Shown one piece after another: positions 1 through 64,000 of a stretch of 64,000 bases of DNA. Origin of the DNA: a virus; IMG/VR virus record IMGVR_UViG_3300022700_000048, positions 5,647-69,646 of that record. One strand, given 5' to 3'. Numbering within the stretch: position 1 is the stretch's first letter; each line of letters opens with the position of its first letter. The position numbers were made by a program, and so were the translations under genes. The notes under the pieces were generated by a model, which was not told where the DNA came from, made no database searches, and saw only the letters and a program-made list of their open reading frames with translations.

Positions 1-2
1 CA

Positions 3-1784
3 GATAACGTATGTGCTGCTCGTATTACAACGTCAGGTCGTTTAGAGTTAAGACATGCTATTTCATGGTTTAAAAATTTTGGTATGACACCACTGCTTGC
101 AGTAACGGACGGCGTTAATTTTCATATTCCTGATAAAACTAAAATAAGAATATCTGATGATGGAATAAGTGAGGGAAATAATGAGGGTTTAATTGAGGAA
201 ATGTGGAAATATAAAGGTGAAACAGGTCTTAATGCAATAATTGAATATTTTAATGATTCTGAAATGAGAAAACCATATATGGCAGCAGATAATGATGGTG
301 AGTTTGTTTCATGTTTAAATTTATCACGTATTAATTATGCACTTTTAGAAGAGAAAAAAGATAAAAAAACCGGAAAAATTAATAAAAAAATTAAACTTAC
401 TGGTAATACAATTAAATCAAAAGTATTATCAGAATATATTGAAGAATTTATAGATAATGGATTACAATTGATTCTTGAGGGTAAAGGATATGAATTTGTT
501 GAATATTATTATGATTATGTTGAAAATCTTTTTTATCAAAAAATACCATTAAAGAAAATTGCGAGTAAAAGTAAATATAAGCAAACATTAAAGGATTATT
601 TAAATAGAGGTGTTGATAAAAATGGTAGGAAAAAGGGTAAACAAGCACATATGGAATTAGTATTGGAAGAAAGAGAAAATATTGCTGAAGAATTATTTGA
701 AAAACATAAAGAAAATCTTCAATTTATTAAAGATGAAAATGATTTAACAATTGAAGATAAAATGAAATTAGTTGATGTATATATGCCACCTGAACCAGAA
801 TTGGATAGTACTATTTATTATGTTAATACTGGTTATAGAAAATCACATGGTGATTCACAAAAGATAAAAGATAAAAAAACAGATAAAAAAAGATTTGCAG
901 CTAAAATTATTAGTAATAAAGATTTGATTGAAAATCCGGATATGACTGGTGAATATAATGTTGATAAATATATTAATGCATTTAATAAACGTGTTAAAAC
1001 AATATTAGTTGGTTTTGATCGTGAAATTGCTGAAAAAATACCTGCTCGTATTGTTAGAAAGAAAGTTAAAGATGAAGAGACTGGTAAAAAGAAAGAACGA
1101 GTAAATCTTGAACGTAATTTTTTTACAAAAGATCAATTAGTATTAAAAAATTTTGATAATGATGATTTTGATGAATCAATGCATTTACAAGAAAAGGAAG
1201 TAAATTTTTGGAATGAAACTGGTTTTGATCCACGTTTAGTTTGGAATGGGTTTAAAATGTATGACGATATGAAAATATATTTTGAAATATATGAAAATGC
1301 ACTTAAATATTTAAACAATAAAATGAAAAAAGCAGGTAAACCACCAATTAAATCTAGGAATGAAAAAATAAATAATGGTGAATATGTTTTATTAAAAAAT
1401 GGTTCGGAATATAGTGTTGGTTATAATAATGGTAAATTTATTGAAATTATTCGTGAAAATGTAAATATACCAAAAAGTAATATTGAAAAAGAATTAGATA
1501 AAAAAACAAAAAAAGAAGAAGAAAAAAGAAAACAGGAAATTGATAATTTACAAGGTGGTATAGCTAATAAAACAAAAGCTGAAATTGATTTTGAAAATCA
1601 AATAAAATTAAGAGAAAAATATTTTCCAATTTTTAAAAAGAAATTTAATTTACCTGATGATATGACTTATGATTTTTATCAACAAGATACTGATGGGATT
1701 GGTGATGAAATGCTTGATAAATTTATAAAAACTGAAGAACAAAAAAATGAAAATGAAAAAACTAAATATTTAGGTATTGATTAA
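3..1784 (+). CDS. polB: Family B DNA polymerase, C-terminal part (5' end lies outside the window)
   Basis: Frame is open from position 3: DNVCAARITTSGRLELRHAISWF (region III A..IT..GR), then PLLAVTDGVNF (variant of YGDTDS), and K.KLTG..IKS / YYVNTG / YNVDKYI..F motifs. Confidence 0.85.
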   Translation, partial: DNVCAARITTSGRLELRHAISWFKNFGMTPLLAVTDGVNFHIPDKTKIRISDDGISEGNNEGLIEEMWKYKGETGLNAIIEYFNDSEMRKPYMAADNDGEFVSCLNLSRINYALLEEKKDKKTGKINKKIKLTGNTIKSKVLSEYIEEFIDNGLQLILEGKGYEFVEYYYDYVENLFYQKIPLKKIASKSKYKQTLKDYLNRGVDKNGRKKGKQAHMELVLEERENIAEELFEKHKENLQFIKDENDLTIEDKMKLVDVYMPPEPELDSTIYYVNTGYRKSHGDSQKIKDKKTDKKRFAAKIISNKDLIENPDMTGEYNVDKYINAFNKRVKTILVGFDREIAEKIPARIVRKKVKDEETGKKKERVNLERNFFTKDQLVLKNFDNDDFDESMHLQEKEVNFWNETGFDPRLVWNGFKMYDDMKIYFEIYENALKYLNNKMKKAGKPPIKSRNEKINNGEYVLLKNGSEYSVGYNNGKFIEIIRENVNIPKSNIEKELDKKTKKEEEKRKQEIDNLQGGIANKTKAEIDFENQIKLREKYFPIFKKKFNLPDDMTYDFYQQDTDGIGDEMLDKFIKTEEQKNENEKTKYLGID

Positions 1785-1807
1785 TATGATTAGATTAAAT
1801 AATTGGT

Positions 1808-1817
1808 AGTATTTATA
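1808..1817 (+). promoter_or_regulatory. Putative late promoter AGTATTTATA
   Basis: Recurring WGTATTTATW motif, 16 nt before ATG 1834. Confidence 0.7.
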
Positions 1818-1833
1818 TTAAAATATATTATAT

Positions 1834-2490
1834 ATGCGTAAAAAATTTAAGAAAAAAGATATTGATGAAATTATTAATTCTGATGGTGAATTAATAGGTG
1901 GTGATGATTCACCAAATAGTGGTTCCAATTTAGAAACACAAGCTAATAATACAACTGATTATAATGCAAAAATTGGGCATCAACCATATAGGTATGATAT
2001 GCTTGGTCGTTTTGGTTTTACTCTTTTACCTTTTTTCGAAGGTGTTGAAGGTGAAGAAAATAAACCAAATGAATTAATTAATGAATTAGCCAAATACATG
2101 TATAATAGATATATGGAAATTCTTGAATATTATTATCGAAATCCAGAAAAATTGAAATCTGATTTTAGAAAAAAATCTGAACAAGATTCTGAAGATAATA
2201 TTAATGATGTTGATTATAAAAATGCTGAAGATATACTTGAAATAATAAAAAAACATTTTGGTGATTCGTTAAAAGAACTGGATGAAAATTTAAAAGAGAA
2301 TATTGATGAAAATAGTTTTATTGAAGGGAAAATGTTAGATAAAAAGGATAAAAAAAGTGATGTTGTTAATAAAAAGAAGGATAATGATGTTCTTGATAAA
2401 GAAAAGAAAACTGAAAAAATCGCTGATTTAATTAATAAATTAGATAAAGATGATGTAAAAAAAATAAAAAATTTATTAGAAACTGAGTAA
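1834..2490 (+). CDS. Hypothetical protein, possibly virion/head associated
   Basis: 218-aa ORF after late motif; acidic/Lys-rich with LDE/IDE sites; TAATG overlap with next gene. Confidence 0.6.
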   Translation: MRKKFKKKDIDEIINSDGELIGGDDSPNSGSNLETQANNTTDYNAKIGHQPYRYDMLGRFGFTLLPFFEGVEGEENKPNELINELAKYMYNRYMEILEYYYRNPEKLKSDFRKKSEQDSEDNINDVDYKNAEDILEIIKKHFGDSLKELDENLKENIDENSFIEGKMLDKKDKKSDVVNKKKDNDVLDKEKKTEKIADLINKLDKDDVKKIKNLLETE

Positions 2491-3275
2491 TGAATTCAGA
2501 ATTATATAATAAAACATATCAGTTACCAACTGAAATTTTAAAACATATTCAGAAGGTTTTAACATCATATCCAACTGGTGAGGGTGTTAAACGTGCAAAG
2601 CATTTATTAAAAAATAAATATGTAACATATCAATCACTTAAAAGATTGAAAAATTTTTTTGATCATTATAATGGTGATAATGAACAACAATATGAATTAG
2701 CAGGTGGTGATTTAATGAAATCATTTGTTGAAAAAACATTACAAAATGATAGAGATGCTGTAAAGAGAAGTGATGATATAAAAAGAGATGTTACTAATAA
2801 TCCTAATCTTGGTACAAAAGCACAACAGACACCACAATTAAATGAAAATAATGATATAAATAATATTACAAATGATGATTTAAAAAAAAATGCTTTAGGA
2901 ATAATAATAAATGATAATAATCAAATTCTTTTATTAAAAAGAAATCCCAATATTGAACAATGGCAACCCGGTAAATGGGCACTTGTTGGTGGTGGTATTG
3001 AAGATAATGAAACATCAGAAGAAGCATGTAAACGTGAAATAAAAGAAGAAACTGGATTAATAATTGATCAATTTAAAGAAAAATTTAACATACAAAGAAA
3101 TCCAGACAGTATTGAATATATTTTTATATCAAAATATGATGGTGATCCATTAAATATTAAATTAAATTTTGAACATATTAAATATGGTTGGTTTTCACCT
3201 GAAGAAATTAGATTTTTAGATCATGTTCCTAATTTAATTGATTATGTTAATATTGCATTTAAAAAATACGATTAA
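2490..3275 (+). CDS. NUDIX hydrolase with an additional N-terminal domain
   Basis: Nudix box GGGIEDNETSEEACKREIKEETGL preceded by ILLLKR...PGKWALV. Confidence 0.9.
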   Translation: MNSELYNKTYQLPTEILKHIQKVLTSYPTGEGVKRAKHLLKNKYVTYQSLKRLKNFFDHYNGDNEQQYELAGGDLMKSFVEKTLQNDRDAVKRSDDIKRDVTNNPNLGTKAQQTPQLNENNDINNITNDDLKKNALGIIINDNNQILLLKRNPNIEQWQPGKWALVGGGIEDNETSEEACKREIKEETGLIIDQFKEKFNIQRNPDSIEYIFISKYDGDPLNIKLNFEHIKYGWFSPEEIRFLDHVPNLIDYVNIAFKKYD

Positions 3276-3309
3276 AAAAAAATAATTTTAAATAAAAACA
3301 CAAAAAATT

Positions 3310-3549
3310 ATGAGTAGATTAGAAGAAATGAGTAAACAATATAGAGAAGAACAAATTTCTCGTAATGATTATGATAAAAATGATGAATATTCTGGAACAC
3401 ATCCAAATGCTTTATCAGATGGTGATGAATTGGGTAAAGGTGAAAAAAATGATTCTGTTGGTAGTAAAACCGATATTGAACAAAGAAATTTACAAAAAGC
3501 AAGAAATAAATATAATTTTAATAAACCATATAATGATAGTACAGCATAA
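3310..3549 (+). CDS. Small hypothetical protein
   Basis: 79-aa ORF, TAATG-coupled to 3549. Confidence 0.65.
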   Translation: MSRLEEMSKQYREEQISRNDYDKNDEYSGTHPNALSDGDELGKGEKNDSVGSKTDIEQRNLQKARNKYNFNKPYNDSTA

Positions 3550-4448
3550 TGCTTAATGAGTTAAAAATATTATTTAAAAATATAAAAAATTTTAGAGGTG
3601 GATTATTAAATGAAGTTGCTGGTGAAGGTTCAATACGTGATGCTATTAATGATAATAAAATTTTATATATTTATTATAATGGTGATGAAACAATGCAAAA
3701 GGGTTATCGTACAATTAGACCATTTGTTTTAGGTTCACATAAAGAAAGTGGTAATAAAGTTTTAAGGGCATGGCAAGATGCTGGTTCAAGTGCAAGTTTT
3801 AGAAATATACCAACTAATTCTCGATGGGGGCATAGATATGAAAAAGGACATGAATTTTTTGATAATCCTAAACGTGGTGGGACACAACCGGGTTGGAGAT
3901 TATTTAGAGTTGATAAAATAGTATCTATATTACCAACAGGTGAAAAATTCACACCTGATGAATATTTTAATGTAAGTGGTGTTGAATATAACCCTAATGA
4001 TAAAGAAATTAATGTAGATATTGCGATATCTAAAGATATGGGTGCTGATACTAAAGTTAGTGGTACTGATTCAATTAGTAAACCTGATAAAGTATTAACA
4101 AAAGTTAAATCAAGTACTTTTGATAAACAGACAAAAAAATTTAAACAATTTTTTAAAGCAGCAAAAAAAACAAGAGAAATAACAAAAAATGAAGTAGAAT
4201 CATTATGGGATGCTGTAAAAAAATATAGGAAAAAATCACCCAAAAATTATCATGTAGTTGAAAATGAGAAAGGTGATATGGTACTTGTTACTAATAAAGC
4301 TATAGAAAGAGGTGATATCCCTAAAGAAGCTATTGTTGGTAATTTGCAAGATTTATATAATAAATTTGTAAAAACAAGAGGTTCAATACCAACAGATTTT
4401 TTTAATAAACAAAAAAATGATTTATTAAATCAGAGAAATAAAAAATAG
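3549..4448 (+). CDS. WYL-domain protein
   Basis: AI......IYY.G.....GYRTIRPFVLG.....VLRAWQ and GWRLFRVDKIVSI match the WYL pattern (R.V.P..L / R.FR.DRI). Confidence 0.75.
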   Translation: MLNELKILFKNIKNFRGGLLNEVAGEGSIRDAINDNKILYIYYNGDETMQKGYRTIRPFVLGSHKESGNKVLRAWQDAGSSASFRNIPTNSRWGHRYEKGHEFFDNPKRGGTQPGWRLFRVDKIVSILPTGEKFTPDEYFNVSGVEYNPNDKEINVDIAISKDMGADTKVSGTDSISKPDKVLTKVKSSTFDKQTKKFKQFFKAAKKTREITKNEVESLWDAVKKYRKKSPKNYHVVENEKGDMVLVTNKAIERGDIPKEAIVGNLQDLYNKFVKTRGSIPTDFFNKQKNDLLNQRNKK

Positions 4449-4465
4449 TTTTTTATTTAATTTAA

Positions 4466-4475
4466 AGTATTTATA
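4466..4475 (+). promoter_or_regulatory. Putative late promoter AGTATTTATA
   Basis: Motif upstream of 4506. Confidence 0.7.
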
Positions 4476-4505
4476 AAAAATAATAAAAATTTATAAACCG
4501 AAATA

Positions 4506-5159
4506 ATGGCAAATAAACAAATAGATTTATCTAAATTAAAAGATGAAATACACAGTAGAAAACAAGCTACAAATAATACTGTTGATGATGATGGTAATGA
4601 TGTTAAAGATAAATTTTTAAATAATTTAGTTGAATCATTAAATTCAGGAAGACCATCAGAAGCCACTGATAAAATAAGAAAAGTTGATGAAATTGCTGCA
4701 GAAAAATCAGGTGATAAACCAGCATCCAATAATAGTAATAATTCTGTTTCTTCTGAAGTAGCTAAATATAAGGGTCAACAAAATGCAAATCAAAACAATC
4801 CATCTGTTGTTAATAATGAAAATGATAGAGATGAAAAATTATATGAAGAACTAGAAAGAAGAAAAAAAGAAATGCTTGGTGGTGGTGCATTAAAATATAA
4901 TCAAACAAAATCAACACAAACACAAGAAGTAAATCAATCACAATCAGGTAATATCATTAATGAAGAAAAAATATATGAAACTGTTAATAATGTGATTTCT
5001 GAAAAGTTTGCAACAGTTGTTGATCAAGCAATGAAAGATTCTATTGTTGAAATATATGCAGAAGCTAGAATGAAAGAAGTTTTAGAAGAAAATAGAAATA
5101 TTATTCGTAAGATTGTTATTGATACAATAAAAGAACTTCAATCAAAAAAGAAAAAATAA
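4506..5159 (+). CDS. Hypothetical protein (N/Q-rich linkers, helical C-terminus)
   Basis: 217-aa ORF after late motif. Confidence 0.65.
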   Translation: MANKQIDLSKLKDEIHSRKQATNNTVDDDGNDVKDKFLNNLVESLNSGRPSEATDKIRKVDEIAAEKSGDKPASNNSNNSVSSEVAKYKGQQNANQNNPSVVNNENDRDEKLYEELERRKKEMLGGGALKYNQTKSTQTQEVNQSQSGNIINEEKIYETVNNVISEKFATVVDQAMKDSIVEIYAEARMKEVLEENRNIIRKIVIDTIKELQSKKKK

Positions 5160-5203
5160 TAATTAATGAATTTTTCATGTTGGGATATTTTTATTTAAAT
5201 TAA

Positions 5204-5213
5204 TGTATTTATA
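5204..5213 (+). promoter_or_regulatory. Putative late promoter TGTATTTATA
   Basis: Motif upstream of 5236. Confidence 0.65.
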
Positions 5214-5235
5214 GTAAATATTCTAACATTTTTTT

Positions 5236-6702
5236 ATGAATACCAAAAAAAATTATAAACCATTAAAGTTATATGAATTAATTGATATGAATCGTGGTGG
5301 TATTTATCATGATTTTACACACGGTATTGAAAATAGAAGGGCATGGTGGGGATTTCAACCATATTATCCACCAAATGATGAACCCGGTTTTGTAAATGAA
5401 AATTTTATTAAATTTGTTGAATCTCGTGATAATTATTTAATTCGTAGACCAATATTTCATATGACAACATTAGAAGAAGAATTTAATAATGCTGTAAAAA
5501 ATCTTTCTGAATATGTGAACAAATCTAAAAATAGTTATAAATTTTATAATAATTTAAGAAAACTTCAGGAATATCTAATAGAGTGTGGTTCAATTAATGA
5601 AGAAATAGTGTTAAAACCATTAAAAAATGAAGATGGGAGTACTAAATTTTCAACAGATAATAATGTGGGGGGTGATCAATTTCCAGCATATAATAATAAA
5701 TCAACAGAACCATCAATTGAGAATAATTTAGATGCTAATTCATTTATGTATCATGAAAACGATAATAAAAATCGTAGAATAGTGGACGAAGAATATTTGG
5801 GTAATATACATCAAAATGTTGAAGTTTTTAAAAATCCTAAATCAATAAAAAGATTAGAACCAAATATTAGAGGAATTGTTACAGAAAATGGTGATTTATA
5901 TGTTGTTAATTGTGGTAATTATGATATCATACATAATGATTTTTCAAAATGGTTAAATATAATGGGATATCCAATACCATCAAATATATATGATTATTTA
6001 GAAAATAATATCCCACTTCAAAGATATGAAAAAACTAATAAATTTTATCTAGGGGAAAGTATGACAACGCAAAGAATTAATAATCATATTGATAGTTTTA
6101 GAAAAATAATAAAAAGAGCAGGAAATAAGAATCCAACAATTAATTTTATATTAGAAAACATTAATAAAACATTTAATTTAGATGATGCTATAAAAAATTT
6201 AAATGAAAGACAAAAGGCATGGATTCCGGGTTCAAAAGCTGTAACAGTTAAACAAAAATGTCGTCTTGGGGGGGTAAATGGTAAATCAGCAGCTTGTAAT
6301 CAAGGTGATATATCTAATTTGGAATTTTCTTCACTTGATGAAGAAACAAAACTTGATCAAGGATTTGTGGATGGTTGGCATAGTTATGATATTTTACATA
6401 ATGATGATGTTGCTGGTGAAATGGAAGTTAGTAATCGTGATAAATATATGGTTTTAAATAGAATATATATTAATCCAGAGCATAGAGGAATGGGTCATGC
6501 TAAAGATGCAATGAAAATTTTAATTGATTATGCTGATAAAAATAATAAAATAATTGCATTAACACCTGATAATGTTTGGGGTGCAAGTAAACAAAAATTA
6601 AGAAAATGGTATTCATCATTAGGTTTTGTTATGAATAAAGGTCGGAATGCTGATTATAAAATACAAGCTGCAATGATAAGATATCCTAAAAATAATAATT
6701 AA
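5236..6702 (+). CDS. Multi-module protein with C-terminal GNAT acetyltransferase domain
   Basis: LNRIYINPEHRGMGHAKDAM (acetyl-CoA R.xG.A motif) and L.KWYSSLGF; modules separated by INEE/VDEE/LNE/LDEE. Confidence 0.8.
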   Translation: MNTKKNYKPLKLYELIDMNRGGIYHDFTHGIENRRAWWGFQPYYPPNDEPGFVNENFIKFVESRDNYLIRRPIFHMTTLEEEFNNAVKNLSEYVNKSKNSYKFYNNLRKLQEYLIECGSINEEIVLKPLKNEDGSTKFSTDNNVGGDQFPAYNNKSTEPSIENNLDANSFMYHENDNKNRRIVDEEYLGNIHQNVEVFKNPKSIKRLEPNIRGIVTENGDLYVVNCGNYDIIHNDFSKWLNIMGYPIPSNIYDYLENNIPLQRYEKTNKFYLGESMTTQRINNHIDSFRKIIKRAGNKNPTINFILENINKTFNLDDAIKNLNERQKAWIPGSKAVTVKQKCRLGGVNGKSAACNQGDISNLEFSSLDEETKLDQGFVDGWHSYDILHNDDVAGEMEVSNRDKYMVLNRIYINPEHRGMGHAKDAMKILIDYADKNNKIIALTPDNVWGASKQKLRKWYSSLGFVMNKGRNADYKIQAAMIRYPKNNN

Positions 6703-6763
6703 TTGTATTATTATTTTGATAATAAAAAGATAAATTGTCAAAATTTTTATTTTTTTGATAGAT

Positions 6764-6919
6764 ATGATTAATATTCCCGATTTAATGGATTTTTTAAAAA
6801 AATATGGTACTAAAATAATATTATGTGGTGGTGGTATAAGAGAATGTTTAAAAGAAGTTGAAATAGCATTAATGGCATTAGATAAAAATTATAATATATT
6901 AACTAAATATACATACTAA
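6764..6919 (+). pseudogene. 51-aa ORF resembling the C-terminal end of an isochorismatase/cysteine-hydrolase fold protein (probable remnant)
   Basis: Hand translation MINIPDLMDFLKKYGTKIILCGGGIRECLKEVEIALMALDKNYNILTKYTY; in-frame stop at 6731 upstream. Confidence 0.45.
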
Positions 6920-6920
6920 A

Positions 6921-7322
6921 ATGAGTAAAATTGCATATAGTGGTGTTGTACTTGATGAGAGATCAAAAAAAAGATTATTAAAACATTTTAAAGATTTAAT
7001 ACCAGATGATTGGGAAATTATCGCACATCATATGACAATTAATATGGGTGAAATTAATCCAAAATATGAACAATATCTTGGAATGCCATTACCTTTATGG
7101 GTTGAAGATTTTGGTATTAATGAAAAAGTGGCAGCAGTAAAAGTTTCAGGATTTCCTTCTGAAAAAGAAATACCACATATTACATTAGCTGTAAATAGAA
7201 AAGAAGGTGGTAAACCGTCTATGTCGGATAATATAGAAAACTGGTATCCAATAAAAAAAACAATAAAACTTGTTGGTAAAGTACAAGAAATTCCTTTAAA
7301 TTTAGAAGAAGAACAATTTTAA
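6921..7322 (+). CDS. 2H phosphoesterase (cyclic phosphodiesterase-like)
   Basis: Two HxT motifs: AHHMTI and PHITLA. Confidence 0.8.
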   Translation: MSKIAYSGVVLDERSKKRLLKHFKDLIPDDWEIIAHHMTINMGEINPKYEQYLGMPLPLWVEDFGINEKVAAVKVSGFPSEKEIPHITLAVNRKEGGKPSMSDNIENWYPIKKTIKLVGKVQEIPLNLEEEQF

Positions 7323-7332
7323 ATTAAAAATT

Positions 7333-7902
7333 ATGAAAAAATTGTGTGTTTATGATATGGATGGTTGTTTAATTGATACTCCTGAAAAAGAAGAGGGTAA
7401 ACAAATTTGGAAAGAAAAAACTGGTAAAGAATTTCCATATAATGGGTGGTGGAGTAAAAAAGAGAGTTTAAATACCGAAATTTTTAACATAAAACCAAAT
7501 AAATCAATTTATTCTAAATTTAAAAAAGATATTATTACCCCTAATACATATGTTATTATTTTAACTGCAAGAATAGAAAAATTAAGACCCGAAATTAAGA
7601 AAATTCTTGATTTAAATGGTATTAAACCAGATGAATTAATATTAAAACAAGGTAGTGAAACAAAAGGTGATGTTTTATTACATTATGTTCAAAAATTTCC
7701 TAATTTAAAAGTAATTAATGTTTATGACGATTTTGCCGGGGGTATGAAACATAAAATTAAAGAATTTACAGAAATAAAAAATAAATTACCAGAAAATATC
7801 CAATATAATATTTTTTATGTAAATAATGATAATATTAAATTAATGGAATCAAATAGTAACGTATTAAAATTCATTCATGAAGAATTGAAAAAAATAAAAT
7901 AA
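7333..7902 (+). CDS. HAD-superfamily phosphatase (Swiss-army-knife RNA-repair HAD type)
   Basis: YDMDGCLIDTP (DxD motif I), GWWS, ILTAR (motif II), K, VYDD (motif IV). Confidence 0.8.
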   Translation: MKKLCVYDMDGCLIDTPEKEEGKQIWKEKTGKEFPYNGWWSKKESLNTEIFNIKPNKSIYSKFKKDIITPNTYVIILTARIEKLRPEIKKILDLNGIKPDELILKQGSETKGDVLLHYVQKFPNLKVINVYDDFAGGMKHKIKEFTEIKNKLPENIQYNIFYVNNDNIKLMESNSNVLKFIHEELKKIK

Positions 7903-7903
7903 T

Positions 7904-7913
7904 AGTATTTATA
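7904..7913 (+). promoter_or_regulatory. Putative late promoter AGTATTTATA
   Basis: Motif upstream of 7930. Confidence 0.7.
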
Positions 7914-7929
7914 TAAAAAATAATTGATA

Positions 7930-8745
7930 ATGATTGATTTAAGATATAAACCAAGGCATTTACCACAAATATCAATACCTTTTGATGTTGTGATGGATGA
8001 ATTAAATCAAATGGGAATTGAAAATGAAATAATTGAAATTAATCCAGATGATTTAAATCCAATGCAAGGTATTGTGTTTTCTGATGAAGTTGGATCATTT
8101 AATCCTGATGTAATGAAACCAATTTGGATTTCAAAGGATAATGATGTAATTGATGGACATCATAGATATTTAGCTGGAATAATGTCAAAAACACCAATAA
8201 TTGGTGTTAGGGTTGGTCTTAATGGTAAAGATGCTGCTAGAGAATTAAATAGAATTCAGGATATTTATGAGTATGAGCAACAAAGACAAATGGAAGAAGT
8301 TGTTACACATGATACAATTAATAAACATAATGATGATGAAAATGATGTTAGTACTAATGAATTTTTAGCATCATTAGAAGAAATGGAAATTCCCGAAGGT
8401 GAAGGAAACACATGTAAAATATTTGGTTATAGACAAAAACCAATTATGGAAAATTCAGTTATTGGTAATTTTTTTATGTTAAAACCAATGGATGGATACG
8501 ATAAATATGAAATAGATTTTGAAAATTTATTAGATACTAATAATTTGGGCATTCAAAATGATATTTGTGATCCAATAGATTCTTTAGCAAATATGTGGTT
8601 TCCAAATGTTGATTTTGAAAATATGAGTGAACCATACAAGTATTCACCACAAGAATTAAAAAATAAAGCAATTGTTGATAGAGCAAAAAAAATGGGATAT
8701 GATGGAATTAAGTATGGTGATACTATATTACAAGGATTAAAATAA
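7930..8745 (+). CDS. ParB/Srx-like N-terminal domain plus C-terminal domain ending in GYDGIKY (ART-like)
   Basis: LNPMQ...KPIWISKDNDVIDGHHRY is a ParB/Srx signature; ATG 7930 preferred over TTG 7924. Confidence 0.7.
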   Translation: MIDLRYKPRHLPQISIPFDVVMDELNQMGIENEIIEINPDDLNPMQGIVFSDEVGSFNPDVMKPIWISKDNDVIDGHHRYLAGIMSKTPIIGVRVGLNGKDAARELNRIQDIYEYEQQRQMEEVVTHDTINKHNDDENDVSTNEFLASLEEMEIPEGEGNTCKIFGYRQKPIMENSVIGNFFMLKPMDGYDKYEIDFENLLDTNNLGIQNDICDPIDSLANMWFPNVDFENMSEPYKYSPQELKNKAIVDRAKKMGYDGIKYGDTILQGLK

Positions 8746-8767
8746 TAAATATAAAAAAATATAAGTT

Positions 8768-9190
8768 ATGAATATATATAAAATTACAAACATTAGTGAT
8801 AAATTAGGGAAAAGAGATAATAATTATAATTCAACATTAAAAATTTCATATATAAATGAAATGGTGAAAAAAAATATTGATTTAAAACCTAATAATACAA
8901 TATATTTTAAAGCAAATTCATTACCACTTTCAGTACAAAAATTTAAGATAAAAAAATTGGTTAGTGTTAATGAAATTAGTGAAAAAGAATTTAATAATAT
9001 TAAACAAAATAAAAAATCAAAACAAAAATCAACAACAACAAGTACAACAAAAAAACCAAAAAAATCAACAAAAAAATCATCGTATAAAAAATCAACATCA
9101 AGTAACAAGAAATCAACAACCAAAAAATCAACAACTACTACAACAACAAGTAAAATAGATGATTATGATGAAAACATTTTGAATAAATAA
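8768..9190 (+). CDS. Hypothetical protein with Lys/Ser/Thr-rich low-complexity tail
   Basis: KKSTTTSTTKKPKKSTKKSS...STTTTTTS. Confidence 0.65.
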   Translation: MNIYKITNISDKLGKRDNNYNSTLKISYINEMVKKNIDLKPNNTIYFKANSLPLSVQKFKIKKLVSVNEISEKEFNNIKQNKKSKQKSTTTSTTKKPKKSTKKSSYKKSTSSNKKSTTKKSTTTTTTSKIDDYDENILNK

Positions 9191-9214
9191 TAAAAATATC
9201 TATTATATTATATG

Positions 9215-9243
9215 GTCAACCAAAATTGGTTGACTTTTTTTTT
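9215..9243 (+). terminator. Rho-independent terminator
   Basis: GTCAACCA-AAAT-TGGTTGAC stem-loop followed by T run. Confidence 0.85.
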
Positions 9244-9272
9244 ATTTGATTTTTTTCTTTTTGAAAAAATAG

Positions 9273-9282
9273 AGTATTTATA
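9273..9282 (+). promoter_or_regulatory. Putative late promoter AGTATTTATA
   Basis: Motif after terminator, upstream of 9317. Confidence 0.7.
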
Positions 9283-9316
9283 ATAAATTATATTATTTTA
9301 TAAAAAACTATAAAGT

Positions 9317-10702
9317 ATGAATGATAAGATTAAAATTTTATTTTATAATGTTGATAGTGCTGGTGTAAATTATTTTCGTACACAAACACCAGCAATGGAA
9401 TTAGAAAGAAATCATTCTGATGAATTTCATGTTGAAATTAATCCACAAATTGATTTTAATGATCCTAATGTTTTAGATTATTTAAAATCGTTTCATATAA
9501 TACATTATCATAGACAATTTTTACCTAATAATAATAAAATGTTAGAACTTTCAAAAGAATTGAAAAAAGCTGGGACTACACTAATTGTTGATGTTGATGA
9601 TTATTGGTATTTACATCCTAAACATCCATTTTATTCTTTAAGTAAAGAAAAACAAATGCACATACCAATAATAGAAAATTTAAAAATTGCTGATTATGTA
9701 ACAACTACAACTAGTATATTTGCTGATGAGATAAAAAATGTAACAAAAAAAGATAATGTTGAAGTATTTTATAATTCAATTGATCCAACATGGATGAAAC
9801 AATTTAAAAATAATTGGAAACCTGATCCAGATGGACGTGTTAGAATAACGTATATGGCTGGCTCATCACACATGGTTGATGTTGAACAATTACGTGGTGT
9901 ATTCAATGTTTTAAGAAATGACCCTAAATTAAAAGATAAATTTAAAGTAATTATTGCAGGTTGGGATACTGAAGGTAGTACAACTGAAGTTACATTTAAT
10001 CAGGAATTCGGTGCAGAACTTCAAGAAAGAGGTTTATGGGATCAAAAAATGGTGAAGGCAATTAATAATACTCGTGGTAATGTTGATCAACTTCCAAATA
10101 TACCACAAGATTTGAGAGAAAAATATAGAGGTAAAGTATTTAATGAAAATAAAAGAGATATAAAATCTGAAGAATCTGTTTATTATTTATATGAAAAAAT
10201 ATTAACTGATAATCATAAATTAATTGAAAATGATGATTATTATGAATGGTTAATGAATTTTGAAAGAGATGTACAGTATAATGGTAATGAGGGTAATTTT
10301 AAACGGGTTTGGACACAAAAAGCTAATACATATGCTAATACTCTTAATGAGACTGATATTGTTATTGCACCACTTGCTGATAATAATTTTAATAAAATGA
10401 AATCAAATTTAAAACAAGTTGAATGTTGGTCAAGAAAATTACCAATTGTATGTTCGGATATCCCACCATATAATGTGGATGGAAAACATATGGAAAATTG
10501 TGTTTTAATACCAAATAAAAAAAATGCACACAAGTATTGGTCAAAATATTTAAAAAATTTAATATTAGACGGCGATTTAAGAAAAAAATTGGGTGAGCAA
10601 TTATATAAAGATTTTAGTGAGAAGTATCATTTAGCAAATGTTACAAAAAAACGTGCTAATTTTTATAAAAAAATTGTAAAAAAATCATTAGAAGTAAAAT
10701 AA
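9317..10702 (+). CDS. Glycosyltransferase (GT-B, GT4-like)
   Basis: GVNYFR..P, IVDVDDYW, ADYVTTTT, DIVIAPLADNNFNKMKSNLKQVE, PIVCSDIPPY. Confidence 0.85.
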   Translation: MNDKIKILFYNVDSAGVNYFRTQTPAMELERNHSDEFHVEINPQIDFNDPNVLDYLKSFHIIHYHRQFLPNNNKMLELSKELKKAGTTLIVDVDDYWYLHPKHPFYSLSKEKQMHIPIIENLKIADYVTTTTSIFADEIKNVTKKDNVEVFYNSIDPTWMKQFKNNWKPDPDGRVRITYMAGSSHMVDVEQLRGVFNVLRNDPKLKDKFKVIIAGWDTEGSTTEVTFNQEFGAELQERGLWDQKMVKAINNTRGNVDQLPNIPQDLREKYRGKVFNENKRDIKSEESVYYLYEKILTDNHKLIENDDYYEWLMNFERDVQYNGNEGNFKRVWTQKANTYANTLNETDIVIAPLADNNFNKMKSNLKQVECWSRKLPIVCSDIPPYNVDGKHMENCVLIPNKKNAHKYWSKYLKNLILDGDLRKKLGEQLYKDFSEKYHLANVTKKRANFYKKIVKKSLEVK

Positions 10703-10713
10703 ATAATTAAAAT

Positions 10714-11100
10714 ATGAATATCATAAAAAGAATAAAAAATTGGTTTTCAAAAAACAAAAGAAAAAAAACCATTTTTAATGAAATAAAAAAAAGTACAGAA
10801 ACATTAAAACCAACAAATAAAAGATTAAAAGAAGTTTCTAATAGAATTGATAGAGGTGTTGAAATTTTAAATTATCTTGAAAAGAGTGATAAAAAAAATA
10901 TCAATAAATTTAATAATGAGAAATTAGTTTGGGATTTAAGGTCTTTAATTGAAAAACACTTTTCAAATGAAAATAAAATATTAAAAGAAGAAATTAGATA
11001 TCTAAATAATCTTATAGAAACTAAAGATAATAAAATAAATAGATTATATGATGATATTAATAAATTAAATAATAAAACTAAAAAAAACATATTTAAATAA
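10714..11100 (+). CDS. Hypothetical coiled-coil protein
   Basis: 128-aa ORF, TAATG-coupled to next gene. Confidence 0.6.
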   Translation: MNIIKRIKNWFSKNKRKKTIFNEIKKSTETLKPTNKRLKEVSNRIDRGVEILNYLEKSDKKNINKFNNEKLVWDLRSLIEKHFSNENKILKEEIRYLNNLIETKDNKINRLYDDINKLNNKTKKNIFK

Positions 11101-11981
11101 TGAAAGAGTTTTTTCGTAAAGTATTTCTCTGGATAGCAATTAAAATTCATAGTATTTTTTTAATGATTAGTATTTCACTTAGAAATACAGAACTTGAAAT
11201 TTTAAAAGCAGACCCAAATAATCTTAGTGAGAATAAAAAAACTCATCAAAAATGGTTTAGAAGTACAATTTTACAAAAATTTCATGCTGGTCAACGAGAT
11301 GAAAAATATGTTCAGGATTATTATAAATTATTAAAAAAAGCTGATGAATTTACATTAAATGCAACACAACATAAAAAGGCAATTGCTGCTGACAGATGGA
11401 GTATGAATTTAGGAAAAAAAGATCAATATGGTCGTAGATATGATCATATTGGATTTTTTGATTCAAATCATAAATATTATGGAAAAACAATGAAAGAAGT
11501 AATTGAACAAGAAAAAGAAGAGAGAAGAACAAAAGATGATGAATACGAACTTTTAGGAATCATTAATAATACTCCAATACCAGTTGGTTTATCAAAAATT
11601 GATGATGTTGTTGATACAGAATATAAATTAAAAGATTTATATGAACCATCAAAAAAATTTAAATTTCCAATTAAAATTACTAGAAAGCATGATGTTGTTA
11701 ATAAAATTGAACAACTTACTGAAATGATGCATATAAAAAAAATTGGTTTTGAATATCGTCAATTAGAATTTTTTATACCTTTAAAATTTAAAACAGAAGA
11801 AATAAAAAATAAAGGTAAAATTTTTAAAGAATTAACGAATTTAAAATATGTTTATGTTAAAGATAAATATGGTGAATTAGTTGGATTTAAAATAAAAAAA
11901 TTCTTAAAAAGAATTAAACATAATAATACATATGATGTATGGAAATTCCAAGCTAAAGAAATGGAAACAATTAAATTATAA
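11100..11981 (+). CDS. Hypothetical protein with N-terminal hydrophobic segment
   Basis: 293-aa ORF. Confidence 0.65.
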   Translation: MKEFFRKVFLWIAIKIHSIFLMISISLRNTELEILKADPNNLSENKKTHQKWFRSTILQKFHAGQRDEKYVQDYYKLLKKADEFTLNATQHKKAIAADRWSMNLGKKDQYGRRYDHIGFFDSNHKYYGKTMKEVIEQEKEERRTKDDEYELLGIINNTPIPVGLSKIDDVVDTEYKLKDLYEPSKKFKFPIKITRKHDVVNKIEQLTEMMHIKKIGFEYRQLEFFIPLKFKTEEIKNKGKIFKELTNLKYVYVKDKYGELVGFKIKKFLKRIKHNNTYDVWKFQAKEMETIKL

Positions 11982-11994
11982 AAATTAAAAAGAT

Positions 11995-12438
11995 ATGGCT
12001 AAAAGTGAATTTATAAATAATCTAAAAAGAGCGGTTGAAGAAGGTGATTTTAATTCAGATGCTGCAAAAAAAATAAATGAAATCGATAAGGAAGCTAATA
12101 ATATCAAAAAAAATAAATCAAAAGATGATATTGAAAAATCGATTAATAATAGAATTAAAGATTCTAATGCTAAAACAGTTGATAAAGATAAAATTGCTGA
12201 ACTAAATTCTAAATATGAGAATGAAATGCAAAATAGAGCAAAAGAAGAAAAAATTTATGCAACTATTGCAACTTTAGATAATTTAGAATATGCTATAGAT
12301 AAGGCATTTGATGAATTAAAAAGTTTTATTATACAACAAAAAACAAAATATGATTCAAATGATGAAAGTTGTAAAGAATTGTATGAAAAAATGGATAAAT
12401 TAATAAATAAATATAATTTTAAATTTAAAGAAGAATAA
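11995..12438 (+). CDS. Hypothetical helical protein
   Basis: 147-aa ORF in operon. Confidence 0.65.
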   Translation: MAKSEFINNLKRAVEEGDFNSDAAKKINEIDKEANNIKKNKSKDDIEKSINNRIKDSNAKTVDKDKIAELNSKYENEMQNRAKEEKIYATIATLDNLEYAIDKAFDELKSFIIQQKTKYDSNDESCKELYEKMDKLINKYNFKFKEE

Positions 12439-12441
12439 TTT

Positions 12442-12891
12442 ATGGCGAATTACAGAGAATTATCACATGAAAATAAAGAATTATTTAATAATGTATTAGA
12501 TACAACATCAATACCAACATGGGTTGATTTTGGTTTATTAGCAAATGATAAACAAAAAGAAATTTCTAAAATACAAAAAGCTAATGATGTTTATGAAATA
12601 TTAACTGATGGGATAAATTTTGTTATTATAATTAATGAAGAAATTTTTGATCAATTAGATGATGAACAACAAAAATTAGTTTTTCAAGAAGAATTAACTG
12701 GAATTGTATATGACAGTGAAAAAGATAAAATAATTTACAATAAACCAGATTTTACAACATATAGTGATATATTAACTAAGTATGGTCATAGTGATATTAT
12801 TACTTTAAAAGAAACAATTAAATCATTATATGATCAAAAAAAACAAAAAGAACAAGAAGAGAAAGAAGCAAAGAAAAAAAATAATCAATAG
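12442..12891 (+). CDS. Phage metallopeptidase-like protein, HExxH degenerate
   Basis: FVIIINEEIFDQLDDEQQKLVFQEELTGI...KPDF..YSDILTKYG; EELTG sits where HELxH is expected. Confidence 0.55.
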   Translation: MANYRELSHENKELFNNVLDTTSIPTWVDFGLLANDKQKEISKIQKANDVYEILTDGINFVIIINEEIFDQLDDEQQKLVFQEELTGIVYDSEKDKIIYNKPDFTTYSDILTKYGHSDIITLKETIKSLYDQKKQKEQEEKEAKKKNNQ

Positions 12892-12908
12892 TTCATTCAT
12901 ACTAAAAG

Positions 12909-12948
12909 AATCCTCTCATTAATAATCAAACAATGAGGGGATTTTTTA
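12909..12948 (+). terminator. Probable terminator hairpin
   Basis: AATCCTCTCATT...AATGAGGGGATT stem followed by T run. Confidence 0.7.
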
Positions 12949-12954
12949 TTATTA

Positions 12955-12964
12955 AGTATTTATA
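12955..12964 (+). promoter_or_regulatory. Putative late promoter AGTATTTATA
   Basis: Motif upstream of baseplate operon at 12979. Confidence 0.75.
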
Positions 12965-12978
12965 AAAAATGTTGTTTA

Positions 12979-13359
12979 ATGAAAACTATTAATATAAAAT
13001 TTCCATTAACGGATAATACTGAAAAGAATTCATATTATAAAATGAATCGTATTACAAAAGATGCTTTCAGTTCTGATTTATTATTATTATTATTAACAGA
13101 AAAGGGTGAAAGATTTTATTATCCTAATTATGGAACTAATTTATTAAAATATATTTTTGAACCAAATGATAATATATCAGCACAAGATATTGAACAACAA
13201 ATAAAAAAGACAGTATCTTTATATATACCCAATTTAACAATAAAAAAAGTTGAATTTAACAAACCTGAAGAGTCTGATATTCAATTAAATGTTAAAATAA
13301 AATTTATGTATAGTGAAGATACTTTTAGTGAAAACGGTGAATTAGATTTAAATTTTTAA
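12979..13359 (+). CDS. Baseplate wedge protein, T4 gp25/GPW-like
   Basis: LLLTEKGERFYYPNYGTNLLKYIFEP signature. Confidence 0.9.
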   Translation: MKTINIKFPLTDNTEKNSYYKMNRITKDAFSSDLLLLLLTEKGERFYYPNYGTNLLKYIFEPNDNISAQDIEQQIKKTVSLYIPNLTIKKVEFNKPEESDIQLNVKIKFMYSEDTFSENGELDLNF

Positions 13360-13368
13360 TAAATATTT

Positions 13369-15222
13369 ATGGCAACAACAAATCCAGTTAAATACGGTAG
13401 TAGAACTTTTAGTGAAATTAAAGATGATTTAATAGCATTAATAAGACAACAATATCCTGATGTTTTGGGTGATTTTACAGATTCAAGTGTTGGATCAATG
13501 TTAATTGATCTTAATGCTGGTGTAGCAAATAATTTATCGGTTAATACCGATAGAGCATTTCAGGAAACTCAATTAGAATATGCACAACAAAGAAATTCTA
13601 TTTTAAACATTGCAAAAAACATGGGATTCAACATACCAGCAAGAAGACCATCAGTAACAGTTGTTGATTTTACTGTAACTGTTCCTGTAAATGGTGATAG
13701 ACCTGATGCATCCTATTATCCAACTCTTCTACCCGGTGCGCAAGTAATTGGCGGTGGTAAAATATTTGAAACACAAGATATTATAGATTGGAATTCACGA
13801 ATTAGTAATTTAGGTGACCCTAATCGCTCAATATTACCAAATTTAGATTCAAATGGTATTATACAAAGTTATAATGTTACTAAAAGAGAAGTTGTTGTAA
13901 ATGGTTCAACAAGTATATTTAAAAGAGCAATTACAGCAAGAGATGTGACACCATTTTTTTCAATAACATTACCAGACCCAGATGTAATAGAAATTGAAAG
14001 TGTTATATTATTAGAAGGCACTAATTATAGTTCAAATCCAAGTGTATCTGAGTTTTATAATACTGAAAATAGATATTATGAAGTTGATTATTTGGCACAA
14101 CAAAAAATATTTGTTGAAAACCCTAATAGTTCATTTAATACAAATGAAAATGAAGAAAATAATATTAAAGCAGCAAAATGGATTGATGTTACACAAAAAT
14201 TTATTAAAGAATATACACCTAATGGATTTTGTAGATTAACATTTGGTTCTGGTGATCCAATATCTGAACCATTTGAACAAGGTTTTTTAAAAGAAGGTGT
14301 AACAAATAGACAATTTTTAGATAATTTTTTAAAAAATACTTCATTAGGTAAAATGTTAAAAGCAAATAGTACCTTATTTGTTAGATATAGAACTGGTGGG
14401 GGTAGTAATAGTAATTTAGGTGCAAACACACTAACAGAAATTGGTAATATTCAATTAAATGTTGAGGGTTCAAGACAAGATTTTAATCAAGAAGTTCAAC
14501 GTAGTTTAACAGTGAATAATCCAATACCAGCTATAGGTGGAAATGATGGGTTAAGTACTGAACAAATTAGACAATTAATTAAATATAATTATTCATCTCA
14601 AAATAGAGATGTTACAATAACCGATTATTTATTTCAGGTATATAAAATGCCGGGTAGATTTGGTTCACCATTTAAAGCAAATGCATATAAAGAAAACAAT
14701 AAAATTGTTATTCCAATTTTAAGTATTGGTTCAGATGGTAAATTATCAAATCAAAGTAATAATTTATTAAAGGAAAATTTAACAGAATATTTAAGTGGAT
14801 ATAGAATGATTAATGATTTTATTGAAGTAAAAGATGGTAAAATTATTAATCTTGCTTTTGATATTGATTTATATGTTGAAAATATTTCAGATAATACAAT
14901 TGCTAATAATATTATTGATACTGTAAGAGAATTTTTTAATATTAATAATTATGAAATGAATACTGATATTCATATAACTAAATTAGAAAATCAGTTATCA
15001 CAAGTAAATGGTGTTATTAATGTTATTAACATTAAGGCATATAATAAGGTTGGCGGACAATATTCAAATAATGTTATATCTCAAGAAATATTAAATGTTA
15101 GTACTGGTGAAATTAATTTAATTAATAATACTGTATATTCAACAACAGATTCTATGTTTGAAATAAAATATCCTGAAAAAGACATTAATGTCTTTTTAAG
15201 AAAAAGAGTTGGTAGTGTGTAA
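13369..15222 (+). CDS. Baseplate wedge subunit, T4 gp6 / baseplate-J-like
   Basis: Y.SRTFSEIK..L, DFTDSSVGSMLIDL, A..MG, GG.DGLS.EQIR, QNRDVTITDY; follows gp25-like gene. Confidence 0.9.
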   Translation: MATTNPVKYGSRTFSEIKDDLIALIRQQYPDVLGDFTDSSVGSMLIDLNAGVANNLSVNTDRAFQETQLEYAQQRNSILNIAKNMGFNIPARRPSVTVVDFTVTVPVNGDRPDASYYPTLLPGAQVIGGGKIFETQDIIDWNSRISNLGDPNRSILPNLDSNGIIQSYNVTKREVVVNGSTSIFKRAITARDVTPFFSITLPDPDVIEIESVILLEGTNYSSNPSVSEFYNTENRYYEVDYLAQQKIFVENPNSSFNTNENEENNIKAAKWIDVTQKFIKEYTPNGFCRLTFGSGDPISEPFEQGFLKEGVTNRQFLDNFLKNTSLGKMLKANSTLFVRYRTGGGSNSNLGANTLTEIGNIQLNVEGSRQDFNQEVQRSLTVNNPIPAIGGNDGLSTEQIRQLIKYNYSSQNRDVTITDYLFQVYKMPGRFGSPFKANAYKENNKIVIPILSIGSDGKLSNQSNNLLKENLTEYLSGYRMINDFIEVKDGKIINLAFDIDLYVENISDNTIANNIIDTVREFFNINNYEMNTDIHITKLENQLSQVNGVINVINIKAYNKVGGQYSNNVISQEILNVSTGEINLINNTVYSTTDSMFEIKYPEKDINVFLRKRVGSV

Positions 15223-15413
15223 TGGAAGTTATAAAAAAGACAATAAAACAAGCAGTAACAACAGGTACTACAAAAAATAGTACTGGTAATACTTTTATTA
15301 TTATCCCTGATTTAAATGCAAACTATCATATGAAGGTATTATTAACTGCAAAAAAAATTGATTTAGGGTTTTTTGATGCATATGATGATAACATGAATTT
15401 TAATAATGAATAA
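15222..15413 (+). CDS. Small probable virion protein
   Basis: 63-aa ORF coupled to gp6-like gene; TGTT/TGNT motifs. Confidence 0.55.
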   Translation: MEVIKKTIKQAVTTGTTKNSTGNTFIIIPDLNANYHMKVLLTAKKIDLGFFDAYDDNMNFNNE

Positions 15414-15421
15414 TTTAAATT

Positions 15422-15877
15422 ATGGTAATAACAGGTGAATCAAAAAGTAGATTATCAGAATTAAAAAAACATGCAGTATCTAATAATTTTTTTAATAGAT
15501 ATAAATTATCAAATGGTAGTAGTAATGATGGTGTAAATAAAAATAAATCAAATCTTTCATCATCACCCCAAAAAATTGTTTATTATTTAGGTGGTATAAC
15601 ATATACAGATTTATTATATGATGATGGTAGTCTTGTAACTAAATTTGAGTTTATGGGGCAAGAATATAATTCACCTGATTTTATTAATAAACCTATAATA
15701 AAAGACCCAAATAAGGGTAATTTAATATCAAAACCAAAAATTAATGATGATGTATTTATAATTAGACAAGAATTATCAGCATTTGATAAAAATTATAAAT
15801 TAAAAGATATAAATAGTTTAATTGAATTAACCACATATGCAGGTGGGAAATTCTTTAACATAGTAAAAAATACGTAA
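15422..15877 (+). CDS. Probable virion (baseplate) protein
   Basis: 151-aa ORF in baseplate operon. Confidence 0.6.
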   Translation: MVITGESKSRLSELKKHAVSNNFFNRYKLSNGSSNDGVNKNKSNLSSSPQKIVYYLGGITYTDLLYDDGSLVTKFEFMGQEYNSPDFINKPIIKDPNKGNLISKPKINDDVFIIRQELSAFDKNYKLKDINSLIELTTYAGGKFFNIVKNT

Positions 15878-15879
15878 AA

Positions 15880-16782
15880 ATGGCAGTTGGCACATATGGT
15901 ACAGTAAAATCTTCAGACGTTGCACTTACAGATATTGATATGTTTTATACATATTCACCAGATAGAGAAACTATAAGTGATGAAGTATTTCGATTAGATG
16001 CAACACAATTATTATCATATAGTACGTTACCTGAAGATGACCAAATTGAAGGTAATGAAAATATATTAGAGGGTTTATATAATCTAACATTACCTGCAAA
16101 TATATTTAATCAAATTGGGATATATACAATTTATTTAAGACCCAAAGTTGAAGTAACAACAATAATAGATTGTAGTGTATTATCATCATTACCAACAGTT
16201 AAAGGTATTGTTTTAGAAGCTAATTCATTACCCGAAAAATTAAGAGCAAATAATGCTATGCAAGGTTATAAAATTGAATATATTGATGATAATGGTACTA
16301 AAATAAGAAATGTAACTAGATATGTAGTAACATCAAATAAAGTAGTTCCTGTTGCTCAAAATGTTGGTACAACATCACAAAGAGCAATTAGATATCGTTT
16401 TGATGATTCTGGAACATTGATATTTCTTCAACTTACACCAAGTAGTTCGTCAGATTTAAAACCTAATGTGAAACCATTTATTGGTAATGCTGGTCAAACA
16501 ATTTTAATATCCAACACTTATTTTAATCCAATTATGATTGAAGTTGATTTAGTTGAAAATACTATAGAATCGTTAACTAATTATATTGCTGGTGAACAAA
16601 TTAAAGATGTAGATAATGGTATATTAACTTATTATGATAAAGATAGAAATATTATTAAACAATTTGATTTATATGAAGTTAAAGATGACGTAACGAATGT
16701 ATCATTATATGATGTTAAAGAAGAAAGAGATAATATTGATGAATCTCAAAATTTTGATAATATAACAGAAGATATACAATAA
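15880..16782 (+). CDS. Probable virion structural protein
   Basis: 300-aa beta-rich ORF in baseplate operon. Confidence 0.65.
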   Translation: MAVGTYGTVKSSDVALTDIDMFYTYSPDRETISDEVFRLDATQLLSYSTLPEDDQIEGNENILEGLYNLTLPANIFNQIGIYTIYLRPKVEVTTIIDCSVLSSLPTVKGIVLEANSLPEKLRANNAMQGYKIEYIDDNGTKIRNVTRYVVTSNKVVPVAQNVGTTSQRAIRYRFDDSGTLIFLQLTPSSSSDLKPNVKPFIGNAGQTILISNTYFNPIMIEVDLVENTIESLTNYIAGEQIKDVDNGILTYYDKDRNIIKQFDLYEVKDDVTNVSLYDVKEERDNIDESQNFDNITEDIQ

Positions 16783-16808
16783 ATAAAAAATTTATAATTT
16801 TTTATAAA

Positions 16809-16835
16809 AAAATCCCGATAAATTATCGGGATTTT
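16809..16835 (+). terminator. Terminator hairpin
   Basis: AAAATCCCGATA-AAT-TATCGGGATTTT inverted repeat. Confidence 0.8.
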
Positions 16836-16844
16836 GTGTTTATA

Positions 16845-16854
16845 TGTATTTATA
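16845..16854 (+). promoter_or_regulatory. Putative late promoter TGTATTTATA
   Basis: Motif upstream of GTG 16871. Confidence 0.7.
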
Positions 16855-16870
16855 TTAAAATAAAAAGATT

Positions 16871-19800
16871 GTGGCAAAAGTTAAAGTAATAAACAATAAA
16901 CTTGATCAAAATTTAAATGGTGCTAATTTTGATAATACGGTATCTCAAACATTATTTAAATTTGGTAATTTTAAAGTAACATCTAATTTTGATGGTAGAA
17001 AATTAATTAATTATAAAAATGAATTAAGCACATTTGTAAGAGCAATTAATTTAGAAAATTTACCATTAACAGAAACAGAATCTAAACAAACAGTAAAAAA
17101 TACCAATAATGTTGTTTTAAATTTAGATAGATCAAATTTGAATACTTTCACTAAATTTGGATCAGCATATGAATTTATTAGAGTATCAATTGAAAACATT
17201 ATTGTAAATTATCCCGGAAGTTTATATGTTAATTCACAAATTGAAAGAGGTGGGAAACACACTTTTTATGATTTTACATATGATCCCATAAAAAATATTT
17301 CAAAATTTAAAATACCTTCAAATTCTACTGTTAATAAATTTGGGTTGGTTTTTAATCGTGGAAATGATAGTGAACCAAATAATAATAAATTAAAAAATTT
17401 AAATAAATCATTTTATGATTATGTTATTTGGTCAACAAGATATTCTAGTGATAATAGTCACACTATTATTGGGTTTACTGGTGATACTGAATCACATGAA
17501 TATCTTAGTGTAGAGTGTATTGGTAATCCATTTCCATTTTTAAGTGGTGGTAGTAATACTGCTAAATTTAGTTTTCATATAAAACCTAATACAAGAATTT
17601 TTGATGATTTTAGAATATCATTAAATGATTATGAAAGATATATTGTATCTACTAGATCAAACACTGATGCATTTCAATTTATAATGAAAGAACCTAAATT
17701 ATTGGATGATGGTACTATCAATTATACTGATAGAATTATTAAATGGAGAACAATTGACGGATATAATATTGAAATTGATACACCAAGTTATGGAAATTTT
17801 TTAGAAATTGTATTAAGTGTTGCTGATAAATACGATCAAATAAAGAGTGATTTAATTGCTAGATTTTTAACACCAACATCATTACAAACATATGATTTAA
17901 CTGATAATAAGAAAACTAGTAAATTATTAAGAATTTATGGTGCTGAGTTTGATCAAATAAAACAATTCATTGATTCATTAGTTTATATTAATCGTGTAAC
18001 ATATGATAAAAAAAGAAATATACCTGATCAAATTGTTAGTAATTTAGCAAGAACATTTGGATGGGATTATTTTCAATTAGTGAAAGAAGAAGAATTAATT
18101 GAAAGATTATTTGATTTTCAAGAAGCTGAGAGAGATTTAAATAAAGACTTAATACCTGCAGAGGTTGATATTGAATTATGGAGAAGAATATTAATTAACA
18201 CAAATTATTTTTGGAAATCAAAAGGAACTCGTGATGCAATAAAGTCAATATTTTTAATGATTGGTATTCCTGAACCATTTATTAATATTACAGAACATGT
18301 CTATACTGTCGATGGTAGAATTGATCCACGTGAAGTTCCATTATCATTAAATGATTTACCCTCAATATCGTTACCATATAATAATAATGGTTATCCAATA
18401 GCACCTAAAGAAACATCAGATTTTTATTTTCAAATTTCTGGAAATAGTGATGGTGGTCAAACATATATGAATAACTTTCGTAATGTTGGTTTTGATTTGA
18501 ATTATCAGGTTGATAATAAGAAATCGTGGATTCAAACAGAAGCAACATATAGAAAACACTATTCATCACCAGATTATTATCAATTAGATAGTCAATTAGT
18601 TCTTAATACAAAAGAAGTTGATATTGCTCTTGATATAACAAGAGGTGTTGAATATAGTGTTTATAAGTACATTAAAGAACAGGATTTTCCTGCAAATTCA
18701 ACAGCATATACAATGCCATATTCATATGTTAACTTATCTTTAGGTGTTCCACAAGGTGGTACACAAACATTTACATTACCATCTAATATGATGCCATCTG
18801 AAGGTGATATTGAAGTTCGATATAATGGTATTCTTTTAAATTCAGATAAAGTTTATTCAGGTGGAACAACAACAATTGGCAATAGTGAAAATGATTATAT
18901 TATTAGTGGTGATACACTAATATTAAATGAACCAGCAAATAAATCTAATAATAATAGAGATGTTGTTCAAGTTACATATATTTATAGTGGTCAAACATCT
19001 AATCCAATAACAGGATTAACAGCTAATTATATTGTTTCAAGAGTTGTCCCCCAATACCCATATACAAAAATTACATTACCTGAAATTCCTTCGGGTGATA
19101 TACAATTAACAATTAATGGTATTGCTGCAACAAAAGGTACACCACAATTTCAAGCTGATTATTCAATAAATCCAAATAATCCACAAGAAATAATAATACA
19201 AAATTCAACATTAATATCATATTTTTCACAAAACCCATATACACAAATAGCAATGGTTCATGTAAACCAACCAGATGCATTAGAAGCTAAAAATGAAATA
19301 ATTAGAGTTGATAGTCTTCAAAGTGGTAAAATTTATTATAAAGCATCAGCAAATAAAACTGTTCTACGTTTAAATTATAAAATTATTAATGTAAAAAATG
19401 TAAAAATATTAGTTAATGGAATTGCACTTGAACCTAATAATGATTATAAAATCAATCCAAATAATGATTATGAATTATATCTTCCTGCGGGTATTAATTT
19501 AGGTGATATAATTAGCGCATATTATCTTATTGGGGGTGATATAGTACAAACACCAGTAATTGATGATGAATTTGGTCTTGGTGATATTTCAGAAATGTCA
19601 TTTTTAGAATTTTTAGATTTAATGAAAAAAAGAACAATTAATGCAACAAATAGAAAAATAATAACAGATTTTAAGGGTGGGTGGTATCCAACATTATTAA
19701 ATATTTATACAACATATTTACATAGAGCAAATTTAAATAATGAAGATCAATTAAAATCAAATGGGTATACATTTGAAAATTTATATCCCTTTTTAAACAA

Positions 19801-20590
19801 ATATAATGCTTTCTTTCAAAAATTTGTTGATCAATTATTGTCATCAACAATAATACAGGATAAAGGTGGGTTATTAATTAGAAATACAATATTCACTAAA
19901 CAAAAATATGCATATAAAAGAGGTGTTAGCTTTGATTTTGGTGGCGGTATTTCAAAATCTTTAAATTATTTTGGTAGTGATGATGCAACATATTTAAAAA
20001 GACCACTACAACAAGTAGCTGAATGGACTGATGATGTAATTTGTACACCTGATTTATGCGATGATTTTGAGGTTAAAAATGTCCAAGTCATTTATCCAAC
20101 TGTTACTACTACAACAACAGCAGCACCATATGATTCAATATTAAATATTGTTGAACAATCATCTTCATATACTCCAATAACAAATGGTTATGAATCACAA
20201 GTAGTATATGGATTAGAATTTTCACCATCAATATTACCAGATTATACTGTTAATCTTAATTTAGATTTTGATTATATTTTAAATAATTCCAGTGGTGCAA
20301 CAGATCAATTGACAATTCTTGAAGTTCAAGTTAAAATAAATAATAATATTGTTTATAACATATCAAAATATAACAATAATATAGAAAATCAAATATCAAC
20401 TGGTACAACATTAATATCTATAGGTGCTGGAGATAATGTTACAATAATATTATATAATAGTGCACAAGAAAGTTCAAGTAATGAAATAATATCAGAAACT
20501 ATTATGACACCAAATGTGGAAGATGTGTTACCAAATGGAGAAATAGGTGTTATCATACCATCAATAATAAGAAATAAAGTAAATACATAA
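16871..20590 (+). CDS. Large baseplate wedge/tail protein (gp7 / P2-I-like core with appended beta domains)
   Basis: LARTFGW...ELWRRILINTNYFWKSKGTRDAIKSIF core; repeated V.YNG/INGI..DY beta modules; poly-Thr linker near the C-terminus. Confidence 0.75.
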   Translation: MAKVKVINNKLDQNLNGANFDNTVSQTLFKFGNFKVTSNFDGRKLINYKNELSTFVRAINLENLPLTETESKQTVKNTNNVVLNLDRSNLNTFTKFGSAYEFIRVSIENIIVNYPGSLYVNSQIERGGKHTFYDFTYDPIKNISKFKIPSNSTVNKFGLVFNRGNDSEPNNNKLKNLNKSFYDYVIWSTRYSSDNSHTIIGFTGDTESHEYLSVECIGNPFPFLSGGSNTAKFSFHIKPNTRIFDDFRISLNDYERYIVSTRSNTDAFQFIMKEPKLLDDGTINYTDRIIKWRTIDGYNIEIDTPSYGNFLEIVLSVADKYDQIKSDLIARFLTPTSLQTYDLTDNKKTSKLLRIYGAEFDQIKQFIDSLVYINRVTYDKKRNIPDQIVSNLARTFGWDYFQLVKEEELIERLFDFQEAERDLNKDLIPAEVDIELWRRILINTNYFWKSKGTRDAIKSIFLMIGIPEPFINITEHVYTVDGRIDPREVPLSLNDLPSISLPYNNNGYPIAPKETSDFYFQISGNSDGGQTYMNNFRNVGFDLNYQVDNKKSWIQTEATYRKHYSSPDYYQLDSQLVLNTKEVDIALDITRGVEYSVYKYIKEQDFPANSTAYTMPYSYVNLSLGVPQGGTQTFTLPSNMMPSEGDIEVRYNGILLNSDKVYSGGTTTIGNSENDYIISGDTLILNEPANKSNNNRDVVQVTYIYSGQTSNPITGLTANYIVSRVVPQYPYTKITLPEIPSGDIQLTINGIAATKGTPQFQADYSINPNNPQEIIIQNSTLISYFSQNPYTQIAMVHVNQPDALEAKNEIIRVDSLQSGKIYYKASANKTVLRLNYKIINVKNVKILVNGIALEPNNDYKINPNNDYELYLPAGINLGDIISAYYLIGGDIVQTPVIDDEFGLGDISEMSFLEFLDLMKKRTINATNRKIITDFKGGWYPTLLNIYTTYLHRANLNNEDQLKSNGYTFENLYPFLNKYNAFFQKFVDQLLSSTIIQDKGGLLIRNTIFTKQKYAYKRGVSFDFGGGISKSLNYFGSDDATYLKRPLQQVAEWTDDVICTPDLCDDFEVKNVQVIYPTVTTTTTAAPYDSILNIVEQSSSYTPITNGYESQVVYGLEFSPSILPDYTVNLNLDFDYILNNSSGATDQLTILEVQVKINNNIVYNISKYNNNIENQISTGTTLISIGAGDNVTIILYNSAQESSSNEIISETIMTPNVEDVLPNGEIGVIIPSIIRNKVNT

Positions 20591-20592
20591 TA

Positions 20593-21507
20593 ATGAAACT
20601 ATTAATAGCATTACCGGAGCATAATTATTTTTTATGGCAAATGTTGGTTCAAATTAACAATTTGAAAAAATTTGGATATGATAAAGATACTATTTATGTT
20701 ATTGGTAGACAAGATATTAAGCGTAATGAAAATTTAGATAATATAATAAAACACACAAAAACAAATTGTAGTTTTTATACATATAATGATGATAGAAATG
20801 ATTATACATATTCATCTTCTTTAAGACCACATATTCTTCATAAATTATTTTTAGATTACCCCGAATTTAAAAATGAATCGTTTTTTTATATAGACCCTGA
20901 TGTTATTTTTACAAAAAAAATAAGATTTAATGATATTGAAAAAAATGATATATGGTATTTAAGTGATACACGTTCATATATTGGTTCATCATATATAAAA
21001 AGTAAAAGTAATGAATTATTTAATAAAATGTGTGATGTTGTTGGTATTGATCCTCAAATTGTTGAAGATAATGATAAAAATGCTGGTGGTGCACAATATT
21101 TTATGAAAAATTTAACACCATCTTTTTGGAAAAAAGTTGAAAACGATAGTATAAATTTATATAAATTAATGATTAATACACAAAATAAATACACTCCCGA
21201 AGCACCGATTCAGGCTTGGACTGCTGATATGTGGGCGGTATTATGGAATGCTTGGTTAATGAAATATGAAACAAAAATTGTAAAAAGACTAAATTTTTCA
21301 TGGGCAACCGATCCCATTTCAAAATGGGATAAGTGTAGCATTTATCATAATGCTGGTGCTGTTGGTGATAATAATTTTTTTAAAAAAACTGATTATCAAA
21401 AATCACCTTTTAATGAAAAATTAAAATGTTCATCAAAATATTGCTCATTTAATTATGTTAAAGAAATTAAAGAAACTAAAAAAAATTATAAAAATATTTT
21501 ATTCTAA
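20593..21507 (+). CDS. GT-A fold glycosyltransferase resembling peptidyl-Ser/Hyp O-glycosyltransferases
   Basis: Y....RP, FFYIDPDVIF (DxD), GGAQY, QAWTADMWAVLWN, IYHNAG; sits between tail genes. Confidence 0.7.
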   Translation: MKLLIALPEHNYFLWQMLVQINNLKKFGYDKDTIYVIGRQDIKRNENLDNIIKHTKTNCSFYTYNDDRNDYTYSSSLRPHILHKLFLDYPEFKNESFFYIDPDVIFTKKIRFNDIEKNDIWYLSDTRSYIGSSYIKSKSNELFNKMCDVVGIDPQIVEDNDKNAGGAQYFMKNLTPSFWKKVENDSINLYKLMINTQNKYTPEAPIQAWTADMWAVLWNAWLMKYETKIVKRLNFSWATDPISKWDKCSIYHNAGAVGDNNFFKKTDYQKSPFNEKLKCSSKYCSFNYVKEIKETKKNYKNILF

Positions 21508-23387
21508 TGTTTAATAATACAAGAAAATATCGTCTAAATGTTGAGGAAATTAAATCACATGGTATTAGTGCTAATACAAAAAATTATGAATATAATTTAT
21601 TAAATAGTTTTAATGTTAATAATACCACATATCCACAATTATCTACAGAAGAATTAGCAAATTTAAACATACCAAATTATTTAAGTCGTGTTTGCGATTA
21701 TTTAACGTATATAAATATTGAAAGGGAAGGATTAAGAGAAAAATTAATTAATAATGCATTAACACATACATCTGATTGTGAAATAAAATGTAAACTAAAT
21801 TCAGATTTTTTAGTTTATCGGTTTTTAACTGGTGTTAGAGTTGTTAACATTGGAGAATTTAATGGTACTGTTGAATACAAAGCATATCCAATTGAAGATG
21901 ATCCAAGTGGTTATACATGGCAAACAAGTGGAACATTTTTAAATTTAAATTTAAATAAAATTTATGTATTTGAAGTTAGAGATATTGTAGATAATGAAGA
22001 ATATTGTAAAGTTCAAAGAACAGTATCATTACCAACTTTAGTCCAAAGTACCACATTTACACCAGAAGAAAAATTAGTGTATCTTAATGAAGTTGCGTGT
22101 GGATCAAATAATCTTTATTATTATAATAATGGTACAATTAATATTGATCCGTCATTAACTAATGATGAGATTGTTTGTATTAATTATAAAGTATTTGCAG
22201 ATGCATATGGTGATGCTGAATCATGTGTACAATTATTTTGTAAACCTAATAATTGTAATACATTTTTAAATTATTCATGTCATACATCAGATGATGGTTT
22301 ACAATCAGGTAATTTTACATTACGAGACGGTGATCAGATGTGTTATAATTTAACTAATATAGTACCAACAGCAGGTTCTTGTGCATGTACATGTTTTGAA
22401 ATATATAATGTTGATGGTGGCGGTACAACAGCACCATCAATTGATGAAAGTCGTTCATGTGTTACTAGATGTGCTTCAATACCTAGAGAAGAAATTATTT
22501 TTAATTTAGATGAATCAATAATATACTCAAATGAGTGTTGTGAAAAGAAAATTGGTAATTTTAATTTTTCACCGTCAATTCCAGAAAATGAATGTTTAAG
22601 TCTTGAATTAAATGATTTAGCAAGAATTAGTCCATATCAGAATACTGCATCAGCATCAGTTATTGTTAAATGTAAATCACAAAGTGGGGTAAATTACGAT
22701 ACATTGTTTACAAATACATCTGGATTGCCCTCACCTACATCAAGAAGTATAGAAATTAAACATGGTGATTCATTATGTTATGAATTAATGGTTGAAGCAG
22801 TTAATGGTGTTACTGGAACATCATGTATAAATGTTTTCAATATACCAACACAATCAAATGGTATAAACACAAATATTGGACCATCTGGTAGTACATGTGT
22901 TGAAAAATATGTTGAACCATTAGCAGCAACTCTTTCTGTTTGTCAACAAAATGAAACATATGATGAAATAATAAACACTAAATTTGGTAATGGGTATATA
23001 AATATATCACCATCAATAACATTAAATCAATGCGTTAATATTAATTTTAGTGGAGAATTTTTAGTTTTTAGTGCAGATCAAAATATTAATAATTCTGGAA
23101 CAATTAATATCTTTTGTAAAAAAGCAATTGATAATAATTACTCTATTAAATGTACAATGGAAACAAATGGTTCTACTACTACATGTACTGGTAATATGTT
23201 TATTTGTTCTGGTGATAGTTTGTGTTATGCAATTTCAGCAAGAGCAGCTACATGTAGTACATCAGTATCAACTAATTTAAAATTAGATAGTGCTTCTGGA
23301 TTTAATGGAATTGATCCGTCAGTATCATCAACAAAAAATAATCATTGTATATCAGTATCATATAATGAAAATAATAACATTTTATAA
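21507..23387 (+). CDS. Cys-rich tail-associated protein with three internal repeats
   Basis: Three units with I.PS....C / CK / GD.LCY motifs. Confidence 0.7.
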   Translation: MFNNTRKYRLNVEEIKSHGISANTKNYEYNLLNSFNVNNTTYPQLSTEELANLNIPNYLSRVCDYLTYINIEREGLREKLINNALTHTSDCEIKCKLNSDFLVYRFLTGVRVVNIGEFNGTVEYKAYPIEDDPSGYTWQTSGTFLNLNLNKIYVFEVRDIVDNEEYCKVQRTVSLPTLVQSTTFTPEEKLVYLNEVACGSNNLYYYNNGTINIDPSLTNDEIVCINYKVFADAYGDAESCVQLFCKPNNCNTFLNYSCHTSDDGLQSGNFTLRDGDQMCYNLTNIVPTAGSCACTCFEIYNVDGGGTTAPSIDESRSCVTRCASIPREEIIFNLDESIIYSNECCEKKIGNFNFSPSIPENECLSLELNDLARISPYQNTASASVIVKCKSQSGVNYDTLFTNTSGLPSPTSRSIEIKHGDSLCYELMVEAVNGVTGTSCINVFNIPTQSNGINTNIGPSGSTCVEKYVEPLAATLSVCQQNETYDEIINTKFGNGYINISPSITLNQCVNINFSGEFLVFSADQNINNSGTINIFCKKAIDNNYSIKCTMETNGSTTTCTGNMFICSGDSLCYAISARAATCSTSVSTNLKLDSASGFNGIDPSVSSTKNNHCISVSYNENNNIL

Positions 23388-23400
23388 AATAATAAATTAT

Positions 23401-23410
23401 TGTATTTATA
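23401..23410 (+). promoter_or_regulatory. Putative late promoter TGTATTTATA
   Basis: Motif upstream of 23426. Confidence 0.7.
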
Positions 23411-23425
23411 ATAAAAGAAAAATAA

Positions 23426-25816
23426 ATGGCATTTATTGAAAAAAAAGACCCAACAGTTTTAAATATAAAATTAACATCTAAAGGTAGAGAACAATTATCT
23501 AAAGGTCAGTTAAATTTTAAATATTACGCTATTGGTGATAGTGAAATTGATTATGATTTTAATAGAAATGCGGAATTTAATCCATTTTATTCAAATATTT
23601 TAAGACCAAATGATAAAAATCCTAAACAACTTTCATTTATACCACGAAATTTATCTGGTGAGCCATATAATGAAATATCATCAGTACCATCAACACCGAG
23701 TACAATTGTAAATCAAGTACAACCAATAGGTTTTTTTAATGATAATGCTAATGAATTTTTAGTTGATAGTGATCATGTGAAACAACCTGATATTGCAATT
23801 GAAATTTCGGGAATAACAGGTGGAACAATATTAAAACTAAAAAAAGCACCAACATATCAAGCAAATCATAATGAACCCCAAGAAGGTGATTTATTGTTAG
23901 TAAAATGGACAAATCCTTTAAGCATTGATACAACTGGATATACAATTAATAAAAATTATCCAACACCTATATTATGGTATAAAATTCAGAATATTAGTGG
24001 TGGTACATTAGCAAATAACAATCTTATTGTTGAAGTTGATAGAGAATTACCAGATTTTAGTGAAATTACTGGTGGGAGTAATTCTATATTAGCTGGTGCA
24101 ATGGTGTATTATAATTTTATGAATTATACTGGTGAAACTAATTATTCTACTGATAATGTAGATGAAGCATTATTAACATTTTTACAAAATTGTGAATGTC
24201 CAACCACTGTATTCCCATTTTGGAATATGTCAATTCTTTATACTGAAGATATTGCGGGTGTTGATCCATTGAATGATGTAAATTATATTAATTATAATAC
24301 AAAAAATTTAGCTGGTTTTGTATTATATATACAAAATCAACAAAAGTATAATGATGATTACAATTATAAAAGAAAATTAGGTATTATACATTATACTAAT
24401 AATTCTGTTTCAAATACATATGGTGAGAGTTTTTATGGTGATCCATTAAATTCCCGTGAAGCAACAGAAGTACCAACACTAGACCTTCCAACAATTATGT
24501 GGCATAAATCAAGTGGTACAACATTAGGGTTAAAATTAAAAGCATCTGGTTCATTAAAATATTTAACAGGTGCAACCAGATTTTTAAATACAAGATATTA
24601 TGATTTAGCTGATCCAGTTGGAAATGTTGTAGGTAAGGTTTTTTATGATTTAAAAATATTCTTAATAGAAGATCAAGAATTATTATTTGCAATGTCATAT
24701 AAATCAAATAGATCATGGACTTTACCTGAACATGAAGTTGATATTAATGCTAATGTTACATTTGGGTGTCCAGCATGCTTCTTACAATATGATGTTACAA
24801 CAATACCACCAACATATATTAATGGTAATGATGGTCAAATTATCATATCGGATATTCTTAATTCATCACTTGATAGTGTACCAACAAGTCCAGTAATATT
24901 AGAAATATTAACTGGACCTACTGGTAATACTGGACAAACAAAAATATATTTTAGTGAAATTACAGGTGATACAATAATTACAAACAATAATACCATTAAT
25001 AATTATAATTTAAGTGCTGGTACATATACTGTTAAATTAATTGATACTGGTTTTGCTGATTGTATTGTTTCTACGGGAGTAACAATATCAGCTATAACAT
25101 CACAATTAACAATATATGCTGAACAAACAACATATTCAGCACTTAATTCATATTTTAATATTATGCCTGTAGATAATAACCCAACACATATTAGGTTTAA
25201 TAATGCATTAGTTGGTAATCCATTTGGAACAGCATATTTTACAATTACAGAAACTGGTGCAACTAATACATATTTAAATAGTTTATCTAATAGTACTGTT
25301 GGTAATGATGCGCTTGGTAATCCAAGTAATCCGGGTAAATGGGTTGAAATTCCAAGTGGCAGTACATTAAATGTTACTAATTTAACATTTACACAACCAT
25401 ATCAAATATTTGTTAGAGACGCTACTGGTGATACGTTTAATGATATAATGCAACAAGAAGCAATTGATTCACAAGTTTGGTCATATTATGTTGCAGCAGG
25501 AAACCCTTTATCAGAATCAAATGATATTAATGTTACAAAGGGTAGTGATTCAAATGGTGAATATGTAGTAATTTCAAATTATATAGATGCATCTATTGAT
25601 GGTTCAATTAACCCAATTATTGGTGATATTGAAATTAGTATACATAAAACTACAGAATTACCAAAACAATGGAATAGTACATCAAATGATGGTAGTTCAG
25701 TAAAACTATATATTAATGATTTATCAAGTGATAGTTATAATGTAACAATTAGAGAAAAATATGGATATATTACAATGTATAAAATAACAGCAAATAATAC
25801 ATTTACAATAATATAA
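23426..25816 (+). CDS. Tail/baseplate structural protein
   Basis: N-terminal KLTSKGREQLSKG..NFKYYAIGDSEIDY (tail-collar/baseplate-like LT..GR...A.GD); SprB-like NLSAGTYTVKLID. Confidence 0.7.
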   Translation: MAFIEKKDPTVLNIKLTSKGREQLSKGQLNFKYYAIGDSEIDYDFNRNAEFNPFYSNILRPNDKNPKQLSFIPRNLSGEPYNEISSVPSTPSTIVNQVQPIGFFNDNANEFLVDSDHVKQPDIAIEISGITGGTILKLKKAPTYQANHNEPQEGDLLLVKWTNPLSIDTTGYTINKNYPTPILWYKIQNISGGTLANNNLIVEVDRELPDFSEITGGSNSILAGAMVYYNFMNYTGETNYSTDNVDEALLTFLQNCECPTTVFPFWNMSILYTEDIAGVDPLNDVNYINYNTKNLAGFVLYIQNQQKYNDDYNYKRKLGIIHYTNNSVSNTYGESFYGDPLNSREATEVPTLDLPTIMWHKSSGTTLGLKLKASGSLKYLTGATRFLNTRYYDLADPVGNVVGKVFYDLKIFLIEDQELLFAMSYKSNRSWTLPEHEVDINANVTFGCPACFLQYDVTTIPPTYINGNDGQIIISDILNSSLDSVPTSPVILEILTGPTGNTGQTKIYFSEITGDTIITNNNTINNYNLSAGTYTVKLIDTGFADCIVSTGVTISAITSQLTIYAEQTTYSALNSYFNIMPVDNNPTHIRFNNALVGNPFGTAYFTITETGATNTYLNSLSNSTVGNDALGNPSNPGKWVEIPSGSTLNVTNLTFTQPYQIFVRDATGDTFNDIMQQEAIDSQVWSYYVAAGNPLSESNDINVTKGSDSNGEYVVISNYIDASIDGSINPIIGDIEISIHKTTELPKQWNSTSNDGSSVKLYINDLSSDSYNVTIREKYGYITMYKITANNTFTII

Positions 25817-25823
25817 AATATAT

Positions 25824-27086
25824 ATGTCAGATTTTAGATTTAAAATAAGCGGTGATTCTGGTCCATTTTTGGCAGAATTATATGATGCAATAACATGTAG
25901 TAAAATTACATCAAAAATAATTGAATATTCTGGTTTATCAACACCCGATAAAGAAAATTACACGTGTGTAATTTTTAATGGGTTATATGAAGAAACTAAT
26001 TATTATGCAAAAGTAATTGATAATATTGGTAATACTGCTCTTTCAATAACAGGACAAACCCCAACAAATCCAATTGTTATTCCAACTGAAATTAATATTA
26101 ATTTACTTGGAACATATTATGAACCACCACAAACACTTGAAACAATATGTACATTACGATCACCAAAATATATAGAGATCACACCAGCACCAATAGGTAA
26201 TCAATGTGTTACTGTTAATTTAAGTGCTGTTACTTGTTCTTCAAGTAGTTATAGTGACGCATATATTGAACTATATAAGAAATGTACTGAATCTGGTTCA
26301 TACACATCAATTTGTACAATAACAAATAATACAACGAATGTTGATCCAATACAAATTGGTGAGGGGGATGGTGTGTGTTATGACTTATATACTAAATTGG
26401 AAGATAATATTACTTCAGCCGATAAATATGCATGTGCTGAATTACAATTATTTAATACAACAGCATCAGGATATGGTTCATGTTATGAAATAAATACGAC
26501 AAATGATTGTTTAGACATATCACAATTTGAAGCAGGTACAACAACTACTACAACTACAACATTATCACCAACAGTTGTATATATTGATGATATTAATACT
26601 AATACAGTAACATTTGGTCAATTAAAATGTGGAAATATAAATACATATCCAGCTATTAATTCATCACAATCATTTAGAGTATGCTTTGAAATTATTAATA
26701 ATTATGTTATTAATGAAACATTACCTGATGATATAAATCAATGTGGACGTATATTAGAATCAAATAGTTTAATTGATGAATTGGGAACAAATGAAAAAGA
26801 TGTTGGTACTTGTACGTGTAGGATATCAACATATATTGATATTGATTCAAATAATATTATTAATAGTAATGTTAATGTTAATTCATTAGTTGGTGGTAGT
26901 AATAATAATTATGGTTGTAATTATTGTGAATATCAATGTATAAGAATTTGTCAAATAACTAATATGAATAATGGTAATTTTATTTATGGAACTAGTGGTT
27001 ATCCTTCAAGTATTTGTACATATTGGGACGGTAATTTACAGGGTTCATTAAATGGTGGTGGTGGATTATTAGAAAATAATATATAA
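25824..27086 (+). CDS. Cys-rich tail-associated protein with poly-Thr linker
   Basis: Shares I.PA....C...GDG.CY module with 21507 protein; GTTTTTTTTLSP. Confidence 0.7.
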   Translation: MSDFRFKISGDSGPFLAELYDAITCSKITSKIIEYSGLSTPDKENYTCVIFNGLYEETNYYAKVIDNIGNTALSITGQTPTNPIVIPTEININLLGTYYEPPQTLETICTLRSPKYIEITPAPIGNQCVTVNLSAVTCSSSSYSDAYIELYKKCTESGSYTSICTITNNTTNVDPIQIGEGDGVCYDLYTKLEDNITSADKYACAELQLFNTTASGYGSCYEINTTNDCLDISQFEAGTTTTTTTTLSPTVVYIDDINTNTVTFGQLKCGNINTYPAINSSQSFRVCFEIINNYVINETLPDDINQCGRILESNSLIDELGTNEKDVGTCTCRISTYIDIDSNNIINSNVNVNSLVGGSNNNYGCNYCEYQCIRICQITNMNNGNFIYGTSGYPSSICTYWDGNLQGSLNGGGGLLENNI

Positions 27087-27098
27087 AAATAAATATAT

Positions 27099-27818
27099 AT
27101 GTCAAATTTAATTAAATTTAATATTATTAATGGTGTTCCACCGTTTGAAGCAGAATTAATTGGTAGTTCATTACCAAAACAAATATTTAATAGTATAGGA
27201 CAACATTATTTTTATAATGTTTTAAATGGTTACTATACATTAAAAATTGTTGATGCAAATGGATGTATATATGAAAAGGAAATTATTGTTGATCCATCAA
27301 TAACAACAACTACAACAACATTAATACCTGAAGAATCAATTGTTGTTGGTCATGCACAAGACCCTTTACTTATTTTTAATCCTATTGCAACAAATAAAAA
27401 TGATGATTTCGTTGGTTATCCAGATTCTGATGTAGTAACATTATATTTATGGTTTAAAACATATAATGGAAAACCATTAACAAATAATGTAGCAATAAGT
27501 TATAATATTGGAACAACTGGTGGGACAACAGATTCAACATTTAAATTTAATTCGGTTAGTGATGAAATACATACTGAAGTTCAAGAAGATGTTACTGGAC
27601 CTAATGATTCTATTATTGGTAATATAATATTAAAAAAGGGATTTATTGAATCATATTTTGAATATATATATTATAGGGGGTCAACAAATAAAAGGTATCA
27701 AATTGAATTAAAATCAGGATTAGATAATTTTTATCCTAATAGTGAAACTAGTGATGATATTGGTACTGATTACGGTATTTCAATTATTGATACTAATGAA
27801 ATTATATTTAATTATTAA
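27099..27818 (+). CDS. Tail-associated protein with SprB-like N-terminal repeat and poly-Thr linker
   Basis: NGVPPF...NGYYTLKIVDANGC then PSITTTTTTLIP. Confidence 0.65.
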   Translation: MSNLIKFNIINGVPPFEAELIGSSLPKQIFNSIGQHYFYNVLNGYYTLKIVDANGCIYEKEIIVDPSITTTTTTLIPEESIVVGHAQDPLLIFNPIATNKNDDFVGYPDSDVVTLYLWFKTYNGKPLTNNVAISYNIGTTGGTTDSTFKFNSVSDEIHTEVQEDVTGPNDSIIGNIILKKGFIESYFEYIYYRGSTNKRYQIELKSGLDNFYPNSETSDDIGTDYGISIIDTNEIIFNY

Positions 27819-27825
27819 TTTAAAC

Positions 27826-27835
27826 AGTATTTATT
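27826..27835 (+). promoter_or_regulatory. Putative late promoter AGTATTTATT
   Basis: Motif only 3 nt before ATG 27839. Confidence 0.5.
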
Positions 27836-27838
27836 GAT

Positions 27839-28606
27839 ATGGCAAAAGGATATACAGCATTTATGACATATATGTTAATACCTGAAACTGGTACAACAAG
27901 TGGTATTACACAGGGATATGGTTACAGTCAAGCAATTCATTGTAATTATGAAAAGAATGTTTATTTTGAAGATTTAACAAACAAAGAATTTAATATATAT
28001 TTTGAAAATCCAGATGAATTTAAATTTTTATCAACAAGTGGTGGTACCGGATTTACAGCACATAAGTTAGTTGTGTTGGCACAATTAATAGATAATGAAC
28101 CATATAATTCATTAAATGATGTAAAGCCATTTCCAAATGAATGGAGATGGTTTGATGTTACTGAACAAATAATAGATTATAAATCAGGTCAAACATTAAC
28201 TGCATCAGGTGTTTGTAGTACTGTCTTTAGAGTACCAATACATAAATATTATATTGCTGATAAGTATGATCTTAGTTATTTAAATTATCCTCAAGTTTCA
28301 ACAGGTAGTACAGCATCAACTGTTAATTATTTAAATTTTGGTGATGAAACATATTTTATGGGAAATGTAACAACAAGTATAGAAGCAATTGCATATACAA
28401 TGGATTTAGGTATTAATTTACCACTTAATCAATTTAATTCTACTGGTAACCCTACATGGAATTCAAATTTAGATAAACAAGTTTTTATTTCAGAAATTGG
28501 GTTATATGATGAAAATAAAAATCTTGTTGGAATTGCAAAATTAAATAATCCCATACCTAAAGATGACACTATATCAAGAACAATTGTTTTTGCTATGGAT
28601 TTTTAA
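27839..28606 (+). CDS. Tail/baseplate structural protein
   Basis: C-terminal VFISEIGLYDENKNLVGIAKLNNPIPK...DF, typical of tail-collar/baseplate proteins. Confidence 0.7.
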   Translation: MAKGYTAFMTYMLIPETGTTSGITQGYGYSQAIHCNYEKNVYFEDLTNKEFNIYFENPDEFKFLSTSGGTGFTAHKLVVLAQLIDNEPYNSLNDVKPFPNEWRWFDVTEQIIDYKSGQTLTASGVCSTVFRVPIHKYYIADKYDLSYLNYPQVSTGSTASTVNYLNFGDETYFMGNVTTSIEAIAYTMDLGINLPLNQFNSTGNPTWNSNLDKQVFISEIGLYDENKNLVGIAKLNNPIPKDDTISRTIVFAMDF

Positions 28607-28616
28607 AGATAAAACA

Positions 28617-29159
28617 ATGAAAAATAATAAAATAATCATATTTATAATAATTTTTTTATTAATAATTTCTATAATATTAATAAGAAAATGTGATAAAAAA
28701 TCGGTAAATACTTATGATTTCCCTAACACAATAAATGTTATTAATTATACAGATAATATTCGTGCCGATACTATAACAATGATTATTACACATATGATCA
28801 TGAATTATGATACAATTAATATTGATATTTATCATTTTATTAATGATTTAAATATTAATAATTATTCAATCATTGGTTTTATACAAAAAATAGATAAGCC
28901 ACATACATATCAGATTTTTTTGGATAATGTAAGTCAAAGTAAGTTAATTACTGTTTTATCACACGAATTAATACATTTAGATCAAATGGAAAAGGGTGAT
29001 TTAATATATGATTTGGGTAATACTGAATATGTAATATATAAAAATGATACTATATTTTTTAATGAAACCCCCTATAAAAAAAGACCACATGAAATTGACG
29101 CATATTCAAGACAAAAAAATATTGAACAACAATTACGTAATCTTTTATATAAAAAATAA
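28617..29159 (+). CDS. Membrane-anchored Zn metallopeptidase
   Basis: N-terminal TM helix; SHELIHLDQ (HExxH) plus PHEIDA third-ligand motif; ATG 28617 preferred over 28563. Confidence 0.75.
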   Translation: MKNNKIIIFIIIFLLIISIILIRKCDKKSVNTYDFPNTINVINYTDNIRADTITMIITHMIMNYDTINIDIYHFINDLNINNYSIIGFIQKIDKPHTYQIFLDNVSQSKLITVLSHELIHLDQMEKGDLIYDLGNTEYVIYKNDTIFFNETPYKKRPHEIDAYSRQKNIEQQLRNLLYKK

Positions 29160-29191
29160 ATCATAAAATTTTATATTTTTTTATAATACGA

Positions 29192-29201
29192 AGTATTTAT
29201 A
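29192..29201 (+). promoter_or_regulatory. Putative late promoter AGTATTTATA
   Basis: Motif upstream of 29241. Confidence 0.65.
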
Positions 29202-29240
29202 TGAAAAATTGATAATTAAATAATTAATTTATTAATAAAA

Positions 29241-29432
29241 ATGGAAAGAAAATCTAATAATACAAAACCTAAATCAATTATAATTGATGGGAAATTACAT
29301 TCTGATTTTAAATTATTATGTAAAGGAAAAAATTTAAAAATAGGTGCTGTTATTGAAGACCTTATTCGACTTTTTATAAAAAACCCAAGAGAAGTACAAT
29401 CAATGATTGAAAATAATAAGGAAAATAAATAA
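29241..29432 (+). CDS. Ribbon-helix-helix-like DNA-binding protein
   Basis: KSIIIDGKLHSDFKLLCK....KIGAVIEDLIRLFI has the strand-helix-helix pattern. Confidence 0.65.
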   Translation: MERKSNNTKPKSIIIDGKLHSDFKLLCKGKNLKIGAVIEDLIRLFIKNPREVQSMIENNKENK

Positions 29433-29450
29433 AATTATAATATAAATAAT

Positions 29451-30062
29451 ATGGAAAATTATATATTATCTTTAGATATTTCAACAACTAATGTAGGATT
29501 AGCTTTATGGGATGAAAAGGGTAAATTAATTGAATTAAAACATTTAAGTTTAAAAACCGATAAAAAAATACCAATAGATCATAGAGATTTATATAAAGCT
29601 GAGTTATTTAGAAATTATTGTGAAGAATATAAAAATTATGTAAAAAGGGAGTTAAACGGAAAAATATCTAATTTATTTGTTGAAGCACCTTTACAACACA
29701 CACCAAAAAATGTTAATACAACTGCTTTATTATTGGGTTTTAATGGTATGGCAAGATATGTATTAATGCAAGTTTTTGAATATAAACCAGAAAAAATTAC
29801 AGTACATGAAGCTAGAAAATTATTTTGTCCTGAATTAGTACATCAGAAGAAAAGAAAGGGTGAATTAGTTGAGGTTTTATCATTTCCAACTGAATACAAA
29901 AAAAGAAAAAAACATTATATTTGGGAAAAGGTATATAAATTAGAACCACAAATTGAATGGTTTTATAATAGAAATAATAAACTTAAAGATATTAATTATG
30001 ATATGAGTGATAGTTATGCTGTTGGTATTGGTGGGCTAAAAAAAATGGGAATTATTAAATAA
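29451..30062 (+). CDS. RuvC-like Holliday junction resolvase
   Basis: ILSLDISTTNVG, FVEAP, DMSDSYAVG acidic catalytic set. Confidence 0.85.
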   Translation: MENYILSLDISTTNVGLALWDEKGKLIELKHLSLKTDKKIPIDHRDLYKAELFRNYCEEYKNYVKRELNGKISNLFVEAPLQHTPKNVNTTALLLGFNGMARYVLMQVFEYKPEKITVHEARKLFCPELVHQKKRKGELVEVLSFPTEYKKRKKHYIWEKVYKLEPQIEWFYNRNNKLKDINYDMSDSYAVGIGGLKKMGIIK

Positions 30063-30064
30063 AA

Positions 30065-30373
30065 ATGAAATATGTATATTTAATACAATCATTAGAAAAC
30101 GGTTATTATAAAATAGGTGTTTCAAAAGACCCACAAAAAAGATTACTACAATTACAAACTGGAAATTCATCTAAATTAAAATTAATAGAATATTATCCTT
30201 CAGAATACGCAAATAAAATAGAAAAAAGCATTCATAATTTTTTATCACATTTAAAAAAGGAAGGTGAATGGTTTAATATATCATTATTAGAAGCACTTTC
30301 TTTTACTGAAAAATGTAAACAAATTGAAGAAAATATTAATATTTTAAATAAATGTAATAATGTATTTATTTAA
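30065..30373 (+). CDS. GIY-YIG (T5orf172/MUG113-type) nuclease domain protein
   Basis: YVYLIQ....YYKIGVSKDPQKRLLQLQTGN...E...H......GEWF. Confidence 0.85.
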   Translation: MKYVYLIQSLENGYYKIGVSKDPQKRLLQLQTGNSSKLKLIEYYPSEYANKIEKSIHNFLSHLKKEGEWFNISLLEALSFTEKCKQIEENINILNKCNNVFI

Positions 30374-30378
30374 AATAC

Positions 30379-30409
30379 TTGTATTTTAAGTTTTTTTGTG
30401 TTATGTTTG
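30379..30409 (+). promoter_or_regulatory. Bacteroidota sigma-A-type promoter
   Basis: TTG-N20-TATGTTTG upstream of 30452. Confidence 0.7.
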
Positions 30410-30451
30410 ACAATAAATTAATAAAAATTATATTTATTAAAATCTATATAA

Positions 30452-31996
30452 ATGACTAGACAACGAATTGAAAGAGCTGTTGATGTTATAAAATATGCAA
30501 TAAAATATAACATCTCATTAAATGAAGCATCAGTTAAATGTGGATATGCTAATACATATGTAAAAAATGTTAAAGCAATACTTAAAGAAAAATATGAAAA
30601 TGATATTATTGATGATGAGTTATTTTCTTTTTTTATGGATAAATATAAGGAATATGAAAATATTCGAGATAATGAATTAAGTCCTCAAATAGATGAAGAT
30701 GTTGATAAATCATTTATTGGTGAAAAATTAACATTTAATTCATCTGGTGATAAAGCAGATATCAATTGGAATGGTAATAGAACTCATTTTGATAAAACGT
30801 TTGGATGTGATAACGATATTGAAAATAAAGAACATTATGGGTATCCAAAAGGTCATATAAAAACGTTAGAGCAATTATTAGATAAATGCAATATTGATAA
30901 AGATATATGGGATGTTGATCATTATCTTGTAAATAAATGGGATGTAACATCTTGGCAAGTAGGACATCCTCAAACATGGGAAAATTTTCAAGTTAAAGCA
31001 AAATTAAAATTAAAAGAAGCACAACATAAAGCTAAATTAGCTGGTGAAATATTTCAAGAAATGACCAAAAATTATAAACCACCAGTTATTGATTGGGATA
31101 TTAATAATAGAAGTTATAAGGATGATGATGGTGAAAATAATTTATTTGAAGTAGCATTATTTGATATTCATTTTGGTAAATTAGCGTGGAATGGGGAGAC
31201 TGGTGAAAATTTTGACACAAAAATAGCTAAAAAAAGATTTATTTATGCTCTAAAAAAATTAATTCAAAGAGCACAGGGTTATAAATATAATCGAATATTA
31301 TTTCCAATTGGTAATGATTTTTTTAATTCGGATACTAGAGAAAATACAACTTCACATGGAACACCACAAGATGAAGACCTTAGATGGCAAAAAACATTTG
31401 AAGCAGGTTGTAGTTTAATAGTTGATGGTGTTAATATATTAAAACAACTTGGTGTACCAATTGATATTGTTGTTATACCCGGTAATCATGATTTTGAACG
31501 TTCATTTTTCTTAGGGTCATATATTAAAGCATGGTTTAGAAATGATGAACAAATAAATATTAATAATGCTGCTAAACCGAGAAAATATTATCGTTGGGGT
31601 AAAGTTCTTCTTGGTTTTACTCATGGAAGGCATGAAAAAGAAAATTCATTACCAATGTTAATGGCTAAAGATAAAGATGGTAAAAAACATTGGAGTGAAA
31701 CTGATTTTCATGAATGGCATTTAGGTCATTTTCATAGAAAGAAAACTAAGCAATATACTGTTTTAGATAAAACAAATTATACTGATGAAGAAGATGGTGT
31801 TATTGTAAGATATTTAGCATCTCTTACAGGTACTGAAGAATGGCATTTTAAAAAGGGTTTTGTTGGACAAATTAAAGCAGGTGAGGGTTTTATTTGGAAT
31901 GATAAAACAGGTATGATTGGTAATGTAAATGCGAATTATATATTTGAGGGTTCATTTGAAGAAAATAATGATATTAATACATTATTAAATTTATAA
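30452..31996 (+). CDS. Calcineurin-like metallophosphoesterase with N-terminal extension
   Basis: DIHFG, GNDFFNSD, PGNHD, THG, LGHFH motifs. Confidence 0.9.
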   Translation: MTRQRIERAVDVIKYAIKYNISLNEASVKCGYANTYVKNVKAILKEKYENDIIDDELFSFFMDKYKEYENIRDNELSPQIDEDVDKSFIGEKLTFNSSGDKADINWNGNRTHFDKTFGCDNDIENKEHYGYPKGHIKTLEQLLDKCNIDKDIWDVDHYLVNKWDVTSWQVGHPQTWENFQVKAKLKLKEAQHKAKLAGEIFQEMTKNYKPPVIDWDINNRSYKDDDGENNLFEVALFDIHFGKLAWNGETGENFDTKIAKKRFIYALKKLIQRAQGYKYNRILFPIGNDFFNSDTRENTTSHGTPQDEDLRWQKTFEAGCSLIVDGVNILKQLGVPIDIVVIPGNHDFERSFFLGSYIKAWFRNDEQININNAAKPRKYYRWGKVLLGFTHGRHEKENSLPMLMAKDKDGKKHWSETDFHEWHLGHFHRKKTKQYTVLDKTNYTDEEDGVIVRYLASLTGTEEWHFKKGFVGQIKAGEGFIWNDKTGMIGNVNANYIFEGSFEENNDINTLLNL

Positions 31997-32002
31997 AAAA
32001 AT

Positions 32003-32062
32003 CATAATATTTTATATTTTTTTATAAATTTTAGTATTTATGAGAAAATATAAAATATTATG
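32003..32062 (+). promoter_or_regulatory. Long hairpin covering ATG 32060, with late motif AGTATTTAT (32033-32041) at its apex
   Basis: 32003-32020 CATAATATTTTATATTTT is the exact reverse complement of 32045-32062; the stem extends inward with G-U pairs. Confidence 0.7.
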
Positions 32063-32605
32063 GCAAAGAAAAAAAACACTAATGTAACTAAATTAGCTAA
32101 AAGTAATACTAAAAAAAGTACAACTAATGCATCTACTAAGAAAAAACAAGAATCTAATAGTATTGATGTTAAAGCTAAAGAAAGAGTTAATAAATTATTA
32201 GATGATGTTAATTTAACCCCCAAAAAGGGTGAGGGTGATAATAATTTATTAGAATTAAATGAAAAAAATGTACAAAGTCTTGAATGGCTTCAAGAACAAA
32301 TTGATAAATTAAGTACTGAAAATGAAAAATTAAAAAAAGAAGCTGAAGAAGCAAAAGAAAACTATAAAAAATTATATTCACAATATCAAGCTGTTACTAA
32401 TGGTAAAAATATTACTAATGATAAAAATAATTTAGTTCCCGATTCTATGATAAAAAACGGTGTAACTGATTTATTTAATGAATTTCAAAAAAATTATCTT
32501 GGTCAAAATCAACAAAAAATTAGATATACTGAAATTAAATTACCACATTTAATGAATAAAATGATTAAAAAGTTTTCATTTTTAAAAGAAATTAAACGTT
32601 TTTAA
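32060..32605 (+). CDS. Hypothetical protein, basic N-terminus and coiled coil
   Basis: 181-aa ORF. Confidence 0.65.
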   Translation: MAKKKNTNVTKLAKSNTKKSTTNASTKKKQESNSIDVKAKERVNKLLDDVNLTPKKGEGDNNLLELNEKNVQSLEWLQEQIDKLSTENEKLKKEAEEAKENYKKLYSQYQAVTNGKNITNDKNNLVPDSMIKNGVTDLFNEFQKNYLGQNQQKIRYTEIKLPHLMNKMIKKFSFLKEIKRF

Positions 32606-32631
32606 TTCGTTGGCTTTTTCTTATTTCAATT

Positions 32632-32666
32632 AATGCTTCAAAAGAATTGTTTTGAAGCATTTTTTT
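32632..32666 (+). terminator. Terminator hairpin overlapping the next promoter
   Basis: AATGCTTCAAAA-GAATTG-TTTTGAAGCATT then T run. Confidence 0.75.
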
Positions 32667-32677
32667 ATATATATTTG
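32647..32677 (+). promoter_or_regulatory. Bacteroidota sigma-A-type promoter
   Basis: TTG-N20-TATATTTG just before primase ATG 32683. Confidence 0.6.
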
Positions 32678-32682
32678 TCACT

Positions 32683-33720
32683 ATGATTAGAGGTAAAGAA
32701 TTTCATGAAATTATTTATAATATCTTTGATGATGTTAAAGGATTAAATGAATCCGAGCAATTACAAGTTAATTGTCCAAGATGTCAAGAAAGAGATGGTT
32801 TACAATATCCAGATGGTAAATATAATCTTGAAATTAATACCCAAAAAAGAGTTTTTAAATGTTGGAAATGTGATGAACCTAAATTTAGCGGTTCGTTAGG
32901 TAGATTAATTAAATTATTTGGTTCATATGCTGATTATCAATTATATAAATCTTATGCATCAATATTTAATGATTATAATTATAATGAAGATGAAAAAGAT
33001 TTTGTTCAAGTTCAATTACCTAATGAAATGATTTATTTTTCACAAATGGATATTTCTAATCCTGAACATTTTGAAGCATATAGTTATCTTATTAATGGTA
33101 GAAAATTAACAAGAGATATTATTTTAAAATATAGGCTTGGTTTTTGTACCGAAGGTGAATATGCTGGTAGAATAATAATACCATCATTTGATGAATTTGG
33201 GGAAGTGAACTATTTTGTTGGAAGAACATATAAAAAAAATATAAAAATAAAATATAAAAATCCTAAATCAGACAAAAAAAGATTCATTTTTAATGAAGGA
33301 ATGATTAATTGGGATTCAACAATATATTTAGTTGAAGGAGTGTTTGAAATGTTATCCTTCCCTGTTAATACAATACCTTTATTAGGTAAAGATTTATTGG
33401 ATACGTTATTTTTTAAATTAAAAGAAATACACCCTAATGTTGTAATTATATTAGACCCTGATGCATATAAATCAGCCATTGATTTATATTATAAATTATA
33501 TTCTATTTATATTGGAAATGAAGATAAGATTAAAATTGTAAAATTACCAACGAATGATGATTTAGATAAATTAAGAGAAAAATATGGACATAAGACATTA
33601 ATAAAAACATTATATACTGCAAGAAAATTAATAACTGATGATTTTTTTGTACATAAGAAAATAAATGATGGAAAAAAATATGGAAGATACAATTCTTATT
33701 CAAAATATTTTAAAGGGTGA
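32683..33720 (+). CDS. DNA primase (Zn finger plus TOPRIM)
   Basis: CPRC...CWKC Zn finger; GRIIIPS, YFVGR, KYKNP, LVEGVFE, LDPDA. Confidence 0.9.
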   Translation: MIRGKEFHEIIYNIFDDVKGLNESEQLQVNCPRCQERDGLQYPDGKYNLEINTQKRVFKCWKCDEPKFSGSLGRLIKLFGSYADYQLYKSYASIFNDYNYNEDEKDFVQVQLPNEMIYFSQMDISNPEHFEAYSYLINGRKLTRDIILKYRLGFCTEGEYAGRIIIPSFDEFGEVNYFVGRTYKKNIKIKYKNPKSDKKRFIFNEGMINWDSTIYLVEGVFEMLSFPVNTIPLLGKDLLDTLFFKLKEIHPNVVIILDPDAYKSAIDLYYKLYSIYIGNEDKIKIVKLPTNDDLDKLREKYGHKTLIKTLYTARKLITDDFFVHKKINDGKKYGRYNSYSKYFKG

Positions 33721-34291
33721 TAAAAAATCCGAACAAGAATTATACAATAAATATAAAAACATACTTACAAAGTTTTTAAAATCAAAATATCCACAAAATA
33801 ATGAATGTGAAGATGATGTTTCTGAAATTTTAATAAAAATTTTTACATCATTATCTAAATTTAATTCTCAAAAATCTAAATTTAAGACATGGGTTTTTAC
33901 AATTGCAAATAATTATATGATTGATAAATCAAGATGTAAACATGTTTTAAAAAATTCAGATAGTAATACATTTAATATTTCAATTGATAATATCACATAC
34001 ACTAATTCATTATCAACAATAACTTCTTATAGGAATTTTGATGAATCCTACCAATCATTAACAACTCATGATAATAATTTTAATATAATTGATAATCAAA
34101 CGTCAATTAATTATGTTTCAAATCAATTAAAAGCATGTGATTTTGCTTTTTTAAATATGCATTATGGTTATGGGTATTCTTATTGTGAAATAGGAAATGA
34201 ATTTAATATAAGTAGTGATACAGTTAGTAATAGGGTTAATTATGTAAAAGATAAATTAAAAAAAAATAGTTGTAATGAAATTATTATTTAA
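33665..34291 (+). CDS. ECF-type RNA polymerase sigma factor
   Basis: Region 2 DDVSEILIKIF...KFKTWVFTIANNYMID; region 4 GYSYCEIGNEFNISSDTVSNRV; real start may be 33680. Confidence 0.85.
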   Translation: MMEKNMEDTILIQNILKGDKKSEQELYNKYKNILTKFLKSKYPQNNECEDDVSEILIKIFTSLSKFNSQKSKFKTWVFTIANNYMIDKSRCKHVLKNSDSNTFNISIDNITYTNSLSTITSYRNFDESYQSLTTHDNNFNIIDNQTSINYVSNQLKACDFAFLNMHYGYGYSYCEIGNEFNISSDTVSNRVNYVKDKLKKNSCNEIII

Positions 34292-34296
34292 GAAAA

Positions 34297-34319
34297 AAAG
34301 GTCGCTTAATGCGACCTTT
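34297..34319. terminator. Bidirectional terminator between convergent sigma and Hsp20 genes
   Basis: AAAGGTCGC-TTAAT-GCGACCTTT. Confidence 0.8.
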
Positions 34320-34349
34320 ACCAATTTTCAATCCACTTTTTAATCATAT

Positions 34350-34775
34350 TTATTTAATTTTTATTGATTTATTTGATTTTGCTTTATTTTCTTTAGGAAT
34401 TTTAATCGATAATATTCCATTTTCAAGTGATGCATCAATTTCATTTATATTAACATCATCTGATAATGTAAATGATTTATTAAATTTACCATAAAAACTA
34501 CCTTTATATAAATAATCATCACTTTCATTAATTTTATGTTCACCCGTTATTTGAAGTGTATTATCATTGATATTAATTGATATATCTTTTTTTTCAAAAC
34601 CCGGTAACATAAAATTAATAATATAATTATTTTCATTATTAATTATATCATATTGTGGTGATTTTATCGTTTCATTGGGCATGAAACCAAAATTAAAAAT
34701 ATCATCATTTAATATTAAATCAATTAAATCATTTGATCTGTTTCTTTGTCTGTTTTGTTTTGCTAATGTTGTCAT
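34350..34775 (-). CDS. Small heat-shock protein (Hsp20/alpha-crystallin)
   Basis: LPGFEKKDISI, YGKFNKSFTL, IDASLENGILSIKIPK. Confidence 0.95.
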   Translation of the reverse strand: MTTLAKQNRQRNRSNDLIDLILNDDIFNFGFMPNETIKSPQYDIINNENNYIINFMLPGFEKKDISININDNTLQITGEHKINESDDYLYKGSFYGKFNKSFTLSDDVNINEIDASLENGILSIKIPKENKAKSNKSIKIK

Positions 34776-34940
34776 TGTTTTTTATTTTTTTTTTATGTTA
34801 TTATTAATTTAATTAAGATTAACTAATTTTATGCCAAAAACTTTTAACTGTATAATTGTCAGTTATTTATGTAATTTTGTCATTTTTTTATAAAAATTTT
34901 TTGATTTTTTGTCAGTGTTTTTCCTTTTAATAAAAGTTTC

Positions 34941-34971
34941 TTGATATTTTAAAGTAAATGGTTTATTTTTG
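34941..34971 (+). promoter_or_regulatory. Bacteroidota sigma-A-type promoter
   Basis: TTG-N20-TATTTTTG upstream of ATG 34993. Confidence 0.7.
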
Positions 34972-34992
34972 TTTCATATAAAAAAAATTAAT

Positions 34993-37900
34993 ATGGAAAA
35001 CAATAAATTTCGTATAGCACATTTAGCTGACATTCATATTCGTAAAATTCCAACACGTCATAAAGAATATGAACAAGTATTTAATAATTTATTTAAATCA
35101 TTAAAAGAAAAAAAACCCAATCGTATTGTAATTGTTGGTGATTTAGGTCATAATTATCTTGATCTTGGACCGGAACAGTTAGTACTTGCTAAAAAATTAT
35201 TAAAGAGTCTTTCAGAAATTGCACCTGTTAGAATAACAAGAGGTAATCATGATTTTAGACAAAAAAATTCAAAAAGACTTGATAGTGTTGCAGCTATTGT
35301 GGATCAATTAGATTGTGATATTATTTATTATGATAAAACAGGATTTTATCAAGATGATAATATTTGTTGGGCGGTATGGCATCATGGTCAAAAAAATAAT
35401 AATCCTTGGAAAAGTAGAGAAGGTAAAAAGATTTTAACATATAAAGATAAAACTGATTATACATATATTGATTTATTTCATGATCCAATTTATGGTAGTA
35501 AATCATCAACAGGTTTTGATTTAAAAAAGAAATCATATTATAAATTAAATGATTTTAAAGGTGATTATTCATTTTTTGGTGACATTCATTTAAAACAAAT
35601 ATTCTCTAATAATACAAAAGCATATTGCGGTACGCTTATAACACAAGATTTTTCAGAAGGTGATGATCAATTTCATGGCTATTTGTTATGGGATATAAAA
35701 AATGGTAATATAGAAGAAGTACCAATAAAAAATGATTATTCATTTAAAAATATTAAATTAACACCGTTTACAGATTTTGATGATTTGGATTTTGAAATTG
35801 ATAATCCAACAAAATATATGAAAATTCGTATTATTTGGTCTACACTTCCAAGTGCACGAAATAATGAAAATGAAAGAAAAGTAACAAAATATATTAAGGA
35901 ATATGCACATAAAGAAAATATTATTTCAATTACACATAAAAATAATTTTATTGAAGATGATTCAATTGATACTAATGATGATATAACAGTTGATGATATT
36001 ACTGATCAAGAAATTCAACATAATATTTTTAAAAATTATCTTGATAAAATTGGGTATGAAAATGATATAATAAACGATGTCATTACACTTGATGATGAAA
36101 TAACAAAAAGAATTGAATTTGATAGGAATACACATATAAAATGGAGTGTTGTTAAATTTGGTGCTGAAAATTTTATGTCGTATGAGAAAATTGATATTAA
36201 TTGGGGTGATAATGATGGTTTATATCAAATATCAGGCGTTAACACTGCTGGGAAAACAACAATACTTAAATTAATTTCATATATTTTATTTGGTGAAACA
36301 TTAGAGACAGAAATCAGAAAAAAATATGGTGATAAGCGATTTATTAATGATAAAAATGATATTGATCATTGTAAGGCATATATGGTGTTAGAAGCAAATG
36401 GTGAATATTATGGTATAAAAAGAAGAACTGATATTGAAAGAAAAAAGGACGGTGAAATAAAAGGAGCACCAACAAAAGTTTGGTATTATATATTAGATTC
36501 ACCTGATGATGAATTGAATGATGAAAAGTCAATTGATGTTTTAACTGAAGATAATAAAAATAAAACACAGAAAAAAATTAATGAAATTATTGGATCATAT
36601 CAAAATTTTAAACGTGTTGTTTTAACAACATCTGATACTCTTAATCGTATATTATCTAATGATATGGCTATCTTCATTGATTCTTTATTATTTGATAGTG
36701 GATTAGATGTTTTTGATAAGAAATTAAACACTCTTAAAGAATATCAAAAAGAATTTAATAAAAAATCTCGGATTACATGTAATGTTGAGACAACTACAAA
36801 CGAAAATGAAAAATATACAGAAGATATTAAATTAATTGAAAATGAAATTAGTGAAATTGAAAATATAAATTTACCCGATATAAAAAATAGAATAAAAAAG
36901 GGTGAAAAATATGTAGAAACATTAACAAAGAAATTATTTAAAATAACCCCCGAAATAGCCAATTTAAATATCGAAAATACTAAAAATGATATTAGGGATC
37001 ACAATGAAAAAATAAATCAATATAAGGCACGAAATGAACTTATAAGTAAATCAATTAAAACATTAAAAAAATCATATGATGAAGATAAATTGAATGAACT
37101 TATTGAAAAAAGAGATAAACATAAAGAAGAGGTGTATAATCTTAAATTAAAAATTAAAGAATTGGAACGTGAAGTTGATGAAGAAAATCATAAAATTGAA
37201 ATTGTTAATGGTAAAATTCATCTTGCAAAACAAAATGGTCAACAATTAAAAAATAAAATTAAAGAATTAAAAGAAAGTAAAATATGTCCTGAATGTGGAC
37301 AACCATTAACAGAAAAACATCAACACCATATTAATAATTCGGTAAAAAAGAAAATAAAAGAAGCACATGATATTGCAGATGAAATTAATGAGCACCAAAA
37401 AATTATAAACGAAATACATACACCAAAAATTAATACAAAAAAAACTGAAATTGAAAATATTAAAAATGATATTAATGATAAGTCACTTCAAATGGAAGAT
37501 GTGTTAAATCAAATAGGGGAATTAACCAACGATAAGAATGATGTTGAAAAGCGGAATGAATTAGTTCGAGAATTAGAACAAATTCCCACAAAAATTGAAA
37601 ATGAAGAACTTAAAAAATTAGCATTAGAAAAGAAAATTGATGAATATAATAATAGTTTAACACAAATAGAAGAAAATAAAAAAATTCAAAAAAAGATAAA
37701 TGCTGCAAAAGAAAGGATTAATAATCTTAGAACTAATGAAACTAATTATAATGAAACAATCCTCATTAAAAAGAATGAAATTACGAATAAATCACAAAAA
37801 ATTAAAGATAACAAACAATTAATTTCAGATTTTAAAGCACAAGAATATCAAGATAAAATATTTAATTTATATAAAAAATGTGTACATAGAGATGGTATAC

Positions 37901-38334
37901 CAAGACAATTACTAAGTAATCATATTATACCAAAAATTAATATTGAACTTGGGAATGTTCTTTCGGTAGCACCATTTAAAGTTTGGTTAGATGTTAATGA
38001 TTTAAGACCTAAATTAGCATATTATAATACACCAAATTCCATTATTGATGCTATTAGTGGTTCTGGTAAAGAAAGGACATTTGCGAGTATTGTTTTAAAA
38101 ATGGCACTTAATGAAATTAATGTAAAATCAAAACCAACAATATTTTTACTTGATGAAATTATGGGTAAATTAGATAATCAAGGTAGTGTTGATGAATTTA
38201 TTGAAATATTACAAATAATTAAACAAAAATATAAAAAATTCTTAATTATTGAGCAAATGCATGAAGTAAATCCTGATTATTTAATTTCTGTAAATAGAAC
38301 AGAAAATGGAATATCATCACTAGTAATTGAATAA
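34993..38334 (+). CDS. Fused SbcD/Mre11 nuclease and SbcC/Rad50 ATPase (gp47-gp46-like)
   Basis: HLADIH, VGDL, GNHD, GDIH nuclease motifs; GVNTAGKT Walker A, CPECG Zn hook, SGSGKE signature, LLDE Walker B; ATG 34993 preferred over TTG 34969. Confidence 0.92.
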   Translation: MENNKFRIAHLADIHIRKIPTRHKEYEQVFNNLFKSLKEKKPNRIVIVGDLGHNYLDLGPEQLVLAKKLLKSLSEIAPVRITRGNHDFRQKNSKRLDSVAAIVDQLDCDIIYYDKTGFYQDDNICWAVWHHGQKNNNPWKSREGKKILTYKDKTDYTYIDLFHDPIYGSKSSTGFDLKKKSYYKLNDFKGDYSFFGDIHLKQIFSNNTKAYCGTLITQDFSEGDDQFHGYLLWDIKNGNIEEVPIKNDYSFKNIKLTPFTDFDDLDFEIDNPTKYMKIRIIWSTLPSARNNENERKVTKYIKEYAHKENIISITHKNNFIEDDSIDTNDDITVDDITDQEIQHNIFKNYLDKIGYENDIINDVITLDDEITKRIEFDRNTHIKWSVVKFGAENFMSYEKIDINWGDNDGLYQISGVNTAGKTTILKLISYILFGETLETEIRKKYGDKRFINDKNDIDHCKAYMVLEANGEYYGIKRRTDIERKKDGEIKGAPTKVWYYILDSPDDELNDEKSIDVLTEDNKNKTQKKINEIIGSYQNFKRVVLTTSDTLNRILSNDMAIFIDSLLFDSGLDVFDKKLNTLKEYQKEFNKKSRITCNVETTTNENEKYTEDIKLIENEISEIENINLPDIKNRIKKGEKYVETLTKKLFKITPEIANLNIENTKNDIRDHNEKINQYKARNELISKSIKTLKKSYDEDKLNELIEKRDKHKEEVYNLKLKIKELEREVDEENHKIEIVNGKIHLAKQNGQQLKNKIKELKESKICPECGQPLTEKHQHHINNSVKKKIKEAHDIADEINEHQKIINEIHTPKINTKKTEIENIKNDINDKSLQMEDVLNQIGELTNDKNDVEKRNELVRELEQIPTKIENEELKKLALEKKIDEYNNSLTQIEENKKIQKKINAAKERINNLRTNETNYNETILIKKNEITNKSQKIKDNKQLISDFKAQEYQDKIFNLYKKCVHRDGIPRQLLSNHIIPKINIELGNVLSVAPFKVWLDVNDLRPKLAYYNTPNSIIDAISGSGKERTFASIVLKMALNEINVKSKPTIFLLDEIMGKLDNQGSVDEFIEILQIIKQKYKKFLIIEQMHEVNPDYLISVNRTENGISSLVIE

Positions 38335-38339
38335 ATGAT

Positions 38340-38386
38340 TTGTATAATTAATTTATTTATTATAAGTTTGTCAAAAAGTATTTATA
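38340..38386 (+). promoter_or_regulatory. Tandem sigma-A-type and late promoters
   Basis: TTG-N20-TAAGTTTG (38340-38370) followed by AGTATTTATA (38377-38386). Confidence 0.65.
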
Positions 38387-38409
38387 AATGAAAATATAAT
38401 TTATTGTAT

Positions 38410-39564
38410 ATGGATTTAAAAAAATATGATGAGTTAAGAAAAAAGATTCACACAAAAGATTTTGAAGGTAGAAATAAAAATTTAGATTATTGGTTATTTA
38501 AATTATCATTTTTAGGGAATATTGGTTCAATTTTTTTTGCGTTTTTTTTAGTTTCACCAGCATTAACTAAAGCAATTTCTGTTAATTTAATTAGTGGTGG
38601 ATTTGGTGTAATTCTTAGTATTATTATTACTATTGGTTTATTAATCGCATTTGAAGCAATTAAAAGAATTTTAATTAAAAATCTTTCATTTAGTTTAGTG
38701 AAAAACAAATTTAAAATATTAAAAGGGACAATATTAGGTTGGTTCATTTTTTCAACATTTATTGTTTCATTAAGTTTTTATTTTTCATTGAATGGTGCTA
38801 AAAATTTTGCAACAACAAGTTTTCAAAATAATAAAATTGTTGAAAATAATTTACAAAATGAAATTGATAGTATTAGACAAGAATATGAAAATAAAAAACA
38901 ACCATACATTATTGATAATAAAAAATTAAGAGATGCAAATAATAAAATTAGAAAAAAATATGCTGAAACTCCAATAAATTATAGAATAGTTAGAAATGAT
39001 TATCAAAAGAGTATTGATAAAAATAGTGAATTAATTACTAATAATCAAAAAAGAATTGATGAGTTAAATAATGAATTAGAATCAAAAATTAATAATTTAG
39101 AAAAAAAATATGAAAATAAAATATCTCAAAATAAAAAAGAAGAAGTTCAAAATATTTGGTTATTCATTCTTATTTCAACATCAATTGAGATATTAATTAT
39201 TATTGGTGTCTATTTTAGAGAATTTTATGAATATAATATATATATTACCAATTATGAAAATTTAGAAAAGGTATATCAAAAAAGAGATAGATATCGAGCA
39301 ATGCTCACATATATATATCGTGAAGGAAAAATAGAACATGGTGAAAGAATAATGGCAGCAGATAAATTAGTAGATTTAATTGCTGAAAATACTACAATTA
39401 CAAACCCTAAAAAATTTGTTGAAAATTTTCTACGTGATATGGAAAATTTAGAAGTTTTTATTGTCCAAGGTAAAAGAAGATTAATTAACGCATCATATCA
39501 AGAAGCATTAAATGTTATTGAAAATTTTGATGATGCTCTAAAAATATTAAAAAATATAAAATAA
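38410..39564 (+). CDS. Multi-pass membrane protein with long coiled coil
   Basis: Three N-terminal TM helices, coiled coil, fourth TM helix, cytoplasmic tail. Confidence 0.7.
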   Translation: MDLKKYDELRKKIHTKDFEGRNKNLDYWLFKLSFLGNIGSIFFAFFLVSPALTKAISVNLISGGFGVILSIIITIGLLIAFEAIKRILIKNLSFSLVKNKFKILKGTILGWFIFSTFIVSLSFYFSLNGAKNFATTSFQNNKIVENNLQNEIDSIRQEYENKKQPYIIDNKKLRDANNKIRKKYAETPINYRIVRNDYQKSIDKNSELITNNQKRIDELNNELESKINNLEKKYENKISQNKKEEVQNIWLFILISTSIEILIIIGVYFREFYEYNIYITNYENLEKVYQKRDRYRAMLTYIYREGKIEHGERIMAADKLVDLIAENTTITNPKKFVENFLRDMENLEVFIVQGKRRLINASYQEALNVIENFDDALKILKNIK

Positions 39565-39565
39565 T

Positions 39566-39793
39566 ATGAAAATATATAAATCTGATGAATTAAACGAAGA
39601 TTATGAAAAAGGAGAGATGATAAAAGATTCTCTTCATATTGTAAATGATTTAGCTGAGAATGATCTTGGGGATATTGATGGTGAATTTAATAAAGATGAT
39701 TTTAATTGGGAACAACTTCAAGATTTAATATTAAAAGCAAGAAATTTAAAGAAAAATAGATGGTGGGATGTTCCTAAATATAAAAGAAAATAA
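39566..39793 (+). CDS. Small hypothetical protein
   Basis: 75-aa ORF. Confidence 0.6.
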   Translation: MKIYKSDELNEDYEKGEMIKDSLHIVNDLAENDLGDIDGEFNKDDFNWEQLQDLILKARNLKKNRWWDVPKYKRK

Positions 39794-39850
39794 AATAATG
39801 AAAAAAATTAATTTAGATCATAATATAGGAACACTTCCGGTTATTACATT

Positions 39851-40453
39851 ATGAAGCACATAGACAAGGAAACATATAAAATAAAACAAATTAATAGATA
39901 TAAGAATAAAACAAAGAAAAAGCAAATTATCATATCTTTTAGTTTAAGAAAAAATAATTATCACATCATTCATTCACAAAATAGAGAATACGGTAAATCT
40001 AAAAAATGGAATACATATACAATTTCAAGAGAAGGTAATATATATGAACATTATAATCCTGAATATTATAGTGATTTTATGAATATTAAAAAAGTTGATA
40101 AAAAATCAATATCAATTGTGCTTGAAAATATGTGTTCAGTTGTAAAAAATAATAATGGTAATTATATTAATTGGTTAAATGAATCATGTCCAAAAGATGT
40201 TGTTATTGAAAAACATTTTTTTGGCTCAAAATATTGGGAATTAATAAGGGAAAAACAATATAATTCAACAATTTATTTGTGTAATTATCTTTGTGAACAA
40301 TTTAATATACCTAAAAAAATTATTGACTTTCATTATTATAATGAAAATGTGGAAGATTTTAAAGGTATTGTTTTTAGAAGCAATTATTTTGAAAATAGTA
40401 CAAATATACATCCTTTATTTGATATACAAAAAATAAAAGAAAATATTAAATAG
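39851..40453 (+). CDS. N-acetylmuramoyl-L-alanine amidase-like protein, catalytically degenerate
   Basis: Colinear with the 46679 amidase, but HHT>SFS, GIE>SIV, WTH>VFR. Confidence 0.7.
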   Translation: MKHIDKETYKIKQINRYKNKTKKKQIIISFSLRKNNYHIIHSQNREYGKSKKWNTYTISREGNIYEHYNPEYYSDFMNIKKVDKKSISIVLENMCSVVKNNNGNYINWLNESCPKDVVIEKHFFGSKYWELIREKQYNSTIYLCNYLCEQFNIPKKIIDFHYYNENVEDFKGIVFRSNYFENSTNIHPLFDIQKIKENIK

Positions 40454-40461
40454 TATTTATT
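40452..40461 (+). promoter_or_regulatory. Putative late promoter AGTATTTATT
   Basis: Motif upstream of 40478. Confidence 0.65.
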
Positions 40462-40477
40462 AATAAATTAATATTTT

Positions 40478-40942
40478 ATGAATAAAAGAATACTTGACAT
40501 AAAGAAAAAAATTGATGGTAATAATTTACAAAAGAAAACCATAAAAGAGTTTGTAAAAAAGCAATTAACTACTCAAGATTTTGTAAAAAAAATGCGTTTA
40601 GTTAATGAACAAGAAGATAATGAACAAAAAAATTTAAAAACTGTATATGATCAAACAAGAGAAGAAAAAAATTTTAGAAATAATGTGGATGATTTAAACG
40701 TTGTTGTTGATTTTAATCCATTAGAAGTTTATGATGATTTTGTATTTTGGGGTGGAACAATTGATGGTATTATACAATTTGTATATAAAGTAACACCTGA
40801 TGAAGATACAAGTGGTGTTGAATTTAATTATCTTGAAGATTTTAATCCGGAAAATGAAGATAATGAAGAAATTATTGAAAGAATTGAGAATTATTATGAT
40901 CAATTTTATAAATACTGGAGAAATAATATAATACAAATATAA
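40478..40942 (+). CDS. Hypothetical protein (possible head protein)
   Basis: 154-aa ORF with VNE junction and acidic C-terminal domain. Confidence 0.6.
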   Translation: MNKRILDIKKKIDGNNLQKKTIKEFVKKQLTTQDFVKKMRLVNEQEDNEQKNLKTVYDQTREEKNFRNNVDDLNVVVDFNPLEVYDDFVFWGGTIDGIIQFVYKVTPDEDTSGVEFNYLEDFNPENEDNEEIIERIENYYDQFYKYWRNNIIQI

Positions 40943-40971
40943 AAAACCCTATTTAATTTAGGGTTTTTTTT
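40941..40971 (+). terminator. Terminator hairpin
   Basis: AAAAAACCCTA...TAGGGTTTTTTT. Confidence 0.8.
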
Positions 40972-40977
40972 ATTATA

Positions 40978-40987
40978 AGTATTTATA
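40978..40987 (+). promoter_or_regulatory. Putative late promoter AGTATTTATA
   Basis: Motif upstream of 41001. Confidence 0.7.
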
Positions 40988-41000
40988 AAAAAATATAATT

Positions 41001-41786
41001 ATGAAAACACAATTTAATTTTAGTTTAAAATCAATATTAATAATAGGAATTATTATATTTATTTTATTTAGCGGTGGGTTTGGCATTTTTAGTAGTAAAT
41101 TAAATAATATTAACCAAAAATTAGCAGAAAAAGCTAATTTAAATCGTGCCCTAAAAGATAGTATAACTTACACTGTTAATCAATATAATGAAGTAAAAGC
41201 AACTAAATTAACCCTTCAAGCCAAATTGAGAGATTTAAAAAAGTTAAATAGTAAATTAACTGATAATCAGAAAGAATTATTAAACAGAATAAATAATTTA
41301 AAAGATAAAAATAATTTAATTTCTGCTGCACTTATAGATGCTGAAATTAAAATAGATTCTTTAAAAAATTTAATATCAGATAGTACAATTGTAAATGAAA
41401 AGGATAGTTCTATTACATTCATTGAAAATAATGATTCACTTAATTATAATATAACAATTGGAAAAGTATTTGCAGCCTCAAAAGAATATGATCCAACATT
41501 TAGTATTAATAGTTTAATGATACCAAATAAACAATTTATAACATTTCAATTTGATGATAATGATAAGTATTATCAAACACCCATTAAATTTACAATATCA
41601 AATTCATCATCATTTGTAAAAACAATTAATGCAGATAGTTATACAATACCAGAAATTAATCCAGATGTTGTTAATCCATCATTTAGTGAAAAATTAAAAA
41701 AATTCCTTAATAGACCTACAGTGAAAATAATTGGAGGTGCAATACTTTTTGGGGGTGGTACTTATGTAGGTGCAACATTATTTTAA
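41001..41786 (+). CDS. Membrane-anchored coiled-coil protein (spanin-like candidate)
   Basis: N-terminal TM helix, periplasmic coiled coil, C-terminal Gly-rich hydrophobic tail IIGGAILFGGGTYVG. Confidence 0.55.
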   Translation: MKTQFNFSLKSILIIGIIIFILFSGGFGIFSSKLNNINQKLAEKANLNRALKDSITYTVNQYNEVKATKLTLQAKLRDLKKLNSKLTDNQKELLNRINNLKDKNNLISAALIDAEIKIDSLKNLISDSTIVNEKDSSITFIENNDSLNYNITIGKVFAASKEYDPTFSINSLMIPNKQFITFQFDDNDKYYQTPIKFTISNSSSFVKTINADSYTIPEINPDVVNPSFSEKLKKFLNRPTVKIIGGAILFGGGTYVGATLF

Positions 41787-41808
41787 TGAAACATAAATAA
41801 TAATATAA

Positions 41809-41850
41809 AAATGAACACATATATTGAATATTATATGTGTTCATTTGTTT
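41809..41850 (+). terminator. Hairpin/terminator
   Basis: AAATGAACACATATA...TATATGTGTTCATTT inverted repeat. Confidence 0.7.
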
Positions 41851-41874
41851 ATTATCAATTTTTTAATATATTAA

Positions 41875-41884
41875 AGTATTTATA
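41875..41884 (+). promoter_or_regulatory. Putative late promoter AGTATTTATA
   Basis: Motif upstream of 41901. Confidence 0.7.
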
Positions 41885-41900
41885 GAAAAGTTACATTCTA

Positions 41901-42116
41901 ATGAAAAAAAAGGAAAAGGATGAAATTATTGATTTAATACAAAAAGAATTAAAAGATTTTGTTAAAGATGAATTAGATAAAGAAATGGCAGATATTTTAC
42001 ATAAATCAAATAGTAAAACACATAAAGAACTAATTGATATGATTAAGGATTCGTTAGAATCAGTGTTTAAACTATTATGGGTTAAAAAAGATTTTTGGAA
42101 AACAAATATAAAATAA
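41901..42116 (+). CDS. Small helical hypothetical protein
   Basis: 71-aa ORF, TAATG-coupled to 42116. Confidence 0.65.
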   Translation: MKKKEKDEIIDLIQKELKDFVKDELDKEMADILHKSNSKTHKELIDMIKDSLESVFKLLWVKKDFWKTNIK

Positions 42117-45100
42117 TGAAAAAAAATATAACAGAAAAAAGAATTGATAGTACGTTTGATGAACCTCAATCTACTCAAGCAATTAATTTTCAAAATAAAT
42201 TTGATAAAACTATGGCAATACATGGTATTAATTTAAGTGAAGTTGATAAACAACTTAATGAAAAAGAACAATCATTAAAAAAGAAAATTTTTAGTTTATC
42301 TAAAATGGAAGCATTAGTATTTTCTGATCCTAAATTATCAGCAGTATATGATGAAATGGCTGAAAACGGTGAAGAAAAATATGGGTATCATTATAATGAA
42401 ACAATTATGAATATAATTTTTAATGATTATGTCTTAAATAGTTCAAAATATTTACAAAAATATAAGAAAGCCGTTCCCAAAAAGAAAAAAAGAAGAGATA
42501 AAAGTGGAATTGAAGCACTTAAAAAAGATACTAAGGATATAAAAAAACGTGAAAAAGAATTAAAAAAAGAAAAAGAAAATGAAAGTATAAATGAAACAAC
42601 AGGTGCTGCTAAAGCAGGTGCATATTCAACAAAAGCTGGTGATAATACTAATTATGAAGCTAATGACCTTTCTGATGGAAAAGAATGGAAAAAATTAATA
42701 GATGCTGAAATAGCTGAAATTGCTAAAGAAATGAAAATGAAGGATAAGAAGAAAAAAAAGAAAAAGGCAAAACCAGTTGATAAAACTAATTTTGTTGGTG
42801 GTAGTTCAGCAAAACCATCATGGAAAGGTGGAAAAATAGTTGATAATCCTAACAATAATTTAAATGAATCACATATGGATAGTTTAAATAATGCAAAACA
42901 AAAAGCACAAAAAATAAGTAAAGAAGATGATGTAGTACAACATGTGAATCAAATATCTGATGATAATTATGAGGTTTCTGATTGGTATGATACTGATAAA
43001 ACAATTGTGAGTTATGAAGGCGGTAGGGAATTAGATGAAAATAAATTAAATGAAAGTCATTTAGAAACAAGGGAAGATAAAATAGATTTTATTAAAAAGC
43101 ATACAGATAAAATTGCACCTTCAAATTATCCAGAATCCGGAAAGTCAATTTATGATTGGTTAAATGGATTAAATGATAAATCAATTGATAGAATTTATAA
43201 AAATATTGAAGATAAATTGGGTGTTGATGAAACAACAACTGCATCAAGTTCCGGTGCATATGTTGGTCCAGCTATGTGGGGGAGTGGTGATTTAATGAAT
43301 GGTGGAAAAGAAAAGAAAAAAGATAAAAAACCTTATTGGAAAGGTGGTGAAATGATTAAAGAGGGTAATTATTTAACAAATTCTAATGGATTTGAAAAGT
43401 ATTACAATATGTTAACAGAAGGAAAAAATTTAGATATATCTGAAATAAAAAAACAACTTGAAGGCACAGAAATAAAATCATTAGAACATGAAGGAATGGT
43501 ATATGTAGAAAATGGTATTGCATATAGTGCTGATGATCAACAACCACTTAATTTAAATGATCAAGGATGGAGAAATTTATATAACGAATATTTTGAAAAT
43601 GAATTTGGTATACATCCTGATACTATGAAAGATGATAATGATACATTTAGTTGGGATCAATTATCAAGTATGGGTTTAATTGAAAATGGTGATATGAATG
43701 AACATCATTTAGAAACAAAAGATCAAAAAATTAGATTTATCATGAATAATATGGAAGATACTATGCCAATTGAAATATTAAATGATATGTCTGATGAAGA
43801 TATTGATACATTATATCAACAATTAGAATCTGAAATGGGATTAAATGAAAATCTTAATAGAGATGATATTATTGGTTTTGATAAAATTATGAGTCAGCTA
43901 AATACTATGGGTGCTTTTGATTATGATTTATTTAATGATGTGTGTGAAAAAAATAATATTGATGGTGTAACATTGATTAATATGATTGCAAATGAAAGAA
44001 AAAAACAAAGTGATAAAGCATCATTGAATGAAAAATCTAAATCAAAATCTCAACAACAAGCAGCAGGTATGGCACTTGCAGCCAAAAGGGGTGAAATGGA
44101 TGTTGAAGATTTAAAGGGTGCTGCTAAACAAATGTATGATAGTATGAATACTGATGATCTTGAAGATTTTGCAGAAACCGAACATGAGGGTTTACCAAAA
44201 CATGTTGATGAAAATAAAGAAAATTTAGTTGATTTTGACATACCTGAATGGGCAATGTCAGCATTGATTAATGATGACAGAAGTGGTTTAAGTGATGAAG
44301 ATGAAGCAAAATTAGATGAATTTATTAATGATGTTGCTAATCAATATGGAAATGCGCATTTTCTATTAGGTGATATTGATGGTGAAGATAATTTGGGTTT
44401 TAAACATTCTAATGACATTGATAATTTAGGTAGTGATGTATATAGAGTATATATTAATCCATCGAAACAATTAAATGAAAAATCAGAGTCCGAAGAACAA
44501 AGAAAAGCAGCAGGTGCTGCACTTGCAGCTAAAAGAGGTGAAATGAATGCTAATGAATTGTATGGTGCTGCTAAAGATATGTATAATAGTATGAGTGAAG
44601 ATGATCTTGAAGATTATGCATCTGGTGTTAAAGAAAATCAAAATGAAAATATGGAAATAAATGAACATCATCTTTCAACAAAGGAAGATAAAATGAAGTT
44701 CATAATGAAAGCAGATGAATTATTAACGGGTACACAAAGACCAGAAAATAAATTTTTAGAATATCTTAATAAATTAAATGATGAGAAATTACATAATTTA
44801 TATTTAAGATATGAAAATAAATTAAAAAAAGAAGGTTATGATCCAACAGAAATAGATATTAATCAAAAAAGTAAATTAGATGAACATCATCTTGAAAATA
44901 ATGAAGATAAAATAAATTATATAAAAAAAGTTGCTCCATTATTAATGCCAACAACAATGGTTGATAGTTATATTGAATTATTAAAAAATTCTTCTGATGA
45001 TATGATACATGATGCGTATTTAAAAGCAGAAGATATGCTAAGAAATAAAGGTATTGACCCTGAAAAAATAACTGAAACAATGATTGATAATCAAGAAGAT

Positions 45101-46204
45101 TCAATGAAATTAGACCCTAATCCAATAAATGTTGATGCCGGATCGGATATGCCCAAAGGTATGCAATCTAGTGGTTCAATGGGTGAAAGTAAAAAAAATA
45201 AAAATATTATGAAAGAATCAAATGAATATTTAGAAAAATTAAATAAAGATTTAAAACTTATTGAAATGCATCAAAATAAATTAGAAGAAGATCGTAAAAC
45301 ATCAAGTCTTGTAATGAAGGATCGATATGGTAAAGAAAATGAAAAAAATTTTAAACAAGACCTTAAACATAGTGGTACAAAAGATATAATTGATACAACA
45401 AAAGAACTTGAATGGAAAGATCAACAAACAGAAGTTGGAAAAGACCCACAAAAATTGGGTAAAGATATTGAAAAACAACATATGAAAAATACAAAAGGTG
45501 ATTCATTTGAAAATAAAGGTAATTCAACAAATAATGATGGTAATGAAATACCTAAACGTAATTTAACTGATGATGAAGCTGATGAAGTTGATTTATATCG
45601 TAAAGGTCTTGGTGATTTTGTATATGATAATGAACCAAGTGAAAGATATAAGGAAAGAATGAAACGTGATATGGGTGAAAAGAATTATAAGAAAAGACAA
45701 GATAGACTTGATTTTCAAGCAAAAGCACCAATGTATAATAAAGATAGTACACCTGTTGATGATGGTATTGAAAAAGTTCAATATGATAAAGATAAAAGTA
45801 AATGGAATAGTAGAATGGGTATTAAAGAATCAACATTAACTGGTAAGTATACTGATGAAATGGGTAAAACAAGAATTTTTGATTTTAGTACATTAAATGT
45901 GCAAGAAATTAATGATTTAAAAAATAATAAAAATGGTGCATTTTTTAAAATGGACATGACCGGACTTGGTAATTCATATGATAAAAAAGGTCAAATTCTT
46001 GAAAATATTACAACTGCTATTAATGAATGGGAATTTTATACTGATGGTAATAAAAATGTATTTGCATATAAACCAATAAAAAAACTAAACGAAAATAAAG
46101 AAAAGAATAATAAAAAAAATGTTAATGAAGAGTTTAATAAAATGAAACATCTTTTAAATTATAAACCAAAAGATTTTATTGATACTAAAAAAAATAAATT
46201 ATAA
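42116..46204 (+). CDS. Large modular protein (probable internal head protein) with repeated modules including two DUF3008-like units
   Basis: 4x E(H/S)HL...(E/D).KI.(F/Y)I; 2x KS.S..Q..AAG.ALAAKRGE...L.GAAK.MY.SM..DDLED(F/Y)A; 2x ETT.A...GAY; ATG 42116 preferred over TTG 42095. Confidence 0.75.
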   Translation: MKKNITEKRIDSTFDEPQSTQAINFQNKFDKTMAIHGINLSEVDKQLNEKEQSLKKKIFSLSKMEALVFSDPKLSAVYDEMAENGEEKYGYHYNETIMNIIFNDYVLNSSKYLQKYKKAVPKKKKRRDKSGIEALKKDTKDIKKREKELKKEKENESINETTGAAKAGAYSTKAGDNTNYEANDLSDGKEWKKLIDAEIAEIAKEMKMKDKKKKKKKAKPVDKTNFVGGSSAKPSWKGGKIVDNPNNNLNESHMDSLNNAKQKAQKISKEDDVVQHVNQISDDNYEVSDWYDTDKTIVSYEGGRELDENKLNESHLETREDKIDFIKKHTDKIAPSNYPESGKSIYDWLNGLNDKSIDRIYKNIEDKLGVDETTTASSSGAYVGPAMWGSGDLMNGGKEKKKDKKPYWKGGEMIKEGNYLTNSNGFEKYYNMLTEGKNLDISEIKKQLEGTEIKSLEHEGMVYVENGIAYSADDQQPLNLNDQGWRNLYNEYFENEFGIHPDTMKDDNDTFSWDQLSSMGLIENGDMNEHHLETKDQKIRFIMNNMEDTMPIEILNDMSDEDIDTLYQQLESEMGLNENLNRDDIIGFDKIMSQLNTMGAFDYDLFNDVCEKNNIDGVTLINMIANERKKQSDKASLNEKSKSKSQQQAAGMALAAKRGEMDVEDLKGAAKQMYDSMNTDDLEDFAETEHEGLPKHVDENKENLVDFDIPEWAMSALINDDRSGLSDEDEAKLDEFINDVANQYGNAHFLLGDIDGEDNLGFKHSNDIDNLGSDVYRVYINPSKQLNEKSESEEQRKAAGAALAAKRGEMNANELYGAAKDMYNSMSEDDLEDYASGVKENQNENMEINEHHLSTKEDKMKFIMKADELLTGTQRPENKFLEYLNKLNDEKLHNLYLRYENKLKKEGYDPTEIDINQKSKLDEHHLENNEDKINYIKKVAPLLMPTTMVDSYIELLKNSSDDMIHDAYLKAEDMLRNKGIDPEKITETMIDNQEDSMKLDPNPINVDAGSDMPKGMQSSGSMGESKKNKNIMKESNEYLEKLNKDLKLIEMHQNKLEEDRKTSSLVMKDRYGKENEKNFKQDLKHSGTKDIIDTTKELEWKDQQTEVGKDPQKLGKDIEKQHMKNTKGDSFENKGNSTNNDGNEIPKRNLTDDEADEVDLYRKGLGDFVYDNEPSERYKERMKRDMGEKNYKKRQDRLDFQAKAPMYNKDSTPVDDGIEKVQYDKDKSKWNSRMGIKESTLTGKYTDEMGKTRIFDFSTLNVQEINDLKNNKNGAFFKMDMTGLGNSYDKKGQILENITTAINEWEFYTDGNKNVFAYKPIKKLNENKEKNNKKNVNEEFNKMKHLLNYKPKDFIDTKKNKL

Positions 46205-46205
46205 T

Positions 46206-46580
46206 ATGGAAAAACATTGGACTGATATAAATTATAATGAATTTATTAATGCTTATAATAAATATCCACCAAATTGGTGGATACGAACAGTATTTAAATA
46301 TTTTTCAAAAAGTAATGAAACAAAGAAAAATATGAAAGTAAGTAATATTTTTACTGGCATTCTTATAGGATTATTCAGTTTAGGTGTGTTAGGTATTATT
46401 TTAAATTGGTCTGATAAAATAATTGGTATATTTACTGTATTATATTCAATAATATTACCCACATTAATAATATTTATATTTATTGGTGTTTGGATGAATA
46501 ATAAAAGAATAAAAAAAATAGCAAAATTATTAAATATTACAATAAAAGAATATGATTTAATATCAAGGAGATATTTATAA
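46206..46580 (+). CDS. Two-TM membrane protein
   Basis: Two hydrophobic helices; ATG 46206. Confidence 0.65.
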   Translation: MEKHWTDINYNEFINAYNKYPPNWWIRTVFKYFSKSNETKKNMKVSNIFTGILIGLFSLGVLGIILNWSDKIIGIFTVLYSIILPTLIIFIFIGVWMNNKRIKKIAKLLNITIKEYDLISRRYL

Positions 46581-46599
46581 AAAAAAAGATAGATTTTAT

Positions 46600-46640
46600 A
46601 AAAAAAGGAATGTATATTTTATTAATACATTCCTTTTTTT
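46600..46640 (+). terminator. Terminator hairpin
   Basis: AAAAAAAGGAATGTAT...ATACATTCCTTTTTTT. Confidence 0.8.
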
Positions 46641-46651
46641 ATTGATAATAT

Positions 46652-46661
46652 AGTATTTATA
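46652..46661 (+). promoter_or_regulatory. Putative late promoter AGTATTTATA
   Basis: Motif upstream of endolysin. Confidence 0.75.
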
Positions 46662-46678
46662 ATAAAATATAATTTATT

Positions 46679-47458
46679 ATGGGAAGTAGAAACATATTTA
46701 CATTTGGTTTAATGTCTGATACATTAAAATACGCTACAAAGCAAAAAGAAAAAGAAAAAAAAGAATTTGAAAAATTAGATTTAAGTAAAATTAATTTTGT
46801 TAATTTCCCTTCAGATCAATATTATAGAAAACAAACTAAAAAAAATCAAATTGTGTTACATCATACCGTATCTGGACAAGGTGCTAATGGTGATATAAAT
46901 TGGTGGTTACAAACATCATCTCGAATTGCAACACATATTATTGTTGATTGGAAAGGTCAAATATACCAATGTTACTCTTCAAAATATTGGGGGCATCATT
47001 TGGGCGTTAAATCAAATTTTATAAGGAAAATGGATACAAATAAATCAAATGTTTTTTTAAATAAACATTCAATTGGTATTGAAATTGATTCGTGGGGAGG
47101 ATTAGTTAAAAATAATCGTAATTGGTATCCAGCAAAATGGGATAGTAATAAAAGAAAATTTATTGCAAATACATCATTTGCACCTATAAAAAATGTTCAA
47201 AAATACCCTAAAGGGTTTAGAGGTTTTTATGGTTTTGAAAAATATACTAATGAACAAATAGAAGCTGTAAGAAAATTATTAGTTTATTGGAAATCTAAAT
47301 ATAATATTCCCCTAAAATATAATGATAATATGTGGGATGTTAATGAAGAGGCATTAAATGGTGTACCGGGTGTATGGACACATGTTAGTTATAGAAATGA
47401 TAAATCCGATTGTCATCCACAACCAGAATTAATATCTATGTTAAGATCATTAGATTAG
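46679..47458 (+). CDS. N-acetylmuramoyl-L-alanine amidase (Amidase_2), probable endolysin
   Basis: IVLHHT, THIIVD, NKHSIGIEI, YTNEQ, WTH...SDCHP. Confidence 0.9.
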   Translation: MGSRNIFTFGLMSDTLKYATKQKEKEKKEFEKLDLSKINFVNFPSDQYYRKQTKKNQIVLHHTVSGQGANGDINWWLQTSSRIATHIIVDWKGQIYQCYSSKYWGHHLGVKSNFIRKMDTNKSNVFLNKHSIGIEIDSWGGLVKNNRNWYPAKWDSNKRKFIANTSFAPIKNVQKYPKGFRGFYGFEKYTNEQIEAVRKLLVYWKSKYNIPLKYNDNMWDVNEEALNGVPGVWTHVSYRNDKSDCHPQPELISMLRSLD

Positions 47459-47462
47459 TATT

Positions 47463-47900
47463 ATGAAACAAAATGATAATAATCAAATTACCACTAAATT
47501 CAAAATAATTAAAGATAGAATTGAAATATATAGAGATTTTACATTTAATTTATTATATTATATTTATGATTATTATTTAGATAAAGAAACACTTTCATTG
47601 GATCAGGATATAAAAAACCATTTTTTATTTTGTTATAATAAAACATGTAATGATTTTTTAAAAGAAGAAATTGATTTTAGAGAAAATAAAGAACTTATTG
47701 AATATTTTTATGTTTATTATTATCACCACTTTTATAAAGTTAATAATGACATTAAAATAGATTTTTTTATTAATTTTTGGAATAGTATATTTAATATTGA
47801 TGGCTTAAAAAATAAAAATTTATTAAACGTTATGGTCGAATTATATCAAGTATTTGATCGATCAATTTCAAATAAAAAAAATATTTTAGAATTTATATAA
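47463..47900 (+). CDS. Hypothetical protein
   Basis: 145-aa Tyr/Phe-rich ORF. Confidence 0.6.
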   Translation: MKQNDNNQITTKFKIIKDRIEIYRDFTFNLLYYIYDYYLDKETLSLDQDIKNHFLFCYNKTCNDFLKEEIDFRENKELIEYFYVYYYHHFYKVNNDIKIDFFINFWNSIFNIDGLKNKNLLNVMVELYQVFDRSISNKKNILEFI

Positions 47901-47907
47901 AAAATTC

Positions 47908-47938
47908 TTGTATTAACAGTATTTATTGATTACCTTTA
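47908..47938 (+). promoter_or_regulatory. Nested promoters: sigma-A-like TTG-N20-TACCTTTA with late motif AGTATTTATT (47918-47927) in its spacer
   Basis: Both motifs upstream of 47979. Confidence 0.5.
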
Positions 47939-47978
47939 CAACTATAAAAAATTACATTATATTATAAAATAAAAAAAA

Positions 47979-48281
47979 ATGGCAAATTTAAAGAAAGACC
48001 TTTTAAACAATTTAGGAAATGATAAGTATTATGCTGAACTCGAATTAGCACGTTTAGCACAAGACCCCAATATGGTTTATCGTGATAAAGTTAATGAGAT
48101 GTCATATCTTCTTAAAGAATTGGCAGCTATTGATCTTTCAACACAATTAATTGGTAAGTATTTTCCAGATGAACAACAAGTAACGGATCAAAGTGGAATG
48201 GAACAGGGTCAATCTAAACCCCAACCCCAACCCCAACCAGACCAACCTAAACCTCATCCGGGACAATCACATGGGGAGTAA
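47979..48281 (+). CDS. Hypothetical protein with Gln/Pro tail
   Basis: 100 aa, ends KPQPQPQPDQPKPHPGQSHGE. Confidence 0.7.
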   Translation: MANLKKDLLNNLGNDKYYAELELARLAQDPNMVYRDKVNEMSYLLKELAAIDLSTQLIGKYFPDEQQVTDQSGMEQGQSKPQPQPQPDQPKPHPGQSHGE

Positions 48282-48283
48282 AA

Positions 48284-48484
48284 ATGAACATATTTGCTGA
48301 AATATATCAGTTTTTATTTATATCTTCCATCATTTTTATTATTTATATTTTATTTGATATGATAATAAAAATGTATGGAAGATTTATTCAAAAAAATGAT
48401 AGTATACGTTATGTAATGACAACACCAAGAAAAATCATTTTTTGGTTATCAATCTCTTTAATTTTAAGTTATTTAATTGTATAA
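48284..48484 (+). CDS. Small two-TM membrane protein
   Basis: 66 aa, two hydrophobic segments. Confidence 0.6.
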   Translation: MNIFAEIYQFLFISSIIFIIYILFDMIIKMYGRFIQKNDSIRYVMTTPRKIIFWLSISLILSYLIV

Positions 48485-48487
48485 TAA

Positions 48488-49027
48488 ATGAAAGTAGAAG
48501 AAAAATTAAAACCATTATCAGGATATTTAATTTCTATAAAAAGAAATACTGTAAATGGATGGTACGAACTTCAAATTGGTGTTCCTGCTGATTGGATTTA
48601 TAAAGGTAATGATATTATTAAATGTGAACCAATACAAACAGTAGATGCAGGACATATTTTATTAATTTCACCAAAAAAAGATGATGTTATTGTTGATGAT
48701 TTAATAGATTTTGTTGTTTTAATTATTGAAACAAATCAAAAAATTCGTGAAAAAGAAAAAGAATTTACAAATAAAATGGATACCGTAAAAAAAAGTTTAG
48801 AAGATGAAGCAAAACAATTTTATAAACAATTAGAAGATTTAAAAGAAAAGTCTTTTAGTAAATTTAATACTACTAATATAAAACCTGATAAATCATCAAA
48901 TACAACATCATCAAAAGATGATGATAAAAATAATAAAAAAGACGATAATAACAAAATAACATCAAAAACAACTACTGAAAAAAAAGGTAGAGGAAGACCA
49001 CCCAAAAAGAAAAATGAAAAAAAATAA
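48488..49027 (+). CDS. Hypothetical protein with C-terminal AT-hook motif
   Basis: KKGRGRPPKK at the C-terminus. Confidence 0.65.
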   Translation: MKVEEKLKPLSGYLISIKRNTVNGWYELQIGVPADWIYKGNDIIKCEPIQTVDAGHILLISPKKDDVIVDDLIDFVVLIIETNQKIREKEKEFTNKMDTVKKSLEDEAKQFYKQLEDLKEKSFSKFNTTNIKPDKSSNTTSSKDDDKNNKKDDNNKITSKTTTEKKGRGRPPKKKNEKK

Positions 49028-49376
49028 TGAAAATTTAAAATATGATGAATTATCTATTGATCATGACGATGATGAATTTAATTATAACGAATTTTCACAA
49101 TTTTTAGAAGAACACACAAAAAGACAAAAAAAAAGAATGGCATCCGAAATAATTAATATGGGTGAAGATTTTCTTTCTGAAATTGATTATAAGAAACAAA
49201 TTAAACAACAAGAAAAAAAACCCCATATAAATTATATTATAAAAAAAACCAATAAATATTCAGAAAAATATTTATTGGAATTAGATTATAATGATGTTTT
49301 TAAAATATATAAAGAAATCAAATATCAAAATAGATCAATTTTTAGAAAATTTATTGAATTTTTGGGTTTAGTTTAA
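49014..49376 (+). CDS. Hypothetical protein
   Basis: 120-aa ORF. Confidence 0.6.
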   Translation: MKKNNENLKYDELSIDHDDDEFNYNEFSQFLEEHTKRQKKRMASEIINMGEDFLSEIDYKKQIKQQEKKPHINYIIKKTNKYSEKYLLELDYNDVFKIYKEIKYQNRSIFRKFIEFLGLV

Positions 49377-49706
49377 TATATCTCTTTCATCAGTATCATC
49401 TAATGAATCTTTCATTAATGATTCTGCTTTATTATTTTTTTTCTTTAATAAATTTTCTTTTTCAAGTTTTATTTTTTTATTTTCTTTAGCAGTTTTAAAA
49501 CCAAGTAATGTTAATAAAAGAGTAATTAACTCACCAATTAGTATATAATCAATTTTTTTATTTTCCACCATAATCCAAATACTTACACCAACAGCAATAG
49601 TTAATAAAATTAATGTTATCAGTGCACCAAATTTAGTCATACTAAATTTTTTTGAATTTGTATCTCTTAGAATGTCTCTAAATAAATTTCTTTTCAGCAT
49701 TTTCAT
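49368..49706 (-). CDS. Two-TM protein with charged tail, holin candidate
   Basis: KFSMTKF + TM1 + TM2 + basic/acidic tail; has its own late motif. Confidence 0.55.
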   Translation of the reverse strand: MKMLKRNLFRDILRDTNSKKFSMTKFGALITLILLTIAVGVSIWIMVENKKIDYILIGELITLLLTLLGFKTAKENKKIKLEKENLLKKKNNKAESLMKDSLDDTDERDILN

Positions 49707-49727
49707 TATTTTTTTTTTGTTTTTAAA

Positions 49728-49737
49728 TATAAATACT
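49728..49737 (-). promoter_or_regulatory. Putative late promoter AGTATTTATA (minus strand)
   Basis: TATAAATACT on plus strand, upstream of minus-strand gene 49706; overlaps a divergent TTG-N19-TATATTTG (49717-49746). Confidence 0.65.
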
Positions 49738-49775
49738 TTATATTTGTTTTATAAAAACTAATAAATATTATAATT

Positions 49776-50576
49776 ATGGAATTATTTGAATTAGCATTTG
49801 AAAAAACAATTATTTATGAAACATTATTTTTTAATATTGTTTCAGCAACAACCTATCCAAATGTATATGAATTTAAAGAAAAAAAACCAGAATTATTTAA
49901 ACAATGGGAATTGATTGCTAAATCAAAATATAAAATTAATGAATATGATGATAATAAAGCATATATGGCAATGCTTAATGATACTTATCTATCAAAAGCA
50001 ATTTATTTTCCTGAATTCACTAAAATAATTGGTATTACATATGGTACAGTTGAAGCATCTGATGGAAAAATAATGAGACATATAAAAAAAATTGATGATA
50101 ATAGTGAATTTGAGATAATAAAAAAATTTCAACAAATATTACATCAAATTTCATCAGATGGTGTTAAATCAACACCACAATATTTTCCAACACTTTGTGG
50201 GCATAATATAATTAATAATGATATACCACTTTTTATTAAAAGATTATTTCACTATAGAAATGAATTTGATAATAATACTAATTTATTACCATTTATTTTA
50301 AAAAAATATTTACAAGCAAAACCTTGGGATTCAAATATTCTTGATACTATAAATTTATGGAAGTTTAATAGTATTAGTAATACACCCCTTTCTGTTGTAT
50401 CAGATTTTTTAGGTTTAAAACGAAAAATTGATATTATGACTATGGAAGAAATATCAAAATATTATTGGAATAATATTAATGATGATAAAGATAGAACGAT
50501 GAAGCATATTACAATGCAATCTGCAAATCAATTGAATTTAGTGATACAAATTATTAATGAATTAAGATCATTATAA
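49776..50576 (+). CDS. PolB-related 3'-5' exonuclease-like protein, catalytic residues degenerate
   Basis: LCGHNIINNDIPLFIKR, KPWD...LDTINLWKF; ExoI DxE replaced by NIV. Confidence 0.7.
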   Translation: MELFELAFEKTIIYETLFFNIVSATTYPNVYEFKEKKPELFKQWELIAKSKYKINEYDDNKAYMAMLNDTYLSKAIYFPEFTKIIGITYGTVEASDGKIMRHIKKIDDNSEFEIIKKFQQILHQISSDGVKSTPQYFPTLCGHNIINNDIPLFIKRLFHYRNEFDNNTNLLPFILKKYLQAKPWDSNILDTINLWKFNSISNTPLSVVSDFLGLKRKIDIMTMEEISKYYWNNINDDKDRTMKHITMQSANQLNLVIQIINELRSL

Positions 50577-50581
50577 TAGTA

Positions 50582-50617
50582 AAATAAAAAAAACCCATTA
50601 ATGGGTTTTTTTTATTT
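50582..50617. terminator. Bidirectional terminator at strand convergence
   Basis: Palindrome A8-CCC-ATTAAT-GGG-T8. Confidence 0.8.
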
Positions 50618-50618
50618 A

Positions 50619-50912
50619 TTATTCAATCCATTTTAATACATTTTCAAATGGATTATCCAAACCATCATCATAATATTCATCAAATATTTCTTCTTTCATA
50701 TATGCTCTTTTAATTTTTTTATCCCCATATAAAAGATAGTCATTCATTTCAATAATAGTTTCAAAGAATATATATATTTCATCTCTATATAGGTAAATAA
50801 AACTATTAATTTTTTTTAAACCATTATAAACATTATAATTAACAAGAACACCTAACGTCCTGCCATCAGAATATGATTCTTCATGTGCTGTTTCAATTGA
50901 ATAATCTTTCAT
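50619..50912 (-). CDS. Hypothetical protein
   Basis: 97-aa ORF. Confidence 0.6.
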   Translation of the reverse strand: MKDYSIETAHEESYSDGRTLGVLVNYNVYNGLKKINSFIYLYRDEIYIFFETIIEMNDYLLYGDKKIKRAYMKEEIFDEYYDDGLDNPFENVLKWIE

Positions 50913-50920
50913 AATATCAT

Positions 50921-51799
50921 TTATTTTTTTGCTAAATATTCATTTGTAATATGGGTATAGAAATACCCTAATGGGTCTCTTAATTCATTATGTTTATGTA
51001 TTTCATAATGTAAATGAGGTCCAGTACTTCGACCAGTATTTCCAACAGTACCTATTTTCTGTTTTTTTCTAACCCATTGACCTCTTTTGACATAAATAAT
51101 ACCCAAATGTGCATATAATGTTTCAAATCCATATGCATGTTTTATAACAACCCTATTACCATACCCATATTTTGAATACATTATTTTTACAATTTTTCCA
51201 CGTGCTGTTGAATATATTGGTGTACCCGGACGAGCAGAAATATCAATACCTTCATGAAAGATATAATCACCAGTAATAGGGTGTTTTCTCATACCATATG
51301 GGGATGAAATTTTAATAAAGTCTTTTGTTTTAATTGGTGAAATATTTGGATAATAATATATAGCGTTTTTATTTGTTTTGAATAAAGAAGATGTTTTTTT
51401 AACTTTTTCTAGTTCCAATGCTAACATTTCTGCAGCATATATCATCCTTTCGTTTAATAGTTTAAATATACTATCATTTTCACTAAAAATTAATTTTGCA
51501 CTATCGTTTTTATATTTATGATAATTAATTGTATCAAAATTAACTCCTAACATTTGTGAATAAATAACATTATTATATTCTTTTATTTCATTTATTTTTC
51601 CTTCCATTTCTTTTAAATTCTTATTAAGAATTTTTATGTTATGTTTTAAATCATAATTCTCATTTAGAAGTTGAGAATGTTTCATATCTTCATTACTGCT
51701 TGCAGTTGTTGTTGACTGTGGTTCAGTAACTGTTACATATAAGACTAATAATAATACTAATATAAGTAACCTACGAAATATTGATTTTGTTTTTTTCAT
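50921..51799 (-). CDS. M23 family peptidase with N-terminal TM helix and coiled coil
   Basis: HEGIDI, YAHL, GNTGRSTGPHLHYEI. Confidence 0.95.
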   Translation of the reverse strand: MKKTKSIFRRLLILVLLLVLYVTVTEPQSTTTASSNEDMKHSQLLNENYDLKHNIKILNKNLKEMEGKINEIKEYNNVIYSQMLGVNFDTINYHKYKNDSAKLIFSENDSIFKLLNERMIYAAEMLALELEKVKKTSSLFKTNKNAIYYYPNISPIKTKDFIKISSPYGMRKHPITGDYIFHEGIDISARPGTPIYSTARGKIVKIMYSKYGYGNRVVIKHAYGFETLYAHLGIIYVKRGQWVRKKQKIGTVGNTGRSTGPHLHYEIHKHNELRDPLGYFYTHITNEYLAKK

Positions 51800-51982
51800 A
51801 CGATATGTTTTTATTAGATTATTTTTCGAGATAGTTTTTTTATTATTAGATATTATTTTTATTATATCTAAAAATTAAAGAGTGGATTAGACAACTGTTT
51901 ATAATATTCTTTTTTATTAATATGTCTAATTTATGAGAGTTTTTCAAAATTTAATATTTAATTATATTATTTTTGTTTGTGT

Positions 51983-51992
51983 TATAAATACA
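51983..51992 (-). promoter_or_regulatory. Putative late promoter TGTATTTATA (minus strand)
   Basis: TATAAATACA on plus strand, upstream of M23 gene. Confidence 0.5.
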
Positions 51993-52063
51993 AGATTTTT
52001 TTAAAATATATATTTTTTTTTCAAAACATTAATTAACAATTAATTAATTGAAAATTATGCTGA

Positions 52064-52094
52064 CAAATTTATAAAATGTTATAATTATTAGCAA
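52064..52094 (-). promoter_or_regulatory. Bacteroidota sigma-A-type promoter (minus strand)
   Basis: TTG-N20-TAAATTTG on the minus strand. Confidence 0.55.
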
Positions 52095-52100
52095 CAATTT

Positions 52101-52868
52101 TTATAAAAAATTAATAATATCATCATCAAATCTATTAAATTCTAGCATTTTATCTTTTAATCTTTTCATAATGGTTTTAGAATTTAGTCTAAAAATGTGT
52201 GATTCATCAAGTCTTTCAAATCCACATTTTTTAGCTACATTATATAATTTATATTCAGAAATTTCATCATCATTTTTTTCAATAAATTCATCAAGATTAT
52301 AATAATTTCTAGCACTAATATTTTCATATAATTTTGGATTATTAAATGATTGTCTAACTATAATATTTCGTTCATTCCAAAAAAAATTAAAATCTATATT
52401 ATTATTTTGAATTGGTTTTACTAATGCAAGTAATTGATTATTAATATCATCATAAATAAAATCTCTATATAAAAATTCTGTAAATTCTTGAGTTACCCCC
52501 CTTTTTCTATAATCTGGATGTACGATAAGAGTATGTAGTAATATCAATTTATTAACATTATTTAATGATATTATATTATTATTTAATAAATAATTTAATT
52601 CATCATATGTATTTTCATGTTCATAATGTTCAAAATTATTTAAAAGATTTTGATTAAATTCTTTAGCAAATTTAACGTTCCATACTGAAAATTGATATTC
52701 ACCAATTTGAATTGGTGGTTTTTTTTCATCTATTCTTGTTTCAGAAATAATTCCATCATATTCAGTTATAAAATTTTCATTTTTATCAATAAAATCAAAA
52801 TTCTTTCTATAACTAGTTGTTTTAAATGTTAAATTATTCCATAAATTATAATTTTTATTCATTTTCAT
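52101..52868 (-). CDS. GNAT-like acetyltransferase fold protein
   Basis: LHTLIVHPDYRKRGV and KCGF. Confidence 0.6.
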   Translation of the reverse strand: MKMNKNYNLWNNLTFKTTSYRKNFDFIDKNENFITEYDGIISETRIDEKKPPIQIGEYQFSVWNVKFAKEFNQNLLNNFEHYEHENTYDELNYLLNNNIISLNNVNKLILLHTLIVHPDYRKRGVTQEFTEFLYRDFIYDDINNQLLALVKPIQNNNIDFNFFWNERNIIVRQSFNNPKLYENISARNYYNLDEFIEKNDDEISEYKLYNVAKKCGFERLDESHIFRLNSKTIMKRLKDKMLEFNRFDDDIINFL

Positions 52869-53272
52869 TCATCGTTTAATAATTCATGACCCTTATTAAT
52901 GTCATGTAATAATTTTTTATAATAATTTTTTATTTCATTTTGGGGTAAAAAATGTTTTGGTTCTAAATTTTCTTCGATCCAATCAGACCAATACAAATCA
53001 ATATCTAATCGATTCATATCATTTATAAAATCATTTAATGTTTTTGGTAATGGTAATTGTACAATAAAACCTTTGGGTTTTCTTATATAATAATAAACAG
53101 GGTAAAATTCCAATATAATATTATTATAAGTAAATTTCCACCAATCACCCATTATTTTACCATTCCACCCATTAAAATATTTTAAAAGAAAATCTAAATC
53201 AAATTCATGATTTAGAAATTCTTTAAATTTTTTAGTTCCAATTGTTTTAAAATATGGTACTACTTTATTCAT
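52865..53272 (-). CDS. Hypothetical protein
   Basis: 135-aa ORF, overlapping coupling. Confidence 0.6.
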   Translation of the reverse strand: MNKVVPYFKTIGTKKFKEFLNHEFDLDFLLKYFNGWNGKIMGDWWKFTYNNIILEFYPVYYYIRKPKGFIVQLPLPKTLNDFINDMNRLDIDLYWSDWIEENLEPKHFLPQNEIKNYYKKLLHDINKGHELLNDE

Positions 53273-54005
53273 ATATTTGATATATTTTTATTTGAGGCAT
53301 TAATCTACCCTCATTAATTTTATAATCATGTTTATAATCAAAACCGATTTTTAATTTATCACCAGAATCAGAAAGCACATAAAACATATTTCCTTTTTTA
53401 TTTTTCAATTTAATTTGTCTGAATTTACAACTATATTCTAATTCACCACAATTTTTTATATTCCTAGATGTATGTCCGTATTTTATAGAACCATCTGAGT
53501 TTTTTCGTATGGGATAGAAGAATAATATCTTTGTTTGTGTTTGATTAGCTTGACCACCACTAACAAAAAGTGTATTTATAAACATAACAATACAAGTTCC
53601 ATTGTCAGTATGAACTTTTTCTATTACATTGTTTTTAGATCGATCATCATATATTAAATAATTTTCATTTGATTTAGATCGAAAATGTCCAAATACTGCT
53701 CTGGAATCTGCCAGTTCCCACTTATTATTTTTATTTAATTTTCTTCTGTATAGATATGCATCTCTTGCTTCTACATTTCTTCTATTTATCTTACTACCTT
53801 CTATTGGTTCGTATGAAATCATATATATCCACCCATTAACTTTAAAAATAATATAATGTTTATTGACAAAATCATATGTTTTTTTTGTGTTTAAATCTAT
53901 AGTATTAGGAATTTTCTTAATACTTGCTTTTTTTTGTATTGGTAATTGACTTTGAGCAAAACAGCTAATAAATAAGCTAACAGTAATTAATAATAATTTT
54001 TTCAT
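53265..54005 (-). CDS. Secreted protein with Bacteroidota-like signal peptide
   Basis: MKKLLLITVSLFISCFAQSQ. Confidence 0.65.
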   Translation of the reverse strand: MKKLLLITVSLFISCFAQSQLPIQKKASIKKIPNTIDLNTKKTYDFVNKHYIIFKVNGWIYMISYEPIEGSKINRRNVEARDAYLYRRKLNKNNKWELADSRAVFGHFRSKSNENYLIYDDRSKNNVIEKVHTDNGTCIVMFINTLFVSGGQANQTQTKILFFYPIRKNSDGSIKYGHTSRNIKNCGELEYSCKFRQIKLKNKKGNMFYVLSDSGDKLKIGFDYKHDYKINEGRLMPQIKIYQIYE

Positions 54006-54036
54006 AATTTTTTTATTTTATAGTTTAATATAATTA

Positions 54037-54063
54037 TACGTATAAAATAAAAATAATGTTACA
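54037..54063 (-). promoter_or_regulatory. ECF-type promoter TGTAAC-N17-CGTA
   Basis: Minus-strand motif upstream of 54005. Confidence 0.65.
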
Positions 54064-54066
54064 ATA

Positions 54067-54276
54067 TTATTGACCATTATATTCACCCACTACTAAAACC
54101 ATTAAATTTTCAGGTGGATTGTTTATATTTTGTTTTACTATTTCATTAACATAATGATCTGATAATAATTCACCAACGTTCATCCATGTTCTATCATTTA
54201 ATTCAAAAATTGTTTCTTCAGTATCAGCATTAATATATTTAACTGTTAATCTTGGTGTATCTTTACTATATTTCAT
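54067..54276 (-). CDS. Small hypothetical protein
   Basis: 69-aa ORF. Confidence 0.6.
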   Translation of the reverse strand: MKYSKDTPRLTVKYINADTEETIFELNDRTWMNVGELLSDHYVNEIVKQNINNPPENLMVLVVGEYNGQ

Positions 54277-54325
54277 TTTTATTTTCTTTTTTTCTTATTA
54301 AAATTAATTAATCCATTCATTTCAT

Positions 54326-54844
54326 TCATTTTTTTGGTATTTTTAATCCCAATTCTTTCATTTTTAATATTACTTCTGCATTTCCAATGGCATCGTTGAC
54401 AGGATTATGATCGTGTTTAGTTTTTCTAAGATGTTTCCATTTGATGAAACTATCGTTCATCATACCACAATATAAGTCACCAATTCTACGACCAGAATAT
54501 CCAAAGGGATTATAACCTAAATTAACATGAAAATAATAATTAATCCATTGCCAGTCATAGGCAACATTATCTGAGATCATTATTGGTCTTCCTTTAGAAT
54601 TATTTTTTAACCATTGTGCAAATTCTTCCATAATTTGTTTTGGTTCATCAAAATTTTCATGTTCTTTTCGTGAAAAACCACTTATTGAGAGTGTTTTTTC
54701 ATCATAAATTGCCGATATTGGTGCTGTTTGACCATAAAATGTTTTATCAAGATTATCATCAACACGTACTACACCAAAACATACCATACTATACAGTGGT
54801 GGTATTGGACCATCAGATTCTACATCTACTACAAACCAACTCAT
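54326..54844 (-). CDS. DEDDh 3'-5' exonuclease (Rv2179c-like)
   Basis: VVDVESDGP, AYDWQW, HNPVNDA. Confidence 0.85.
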   Translation of the reverse strand: MSWFVVDVESDGPIPPLYSMVCFGVVRVDDNLDKTFYGQTAPISAIYDEKTLSISGFSRKEHENFDEPKQIMEEFAQWLKNNSKGRPIMISDNVAYDWQWINYYFHVNLGYNPFGYSGRRIGDLYCGMMNDSFIKWKHLRKTKHDHNPVNDAIGNAEVILKMKELGLKIPKK

Positions 54845-55014
54845 TCAAAATCCTCCCAATCATTATTTTTTAATTGTTTATTTTCTTTATTAGAACAAAA
54901 TAATAATTGAATTATTTTTAATATTAAATGTGATAGTATTACTAAAACAATTAAGAACCCAATAAAATGATTGGGTGTTTGACTAATAAAATTTAAAAAA
55001 TCTGTAAGTGTCAT
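54841..55014 (-). CDS. Small single-TM protein (not in the ORF track)
   Basis: 57 aa MTLTDFLNFISQTPNHFIGFLIVLVILSHLILKIIQLLFC...; ATGA overlap with 54844. Confidence 0.55.
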   Translation of the reverse strand: MTLTDFLNFISQTPNHFIGFLIVLVILSHLILKIIQLLFCSNKENKQLKNNDWEDFE

Positions 55015-55017
55015 AAT

Positions 55018-55230
55018 TTATTCTTCTATTTTATTAAATAATTTGGTTACAAAATCAACTCCTCTTTTTTTATACCAATATTTAAAAGTTTTATATTTTT
55101 CAGTGAAAAATGTGGATTCCCCTCCACCATTTCTAGGATAATCTATATAAGAATCCTTTTCTTTAGCATCGTTAAAAATTTCCTTAACAATTTCTTTTAT
55201 TTCTGAATATTTTTCAAATTTATCATTCAT
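55018..55230 (-). CDS. Small hypothetical protein
   Basis: 70-aa ORF, ATGA overlap. Confidence 0.55.
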   Translation of the reverse strand: MNDKFEKYSEIKEIVKEIFNDAKEKDSYIDYPRNGGGESTFFTEKYKTFKYWYKKRGVDFVTKLFNKIEE

Positions 55231-55718
55231 AACAATCGTTTTAAAATTTTTTCTTTAATTCCTGTTTGTTTAATACCTTCATAAATTTTTGGAGTTTGAA
55301 CAAAATTTTCATCGGGCAAGAGATCGTGTAGATTTAAATCATCAATTGCAACCCAAGACGCAAAATCATATTTATTATTATATACATAATGCAATATTTC
55401 GGCTGCTCTACACAATTCTAATTCTTCTAATTTTGTGAATTTAACACCCCATAATGTAGGAGTAAAATCAGTAATTGGTGTTATAATCCCATTCCATTCG
55501 AAAATTCTATTCATTGTCTCAAGATCATAATGTGTTTTCCAATCACTTGATAAAATTATTTTAGCGTTTGTTTCTTTGAGAATTTCATTGAAAACTTTAA
55601 CACATTTTTTATCGAAAGAATAACAATTCCATTCTTCATGTCTTTTTTTAGAATAGAATTGTGCCGTTGTTGCTAGAACACCGTCTAAATCCAAATATAT
55701 GAATGTATTATTTTTCAT
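55227..55718 (-). CDS. HAD-superfamily phosphatase (Swiss-army-knife HAD type 2)
   Basis: YLDLDGVL, IILSSDWK, R..EI, WVAIDD. Confidence 0.85.
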   Translation of the reverse strand: MKNNTFIYLDLDGVLATTAQFYSKKRHEEWNCYSFDKKCVKVFNEILKETNAKIILSSDWKTHYDLETMNRIFEWNGIITPITDFTPTLWGVKFTKLEELELCRAAEILHYVYNNKYDFASWVAIDDLNLHDLLPDENFVQTPKIYEGIKQTGIKEKILKRLL

Positions 55719-56688
55719 GTTTCCAAATATAATTTTTGTATTTATTGTTACGTTTTACGTTATAATTTAATGTATTTTCATGACATTTTAAATAATTACT
55801 AGCATCTTTTATAGTGTCCCAAATTTTTATTAATTTCATATTTAAATCATATTGTAATACTTTATTAAATCGTTTTTTGTTTTTTATTTTCTCTAAATTA
55901 TTTAAACATATAAGATATTTTCTATTTAAATATTGAAATTGATCGTCATGGTAAATAAAATTTAAAAATCTTAATGAATCGGAATACCACGTTATTTTCC
56001 ATATATTTGGTTTATTATTGGTTACTTTATATATTTTATTAGATTTAATCGAATATTTTTCTCGAATATATTTTTTGATAAAAATTAATATTTCTTTTGT
56101 AGAAATTAAACTACATCTTAAATTATCGTTTATCATATTTAAACTACCATCCCCATCAAATAACCCCGCAATAAAATAGGAATAATATTTTTCATTTATC
56201 TTGGGAAATTTTAATGTATTACTCTTATCTGAGGTTACACCTAAATTAATTAAATTTCGTGTAAATAATTCATTACCAATTTGAATTGAATATCCAGTAT
56301 ATGTTTTATTAGTTCGTTTATCATATTTAATATTAGTACTTATTTTATGTTCGGATTTAATATTTTTTTTAAAATTTTCTATAACACACTTATCTTTCGA
56401 TACTAAACTAACTTTATTATTATGTTTATTTATATTACCGTCTGCACATAGAAACCCTAACCAATATGCCTTATCTGGTGAATCAATATTTTTAAAATAA
56501 TCAATATTTAAAGAAAGGTGGCTCATATTAATTCTACTTTTTTTTAATTTTTTCACGTTATTTCTTTCGAGAATTAATCTAATACCAGATACTGATCTAT
56601 TGAATATTTTTGCAAGTTCTTTTTCAGAATGATATTTATATTTATCAATTATTTTTAATTCTAAATCTTTACTTATTTTTTTTGTCAT
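55708..56688 (-). mobile_element. Free-standing LAGLIDADG homing endonuclease with C-terminal NUMOD1-like domain
   Basis: YWLGFLCADG and YFIAGLFDGDG; KVLQYDLNMKLIKIWDTIKDAS. Confidence 0.85.
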
Positions 56689-56699
56689 AACATGTTTTT

Positions 56700-56709
56700 A
56701 ATAAATACT
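56700..56709 (-). promoter_or_regulatory. Putative late promoter AGTATTTATT (minus strand) for the homing endonuclease
   Basis: AATAAATACT on plus strand, 11 nt from the start codon. Confidence 0.6.
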
Positions 56710-56732
56710 CTCATATCTAAGAAAATATATAT

Positions 56733-56954
56733 TTAATCTAAATCTAAGTTAATATTTATTTGTTGTGGTGGAGTATATTGATCTGGATTTCGTTTTTGAC
56801 TATCACTATACTCTGGTTTATTAGCATGAATTATAATTTTATTACAATGGGGGCATTTAATATCATTGGTTATTACCATAAACATAAAATCTTCATGATA
56901 ATAATTAGTATTTTTACCACAATGTTGACATTTAATTTGATGTTTTCGTACCAT
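56733..56954 (-). CDS. Small Zn-ribbon protein
   Basis: CQHC...CPHC. Confidence 0.65.
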   Translation of the reverse strand: MVRKHQIKCQHCGKNTNYYHEDFMFMVITNDIKCPHCNKIIIHANKPEYSDSQKRNPDQYTPPQQININLDLD

Positions 56955-56956
56955 AA

Positions 56957-57532
56957 TTATTTATTTTTTAAATTCCATATTTTTGATGCGTATTCAATTT
57001 GAATTTTTGCATCATCAATTGGATGATGTTTAACACCATTGAATTTTTTTAATGTTTGTTCTTTTATTTTAGGTGCTTTAGCCACTAAAGTTCTTAAATC
57101 TCTTTCGTTACGAAAATACCAAGGCATTTCATGATAACCACATGCAGTATATGCATTTTCTAATAAACCAATATCAAATCGATTACTATTTCCCCATATT
57201 TCTATATTATGTTTATCCCCCAATTTTTTATACCATTTTTTAAATTCATTTAAAACATAATGAAGTGATTCACCTCCTTTAGCAATTTCTTGTCGTGCTT
57301 TTTCGTTTTGGATTAACCACCAATAAATAGTTTCACCATTAACATTAAGACCGACATCTAAACAAGATTGAAGATTAATTCTTGAATAAAATTCATCACC
57401 AATTTCATTAGTATTAATATTAAATTCAACAGCACCAATTGACACAATTGCACTATTACTTCTTTTACCCATTGTTTCAAGATCAAGCATTACATGACCC
57501 AAACTTTCGACTGTTGTTTTTTTTATTTTCAT
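56957..57532 (-). CDS. DEDDh 3'-5' exonuclease (ExoVIII N-terminal / Rv2179c-like)
   Basis: MLDLETMG, IVSIGAV, WGN...FD, RDLRT, HHPIDDA. Confidence 0.88.
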   Translation of the reverse strand: MKIKKTTVESLGHVMLDLETMGKRSNSAIVSIGAVEFNINTNEIGDEFYSRINLQSCLDVGLNVNGETIYWWLIQNEKARQEIAKGGESLHYVLNEFKKWYKKLGDKHNIEIWGNSNRFDIGLLENAYTACGYHEMPWYFRNERDLRTLVAKAPKIKEQTLKKFNGVKHHPIDDAKIQIEYASKIWNLKNK

Positions 57533-57566
57533 TCTTATTTTTTTAAACTTATTATATATTATATTT

Positions 57567-58088
57567 TTATCTCCAAAGTTGCAAAGATTTTAATTCATAT
57601 GCAACAATTCTTCTTACAATTGCATCAAATGTTTTTTTTGAATATGAACCATCTGGAAGGTCATTACCACGTGTCCAATCTTCACCAACTCTTGGTTTTC
57701 TTCTACTTGCAATACAACCCAAATAACCATTTGGTTTATTTTCTGTTGGTGCATATCCTGATATTGAATAAATATTATTATCGGTATATAGACGACAACT
57801 AAAACGATTTTTATTATCATTTTGTTGGTTTTTATGGAAAATTAAAACCTGTGAATCGACATTTCCATATTTAACAATACCTTTAAGCCAAATTGCAAAA
57901 TCTGGTGCAATATCAATTAATTCTTCCCAATCAATTATTCTAGCATTATTTTTTTCTTCAAGACGTGCTTTAAGGTCTTGATTAAACTCTTCATTTGTCT
58001 GAATTCTATCTTCACCAGTAGATTCTGCTGGTGTATTATCAGAATGTTCAGGGGCATGATTGCCTGACTTGTTTTCTTCTTTTTTCAT
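57567..58088 (-). CDS. Hypothetical protein
   Basis: 173 aa; YLGCIASRRKPRVGEDWTRGNDLPDG looks like a conserved motif. Confidence 0.65.
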   Translation of the reverse strand: MKKEENKSGNHAPEHSDNTPAESTGEDRIQTNEEFNQDLKARLEEKNNARIIDWEELIDIAPDFAIWLKGIVKYGNVDSQVLIFHKNQQNDNKNRFSCRLYTDNNIYSISGYAPTENKPNGYLGCIASRRKPRVGEDWTRGNDLPDGSYSKKTFDAIVRRIVAYELKSLQLWR

Positions 58089-58111
58089 TTTTAATAAAAT
58101 TTAATATAATA

Positions 58112-58672
58112 TTATTTTTGTTCTTGATAATTTGTTACATTATCAATATTCATAATTAATTCTGTAAATTTATTTAAATCAATCTTATCTGGATACCATT
58201 TAGCAGCATTAATAAATATGAATCGTTTATATTTCCACTCATTTTGATATTTTTTATACATACTACTTTTTTGAGTTTCACTATATGATGCATTTGCACC
58301 AATATCACATAATTTTAAAATTAATGCACGATAATCATTAAGTGTTTTAGGTGCTGTTGCTAGAAATCTAAGCATACGATTTTTTTCTGGAATATCAGTT
58401 ACAGCTATTGTAATATCAGCAACTTCTTTACCTGCAATTTTTTTAATATCATTATATGTTTGTTGAGCATCTTCTATGAGATCATGGGTGTAGGCTGCCA
58501 TACTTACATATTTAAAATCATCATCAGATTTAAGAATATGTGGATGCATTAAAACCCATTTATGAACCATTTCTAAATGTTTCAAATATGGCTCATTATC
58601 ACTACCATAAGTACAACCAGTAGTATCATGTGCAGCAATAGCATAATTTATTATTTTAATATTTTTATTCAT
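58112..58672 (-). CDS. HD-domain hydrolase, SpoT/Mesh1 (p)ppGpp-hydrolase-like
   Basis: AH....., PYLKHL, AAYTHDLIED, VA.I..AVTD, LKLCD...N. Confidence 0.85.
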   Translation of the reverse strand: MNKNIKIINYAIAAHDTTGCTYGSDNEPYLKHLEMVHKWVLMHPHILKSDDDFKYVSMAAYTHDLIEDAQQTYNDIKKIAGKEVADITIAVTDIPEKNRMLRFLATAPKTLNDYRALILKLCDIGANASYSETQKSSMYKKYQNEWKYKRFIFINAAKWYPDKIDLNKFTELIMNIDNVTNYQEQK

Positions 58673-58853
58673 ATGTATTAATAATAATTTTTATAATTTT
58701 TAATTGATACCCCCCCTCAAATAAATTTATAAGATGATCTATAAGTTCATCATATGCTTTACTATATTCATTATATGTGGAGGTAAATGTACCTAATTTT
58801 ATTTTAGATGCATCATTAGTTGCACTATATTTAAATGTATATTGTTTTTTCAT
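58665..58853 (-). CDS. Small hypothetical protein
   Basis: 62 aa, coupled overlaps. Confidence 0.5.
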   Translation of the reverse strand: MKKQYTFKYSATNDASKIKLGTFTSTYNEYSKAYDELIDHLINLFEGGYQLKIIKIIINTYE

Positions 58854-59038
58854 TAATTAAACCATTTATTAATCACTTCTTTCCAAATCATTAATGATGA
58901 TTCATATGGATACATCATTGATTTTTCTTTAAATTCTTTTAAAAAATCTTCCGGAAGATTTTCAAGAATTTCAATTGTAATTTGAATACCTTCAGGATGT
59001 TTAAAACGTTTACAATTACTAAATTTATGTTTTTTCAT
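58853..59038 (-). CDS. Small hypothetical protein
   Basis: 61 aa, first gene of minus-strand operon. Confidence 0.55.
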   Translation of the reverse strand: MKKHKFSNCKRFKHPEGIQITIEILENLPEDFLKEFKEKSMMYPYESSLMIWKEVINKWFN

Positions 59039-59058
59039 AATTATTTATTTTACAAATA

Positions 59059-59085
59059 TACGAAAATTCTATTAATAATGTTACA
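59059..59085 (-). promoter_or_regulatory. ECF-type promoter TGTAAC-N17-CGTA
   Basis: Minus-strand motif upstream of 59038; its -10 overlaps a TATATTTG element. Confidence 0.65.
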
Positions 59086-59108
59086 AATTTTAAATTTTAA
59101 AATATTTC

Positions 59109-59139
59109 TTGTTATTTTAAAAAAGATATTATAATTTTG
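59109..59139 (+). promoter_or_regulatory. Bacteroidota sigma-A-type promoter
   Basis: TTG-N20-TAATTTTG upstream of 59156. Confidence 0.7.
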
Positions 59140-59155
59140 TTAATAAAAAAAATTT

Positions 59156-59533
59156 ATGAAAATAAAACAAAGAATGAAAAGATTTCTCGAATTTTTAATA
59201 GAGAATCGACAAACAGGTCATACATCATTATTGAATAAAATTGGTAAAAAACACGATATTTATATTATTGTCCATAATGCAAAAATGGTTAATGAATTTG
59301 ATTCAGAAGTTCAAAGTAAAATAATTCCAATTGATAATATTAGTATTTTACAAGCTGCTCCAAATAAACCAGTATTATTGGATAATAAAATATTATTAGA
59401 TTTGTTAAATGATAGTATTAAAAATATTGAACATAAAGAAGATATAATTTATTATTATAAAGAAAGCATAAATAAAATTAAAGATATTGTTAAAGAAAAT
59501 GATCATATCTTAAGTACAAGAGGAATAAAATAA
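59156..59533 (+). CDS. Hypothetical protein (possible degenerate P-loop RQTGHT)
   Basis: 125-aa ORF. Confidence 0.55.
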   Translation: MKIKQRMKRFLEFLIENRQTGHTSLLNKIGKKHDIYIIVHNAKMVNEFDSEVQSKIIPIDNISILQAAPNKPVLLDNKILLDLLNDSIKNIEHKEDIIYYYKESINKIKDIVKENDHILSTRGIK

Positions 59534-59537
59534 TTTT

Positions 59538-59564
59538 TGTAACAATTTTATATTAATTTTCGTA
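59538..59564 (+). promoter_or_regulatory. ECF-type promoter TGTAAC-N17-CGTA
   Basis: Motif upstream of 59588. Confidence 0.65.
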
Positions 59565-59587
59565 TATAATTTAAAATATGTTTTAAT

Positions 59588-59872
59588 ATGGTTTTATCAG
59601 GACAACATACAATTAATTTTACATTAAAGGGTGAGAATAAAAGAATTGTTGTTAAAATAAACATTAAACCCCAAAAAGAATTATTAATGGAATCAGGAGA
59701 ATTTTTATGGAATATAATAGGAACAATTAATGGAAGAGATATTGATCAATCTGAATTAAAGGGTACTGTAAATGCACAATTAGTTGCTGAAGAAATTGCA
59801 GAAAACAGAATAGAAAAATTAAGAAAAGAGTATGGTCGTTTATTAAGAATAAAGAAAAGTAAAGAAACATGA
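59588..59872 (+). CDS. Hypothetical protein
   Basis: 94-aa ORF. Confidence 0.6.
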   Translation: MVLSGQHTINFTLKGENKRIVVKINIKPQKELLMESGEFLWNIIGTINGRDIDQSELKGTVNAQLVAEEIAENRIEKLRKEYGRLLRIKKSKET

Positions 59873-60366
59873 AAATAAATTTAGAAAGATATTTAGAACA
59901 AGAAATAAAAATTATTAGTAATTTATTAATTAAAACTGGTGATTGGAAACAATTTGATGAGTCAGCATTTGAAATGAATATGTCATTAAAAAAATCTAAT
60001 AAAATGATAAAAATTATTCTGGTATTATATCCAGAATTATTAACATATACATATGTTTGGCATGAGGGTGCTGGTGTATATGATGATGGAAGAAATGGAC
60101 GATCTGAATACGTTACAACACCTTGGATAGCATGTAGAATTGAATTAGAAGGCGAACAAAATACAGATTGGCATTATGATGTGCTAAAAAAAATAAAAGA
60201 ATGGGTTTATGAAAAATTACCACTTAAACCATTTAAAGATGAAGATGCATGCCATCAAATATATTCTCGTCAATGTTCTGCATACATAAGAGAACATACT
60301 AAATATATATTTTATTTAAATATTGATTATCCCAATGGTTGGTGGGAAAATCATGTATTAGGTTAA
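59869..60366 (+). CDS. Hypothetical protein
   Basis: 165-aa ORF, ATGA overlap. Confidence 0.6.
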   Translation: MKINLERYLEQEIKIISNLLIKTGDWKQFDESAFEMNMSLKKSNKMIKIILVLYPELLTYTYVWHEGAGVYDDGRNGRSEYVTTPWIACRIELEGEQNTDWHYDVLKKIKEWVYEKLPLKPFKDEDACHQIYSRQCSAYIREHTKYIFYLNIDYPNGWWENHVLG

Positions 60367-60371
60367 TTATA

Positions 60372-60398
60372 TGTAACAAATATTAATTTTTTTACATA
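60372..60398 (+). promoter_or_regulatory. ECF-type promoter variant TGTAAC-N17-CATA
   Basis: Same spacing as the other three sites, upstream of 60408. Confidence 0.5.
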
Positions 60399-60407
60399 TT
60401 ACATTAT

Positions 60408-60872
60408 ATGAATATATTTGTTTTAGATACCGATCCCAAAAAATGTGCTCAATACCATAATGATAAACATGTTATAAAAATGATACTTGAGACTGCACAG
60501 TTGCTGTGTGGTGTACATCATACGACAGGTAATGATGATGTGCTATATCGTCTCACACATAAAAATCACCCTTGTTCTATTTGGGCACGACAATCAATCT
60601 CAAATTATAAATGGTTGGCAAAACTTGGTTTAGAATTATGTTATGAATATACTAAAAGATATAATAAAATTCATAAAAGTCAAAAAGTTATTGAATGGTG
60701 TGCTGAAAATATTCCTAATTTATCAAATAGTGATATGACAGAATTTGTATGTGCAATGCCAGATAGTTGTAAAATATCAAATGATCCAATAACTAACTAT
60801 CGTAAATATTATATGCAAGAAAAAGCATCGATATCAACTTGGAAAACTCAAAAACCAGAATGGTATGAATAA
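60408..60872 (+). CDS. Pyrimidine-dimer DNA glycosylase (DenV-related) family protein
   Basis: MNIF.LD.DP...A..H.DKHVIKMILETAQLL, THKNHPCSIW, EY..RY.KIH. Confidence 0.8.
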   Translation: MNIFVLDTDPKKCAQYHNDKHVIKMILETAQLLCGVHHTTGNDDVLYRLTHKNHPCSIWARQSISNYKWLAKLGLELCYEYTKRYNKIHKSQKVIEWCAENIPNLSNSDMTEFVCAMPDSCKISNDPITNYRKYYMQEKASISTWKTQKPEWYE

Positions 60873-61317
60873 ATTGAATAAACATCAGAAAGAAATTATT
60901 GATTATTTTGATCATAAATCAACCATAAATTTAGAGGTTGAAAAAAATTTAGGTAAAGTTATGGAAAAACCACAAGAACAAATTCATTTTGAAAATCTTT
61001 ATTTAAGACATAAAAGTGGGTGGTGGAGAGATAAACCATTTGAATCACTTGGTAATATAATACATTGGTTATATGTGTATGGAACTATGCAAATTGCTGA
61101 AAATTGTATTGTAGGTGATGGATATGTGAAATATCATGATTTTTATATGAAATTTAAATTTACGGATGAAAATCCACACATGCCTTATTTTTATGATCTT
61201 AATGATGAAAAATATGACTTTATTCTTAAAAGTCAGGAATATTACTTGAATGGTTTAAAAAAATTTCCTATCTTTGTTGTTGAGATTGATGAAAAATATA
61301 ATATGATAAAAAGATAA
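60865..61317 (+). CDS. Hypothetical protein
   Basis: 150-aa ORF. Confidence 0.6.
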   Translation: MNKLNKHQKEIIDYFDHKSTINLEVEKNLGKVMEKPQEQIHFENLYLRHKSGWWRDKPFESLGNIIHWLYVYGTMQIAENCIVGDGYVKYHDFYMKFKFTDENPHMPYFYDLNDEKYDFILKSQEYYLNGLKKFPIFVVEIDEKYNMIKR

Positions 61318-61322
61318 AAATT

Positions 61323-61490
61323 ATGTATATACAACACAATAGTTGGGAATATGTTTCAGAAGTAAAAAATGGGGCATATAATCTAAAAAAAGCTGATCCT
61401 GAAACTCGTGCTAAACAATTAAAAGAATTTAAGGAAAGGCGTAGAAAAGAATTAAAAAAAGAAATGCACAAACTAAATTTTTTAATTTAA
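61323..61490 (+). CDS. Small basic protein (not in the ORF track)
   Basis: 55 aa MYIQHNSWEYVSEVKNGAYNLKKADPETRAKQLKEF...; fills the gap between 61317 and 61495. Confidence 0.55.
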   Translation: MYIQHNSWEYVSEVKNGAYNLKKADPETRAKQLKEFKERRRKELKKEMHKLNFLI

Positions 61491-61494
61491 ATTT

Positions 61495-62025
61495 ATGGGT
61501 GGATATATTAGTAATATTGGTAATTTTCATTTAAGCATACATGATTCTATTCATGATCATATAAAAGATAAACAACCTAAAAAATATTATGAAAACTATA
61601 TGGTTGATGGTGAATTTGTTCAATACTTAGATGGATGGAAAAAACCTAAATATTCTTGGATGGTTAAAGAACGAAATAAAAATAAATGGAACATTAAAAT
61701 TCCTCTTTTAAAATTGGGTAAAATTCACAAATTAAAAAAGAATTATCGATTTAAATGGGAGATGAATTTAAGGAAATTACTATGGGAGGAAATTCATAAA
61801 AGAAATTTCACCGTTGAGGGATATGTTGCAATTAGAGATTTTTATAGGGATGAGAATGGAGAAAATATTTGGAAATATTATTATCTTACATCTAATATTG
61901 GTGAGCAACCAATAAAACTTCAATCTCCAACAGATGGGATTGATATATTACATCAGGTTCATAATGAAGATGAACATAAATGGATCATTAAACAAGGATT
62001 AGCATTTTATACTAAAATCAGATAA
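61495..62025 (+). CDS. Hypothetical protein
   Basis: 176-aa ORF. Confidence 0.6.
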   Translation: MGGYISNIGNFHLSIHDSIHDHIKDKQPKKYYENYMVDGEFVQYLDGWKKPKYSWMVKERNKNKWNIKIPLLKLGKIHKLKKNYRFKWEMNLRKLLWEEIHKRNFTVEGYVAIRDFYRDENGENIWKYYYLTSNIGEQPIKLQSPTDGIDILHQVHNEDEHKWIIKQGLAFYTKIR

Positions 62026-62059
62026 ATATTATGAAAGTAAAAATAAAACGGAAAATACT

Positions 62060-62359
62060 ATGGAAACATTAAAAAAATTATTTGAACTACAATTAAAAAA
62101 TAATAATCCACTTACAGAAGAATCATTAAAAACATTAGAATTAAAAACATATTTTAATGGTGAGAAAAAAAAGGTGGGGGATGTTGTGTTGTATGCAATG
62201 TTAGTGGGTGATGTAATTGAAAGAGAGGGTGATCATCCAGAATTACCAGTGGAAGTAATAACGTTAAATGAAAAACATTTTAATCAATTTGATATTAAAT
62301 ATAGATATCAAAAAAATTATGGTACAGATTTCATGCCATTTATTATGTTAAAAAAATAA
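62060..62359 (+). CDS. Hypothetical protein
   Basis: 99-aa ORF. Confidence 0.6.
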   Translation: METLKKLFELQLKNNNPLTEESLKTLELKTYFNGEKKKVGDVVLYAMLVGDVIEREGDHPELPVEVITLNEKHFNQFDIKYRYQKNYGTDFMPFIMLKK

Positions 62360-62385
62360 TAAAAAAATTTTTAAATATTATTAAT

Positions 62386-62628
62386 ATGATTACAGAAAAA
62401 GTTTATTCATCAATTAATGATGAAAAGATTCGTCAAAATCTTAACAATTCTCCTATTTGGAAAGAATGTTATAAAGAAGATGAAATAAAAAATATAAATA
62501 AACCATTATATTGTTATTCGATTAAATTTGATGGTTTAAAACCAATACAAATTACAAAAATAACAAAACCAAAATTTCATAAAAATGACAAAGAAGGAAA
62601 AGGAAATAGTAGAAAAAATAAAGGATAA
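62386..62628 (+). CDS. Hypothetical protein
   Basis: 80-aa ORF. Confidence 0.45.
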   Translation: MITEKVYSSINDEKIRQNLNNSPIWKECYKEDEIKNINKPLYCYSIKFDGLKPIQITKITKPKFHKNDKEGKGNSRKNKG

Positions 62629-62809
62629 ATATAAATCAATTGCATCCTTTTTTAAATTATGGGATCAAATTATTAGTGATACATCACTTACTATACAACA
62701 AAAACATGATATGTATCAAATGATTATAAAGGAACAACCTACTGCTACTGAAAATGCAAAGGAGATTGGGAAATTATTAAAATTTTTAAATGATGGATAT
62801 ACTCGATAG
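62585..62809 (+). CDS. Hypothetical protein
   Basis: 74-aa ORF. Confidence 0.5.
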   Translation: MTKKEKEIVEKIKDKYKSIASFFKLWDQIISDTSLTIQQKHDMYQMIIKEQPTATENAKEIGKLLKFLNDGYTR

Positions 62810-63083
62810 AATTAAATTAGCGTATTATGAAGTAAATATTATGTTGATTAATAATTATCAATATAAAATGATTCATAAAGATTTAAGAAAATTTATATAT
62901 AATTCAATGATGGATAAATTGGGTAATATTGTGGATGAAATTATTTGTAATGAAACCAATAATCCACCTGAAATAATTGATGATAATCTTATTATGTGTA
63001 GTGTTAAATATATTAATGATATTAATTCTATACATAATTATACATATATTGATTTACCATTTGGAAAATTGATTATAATATAA
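62790..63083 (+). CDS. Hypothetical protein
   Basis: 97 aa with ICNETNNPPEIIDDN motif. Confidence 0.55.
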   Translation: MMDILDRIKLAYYEVNIMLINNYQYKMIHKDLRKFIYNSMMDKLGNIVDEIICNETNNPPEIIDDNLIMCSVKYINDINSIHNYTYIDLPFGKLIII

Positions 63084-63174
63084 TAAAATTTCATATTGGT
63101 GAAGTATAAAATTAATCTATTAATTCATAGAGAATAAAAATTGATAAAATATTAATAATAAAAGAAATTATTGA

Positions 63175-64000
63175 ATGACTAATAATAATAAAAATGAAAA
63201 AATGACTCTTCCAGATGGTCGAGTTATTAGATTTAATAAAGATCAACAAGAAGCATTAGGTAAAATTAGAGATTGGTTAAAATCAAGTGAACAATTTTTT
63301 ACTCTTGGAGGTGTGGCTGGTACGGGTAAAAGCACAATAATAAAAAAAATAATCGATGAATATCGTGGGAAATTAGCAGTATCTGCTCCGACCCATAAAG
63401 CAAAAAAGGTGATAATGCAAACAACTGAACAAGATGGACAGACACTTCATGCTTTATTAGGTTTACGCCCTGATCTTGATTTAGATGATTTTAATCCAAA
63501 TGATCCTAAATACACAACTCTTGCTCCTCCAAGAATTTCTAATTATAATTTAGTTATTATTGATGAGGCATCAATGATTAATTATGATTTATATGAATTA
63601 ATTAAAGATACCATTAAAGGATGGAAAACAGTAAAAGTATTATTTATGGGTGATCCAGTTCAAATACCACCAGTTGGAGAGAAAGAAAGTGTTGTATTTA
63701 ATGGAACTATTAAAAATAGTCATAATTTAACTAAGGTAATGAGACAAAAAGATGGTAATCCACTTTTTGAAATATATGATAAATTAAGAAATAATTTAAA
63801 AGATGAAATAGGTGGATTTAGAAGAAAAACACAAATAAATTCTAAAGGTGAGGGTGTTATATTTACAAAAAATAAAGAGGAATTTCGTGAAAAATTAACA
63901 AATATTTTTGATTCTATGGAATTTAGAAGAGATTTTGATTATGCAAAACTTATTGCATGGCGTAATAATACTGTTATGAAATCCAATAAATTAATAAGAG
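63175..64000 (+). CDS. SF1B (Dda/RecD-like) DNA helicase, 3' end outside the window
   Basis: Hand translation: FNKDQQEAL, GVAGTGKS (Walker A), SAPTHKA, TLHALL, IIDEASMI, MGDPVQIPPV, LTKVMRQ. Confidence 0.92.
   Translation, partial: MTNNNKNEKMTLPDGRVIRFNKDQQEALGKIRDWLKSSEQFFTLGGVAGTGKSTIIKKIIDEYRGKLAVSAPTHKAKKVIMQTTEQDGQTLHALLGLRPDLDLDDFNPNDPKYTTLAPPRISNYNLVIIDEASMINYDLYELIKDTIKGWKTVKVLFMGDPVQIPPVGEKESVVFNGTIKNSHNLTKVMRQKDGNPLFEIYDKLRNNLKDEIGGFRRKTQINSKGEGVIFTKNKEEFREKLTNIFDSMEFRRDFDYAKLIAWRNNTVMKSNKLIR

Follow-up and report, generated by a model that had tools for sequence, protein, structure and literature searches.

The window, a stretch of viral DNA of 64,000 nucleotides, contains a baseplate gene block whose features are listed in Table 1. 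The short motif [ST]GxT recurs in many of the encoded proteins, and these carriers differ in how far they are conserved. Residues 1-440 of the 23426 protein are conserved and residues 440-796 form a lineage-specific extension. The 27839 protein corresponds to the C-terminal domain of proteins of ~650-800 residues in other phages, where fused forms are seen. A homologue of the 21507 protein was found in just one of 32 related loci, and none was found for the 25824 or the 27099 protein among the same 32.

Table 1. Features of the baseplate gene block in the window (positions in nucleotides from the first letter).
Position	Strand	Feature	Remarks
9317..10702	+	GT-B (Pfam GT1-type) glycosyltransferase, 461 aa, candidate modifying enzyme	baseplate gene block
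13369..15222	+	gp6-like baseplate wedge protein	phrog_219, E 2.9e-19
15222..15413	+	63-aa ORF, N-terminal fragment of a gene found intact in some relatives	resembles N-terminus of 215-293-aa orthologues
15422..15877	+	C-terminal fragment (151 aa) of the gene to which the 15222 ORF belongs, other frame	
16871..20590	+	1239-aa baseplate protein, gp7-sized	7 motif copies
20593..21507	+	304-aa accessory protein, putative	phrog_4417 (function not known)
21507..23387	+	626-aa variable Cys-rich protein	2 motif copies
23426..25816	+	796-aa outer baseplate/fibre protein	15 motif copies
25824..27086	+	420-aa variable protein, hypervariable slot	1 motif copy
27099..27818	+	239-aa variable protein	1 motif copy
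27839..28606	+	255-aa protein	6 motif copies

An ordered, protein-level motif

Motif copies were counted over the 69 ORFs of the window and compared with 2000 composition shuffles of each protein. In the 23426 protein 15 of the 19 [ST]G dipeptides continue as xT (shuffle mean 0.88), as do 6 of 8 in the 27839 protein (shuffle mean 0.26) and 7 of 11 in the 16871 protein (shuffle mean 0.79), each with p ≤ 0.0005; together these three proteins hold 28 copies where about 2 would be expected. The hand counts of the preliminary description, which first pointed to the motif, were all reproduced, and the enrichment that it reported withstands the shuffled controls. The further copies that it listed do exist, but they are not individually significant: the ratio is 2/13 in the 21507 protein (p 0.10 from the shuffles), 1/7 in the 25824 protein and 1/3 in the 27099 protein, and the 63-aa ORF at 15222 holds TGTT and TGNT. 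As had also been described, no [ST]G continues as xT in the SbcCD-like fusion protein at 34969 (0/6), the ~1.36-kaa protein at 42095 (0/12) or the gp6-like 13369 protein (0/4), the last of which serves as an internal negative control, its 17 orthologues having 0-1 copies each. Elsewhere in the window there are three lone copies, one each in the ORFs at 84-1784, 58112-58672 and 59156-59533.

Thr, Ser and Gly are abundant in the carriers, and even more so in the loops, as would be expected if the pattern merely followed amino-acid composition, the local composition of loops or a signal in the DNA. Such an artefact is almost certainly not the explanation. Beyond the outcome of the whole-protein shuffles, other orders of the same residues occur only 1-9 times each against 28 for the motif itself (TG.[ST] occurs 18 times, but this pattern overlaps [ST]GxT), and the coding pattern is confined to frame 0 of the sense strand, with 28 occurrences there, none in frames 1 and 2 and 3 on the antisense strand. 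The preference for T-ending codons before Gly is also seen in [ST]G dipeptides outside the motif. An artefact is rejected on the strength of the frame and ordering tests; the enrichment of [ST]GxT is real, ordered and at the level of the protein.

Among 92 pooled orthologues TGxT and SGxT exceed expectation 7.2-fold and 7.0-fold, respectively, as against 1.0-fold for AGxT, 1.2-fold for GGxT and 0.8-fold for DGxT. The flanking positions carry just 0.1-0.2 bits of information in this set, which bears out the view that the flanks are unrelated and that a short tag, present on non-homologous proteins, is reused in different folds in place of a repeated domain. The residue at x is free and is hydrophobic in about a third of cases. 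Most sites are single. A spacing of three residues is nevertheless the most frequent short spacing (32 cases among 656 motifs), and short in-phase runs such as TGPTGNTGQT occur, the longest in the window being of three triplets (residues 496-505 of the 23426 protein).

Sites lie in loops and variable insertions

In the AF2 model of the 27839 protein (pLDDT 81.4) all six motif sites fall in segments without regular secondary structure. The model of the 23426 protein is poor (pLDDT 39.6), and its usable part places the sites at strand ends or in hairpin loops, so that the mapping onto predicted structures bears out the expected loop location for the first protein and, for the second, within that part only. 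Alignment of the 27839 family (the window protein and 18 orthologues, 19 sequences in all) puts 78 copies in columns adjacent to insertions or deletions and none in solid columns, and the 16871 family shows the same bias (odds 2.8, p 1.6e-20). The sites are internal and not C-terminal, being distributed over the length of the baseplate, fibre and sheath-insertion proteins.

The motif has repeatedly been gained in lineage-specific insertions. The 15422 piece has no copy, and in orthologues that possess a middle extension the count is 4-13, where 0.1-0.8 would be expected. In the 16871 family each of the 26 orthologues has 2-22 copies (0.6-3.9 expected), and sites 523 and 706 are kept in 23 and 22 of them, respectively. 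Sites 235 and 170 of the 23426 protein are similarly kept in 18/21 and 14/21 orthologues. At some sites the S/T, the G and the final T are retained across orthologues while x varies freely. Judged from secondary structure in the models and from the alignments, the motif lies in variable and probably exposed loops of outer virion proteins, in keeping with the outward-facing position proposed for it in the preliminary description.

These locations would also suit a purely structural role, in which the Ser or Thr and the final Thr, placed around a Gly turn, form a favoured tight turn or strand cap in beta-rich tail proteins that remain unmodified. All of the carriers are beta-rich and fibrous or sandwich-like, the 23426 sites lie at strand ends and hairpins where the model is usable, and the positional conservation of several sites means that a structural role fits too. 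There is, in addition, a weak hydrophobic alternation upstream of the motif, with a hydrophobic fraction of 0.46-0.51 at positions -1, -3 and -5 against a background of 0.36. A strict turn would, on the other hand, be unlikely to tolerate an unrestricted and often hydrophobic x, and a generic turn would not account for the repeated gain of the motif in lineage-specific insertions.

Distribution among related and distant phages

The enrichment holds in the 32 related loci and in 80 loci of a sister lineage. In G002, a complete relative of 362 kb with 372 ORFs, the motif occurs 209 times where 59 would be expected, and the top-ranking ORFs are tail fibre- or spike-like, head decoration-like, sheath and baseplate orthologues; every site in the sheath protein lies within inserted regions. 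In the distant megaphage LR756501 a total of 11 out of the 741 ORFs reach p<1e-5, with ratios of, for example, 22/30 and 15/21, and six of the seven motif-rich proteins tested in it are unrelated to those of the window's clade. At the same threshold no ORFs were found in Flavobacterium phage immuto (0/160), in Microcystis phage Mel-JY01 (0/207) or in LR756508 (0/488). On the sequences surveyed, the motif is thus best described as a clade trait of a large group of uncultured aquatic jumbo phages.

The gp7-sized proteins at the syntenic position in immuto and Mel-JY01 have ratios of 0/15 and 0/16, and members of the 27839 domain family range from 15/21 to 0/14, from which it follows that the fold itself does not require the motif. 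A generic turn, which should be kept across the same fold irrespective of lineage, fails on these same proteins. The recurrence of the motif on non-homologous proteins of the distant megaphage and the baseline level in generic myovirus proteomes (ratio 0.92-0.97) also speak against a structural explanation. The motif is not avoided in non-virion proteins, whose ratio of 1.2-1.5 is like that of baseline genomes, and this speaks for an unmodified turn and against a modification site. Taken together we regard the structural role as an unlikely explanation, though one to be reckoned with.

Candidate modifying enzymes

The similarity of the 9317 protein to phrog_7162 glycosyltransferase (E 1.6e-29), the presence of nothing but viral GT1 clusters among its atlas neighbours and the assignment of its ten best family-carrying atlas matches to the same family or clan (10/10) support its identification as a GT-B glycosyltransferase; against Pfam Glycos_transf_1 (PF00534) it scores 16.5 bits, where the cut-off is 26.4. 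Blocks of its sequence are conserved across lineages. Of the ten clade records, the window's own among them, eight hold a gene of this type, with 72-76% identity in the records of the seven relatives. It is also found in 9/9 sister-lineage records and in all seven motif-rich genomes with a completeness of 90% or more. It is present at full length in the motif-rich LR756501 and was not found in the motif-free immuto, Mel-JY01 and LR756508, the scan of the last having been a blind prediction. The co-occurrence of glycosyltransferase and motif comprises few independent lineages, at most three that are motif-positive and three that lack both. In the E. coli phage nieznany there are short, distant homologues of the enzyme (26-34% identity over pieces of ~115 residues) and no enrichment of the motif (22 observed, 22.8 expected).

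The preliminary description had given the modifying role to the product of 20593, with the 9317 enzyme extending the sugar. The 20593 gene sits in the tail module between motif-rich genes, its D101-P102-D103 is invariant in 36 homologues and could be a DxD, and the atlas leads are to DUF7164 and to HPAT-type peptide glycosyltransferases, the latter carried by 10% of one cluster's members. A search of Pfam found no glycosyltransferase match to it even at E 10, and its profile gave only spurious, summed sub-threshold matches to TAL repeats among PDB sequences. In L003 and L007 the homologue is fused to radical SAM and SPASM domains. A search whose positive control worked found homologues in three of the ten clade records and in none of nine sister records, and all of the records without one keep the motif. 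The gene is also missing from six of the seven motif-rich genomes at least 90% complete, namely G002 (100% complete) and all five of the sister lineage. The motif is therefore abundant in relatives without this gene, contrary to what the preliminary description required, and its absence from genomes that keep the motif contradicts 20593 as the necessary enzyme. That 20593 initiates O-glycosylation at the motif and 9317 extends it is now very improbable, and 20593 could still add a modification that is specific to some lineages. As for the 9317 gene, cast in that description as the extender, the identity of its product as a glycosyltransferase is supported, and, on these presence and absence patterns, it alone among the sugar genes tested follows the motif.

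A reader of the motif acting in trans could also be something other than this enzyme: a kinase, an acyl- or methyltransferase, an ATP-grasp ligase, another glycosyltransferase, or an assembly chaperone or decoration protein. In G002, 24 of the 372 genes have the same pattern of presence and absence as the glycosyltransferase, and the latter is therefore not singled out by its profile. An R2K-clade ATP-grasp ligase (52% identity between G002 and the megaphage) is among these genes, as are several proteins to which no function has been assigned, and additional enzymes of the GT-A type, together with a pathway for amino sugars, are encoded in the clade. Neither the DegT island, the GT-A genes of G002 nor the pfkB kinase tracks the motif, however, pfkB being missing from four of five complete sister genomes, and ATP-grasp ligases act on carboxylates and not on hydroxyls. 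Another reader would seem improbable overall, and slightly less probable than a structural role.

A proposed sugar coat

[ST]GxT is probably a site for the attachment of sugars to the particle by the phage itself, since the motif is enriched in variable, probably exposed loops and a single conserved sugar-transferase gene accompanies it. It would be a short ordered tag with free flanks, favoured by selection where loops are exposed and insertions variable in the baseplate periphery, tail fibres, extra sheath domains and decoration-like proteins. A phage-encoded enzyme acting in trans may recognise this tag on proteins still in the cytoplasm, either ahead of assembly or in the course of it, and the best candidate for this is the conserved GT-B enzyme of Table 1. 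O-glycosylation would take place on a hydroxyl of the tag, probably that of the Thr at position 4, which is strictly conserved, and the outcome would be a sugar coat on the particle. The motif with its fixed residue order, its distribution over proteins and loops, its limits within the clade and its co-occurrence with the 9317-type gene are observed. The existence of a modification, its nature as a sugar, the residue that bears it and the role of the 9317 protein as the enzyme are all points that we infer from these patterns. The complete proposal, in which the motif is a sequon for virion O-glycosylation by an enzyme of the 9317 type, is one to which we give close to, though somewhat short of, even confidence. 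The wider suggestion that one GT-B family may carry out sequon-directed cytoplasmic O-glycosylation in several huge aquatic phage lineages that are distantly related to one another, coating fibres, baseplates and sheath, is put forward more tentatively. If true, a sequon for protein glycosylation would have been defined in tailed phages for the first time. GT-B enzymes of large phages can also glycosylate DNA, as described in PMC12619734, and the 9317 protein may therefore have another substrate.

Comparison with known systems

Glycosylation of the virion by phage-encoded glycosyltransferases has been described in mycobacteriophages (Freeman et al. 2023, as cited in PMC12619734). Common to both would be a phage-encoded glycosyltransferase, here 9317, whose proposed substrates are structural proteins of the same phage and whose action would alter the surface of the particle. 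In the mycobacteriophages the glycans were demonstrated experimentally and, by the account in PMC12619734, are attached to capsid and tail-tube subunits at their C-termini, whereas here they are proposed from sequence and would be borne on internal loops. An ordered four-residue motif and AT-rich aquatic jumbo myoviruses as hosts of the trait further set the present case apart from what is described there.

A precedent by analogy for the glycosylation of Thr in a G-x-T context is provided by SgtA of Clostridioides difficile, which, as reported in PMC7157674, glycosylates Thr in the Gly-Pro-Thr repeats of the exosporium protein BclA3. The acceptor there is likewise the Thr of Gly-x-Thr, and consecutive triplets yield T-G-x-T (PMC7157674). 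BclA3 as described has long collagen-like arrays of Gly-Pro-Thr, whereas the proteins of the window have none, their sites being mostly single and x free. SgtA is, on the same account, a GT-A-type enzyme whose gene adjoins that of its substrate, whereas the candidate 9317 enzyme is of the GT-B type.

Motif content of the window proteins

The motif lies in a T4-like baseplate and tail module on very AT-rich DNA (22-27% GC), in which the gp25-like and gp6-like genes are followed by large proteins without family names. The window forms most of a 69.6-kb virus record with a CheckV completeness of 23%. Its closest cultured relatives, Flavobacterium phage immuto and Microcystis phage Mel-JY01, are remote (~28% identity on gp6), and IMG/VR contains 32 related loci, whose contigs reach 363 kb.

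[ST]-G-x-T was counted over 69 window ORFs, with the mean of composition shuffles as the expectation. The hand counts of the preliminary description for three proteins, designated 23426, 27839 and 16871 by their start coordinates, were reproduced and the enrichment holds against the shuffles (Table); 55-79% of the Ser/Thr-Gly dipeptides of these proteins continue as xT, against a baseline share of ~6%. The further copies that had been reported are all present, two of them in the 63-aa ORF at 15222, but those in the 21507, 25824 and 27099 proteins are not significant. The SbcCD-like, 42095 and gp6-like proteins contain no copies, as had been described.

Location of the features discussed and continuation of Ser/Thr-Gly dipeptides as xT where counted (window coordinates unless a locus is named; single numbers are start positions)
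Feature	Location	Size	[ST]G continuing as xT	Shuffle mean	Remark
ORF upstream of 9317	8768-9190	140 aa
9317, candidate GT-B enzyme	9317-10702	461 aa
Insertion in 9317	9995-10132	~45 aa			residues 227-272
gp25-like gene	12979				phrog_43/261
gp6-like wedge gene	13369				phrog_219
Split gene, first ORF	15222-15413	63 aa
Split gene, second ORF	15422-15877	151 aa
16871 protein	16871		7/11	0.79 (p ≤ 0.0005)
20593 protein	20593	304 aa			phrog_4417
21507 protein	21507-23387	626 aa	2/13
Hypervariable slot	23426-28606
23426 protein	23426		15/19	0.88 (p ≤ 0.0005)
25824 protein	25824		1/7
27099 protein	27099		1/3
27839 protein	27839		6/8	0.26 (p ≤ 0.0005)
20593 homologue fused to radical SAM and SPASM	L003:11333-13315
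20593 homologue fused to radical SAM and SPASM	L007:12548-14542
Glycan-biosynthesis island of G002	L038:18327 to L039:7259				genome 118-127 kb
ATP-grasp R2K-clade ligase of G002	L042:16816-17625

In the window 28 copies of the motif are read in frame 0, none in frames 1 and 2 and three antisense, and this genome generally uses T-ending codons in front of Gly, so that the signal lies at the protein level. Permuted orders of these residues number 1-9 in the window, where the motif has 28 copies, and 91-216 in 92 pooled orthologues, where it has 656; this removes local composition as the cause. Together, the frame, codon and residue-order controls rule out a DNA-level cause and a composition artefact. 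Within the pooled orthologues TGxT and SGxT are ~7-fold over expectation, [ST]GxS ~2-fold and AGxT, GGxT and DGxT ~1-fold, and the flanks carry almost no information, bearing out the earlier remark that they are unrelated.

In the window the gene lying between gp6 and 15880 is broken into two ORFs in different frames. Some relatives have a single ORF of 215-293 aa whose middle part is rich in the motif, and in others only a ~147-aa piece is matched; a deletion with a frameshift, a genuine split or an error in sequencing could account for the window's state. In the variable, Cys-rich 21507 protein the element G-D-x-[LM]-C-Y is found at three places ~150 aa apart, suggestive of a domain present in triplicate.

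Distribution among related and distant phages

Across the relatives, where counts are non-independent events, the same orthologues are enriched throughout, with 2-22 copies against 0.6-3.9 expected in the 16871 family, 1-11 against 0.1-2.6 in the 23426 family and 1-7 against 0.1-0.4 in the 27839 family; the gp6-like and 15880 families have 0-1 copies. Several sites persist with x free to vary: for example, 18 of 21 orthologues of 23426 have site 235, and of the 26 orthologues of 16871, 23 have site 523 and 22 have site 706. Others originate in lineage-specific insertions. In a sister lineage the N-terminal part of 23426 is fused to 27839 in a uniformly motif-rich protein of ~735 aa, typically with 9-15 copies against ~1 expected (80 loci, in two of which a different ORF was scored).

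The conserved N-terminal 440 aa of 23426 and 27839 make up one protein of ~650-800 aa in the sister lineage (loci L058-L137) and in many other phages. The window clade encodes them separately; in the window itself, 23426 is lengthened by a gained extension of 350 aa, the variable genes 25824 and 27099 lie between the two, and this interval is a hypervariable slot.

In G002, a 100% complete relative of 362 kb that was scanned piecewise, 372 ORFs hold 209 copies against 59 expected. The top ORFs are tail fibre or spike-like proteins with an intramolecular-chaperone C-terminus, a head-decoration-like protein, a 933-aa sheath and the baseplate orthologues. All sites of the sheath fall in inserted regions (residues 105-310 and 490-552), with none in its conserved C-terminal core. 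The rest of the G002 proteome gives no signal of avoidance (1.2-1.5-fold, as in baseline genomes).

For the genome scans, expected values were calculated as products of composition, and the tails were Poisson. In immuto and Mel-JY01 the syntenic baseplate proteins are not enriched (lowest p among 31 CDS 0.012; 0/15 and 0/16 in the gp7-sized proteins). Whole-genome ratios of observed to expected are 0.97 for the E. coli phage nieznany, 0.92 for Mel-JY01, 1.42 for LR756508 and 1.68 for immuto, and no ORF of these four genomes reaches p < 1e-5. The similarity of nieznany to the 9317 glycosyltransferase is short and generic, and its genome shows no motif enrichment.

An independent replicate comes from the megaphage LR756501 (735 kb), which has no detectable gp6 similarity to the window and carries a full-length 9317 homologue at 25% identity. 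Eleven of its 741 ORFs reach p < 1e-5, with counts such as 22/30, 15/21, 12/22 and 7/8; the copies are isolated and order-specific (22 against 1-3 for permuted orders), and six of seven motif-rich proteins resemble nothing encoded by the window or G002. LR756508 (484 kb), which matches in gp6 and lacks a 9317 homologue, was predicted beforehand to be negative, and 0 of its 488 ORFs reach p < 1e-5. The motif had been expected to be less abundant in relatives lacking the glycosyltransferases. The 9317-less immuto, Mel-JY01 and LR756508 have no ORF at p < 1e-5; relatives lacking 20593 keep the motif. Six IMG/VR loci related to the megaphage enzyme, all 70-98% identical and so of the same lineage, were left out.

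Position of the motif sites

Motif sites concentrate beside insertions and deletions. In the 27839 family 78 copies lie in indel-adjacent columns versus 0 in the others, and the odds are 2.8 (p 1.6e-20) in the 16871 family and 1.5 in the 23426 family. A good model of the 27839 protein (pLDDT 81.4) places all six sites outside regular secondary structure, two of them within insertions modelled at low confidence. The full-length model of 23426, from a 19-row alignment, is poor (pLDDT 39.6) and usable only over residues ~120-225, where the sites fall at strand ends or in hairpin loops. A purely structural turn, carrying no modification, seems a less likely account of the motif than a recognition tag. 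Across 150 representatives of the 27839 family enrichment is 5-8-fold in every rank bin, with single members ranging from 15/21 down to 0/14, and the motif is a trait of the phage group, not of the fold. IMG/VR loci sought as contrasts for two motif-free homologues, P0227 and P0257, were not found.

Foldseek against the PDB gave no match for the 27839 protein at E ≤ 0.001. Its residues 1-120 gave only weak FN3-like similarity by VIA-align (Z ≤ 5.2), and BFVD returned one fused-form homologue and low-TM ConA-like/laminin-G rows.

Candidate modifying enzymes

The preliminary description had assigned O-glycosylation to a glycosyltransferase at 20593. A profile that recovers 20593 in the window, G006 and G007, as a positive control, has no match in G001-G005, G008 and G009, the complete G002 included, nor in any of the nine sister genomes. 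The proposed co-occurrence with the motif thus fails: six of seven near-complete motif-rich genomes are without 20593, which is therefore not the enzyme behind the motif, and glycosylation that depends on it is contradicted. Identification of 20593 as a glycosyltransferase by similarity was also abandoned, as PDB sequences searched with phmmer and with a 36-row profile returned nothing meaningful, the TAL-effector rows there being totals of repeat matches that are each below threshold. No Pfam family was found at E 10, its phrog is of unknown function, and an atlas gave leads only (HPAT in 10% of one cluster; DUF7164). A D-P-D element is invariant among the homologues.

In two relatives the 20593 homologue, which occupies the same hypervariable tail slot, carries fused radical SAM and SPASM domains (Pfam E 1e-9 to 4e-11). 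Such a peptide- or sugar-modifying radical enzyme joined to a possible GT-A domain is unusual; no radical SAM partner was found within the 69.6-kb contig.

G002 has a glycan-biosynthesis island, not on the window's contig, with an NAD-dependent epimerase/dehydratase, a pfkB kinase, a GNAT, a methyltransferase, a DegT-type aminotransferase (E 6e-70) and two GT-A-type genes. No gene of the island follows the motif: motif-free immuto has DegT and LR756501 lacks it, the GT-A genes are clade-limited and the kinase is missing from four of five complete sister genomes.

The sequence of 9317 supports a GT-B (GT1-type) glycosyltransferase, with a match to Pfam alone that is below threshold. The protein is 72-76% identical in relatives, and it is matched in eight of ten window-clade records, the window's own included, the two negative records being fragments (63% and 14% complete); all nine sister records have a homologue at ~40% identity with conserved sequence blocks, and immuto and Mel-JY01 have none. 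Because the motif is ordered, flank-free, situated in loops, clade-limited and carried by non-homologous outer virion proteins, and co-occurs with one conserved glycosyltransferase family, we tentatively take as its best explanation a tag recognised by a modifying enzyme that acts in trans. In the simplest case, a 9317-type enzyme would read [ST]-G-x-T and O-glycosylate the outer virion proteins. In an unbiased comparison of profiles, 24 of 372 G002 genes share the distribution of 9317 across genomes, an ATP-grasp R2K ligase among them, so the glycosyltransferase is a candidate and not proof; these genes favour a tag for some other factor, a reading that seems rather improbable.

Literature searches listed nothing relevant on a phage virion sequon or a TGxT/SGxT motif in phages. 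To our knowledge, virion glycosylation by phage enzymes has been demonstrated experimentally in mycobacteriophages only, without a sequon. The principle, predicted from sequence in the window phages, would be common to both; site type, carrier proteins and phage group differ from those of the mycobacteriophage system as cited in PMC12619734. SgtA acting on BclA3 shares a Gly-x-Thr acceptor context with the window motif; it is of another enzyme class than 9317 and needs long collagen-like arrays (PMC7157674).

Should a four-residue acceptor tag exist, glycosylated virion surfaces would be predictable from sequence alone across metagenomes, the enzyme and tag would form a simple pair, perhaps usable in protein glycoengineering, and the pair would be relevant to how large aquatic phages protect or adjust the machinery with which they recognise hosts. 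If no sugar is attached, there is still to be explained an ordered motif that is ~7-fold enriched in outer proteins, that two or more distant phage groups share and that their relatives without the glycosyltransferase lack.

The ATP-grasp ligase of G002 is 52% identical in the otherwise very distant LR756501 and absent from the four motif-free genomes. The ORF directly upstream of 9317 is unusually rich in Thr (12.9%) and Ser (13.6%), with almost no Gly and no family match. An insertion in 9317 is present in the window clade, missing from the sister-lineage enzymes, and weakly matches (E 0.007-0.03) a C-terminal stretch of ribonucleotide reductase large subunits.

Follow-up and report, generated by a model that had tools for sequence, protein, structure and literature searches.

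A glycosyltransferase gene in a baseplate module

What does a glycosyltransferase act on when its gene lies among the late structural genes of a phage? The question is raised by a 304-residue ORF in a 64,000-nucleotide stretch of a jumbo-phage genome (IMG/VR record IMGVR_UViG_3300022700_000048, positions 5,647 to 69,646; henceforth the window). The original prediction, made from the letters alone, described this ORF as a GT-A-type peptidyl O-glycosyltransferase that is translationally coupled to its neighbours in a tail operon and modifies tail proteins. Inspection of the ORF revealed all four motifs on which the glycosyltransferase assignment was based: YIDPDVIF (residues 99-106), GGAQY (165-169), WTADMWA (209-215) and YHNAG (251-255). 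Only 2 nt separate its ATG from the end of the preceding 1239-codon gene, and its stop codon shares one base with the ATG of the following gene (TAATG), a spacing from which we deduce that the glycosyltransferase gene may be translationally coupled. The features of the locus are collected in Table 1.

Table 1. Features of the glycosyltransferase locus in the window (positions are those of the window)
Feature	Position	Strand	Details
Second glycosyltransferase	9317-10702		
gp25-like baseplate wedge subunit, start of the baseplate module	12979..13359	+	phrog_261 4.6e-17, phrog_43 3.7e-11
gp6-like baseplate wedge protein	13369..15222	+	phrog_219 2.9e-19; profile versus PDB 9f4a gp6, E 7.1e-6
1239-aa baseplate- or fibre-module protein, proposed main acceptor	16871..20590	+	directly upstream of the glycosyltransferase gene
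Thr5 tract of the 1239-aa protein, proposed O-glycosylation site	20105..20119	+	residues 1079-1083
Phage GT-A glycosyltransferase ORF	20593..21507	+	304 aa, ATG start, TAA stop
DxD motif, codons of D101-P102-D103	20893..20901	+	conserved; putative metal/nucleotide-sugar binding
626-aa, 32-Cys protein with repeated modules	21507..23387	+	directly downstream of the glycosyltransferase gene
420-aa, 21-Cys protein	25824..27086	+	Thr8 linker, residues 239-246 (bases 26538-26561)
239-aa protein	27099..27818	+	Thr6 linker, residues 69-74 (bases 27303-27320)

The assignment to a tail operon holds in part: genes for gp25-like and gp6-like wedge proteins lie upstream in a co-directional string, but the immediate neighbours of the glycosyltransferase gene match no family. 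The downstream gene is Cys-rich, as predicted. By contrast, the label "large wedge gene" for the upstream gene is unproven, because neither the 1239-aa nor the 626-aa protein yielded anything usable by blastn or tblastn against GenBank phages or in Pfam, PHROGs or PDB profile searches; a search of the ESM Atlas with the 1239-aa protein was equally uninformative. The pairing of the 1239-aa gene with the glycosyltransferase gene is conserved in relatives.

The 1239-aa protein carries its threonine run, written in mixed codons (ACT ACT ACA ACA ACA), where a conserved body (47-60% identity among orthologues) meets a variable C-terminal domain of ~160 aa (20-34%), and the run is kept in seven of the eight aligned orthologues. 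It is a short tract lying 160 residues before the C-terminus, whereas the threonine tails of the siphophages described below are terminal. On the other side of the glycosyltransferase gene, which borders a fast-evolving region, the 626-aa protein is only 27-39% identical among close relatives and probably serves in the distal fibre or in receptor binding. The 420-aa and 239-aa proteins, with their Thr8 and Thr6 linkers, are possible further acceptors; the orthologue of the latter at one related locus (L012) also bears a T5 tract. Runs of five or more threonines occur in 4/84 ORFs of the window, versus 0.011 expected from composition, and three of the four are in the glycosyltransferase/baseplate module. 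A complex prediction for the glycosyltransferase with residues 1045-1239 of the 1239-aa protein gave no answer in either direction (score 0.01, mark 0.32).

Fold and family of the enzyme

The AlphaFold2 model (pLDDT 96.4, pTM 0.93) shows one Rossmann-like alpha/beta/alpha domain, similar to solved GT-A enzymes along most of the chain and free of membrane segments. Foldseek returned 289 PDB matches at E<=1e-3 (best values E about 1e-6 and TM about 0.5), and those listed are all GT-A glycosyltransferases except for a GlcNAc-1-phosphotransferase. VIA-align found 88 chains at Z>=8, among them glycogenin (Z 14.7, rmsd 3.4 A over 218 aligned residues), human glycogenin-1 (14.6, 3.5 A, 222), LgtC (14.5, 3.6 A, 238), the Skp1 alpha-GalT (14.5, 3.6 A, 215), UGGT (13.6, 4.0 A, 241), GlyE (12.5, 3.8 A, 217) and the PBCV-1 capsid glycosyltransferase A64R (10.6, 3.6 A, 190). 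The model and both fold searches thus agree with the predicted GT-A type, and the nearest folds are retaining enzymes of families GT8 and GT24, to which sequence identity is 6-11%. They include enzymes that act on glycoproteins (glycogenin, Skp1 GalT, UGGT and GlyE) alongside lipooligosaccharide and O-antigen enzymes (LgtC and WbbM), while the top 50 structural matches include no known GT27-type enzyme that initiates Ser/Thr O-glycosylation. DNA-modifying or lipopolysaccharide enzymes as best structural matches had been named beforehand as evidence against a peptide acceptor; because the nearest solved folds are such a mix, the fold by itself speaks neither for nor against that objection.

By sequence, the protein belongs to phrog_4417 (E 1.5e-68; its residues 1-296 align to positions 1-292 of the 293-position profile), a family annotated in PHROGs as "unknown function". 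Its relatives at E<=1e-3 comprise 798 representatives of 50%-identity clusters, and at least 595 IMG/VR loci contain one. Of 50,697 phage records searched by tblastn, 77 matched at E<=1e-5, with Enterococcus, Lactobacillus, Lactococcus, Staphylococcus and Clostridium as hosts. An alignment of 44 family members contains eleven invariant residues, including D103, H252, G255, K265 and P272, while D101 is kept in at least 90% of the sequences; both aspartates are invariant in 90 further, fused homologues. The 798 cluster representatives, the full-length profile match and the eleven invariant residues show that this is a genuine gene subject to selection.

In the model, the DxD (D101-P-D103) directly follows the strand formed by residues 96-99. 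In GT8 enzymes a C-terminal His in an HxxGxxKPW-like motif completes the metal site, and the invariant H252-x-x-G255 and K265 may be the equivalent residues. The likeness to GT8 and GT24 structures covers almost the whole protein; a DxD motif is present, as is a conserved C-terminal His of possibly matching role, and several enzymes of these families act on proteins or protein-bound glycans. What sets the phage enzyme apart is its sequence: the Glyco_transf_8 model (PF01501) found nothing at E<=1 in this record and four related jumbo-phage records, with a control that matched 6/14 genomes, and the conserved GGAQ and QxW(T/C)A(D/E)MW are motifs of the phrog_4417 family's own. A Pfam scan of the 304-aa protein gave zero families at E<=10, and phmmer against the PDB gave nothing but a chance match (E 0.49). 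A hit of the family profile to TAL-effector repeats in the PDB (summed E 8.6e-6) was rejected as a repeat artefact, because each single repeat scores at most 3 bits.

The original case for a protein acceptor was built on a resemblance of these motifs to the plant and algal enzymes of GT95 (hydroxyproline arabinosyltransferase, HPAT) and GT96 (peptidyl-Ser alpha-galactosyltransferase), a basis that we could not establish. The HPAT model (PF23452) has no match in the 304-aa protein at E<=10, and the single relative that it matches (1/44, E 0.0043) falls below the cut-off. Neither the HPAT model, in 11 records containing family members, nor the DUF7164 model, in this record and ten others, found a match, both in searches run without a positive control. 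HPAT occurs on 10% of the members in one language-model neighbour cluster of the ESM Atlas (score 0.97), and we regard the link as weak. GT95 and GT96 enzymes share with our proposal an acceptor that is a protein hydroxyl, but theirs is Hyp or Ser, whereas the acceptor proposed here is Thr.

Long homologues provide a further view of the family's chemistry. Scanned with Pfam, 90 homologues that reach at least 430 aa show second domains of the types Glyco_transf_7C (11), Glycos_transf_2 (5) and Glyco_tranf_2_2 (3), with one each of GT6, GT25, Glyco_tranf_2_3, methyltransferase and radical SAM/SPASM. Every recognised fused domain thus builds or modifies glycans, with no unrelated chemistry among them, and in many of these proteins the phrog_4417-type domain is N-terminal and is followed by a second glycosyltransferase domain.

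Threonine runs beside the gene

A major question is whether the threonine runs seen in the window accompany the family elsewhere. We profiled ORF positions around the gene in 74 non-redundant loci, in a survey that covered the best 80 of the at least 595 IMG/VR relatives, with ORFs called by a crude custom script and a criterion (at least five consecutive threonines) set after poly-Thr tails had been noticed in phages. Under these conditions the ORF directly upstream (-1) bears such a run in 53/73 loci, compared with 13/67 at position -2, 6/72 at +1 and 28/756 for ORFs three or more positions away, an enrichment of about 20-fold at -1 (odds ratio 69 against the distant ORFs, Fisher p 4e-46). 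The -1 ORF is free of a T5 run in 20/73 loci, and in 12/86 loci no ORF within the 20 kb examined has one. The -1 ORFs fall into 37 unrelated BLAST clusters, 24 of which contain the tract; some are mucin-like, with up to 29 tracts and TTTTTT-(E/A)-P repeats.

Where PHROGs could name a -1 ORF (67 were scanned), all rows but two give a virion protein: major tail protein (7, plus one further row in which it has an Ig-like domain), virion structural protein (three rows) and head maturation protease (five rows), the last two with one member each per row. Of the two rows that depart from this, one is another phrog_4417 copy and the other a GtrB-like O-antigen-conversion family. Among GenBank phages, the gene directly follows the major tail protein gene in phiFL1A, phiCTP1 and 1706 and the capsid gene in iLp84 and vipetofem, with poly-Thr ends on capsid and/or tail-tube proteins.

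Presence of the gene and presence of the tracts also co-vary. We compared 27 Enterococcus-phage-like loci whose tail-tube genes are orthologous. The 12 that have the glycosyltransferase all carry poly-Thr tails on both the capsid and the tail-tube protein, whereas none of the 15 without it has a T5 tract in any ORF (12/12 vs 0/15, Fisher p 5.8e-8). On the tail-tube tree the gene and the tail change four times each, in step, which amounts to only 3-4 independent contrasts (3/3 pairs concordant, sign test p 0.25). The capsid tail, about 2 kb from the glycosyltransferase gene with conserved genes between, co-varies with it perfectly. When a locus with the gene (L106) is compared with one lacking it (L109) across about 11 kb of structural genes, the only differences are the tail plus the glycosyltransferase gene (952 vs 105 nt) and a capsid end about 23 nt longer; the glycosyltransferase is thus the one difference as large as a gene. 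In the clade of the window itself, the tract is present in 5/5 orthologues of the 1239-aa protein from glycosyltransferase-positive loci and in 0/16 non-redundant orthologues from negative loci (Fisher p 4.9e-5), two of which have a T5 run in another ORF; here an alternative C-terminal module of the upstream protein accompanies the gene. The position profile and the co-variation in both sets of loci thus tie the glycosyltransferase genetically to virion proteins, a result that fits the original proposal of a protein-directed enzyme with TTTTT-type acceptors on tail or virion proteins.

A proposed virion O-glycosylation and its alternatives

Taking these sequence comparisons together, we propose that the enzyme probably works in the cytoplasm and attaches O-linked sugars to poly-Thr linkers in virion proteins. 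Protein O-glycosylation is supported here by the gene context, not by the GT95/GT96 motif argument. As a soluble, metal-dependent GT-A enzyme of a large phage-specific family, it would start O-glycosylation of virion threonine runs before or during assembly, presumably transferring a sugar directly onto Thr from a host nucleotide sugar. Since the nearest folds are all retaining enzymes, an alpha-linked sugar would be expected. In this jumbo phage the prime acceptor would be the Thr5 linker of the 1239-aa baseplate or fibre protein, with the Thr8 and Thr6 linkers further down the module as probable extra acceptors, and the glycan may stiffen such a linker and make it hydrophilic and protease-resistant, a mucin-like spacer or shield. 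In mucin-type O-glycosylation, polypeptide GalNAc-transferases (GT27) act on Pro/Thr/Ser-rich domains. The phage enzyme would resemble them as a retaining GT-A enzyme that adds sugars to dense threonine runs, but it has no lectin domain and would work in the cytoplasm rather than the Golgi.

Could the enzyme instead extend a glycan whose Thr-linked first sugar is attached by a host or another phage enzyme? The nearest folds GlyE, Skp1 alpha-GalT, UGGT, XXYLT1 and LARGE1 act on protein-bound sugars, and the window encodes a second glycosyltransferase. Yet glycogenin, the top structural match, transfers sugar directly onto a protein hydroxyl, the order of domains in the fused homologues fits an initiator followed by an extender, and L106 differs from L109 in no other gene-sized element, so that we consider a role restricted to extension distinctly doubtful. 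An acceptor in the host envelope (lipopolysaccharide or lipooligosaccharide, teichoic acid or capsule), whose modification would block superinfection or change a receptor, as proposed for pelagimyophage glycosyltransferases, is unlikely. It would accord with the presence of LgtC and WbbM among the close structural matches, with the fast-evolving region that the gene borders, and with the GT8-type enzymes that PMC7029224 reports from the hypervariable tail-fibre region in T4-like marine phages and reads as O-chain modifiers. Such a substrate leaves unexplained, however, both the co-variation of capsid, tail-tube and upstream-protein tracts with the gene and the Thr-run enrichment at -1; moreover, the model is devoid of a membrane segment, and the gene has late structural genes around it, in temperate-type siphophage layouts as well.

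It is highly improbable that the association with poly-Thr is a by-product of recombination, in which a mobile glycosyltransferase gene inserts at hot spots formed by poly-Thr-encoding (ACN)n repeats or travels with exchangeable C-terminal modules, the enzyme having some other substrate such as DNA. Phage DNA glycosyltransferases are indeed described in PMC12619734, and in the window's clade the gene travels with an alternative module of the upstream protein. Against this, the tracts use mixed codons, they occur in upstream proteins of 24 unrelated clusters, the capsid tail keeps pace with the gene across the conserved genes that separate them, and all recognised fused domains build or modify glycans. 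On these grounds DNA glycosylation was set aside.

Beyond this locus, we lean towards regarding phrog_4417 as the initiating transferases of a widespread, undescribed mucin-type O-glycosylation in tailed phages, in which one gene placed after an acceptor gene would sugar-coat the poly-Thr tails and linkers in capsid, tail-tube, fibre and dedicated mucin-like proteins. The system would be present in Bacillota siphophages, jumbo phages and many uncultured phages, and the gene and the acceptor tracts would come and go together as a single cassette. The data suggest that mucin-like sugars, added by the phage itself, cover the particles of many phages. To our knowledge, self-glycosylation of phage particles has been shown so far only for some actinobacteriophages.

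Mycobacteriophages use enzymes of their own to glycosylate the C-termini of capsid and tail-tube subunits, as reported in PMC12619734 and PMC12363180 (citing Freeman et al. 2023), with Che8 gp110, Corndog gp38 and Myrna as examples in these two papers and PMC13313380; the glycosylation alters antibody recognition of actinobacteriophage virions, according to PMC12363180, and PMC12894461 describes glycoprotein bands as absent in ten other phages. There, as in our proposal, phage-encoded glycosyltransferases are thought to decorate C-termini of the phage's own capsid and tail-tube proteins, and the siphophage phrog_4417 genes adjoin the genes for these same proteins, which have poly-Thr ends. The present system differs in the position of the glycosyltransferase directly after the acceptor gene in the structural operon, in the homopolymeric threonine run as acceptor, and in its hosts, which are Bacillota and those of jumbo phages; glycosylation is predicted here from gene context. 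A sequence relation to the mycobacteriophage enzymes was not apparent, with no Mycobacterium name in the organism tally of the 77 tblastn-matched records. A literature search of open-access main texts found no description of the family or of its link to poly-Thr; a paper on JBD30, which concerns pilus glycosylation, and two reviews of Gram-positive phage adsorption, which concern host teichoic acids, were irrelevant as precedents.

If the family acts as its context implies, virion glycosylation is common, extending over the IMG/VR loci, clusters and GenBank phages counted above, several of which are dairy- or therapy-relevant. The surface chemistry, stability, immune visibility and mucus binding of such phages would then need re-reading. 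The pairing of a phrog_4417 gene with a preceding poly-Thr ORF also offers a simple, testable annotation rule for thousands of "hypothetical" genes, and the compact enzyme-plus-tag pair is a candidate for cytoplasmic protein glycosylation.

Gene setting of the glycosyltransferase

The DNA has a G+C content of 24% and comes from an IMG/VR virus record of 69.6 kb with a completeness of 23% (CheckV). Since related records that share this gene order measure 325-362 kb, two of them with terminal repeats, the jumbo phage setting is sound. The features by which the glycosyltransferase gene (henceforth GT) had originally been recognized, namely its motifs, the 2-nt gap after the upstream gene and the overlap with the Cys-rich gene, were all found in the ORFs and their translation. 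The co-directional string of genes in which GT lies continues with those encoding the 1239-aa protein, GT itself and then proteins of 626, 796, 420, 239, 255 and 198 aa, and stops before a RuvC-like gene at 29451. Synteny extends to related jumbo phages, as the order gp6-like, 63, 151, 300, 1239, GT is kept in at least 12 related contigs.

Coordinates of features in the window and in compared IMG/VR loci (L-numbers)
Feature	Position	Strand	Remarks
GT ORF	20593-21507	+	304 residues
GT motif YIDPDVIF	residues 99-106
GT motif GGAQY	residues 165-169
GT motif WTADMWA	residues 209-215
GT motif YHNAG	residues 251-255
Upstream 1239-aa ORF	16871-20590		stop 2 nt before GT start
Downstream 626-aa ORF	21507-23387		start overlaps GT stop (TAATG); 32 Cys
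gp25-like gene	12979-13359		opens co-directional string
gp6-like gene	13369-15222		opens string with gp25-like gene
488-aa GNAT protein	5236-6702		upstream of baseplate genes
140-aa and 461-aa proteins	8768-10702		second possible acceptor-enzyme pair
SbcD-like exonuclease	30452-31996		DNA-metabolism region
Primase	32683-33720		DNA-metabolism region
SbcC-like protein, 1121 aa	within 29451-38334		DNA-metabolism region
Mucin-like protein	L046:1962-5282		directly upstream of GT homologue
Mucin-like protein	L051:8607-9974		directly upstream of GT homologue
Mucin-like protein	L036:242-982		directly upstream of GT homologue
Mucin-like protein	L033:2859-7658		two ORFs upstream of GT homologue
1239-aa-type protein	L028:6216-9989		several tracts at one junction

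The immediate neighbours of GT, the 1239-aa and 626-aa proteins, matched no known families, structures or GenBank phages, and no known fold or family was found by sequence for the latter. Because the 626-aa protein diverges among relatives (27-39% identity versus 53-75% for the flanking proteins), GT sits at the edge of a part of the baseplate module that evolves fast and probably serves host recognition. The 626-aa protein is built of repeated modules of ~130 aa with recurring GDxxCY and CK motifs, whose number varies among relatives, with more in locus L012. Elsewhere in the window, the 488-aa protein ends in a GNAT acetyltransferase domain (Pfam Acetyltransf_1, 2.2e-6), and its N-terminal part is weakly membrane-protein-like. 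Behind the structural module come DNA-metabolism genes, the first of them for the RuvC-like resolvase.

Family and predicted fold

The original prediction had rested on kinship with GT95/GT96, which for GT95 proved at best faint: the GT protein has no Pfam family at E ≤ 10. Over its full length it matched phrog_4417 (PHROGs, 1.5e-68), a family of 'unknown function'. At E ≤ 1e-3 the family counts 798 cluster representatives (50% identity). A 90% collection held 2835 family proteins out of 7024 candidates, and among 120 listed relatives the name is 'hypothetical' wherever the source gives one. Relatives occur in at least 595 IMG/VR loci and in 77 GenBank phage records, each below 60% identity, whose hosts are mostly Lactobacillus, Enterococcus, Staphylococcus and Lactococcus. 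In a 44-sequence alignment, W15, Q16, Y73, D103, Y129, G166, F235, H252, G255, K265 and P272 are invariant and D101 nearly so, placing a DxD at 101-103.

An AlphaFold2 model built on this alignment (pLDDT 96.4, pTM 0.93) was compared with the PDB using Foldseek, and the best rows include the retaining GT-A enzymes WbbM, LgtC, UGGT and alpha-1,3-GalT (E ~1e-6, TM ~0.5). VIA-align, an independent structural search, returned glycogenin (Z 14.7, rmsd 3.4 Å, 218 aligned residues), LgtC (14.5, 3.6 Å, 238), Skp1 alpha-GalT (14.5, 3.6 Å, 215), UGGT (13.6, 4.0 Å, 241), GlyE (12.5, 3.8 Å, 217) and the capsid-glycosylating A64R of PBCV-1 (10.6, 3.6 Å, 190). Two uncharacterised phage proteins are the near matches in a viral structure library, and the next group consists mostly of viral GT8-type and other glycosyltransferases. 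The Pfam GT8 model found no match in this record and four related ones (control positive in 6/14 genomes). With a GT8-like fold and no Pfam GT8 match, the modelled protein is a GT-A glycosyltransferase that lies outside GT8 by sequence. Residues 139-167 (window 21007-21093; LxxMCxxVGIxxxxVxxNxxNxGGAQ) form a helix-loop like the 34-residue TAL-effector repeat (summed PDB hits E 8.6e-6); because each single repeat is insignificant, we read this likeness as chance or convergence.

Many family members are fused to a second domain: 90 of the best 150 representatives reach 430 aa or more. At E ≤ 1e-3, Pfam recognised as partners Glyco_transf_7C (11 members), Glycos_transf_2 (5), Glyco_tranf_2_2 (3) and, in one member each, GT6, GT25, Glyco_tranf_2_3, methyltransferase, radical SAM and SPASM. 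The GT domain is N-terminal in most fused homologues, and the recognised partners all build or trim glycans.

Threonine tracts and the GT gene

A GT homologue lies directly 3' of the major tail protein gene in phages phiFL1A, phiCTP1 and 1706, and 3' of the capsid gene in vipetofem and iLp84; in these five annotated Bacillota siphophages the C-termini of the capsid and/or tail-tube proteins carry 5-21 Thr in a row. Only after first sight of these tails was the criterion of at least five consecutive Thr (T≥5) set. ORFs were called in 86 loci by a simple, crude custom script, and 74 of these loci have at least one ORF with such a run. Of the at least 595 IMG/VR loci, the analysis covered the best 80. 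For a position profile, loci with identical GT proteins were removed, leaving 74. Runs were present in 53/73 ORFs at position -1 relative to GT, 13/67 at -2, 6/72 at +1 and 28/756 at three or more positions away (-1 versus distant ORFs, odds ratio 69, Fisher p 4e-46). After tract masking, the -1 ORFs, including the window's, form 37 BLAST clusters, 24 with tract-bearing members. A PHROGs scan of 67 IMG/VR ORFs directly upstream of GT named few: seven major tail proteins and one further row with an Ig-like domain, three virion structural protein rows and five head maturation protease rows (one member each), a second phrog_4417 copy and a member of the GtrB-like O-antigen-conversion family. Some -1 ORFs encode mucin-like proteins that carry TTTTTT-(E/A)-P repeats and as many as 29 tracts. 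In uncultured phages, the mucin-like proteins of L046, L051, L036 and L033 are 23-32% Thr and show TTTTTT-(E/A/V)-P repeats, with as many as 29 runs of five or more Thr.

Two sets of loci served as natural experiments. In 27 Enterococcus-phage-like IMG/VR loci with an orthologue of the phiFL1A tail-tube protein (L088-L114, 65-100% identity), GT lies directly downstream of the tail-tube gene in 12. Both the tail-tube and the ~325-aa capsid protein bear poly-Thr tails in all 12, versus no Thr5 run in ORFs of at least 60 aa, in any frame, in the 15 GT-negative loci (Fisher p 5.8e-8). The GT gene and the two poly-Thr tails behave here as one gain-or-loss cassette. A tree of the tail-tube core, with the tail removed and L113 excluded because the locus end cuts its gene, gives four changes each for GT and tail, in step; on well-supported branches 3/3 independent pairs are concordant, too few for the sign test (p 0.25). 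Loci L106 (GT-positive) and L109 (GT-negative) are alignable over ~11 kb and differ only in the tail plus GT (952 versus 105 nt) and in a capsid end ~23 nt longer. At the GT slot of L098, the GT-less partner of L097, lie ~640 nt of other sequence.

The second set, from the window's own clade, was collected via the gp6-like protein and required a complete 1239-aa orthologue with at least 1.1 kb 3' of it; orthologues cut by a contig end and L171 (326 bases after the orthologue) were dropped. All five GT-positive loci, two of them contigs already met as L009 and L011, have a T5-T7 run at residues 1072-1095, versus 0/22 orthologues (0/16 non-redundant) in GT-negative loci (Fisher p 4.9e-5). In two GT-negative loci a different ORF carries a T5 run, and in L127 the tract is present and the contig ends short of the GT position. 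The tract occurs in 7/8 aligned orthologues, where the body (47-60% identity) gives way to the C-terminal ~160 aa (20-34%). The window's tract is encoded by ACT ACT ACA ACA ACA. In L028 the single tract has grown to T6, S/T-mixed, T7 and T8 at the same junction.

Within the window, 4/84 ORFs have a T≥5 run versus 0.011 expected from composition. Three belong to the GT module, namely those for the 1239-aa, 420-aa (T8) and 239-aa (T6) proteins, and the fourth lies directly before another glycosyltransferase gene. At 8768-10702, the gene for a 140-aa protein rich in Lys, Ser and Thr (STTTSTT ... STTTTTTS) precedes that for a 461-aa protein matching phrog_7162 'glycosyltransferase' (1.6e-29), with a weak, sub-threshold match to Pfam Glycos_transf_1.

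Proposed target and mechanism

The gene context bears out the predicted action on tail or virion proteins, and on such sequence comparisons we favour the virion as the target of the family. This differs from the reading of GT8-type genes among tail-fibre genes of pelagimyophages, which one study takes to modify the host O-chain (PMC7029224). In actinobacteriophages, phage enzymes are known to glycosylate the virion (PMC12619734, PMC12363180). In the literature searched, which was that outside subscription journals and supplements, no description of the GT family, the poly-Thr acceptor signature or the acceptor-then-enzyme gene layout was found.

In the cytoplasm, GT would use the DxD together with a divalent metal to bind a nucleotide sugar and would move the sugar, probably with retention, to Thr hydroxyls of virion proteins where poly-Thr linkers or tails are exposed. 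Single-domain forms such as the window's GT would add the first sugar and fused forms would extend it. That L106 and L109 differ by a single gene speaks for GT as the initiating enzyme, but a host enzyme could perform the first step instead. By analogy with known mucin-type domains and the mycobacteriophage precedent, the glycan that GT would initiate may serve stiffening, protease protection, shielding or adhesion.
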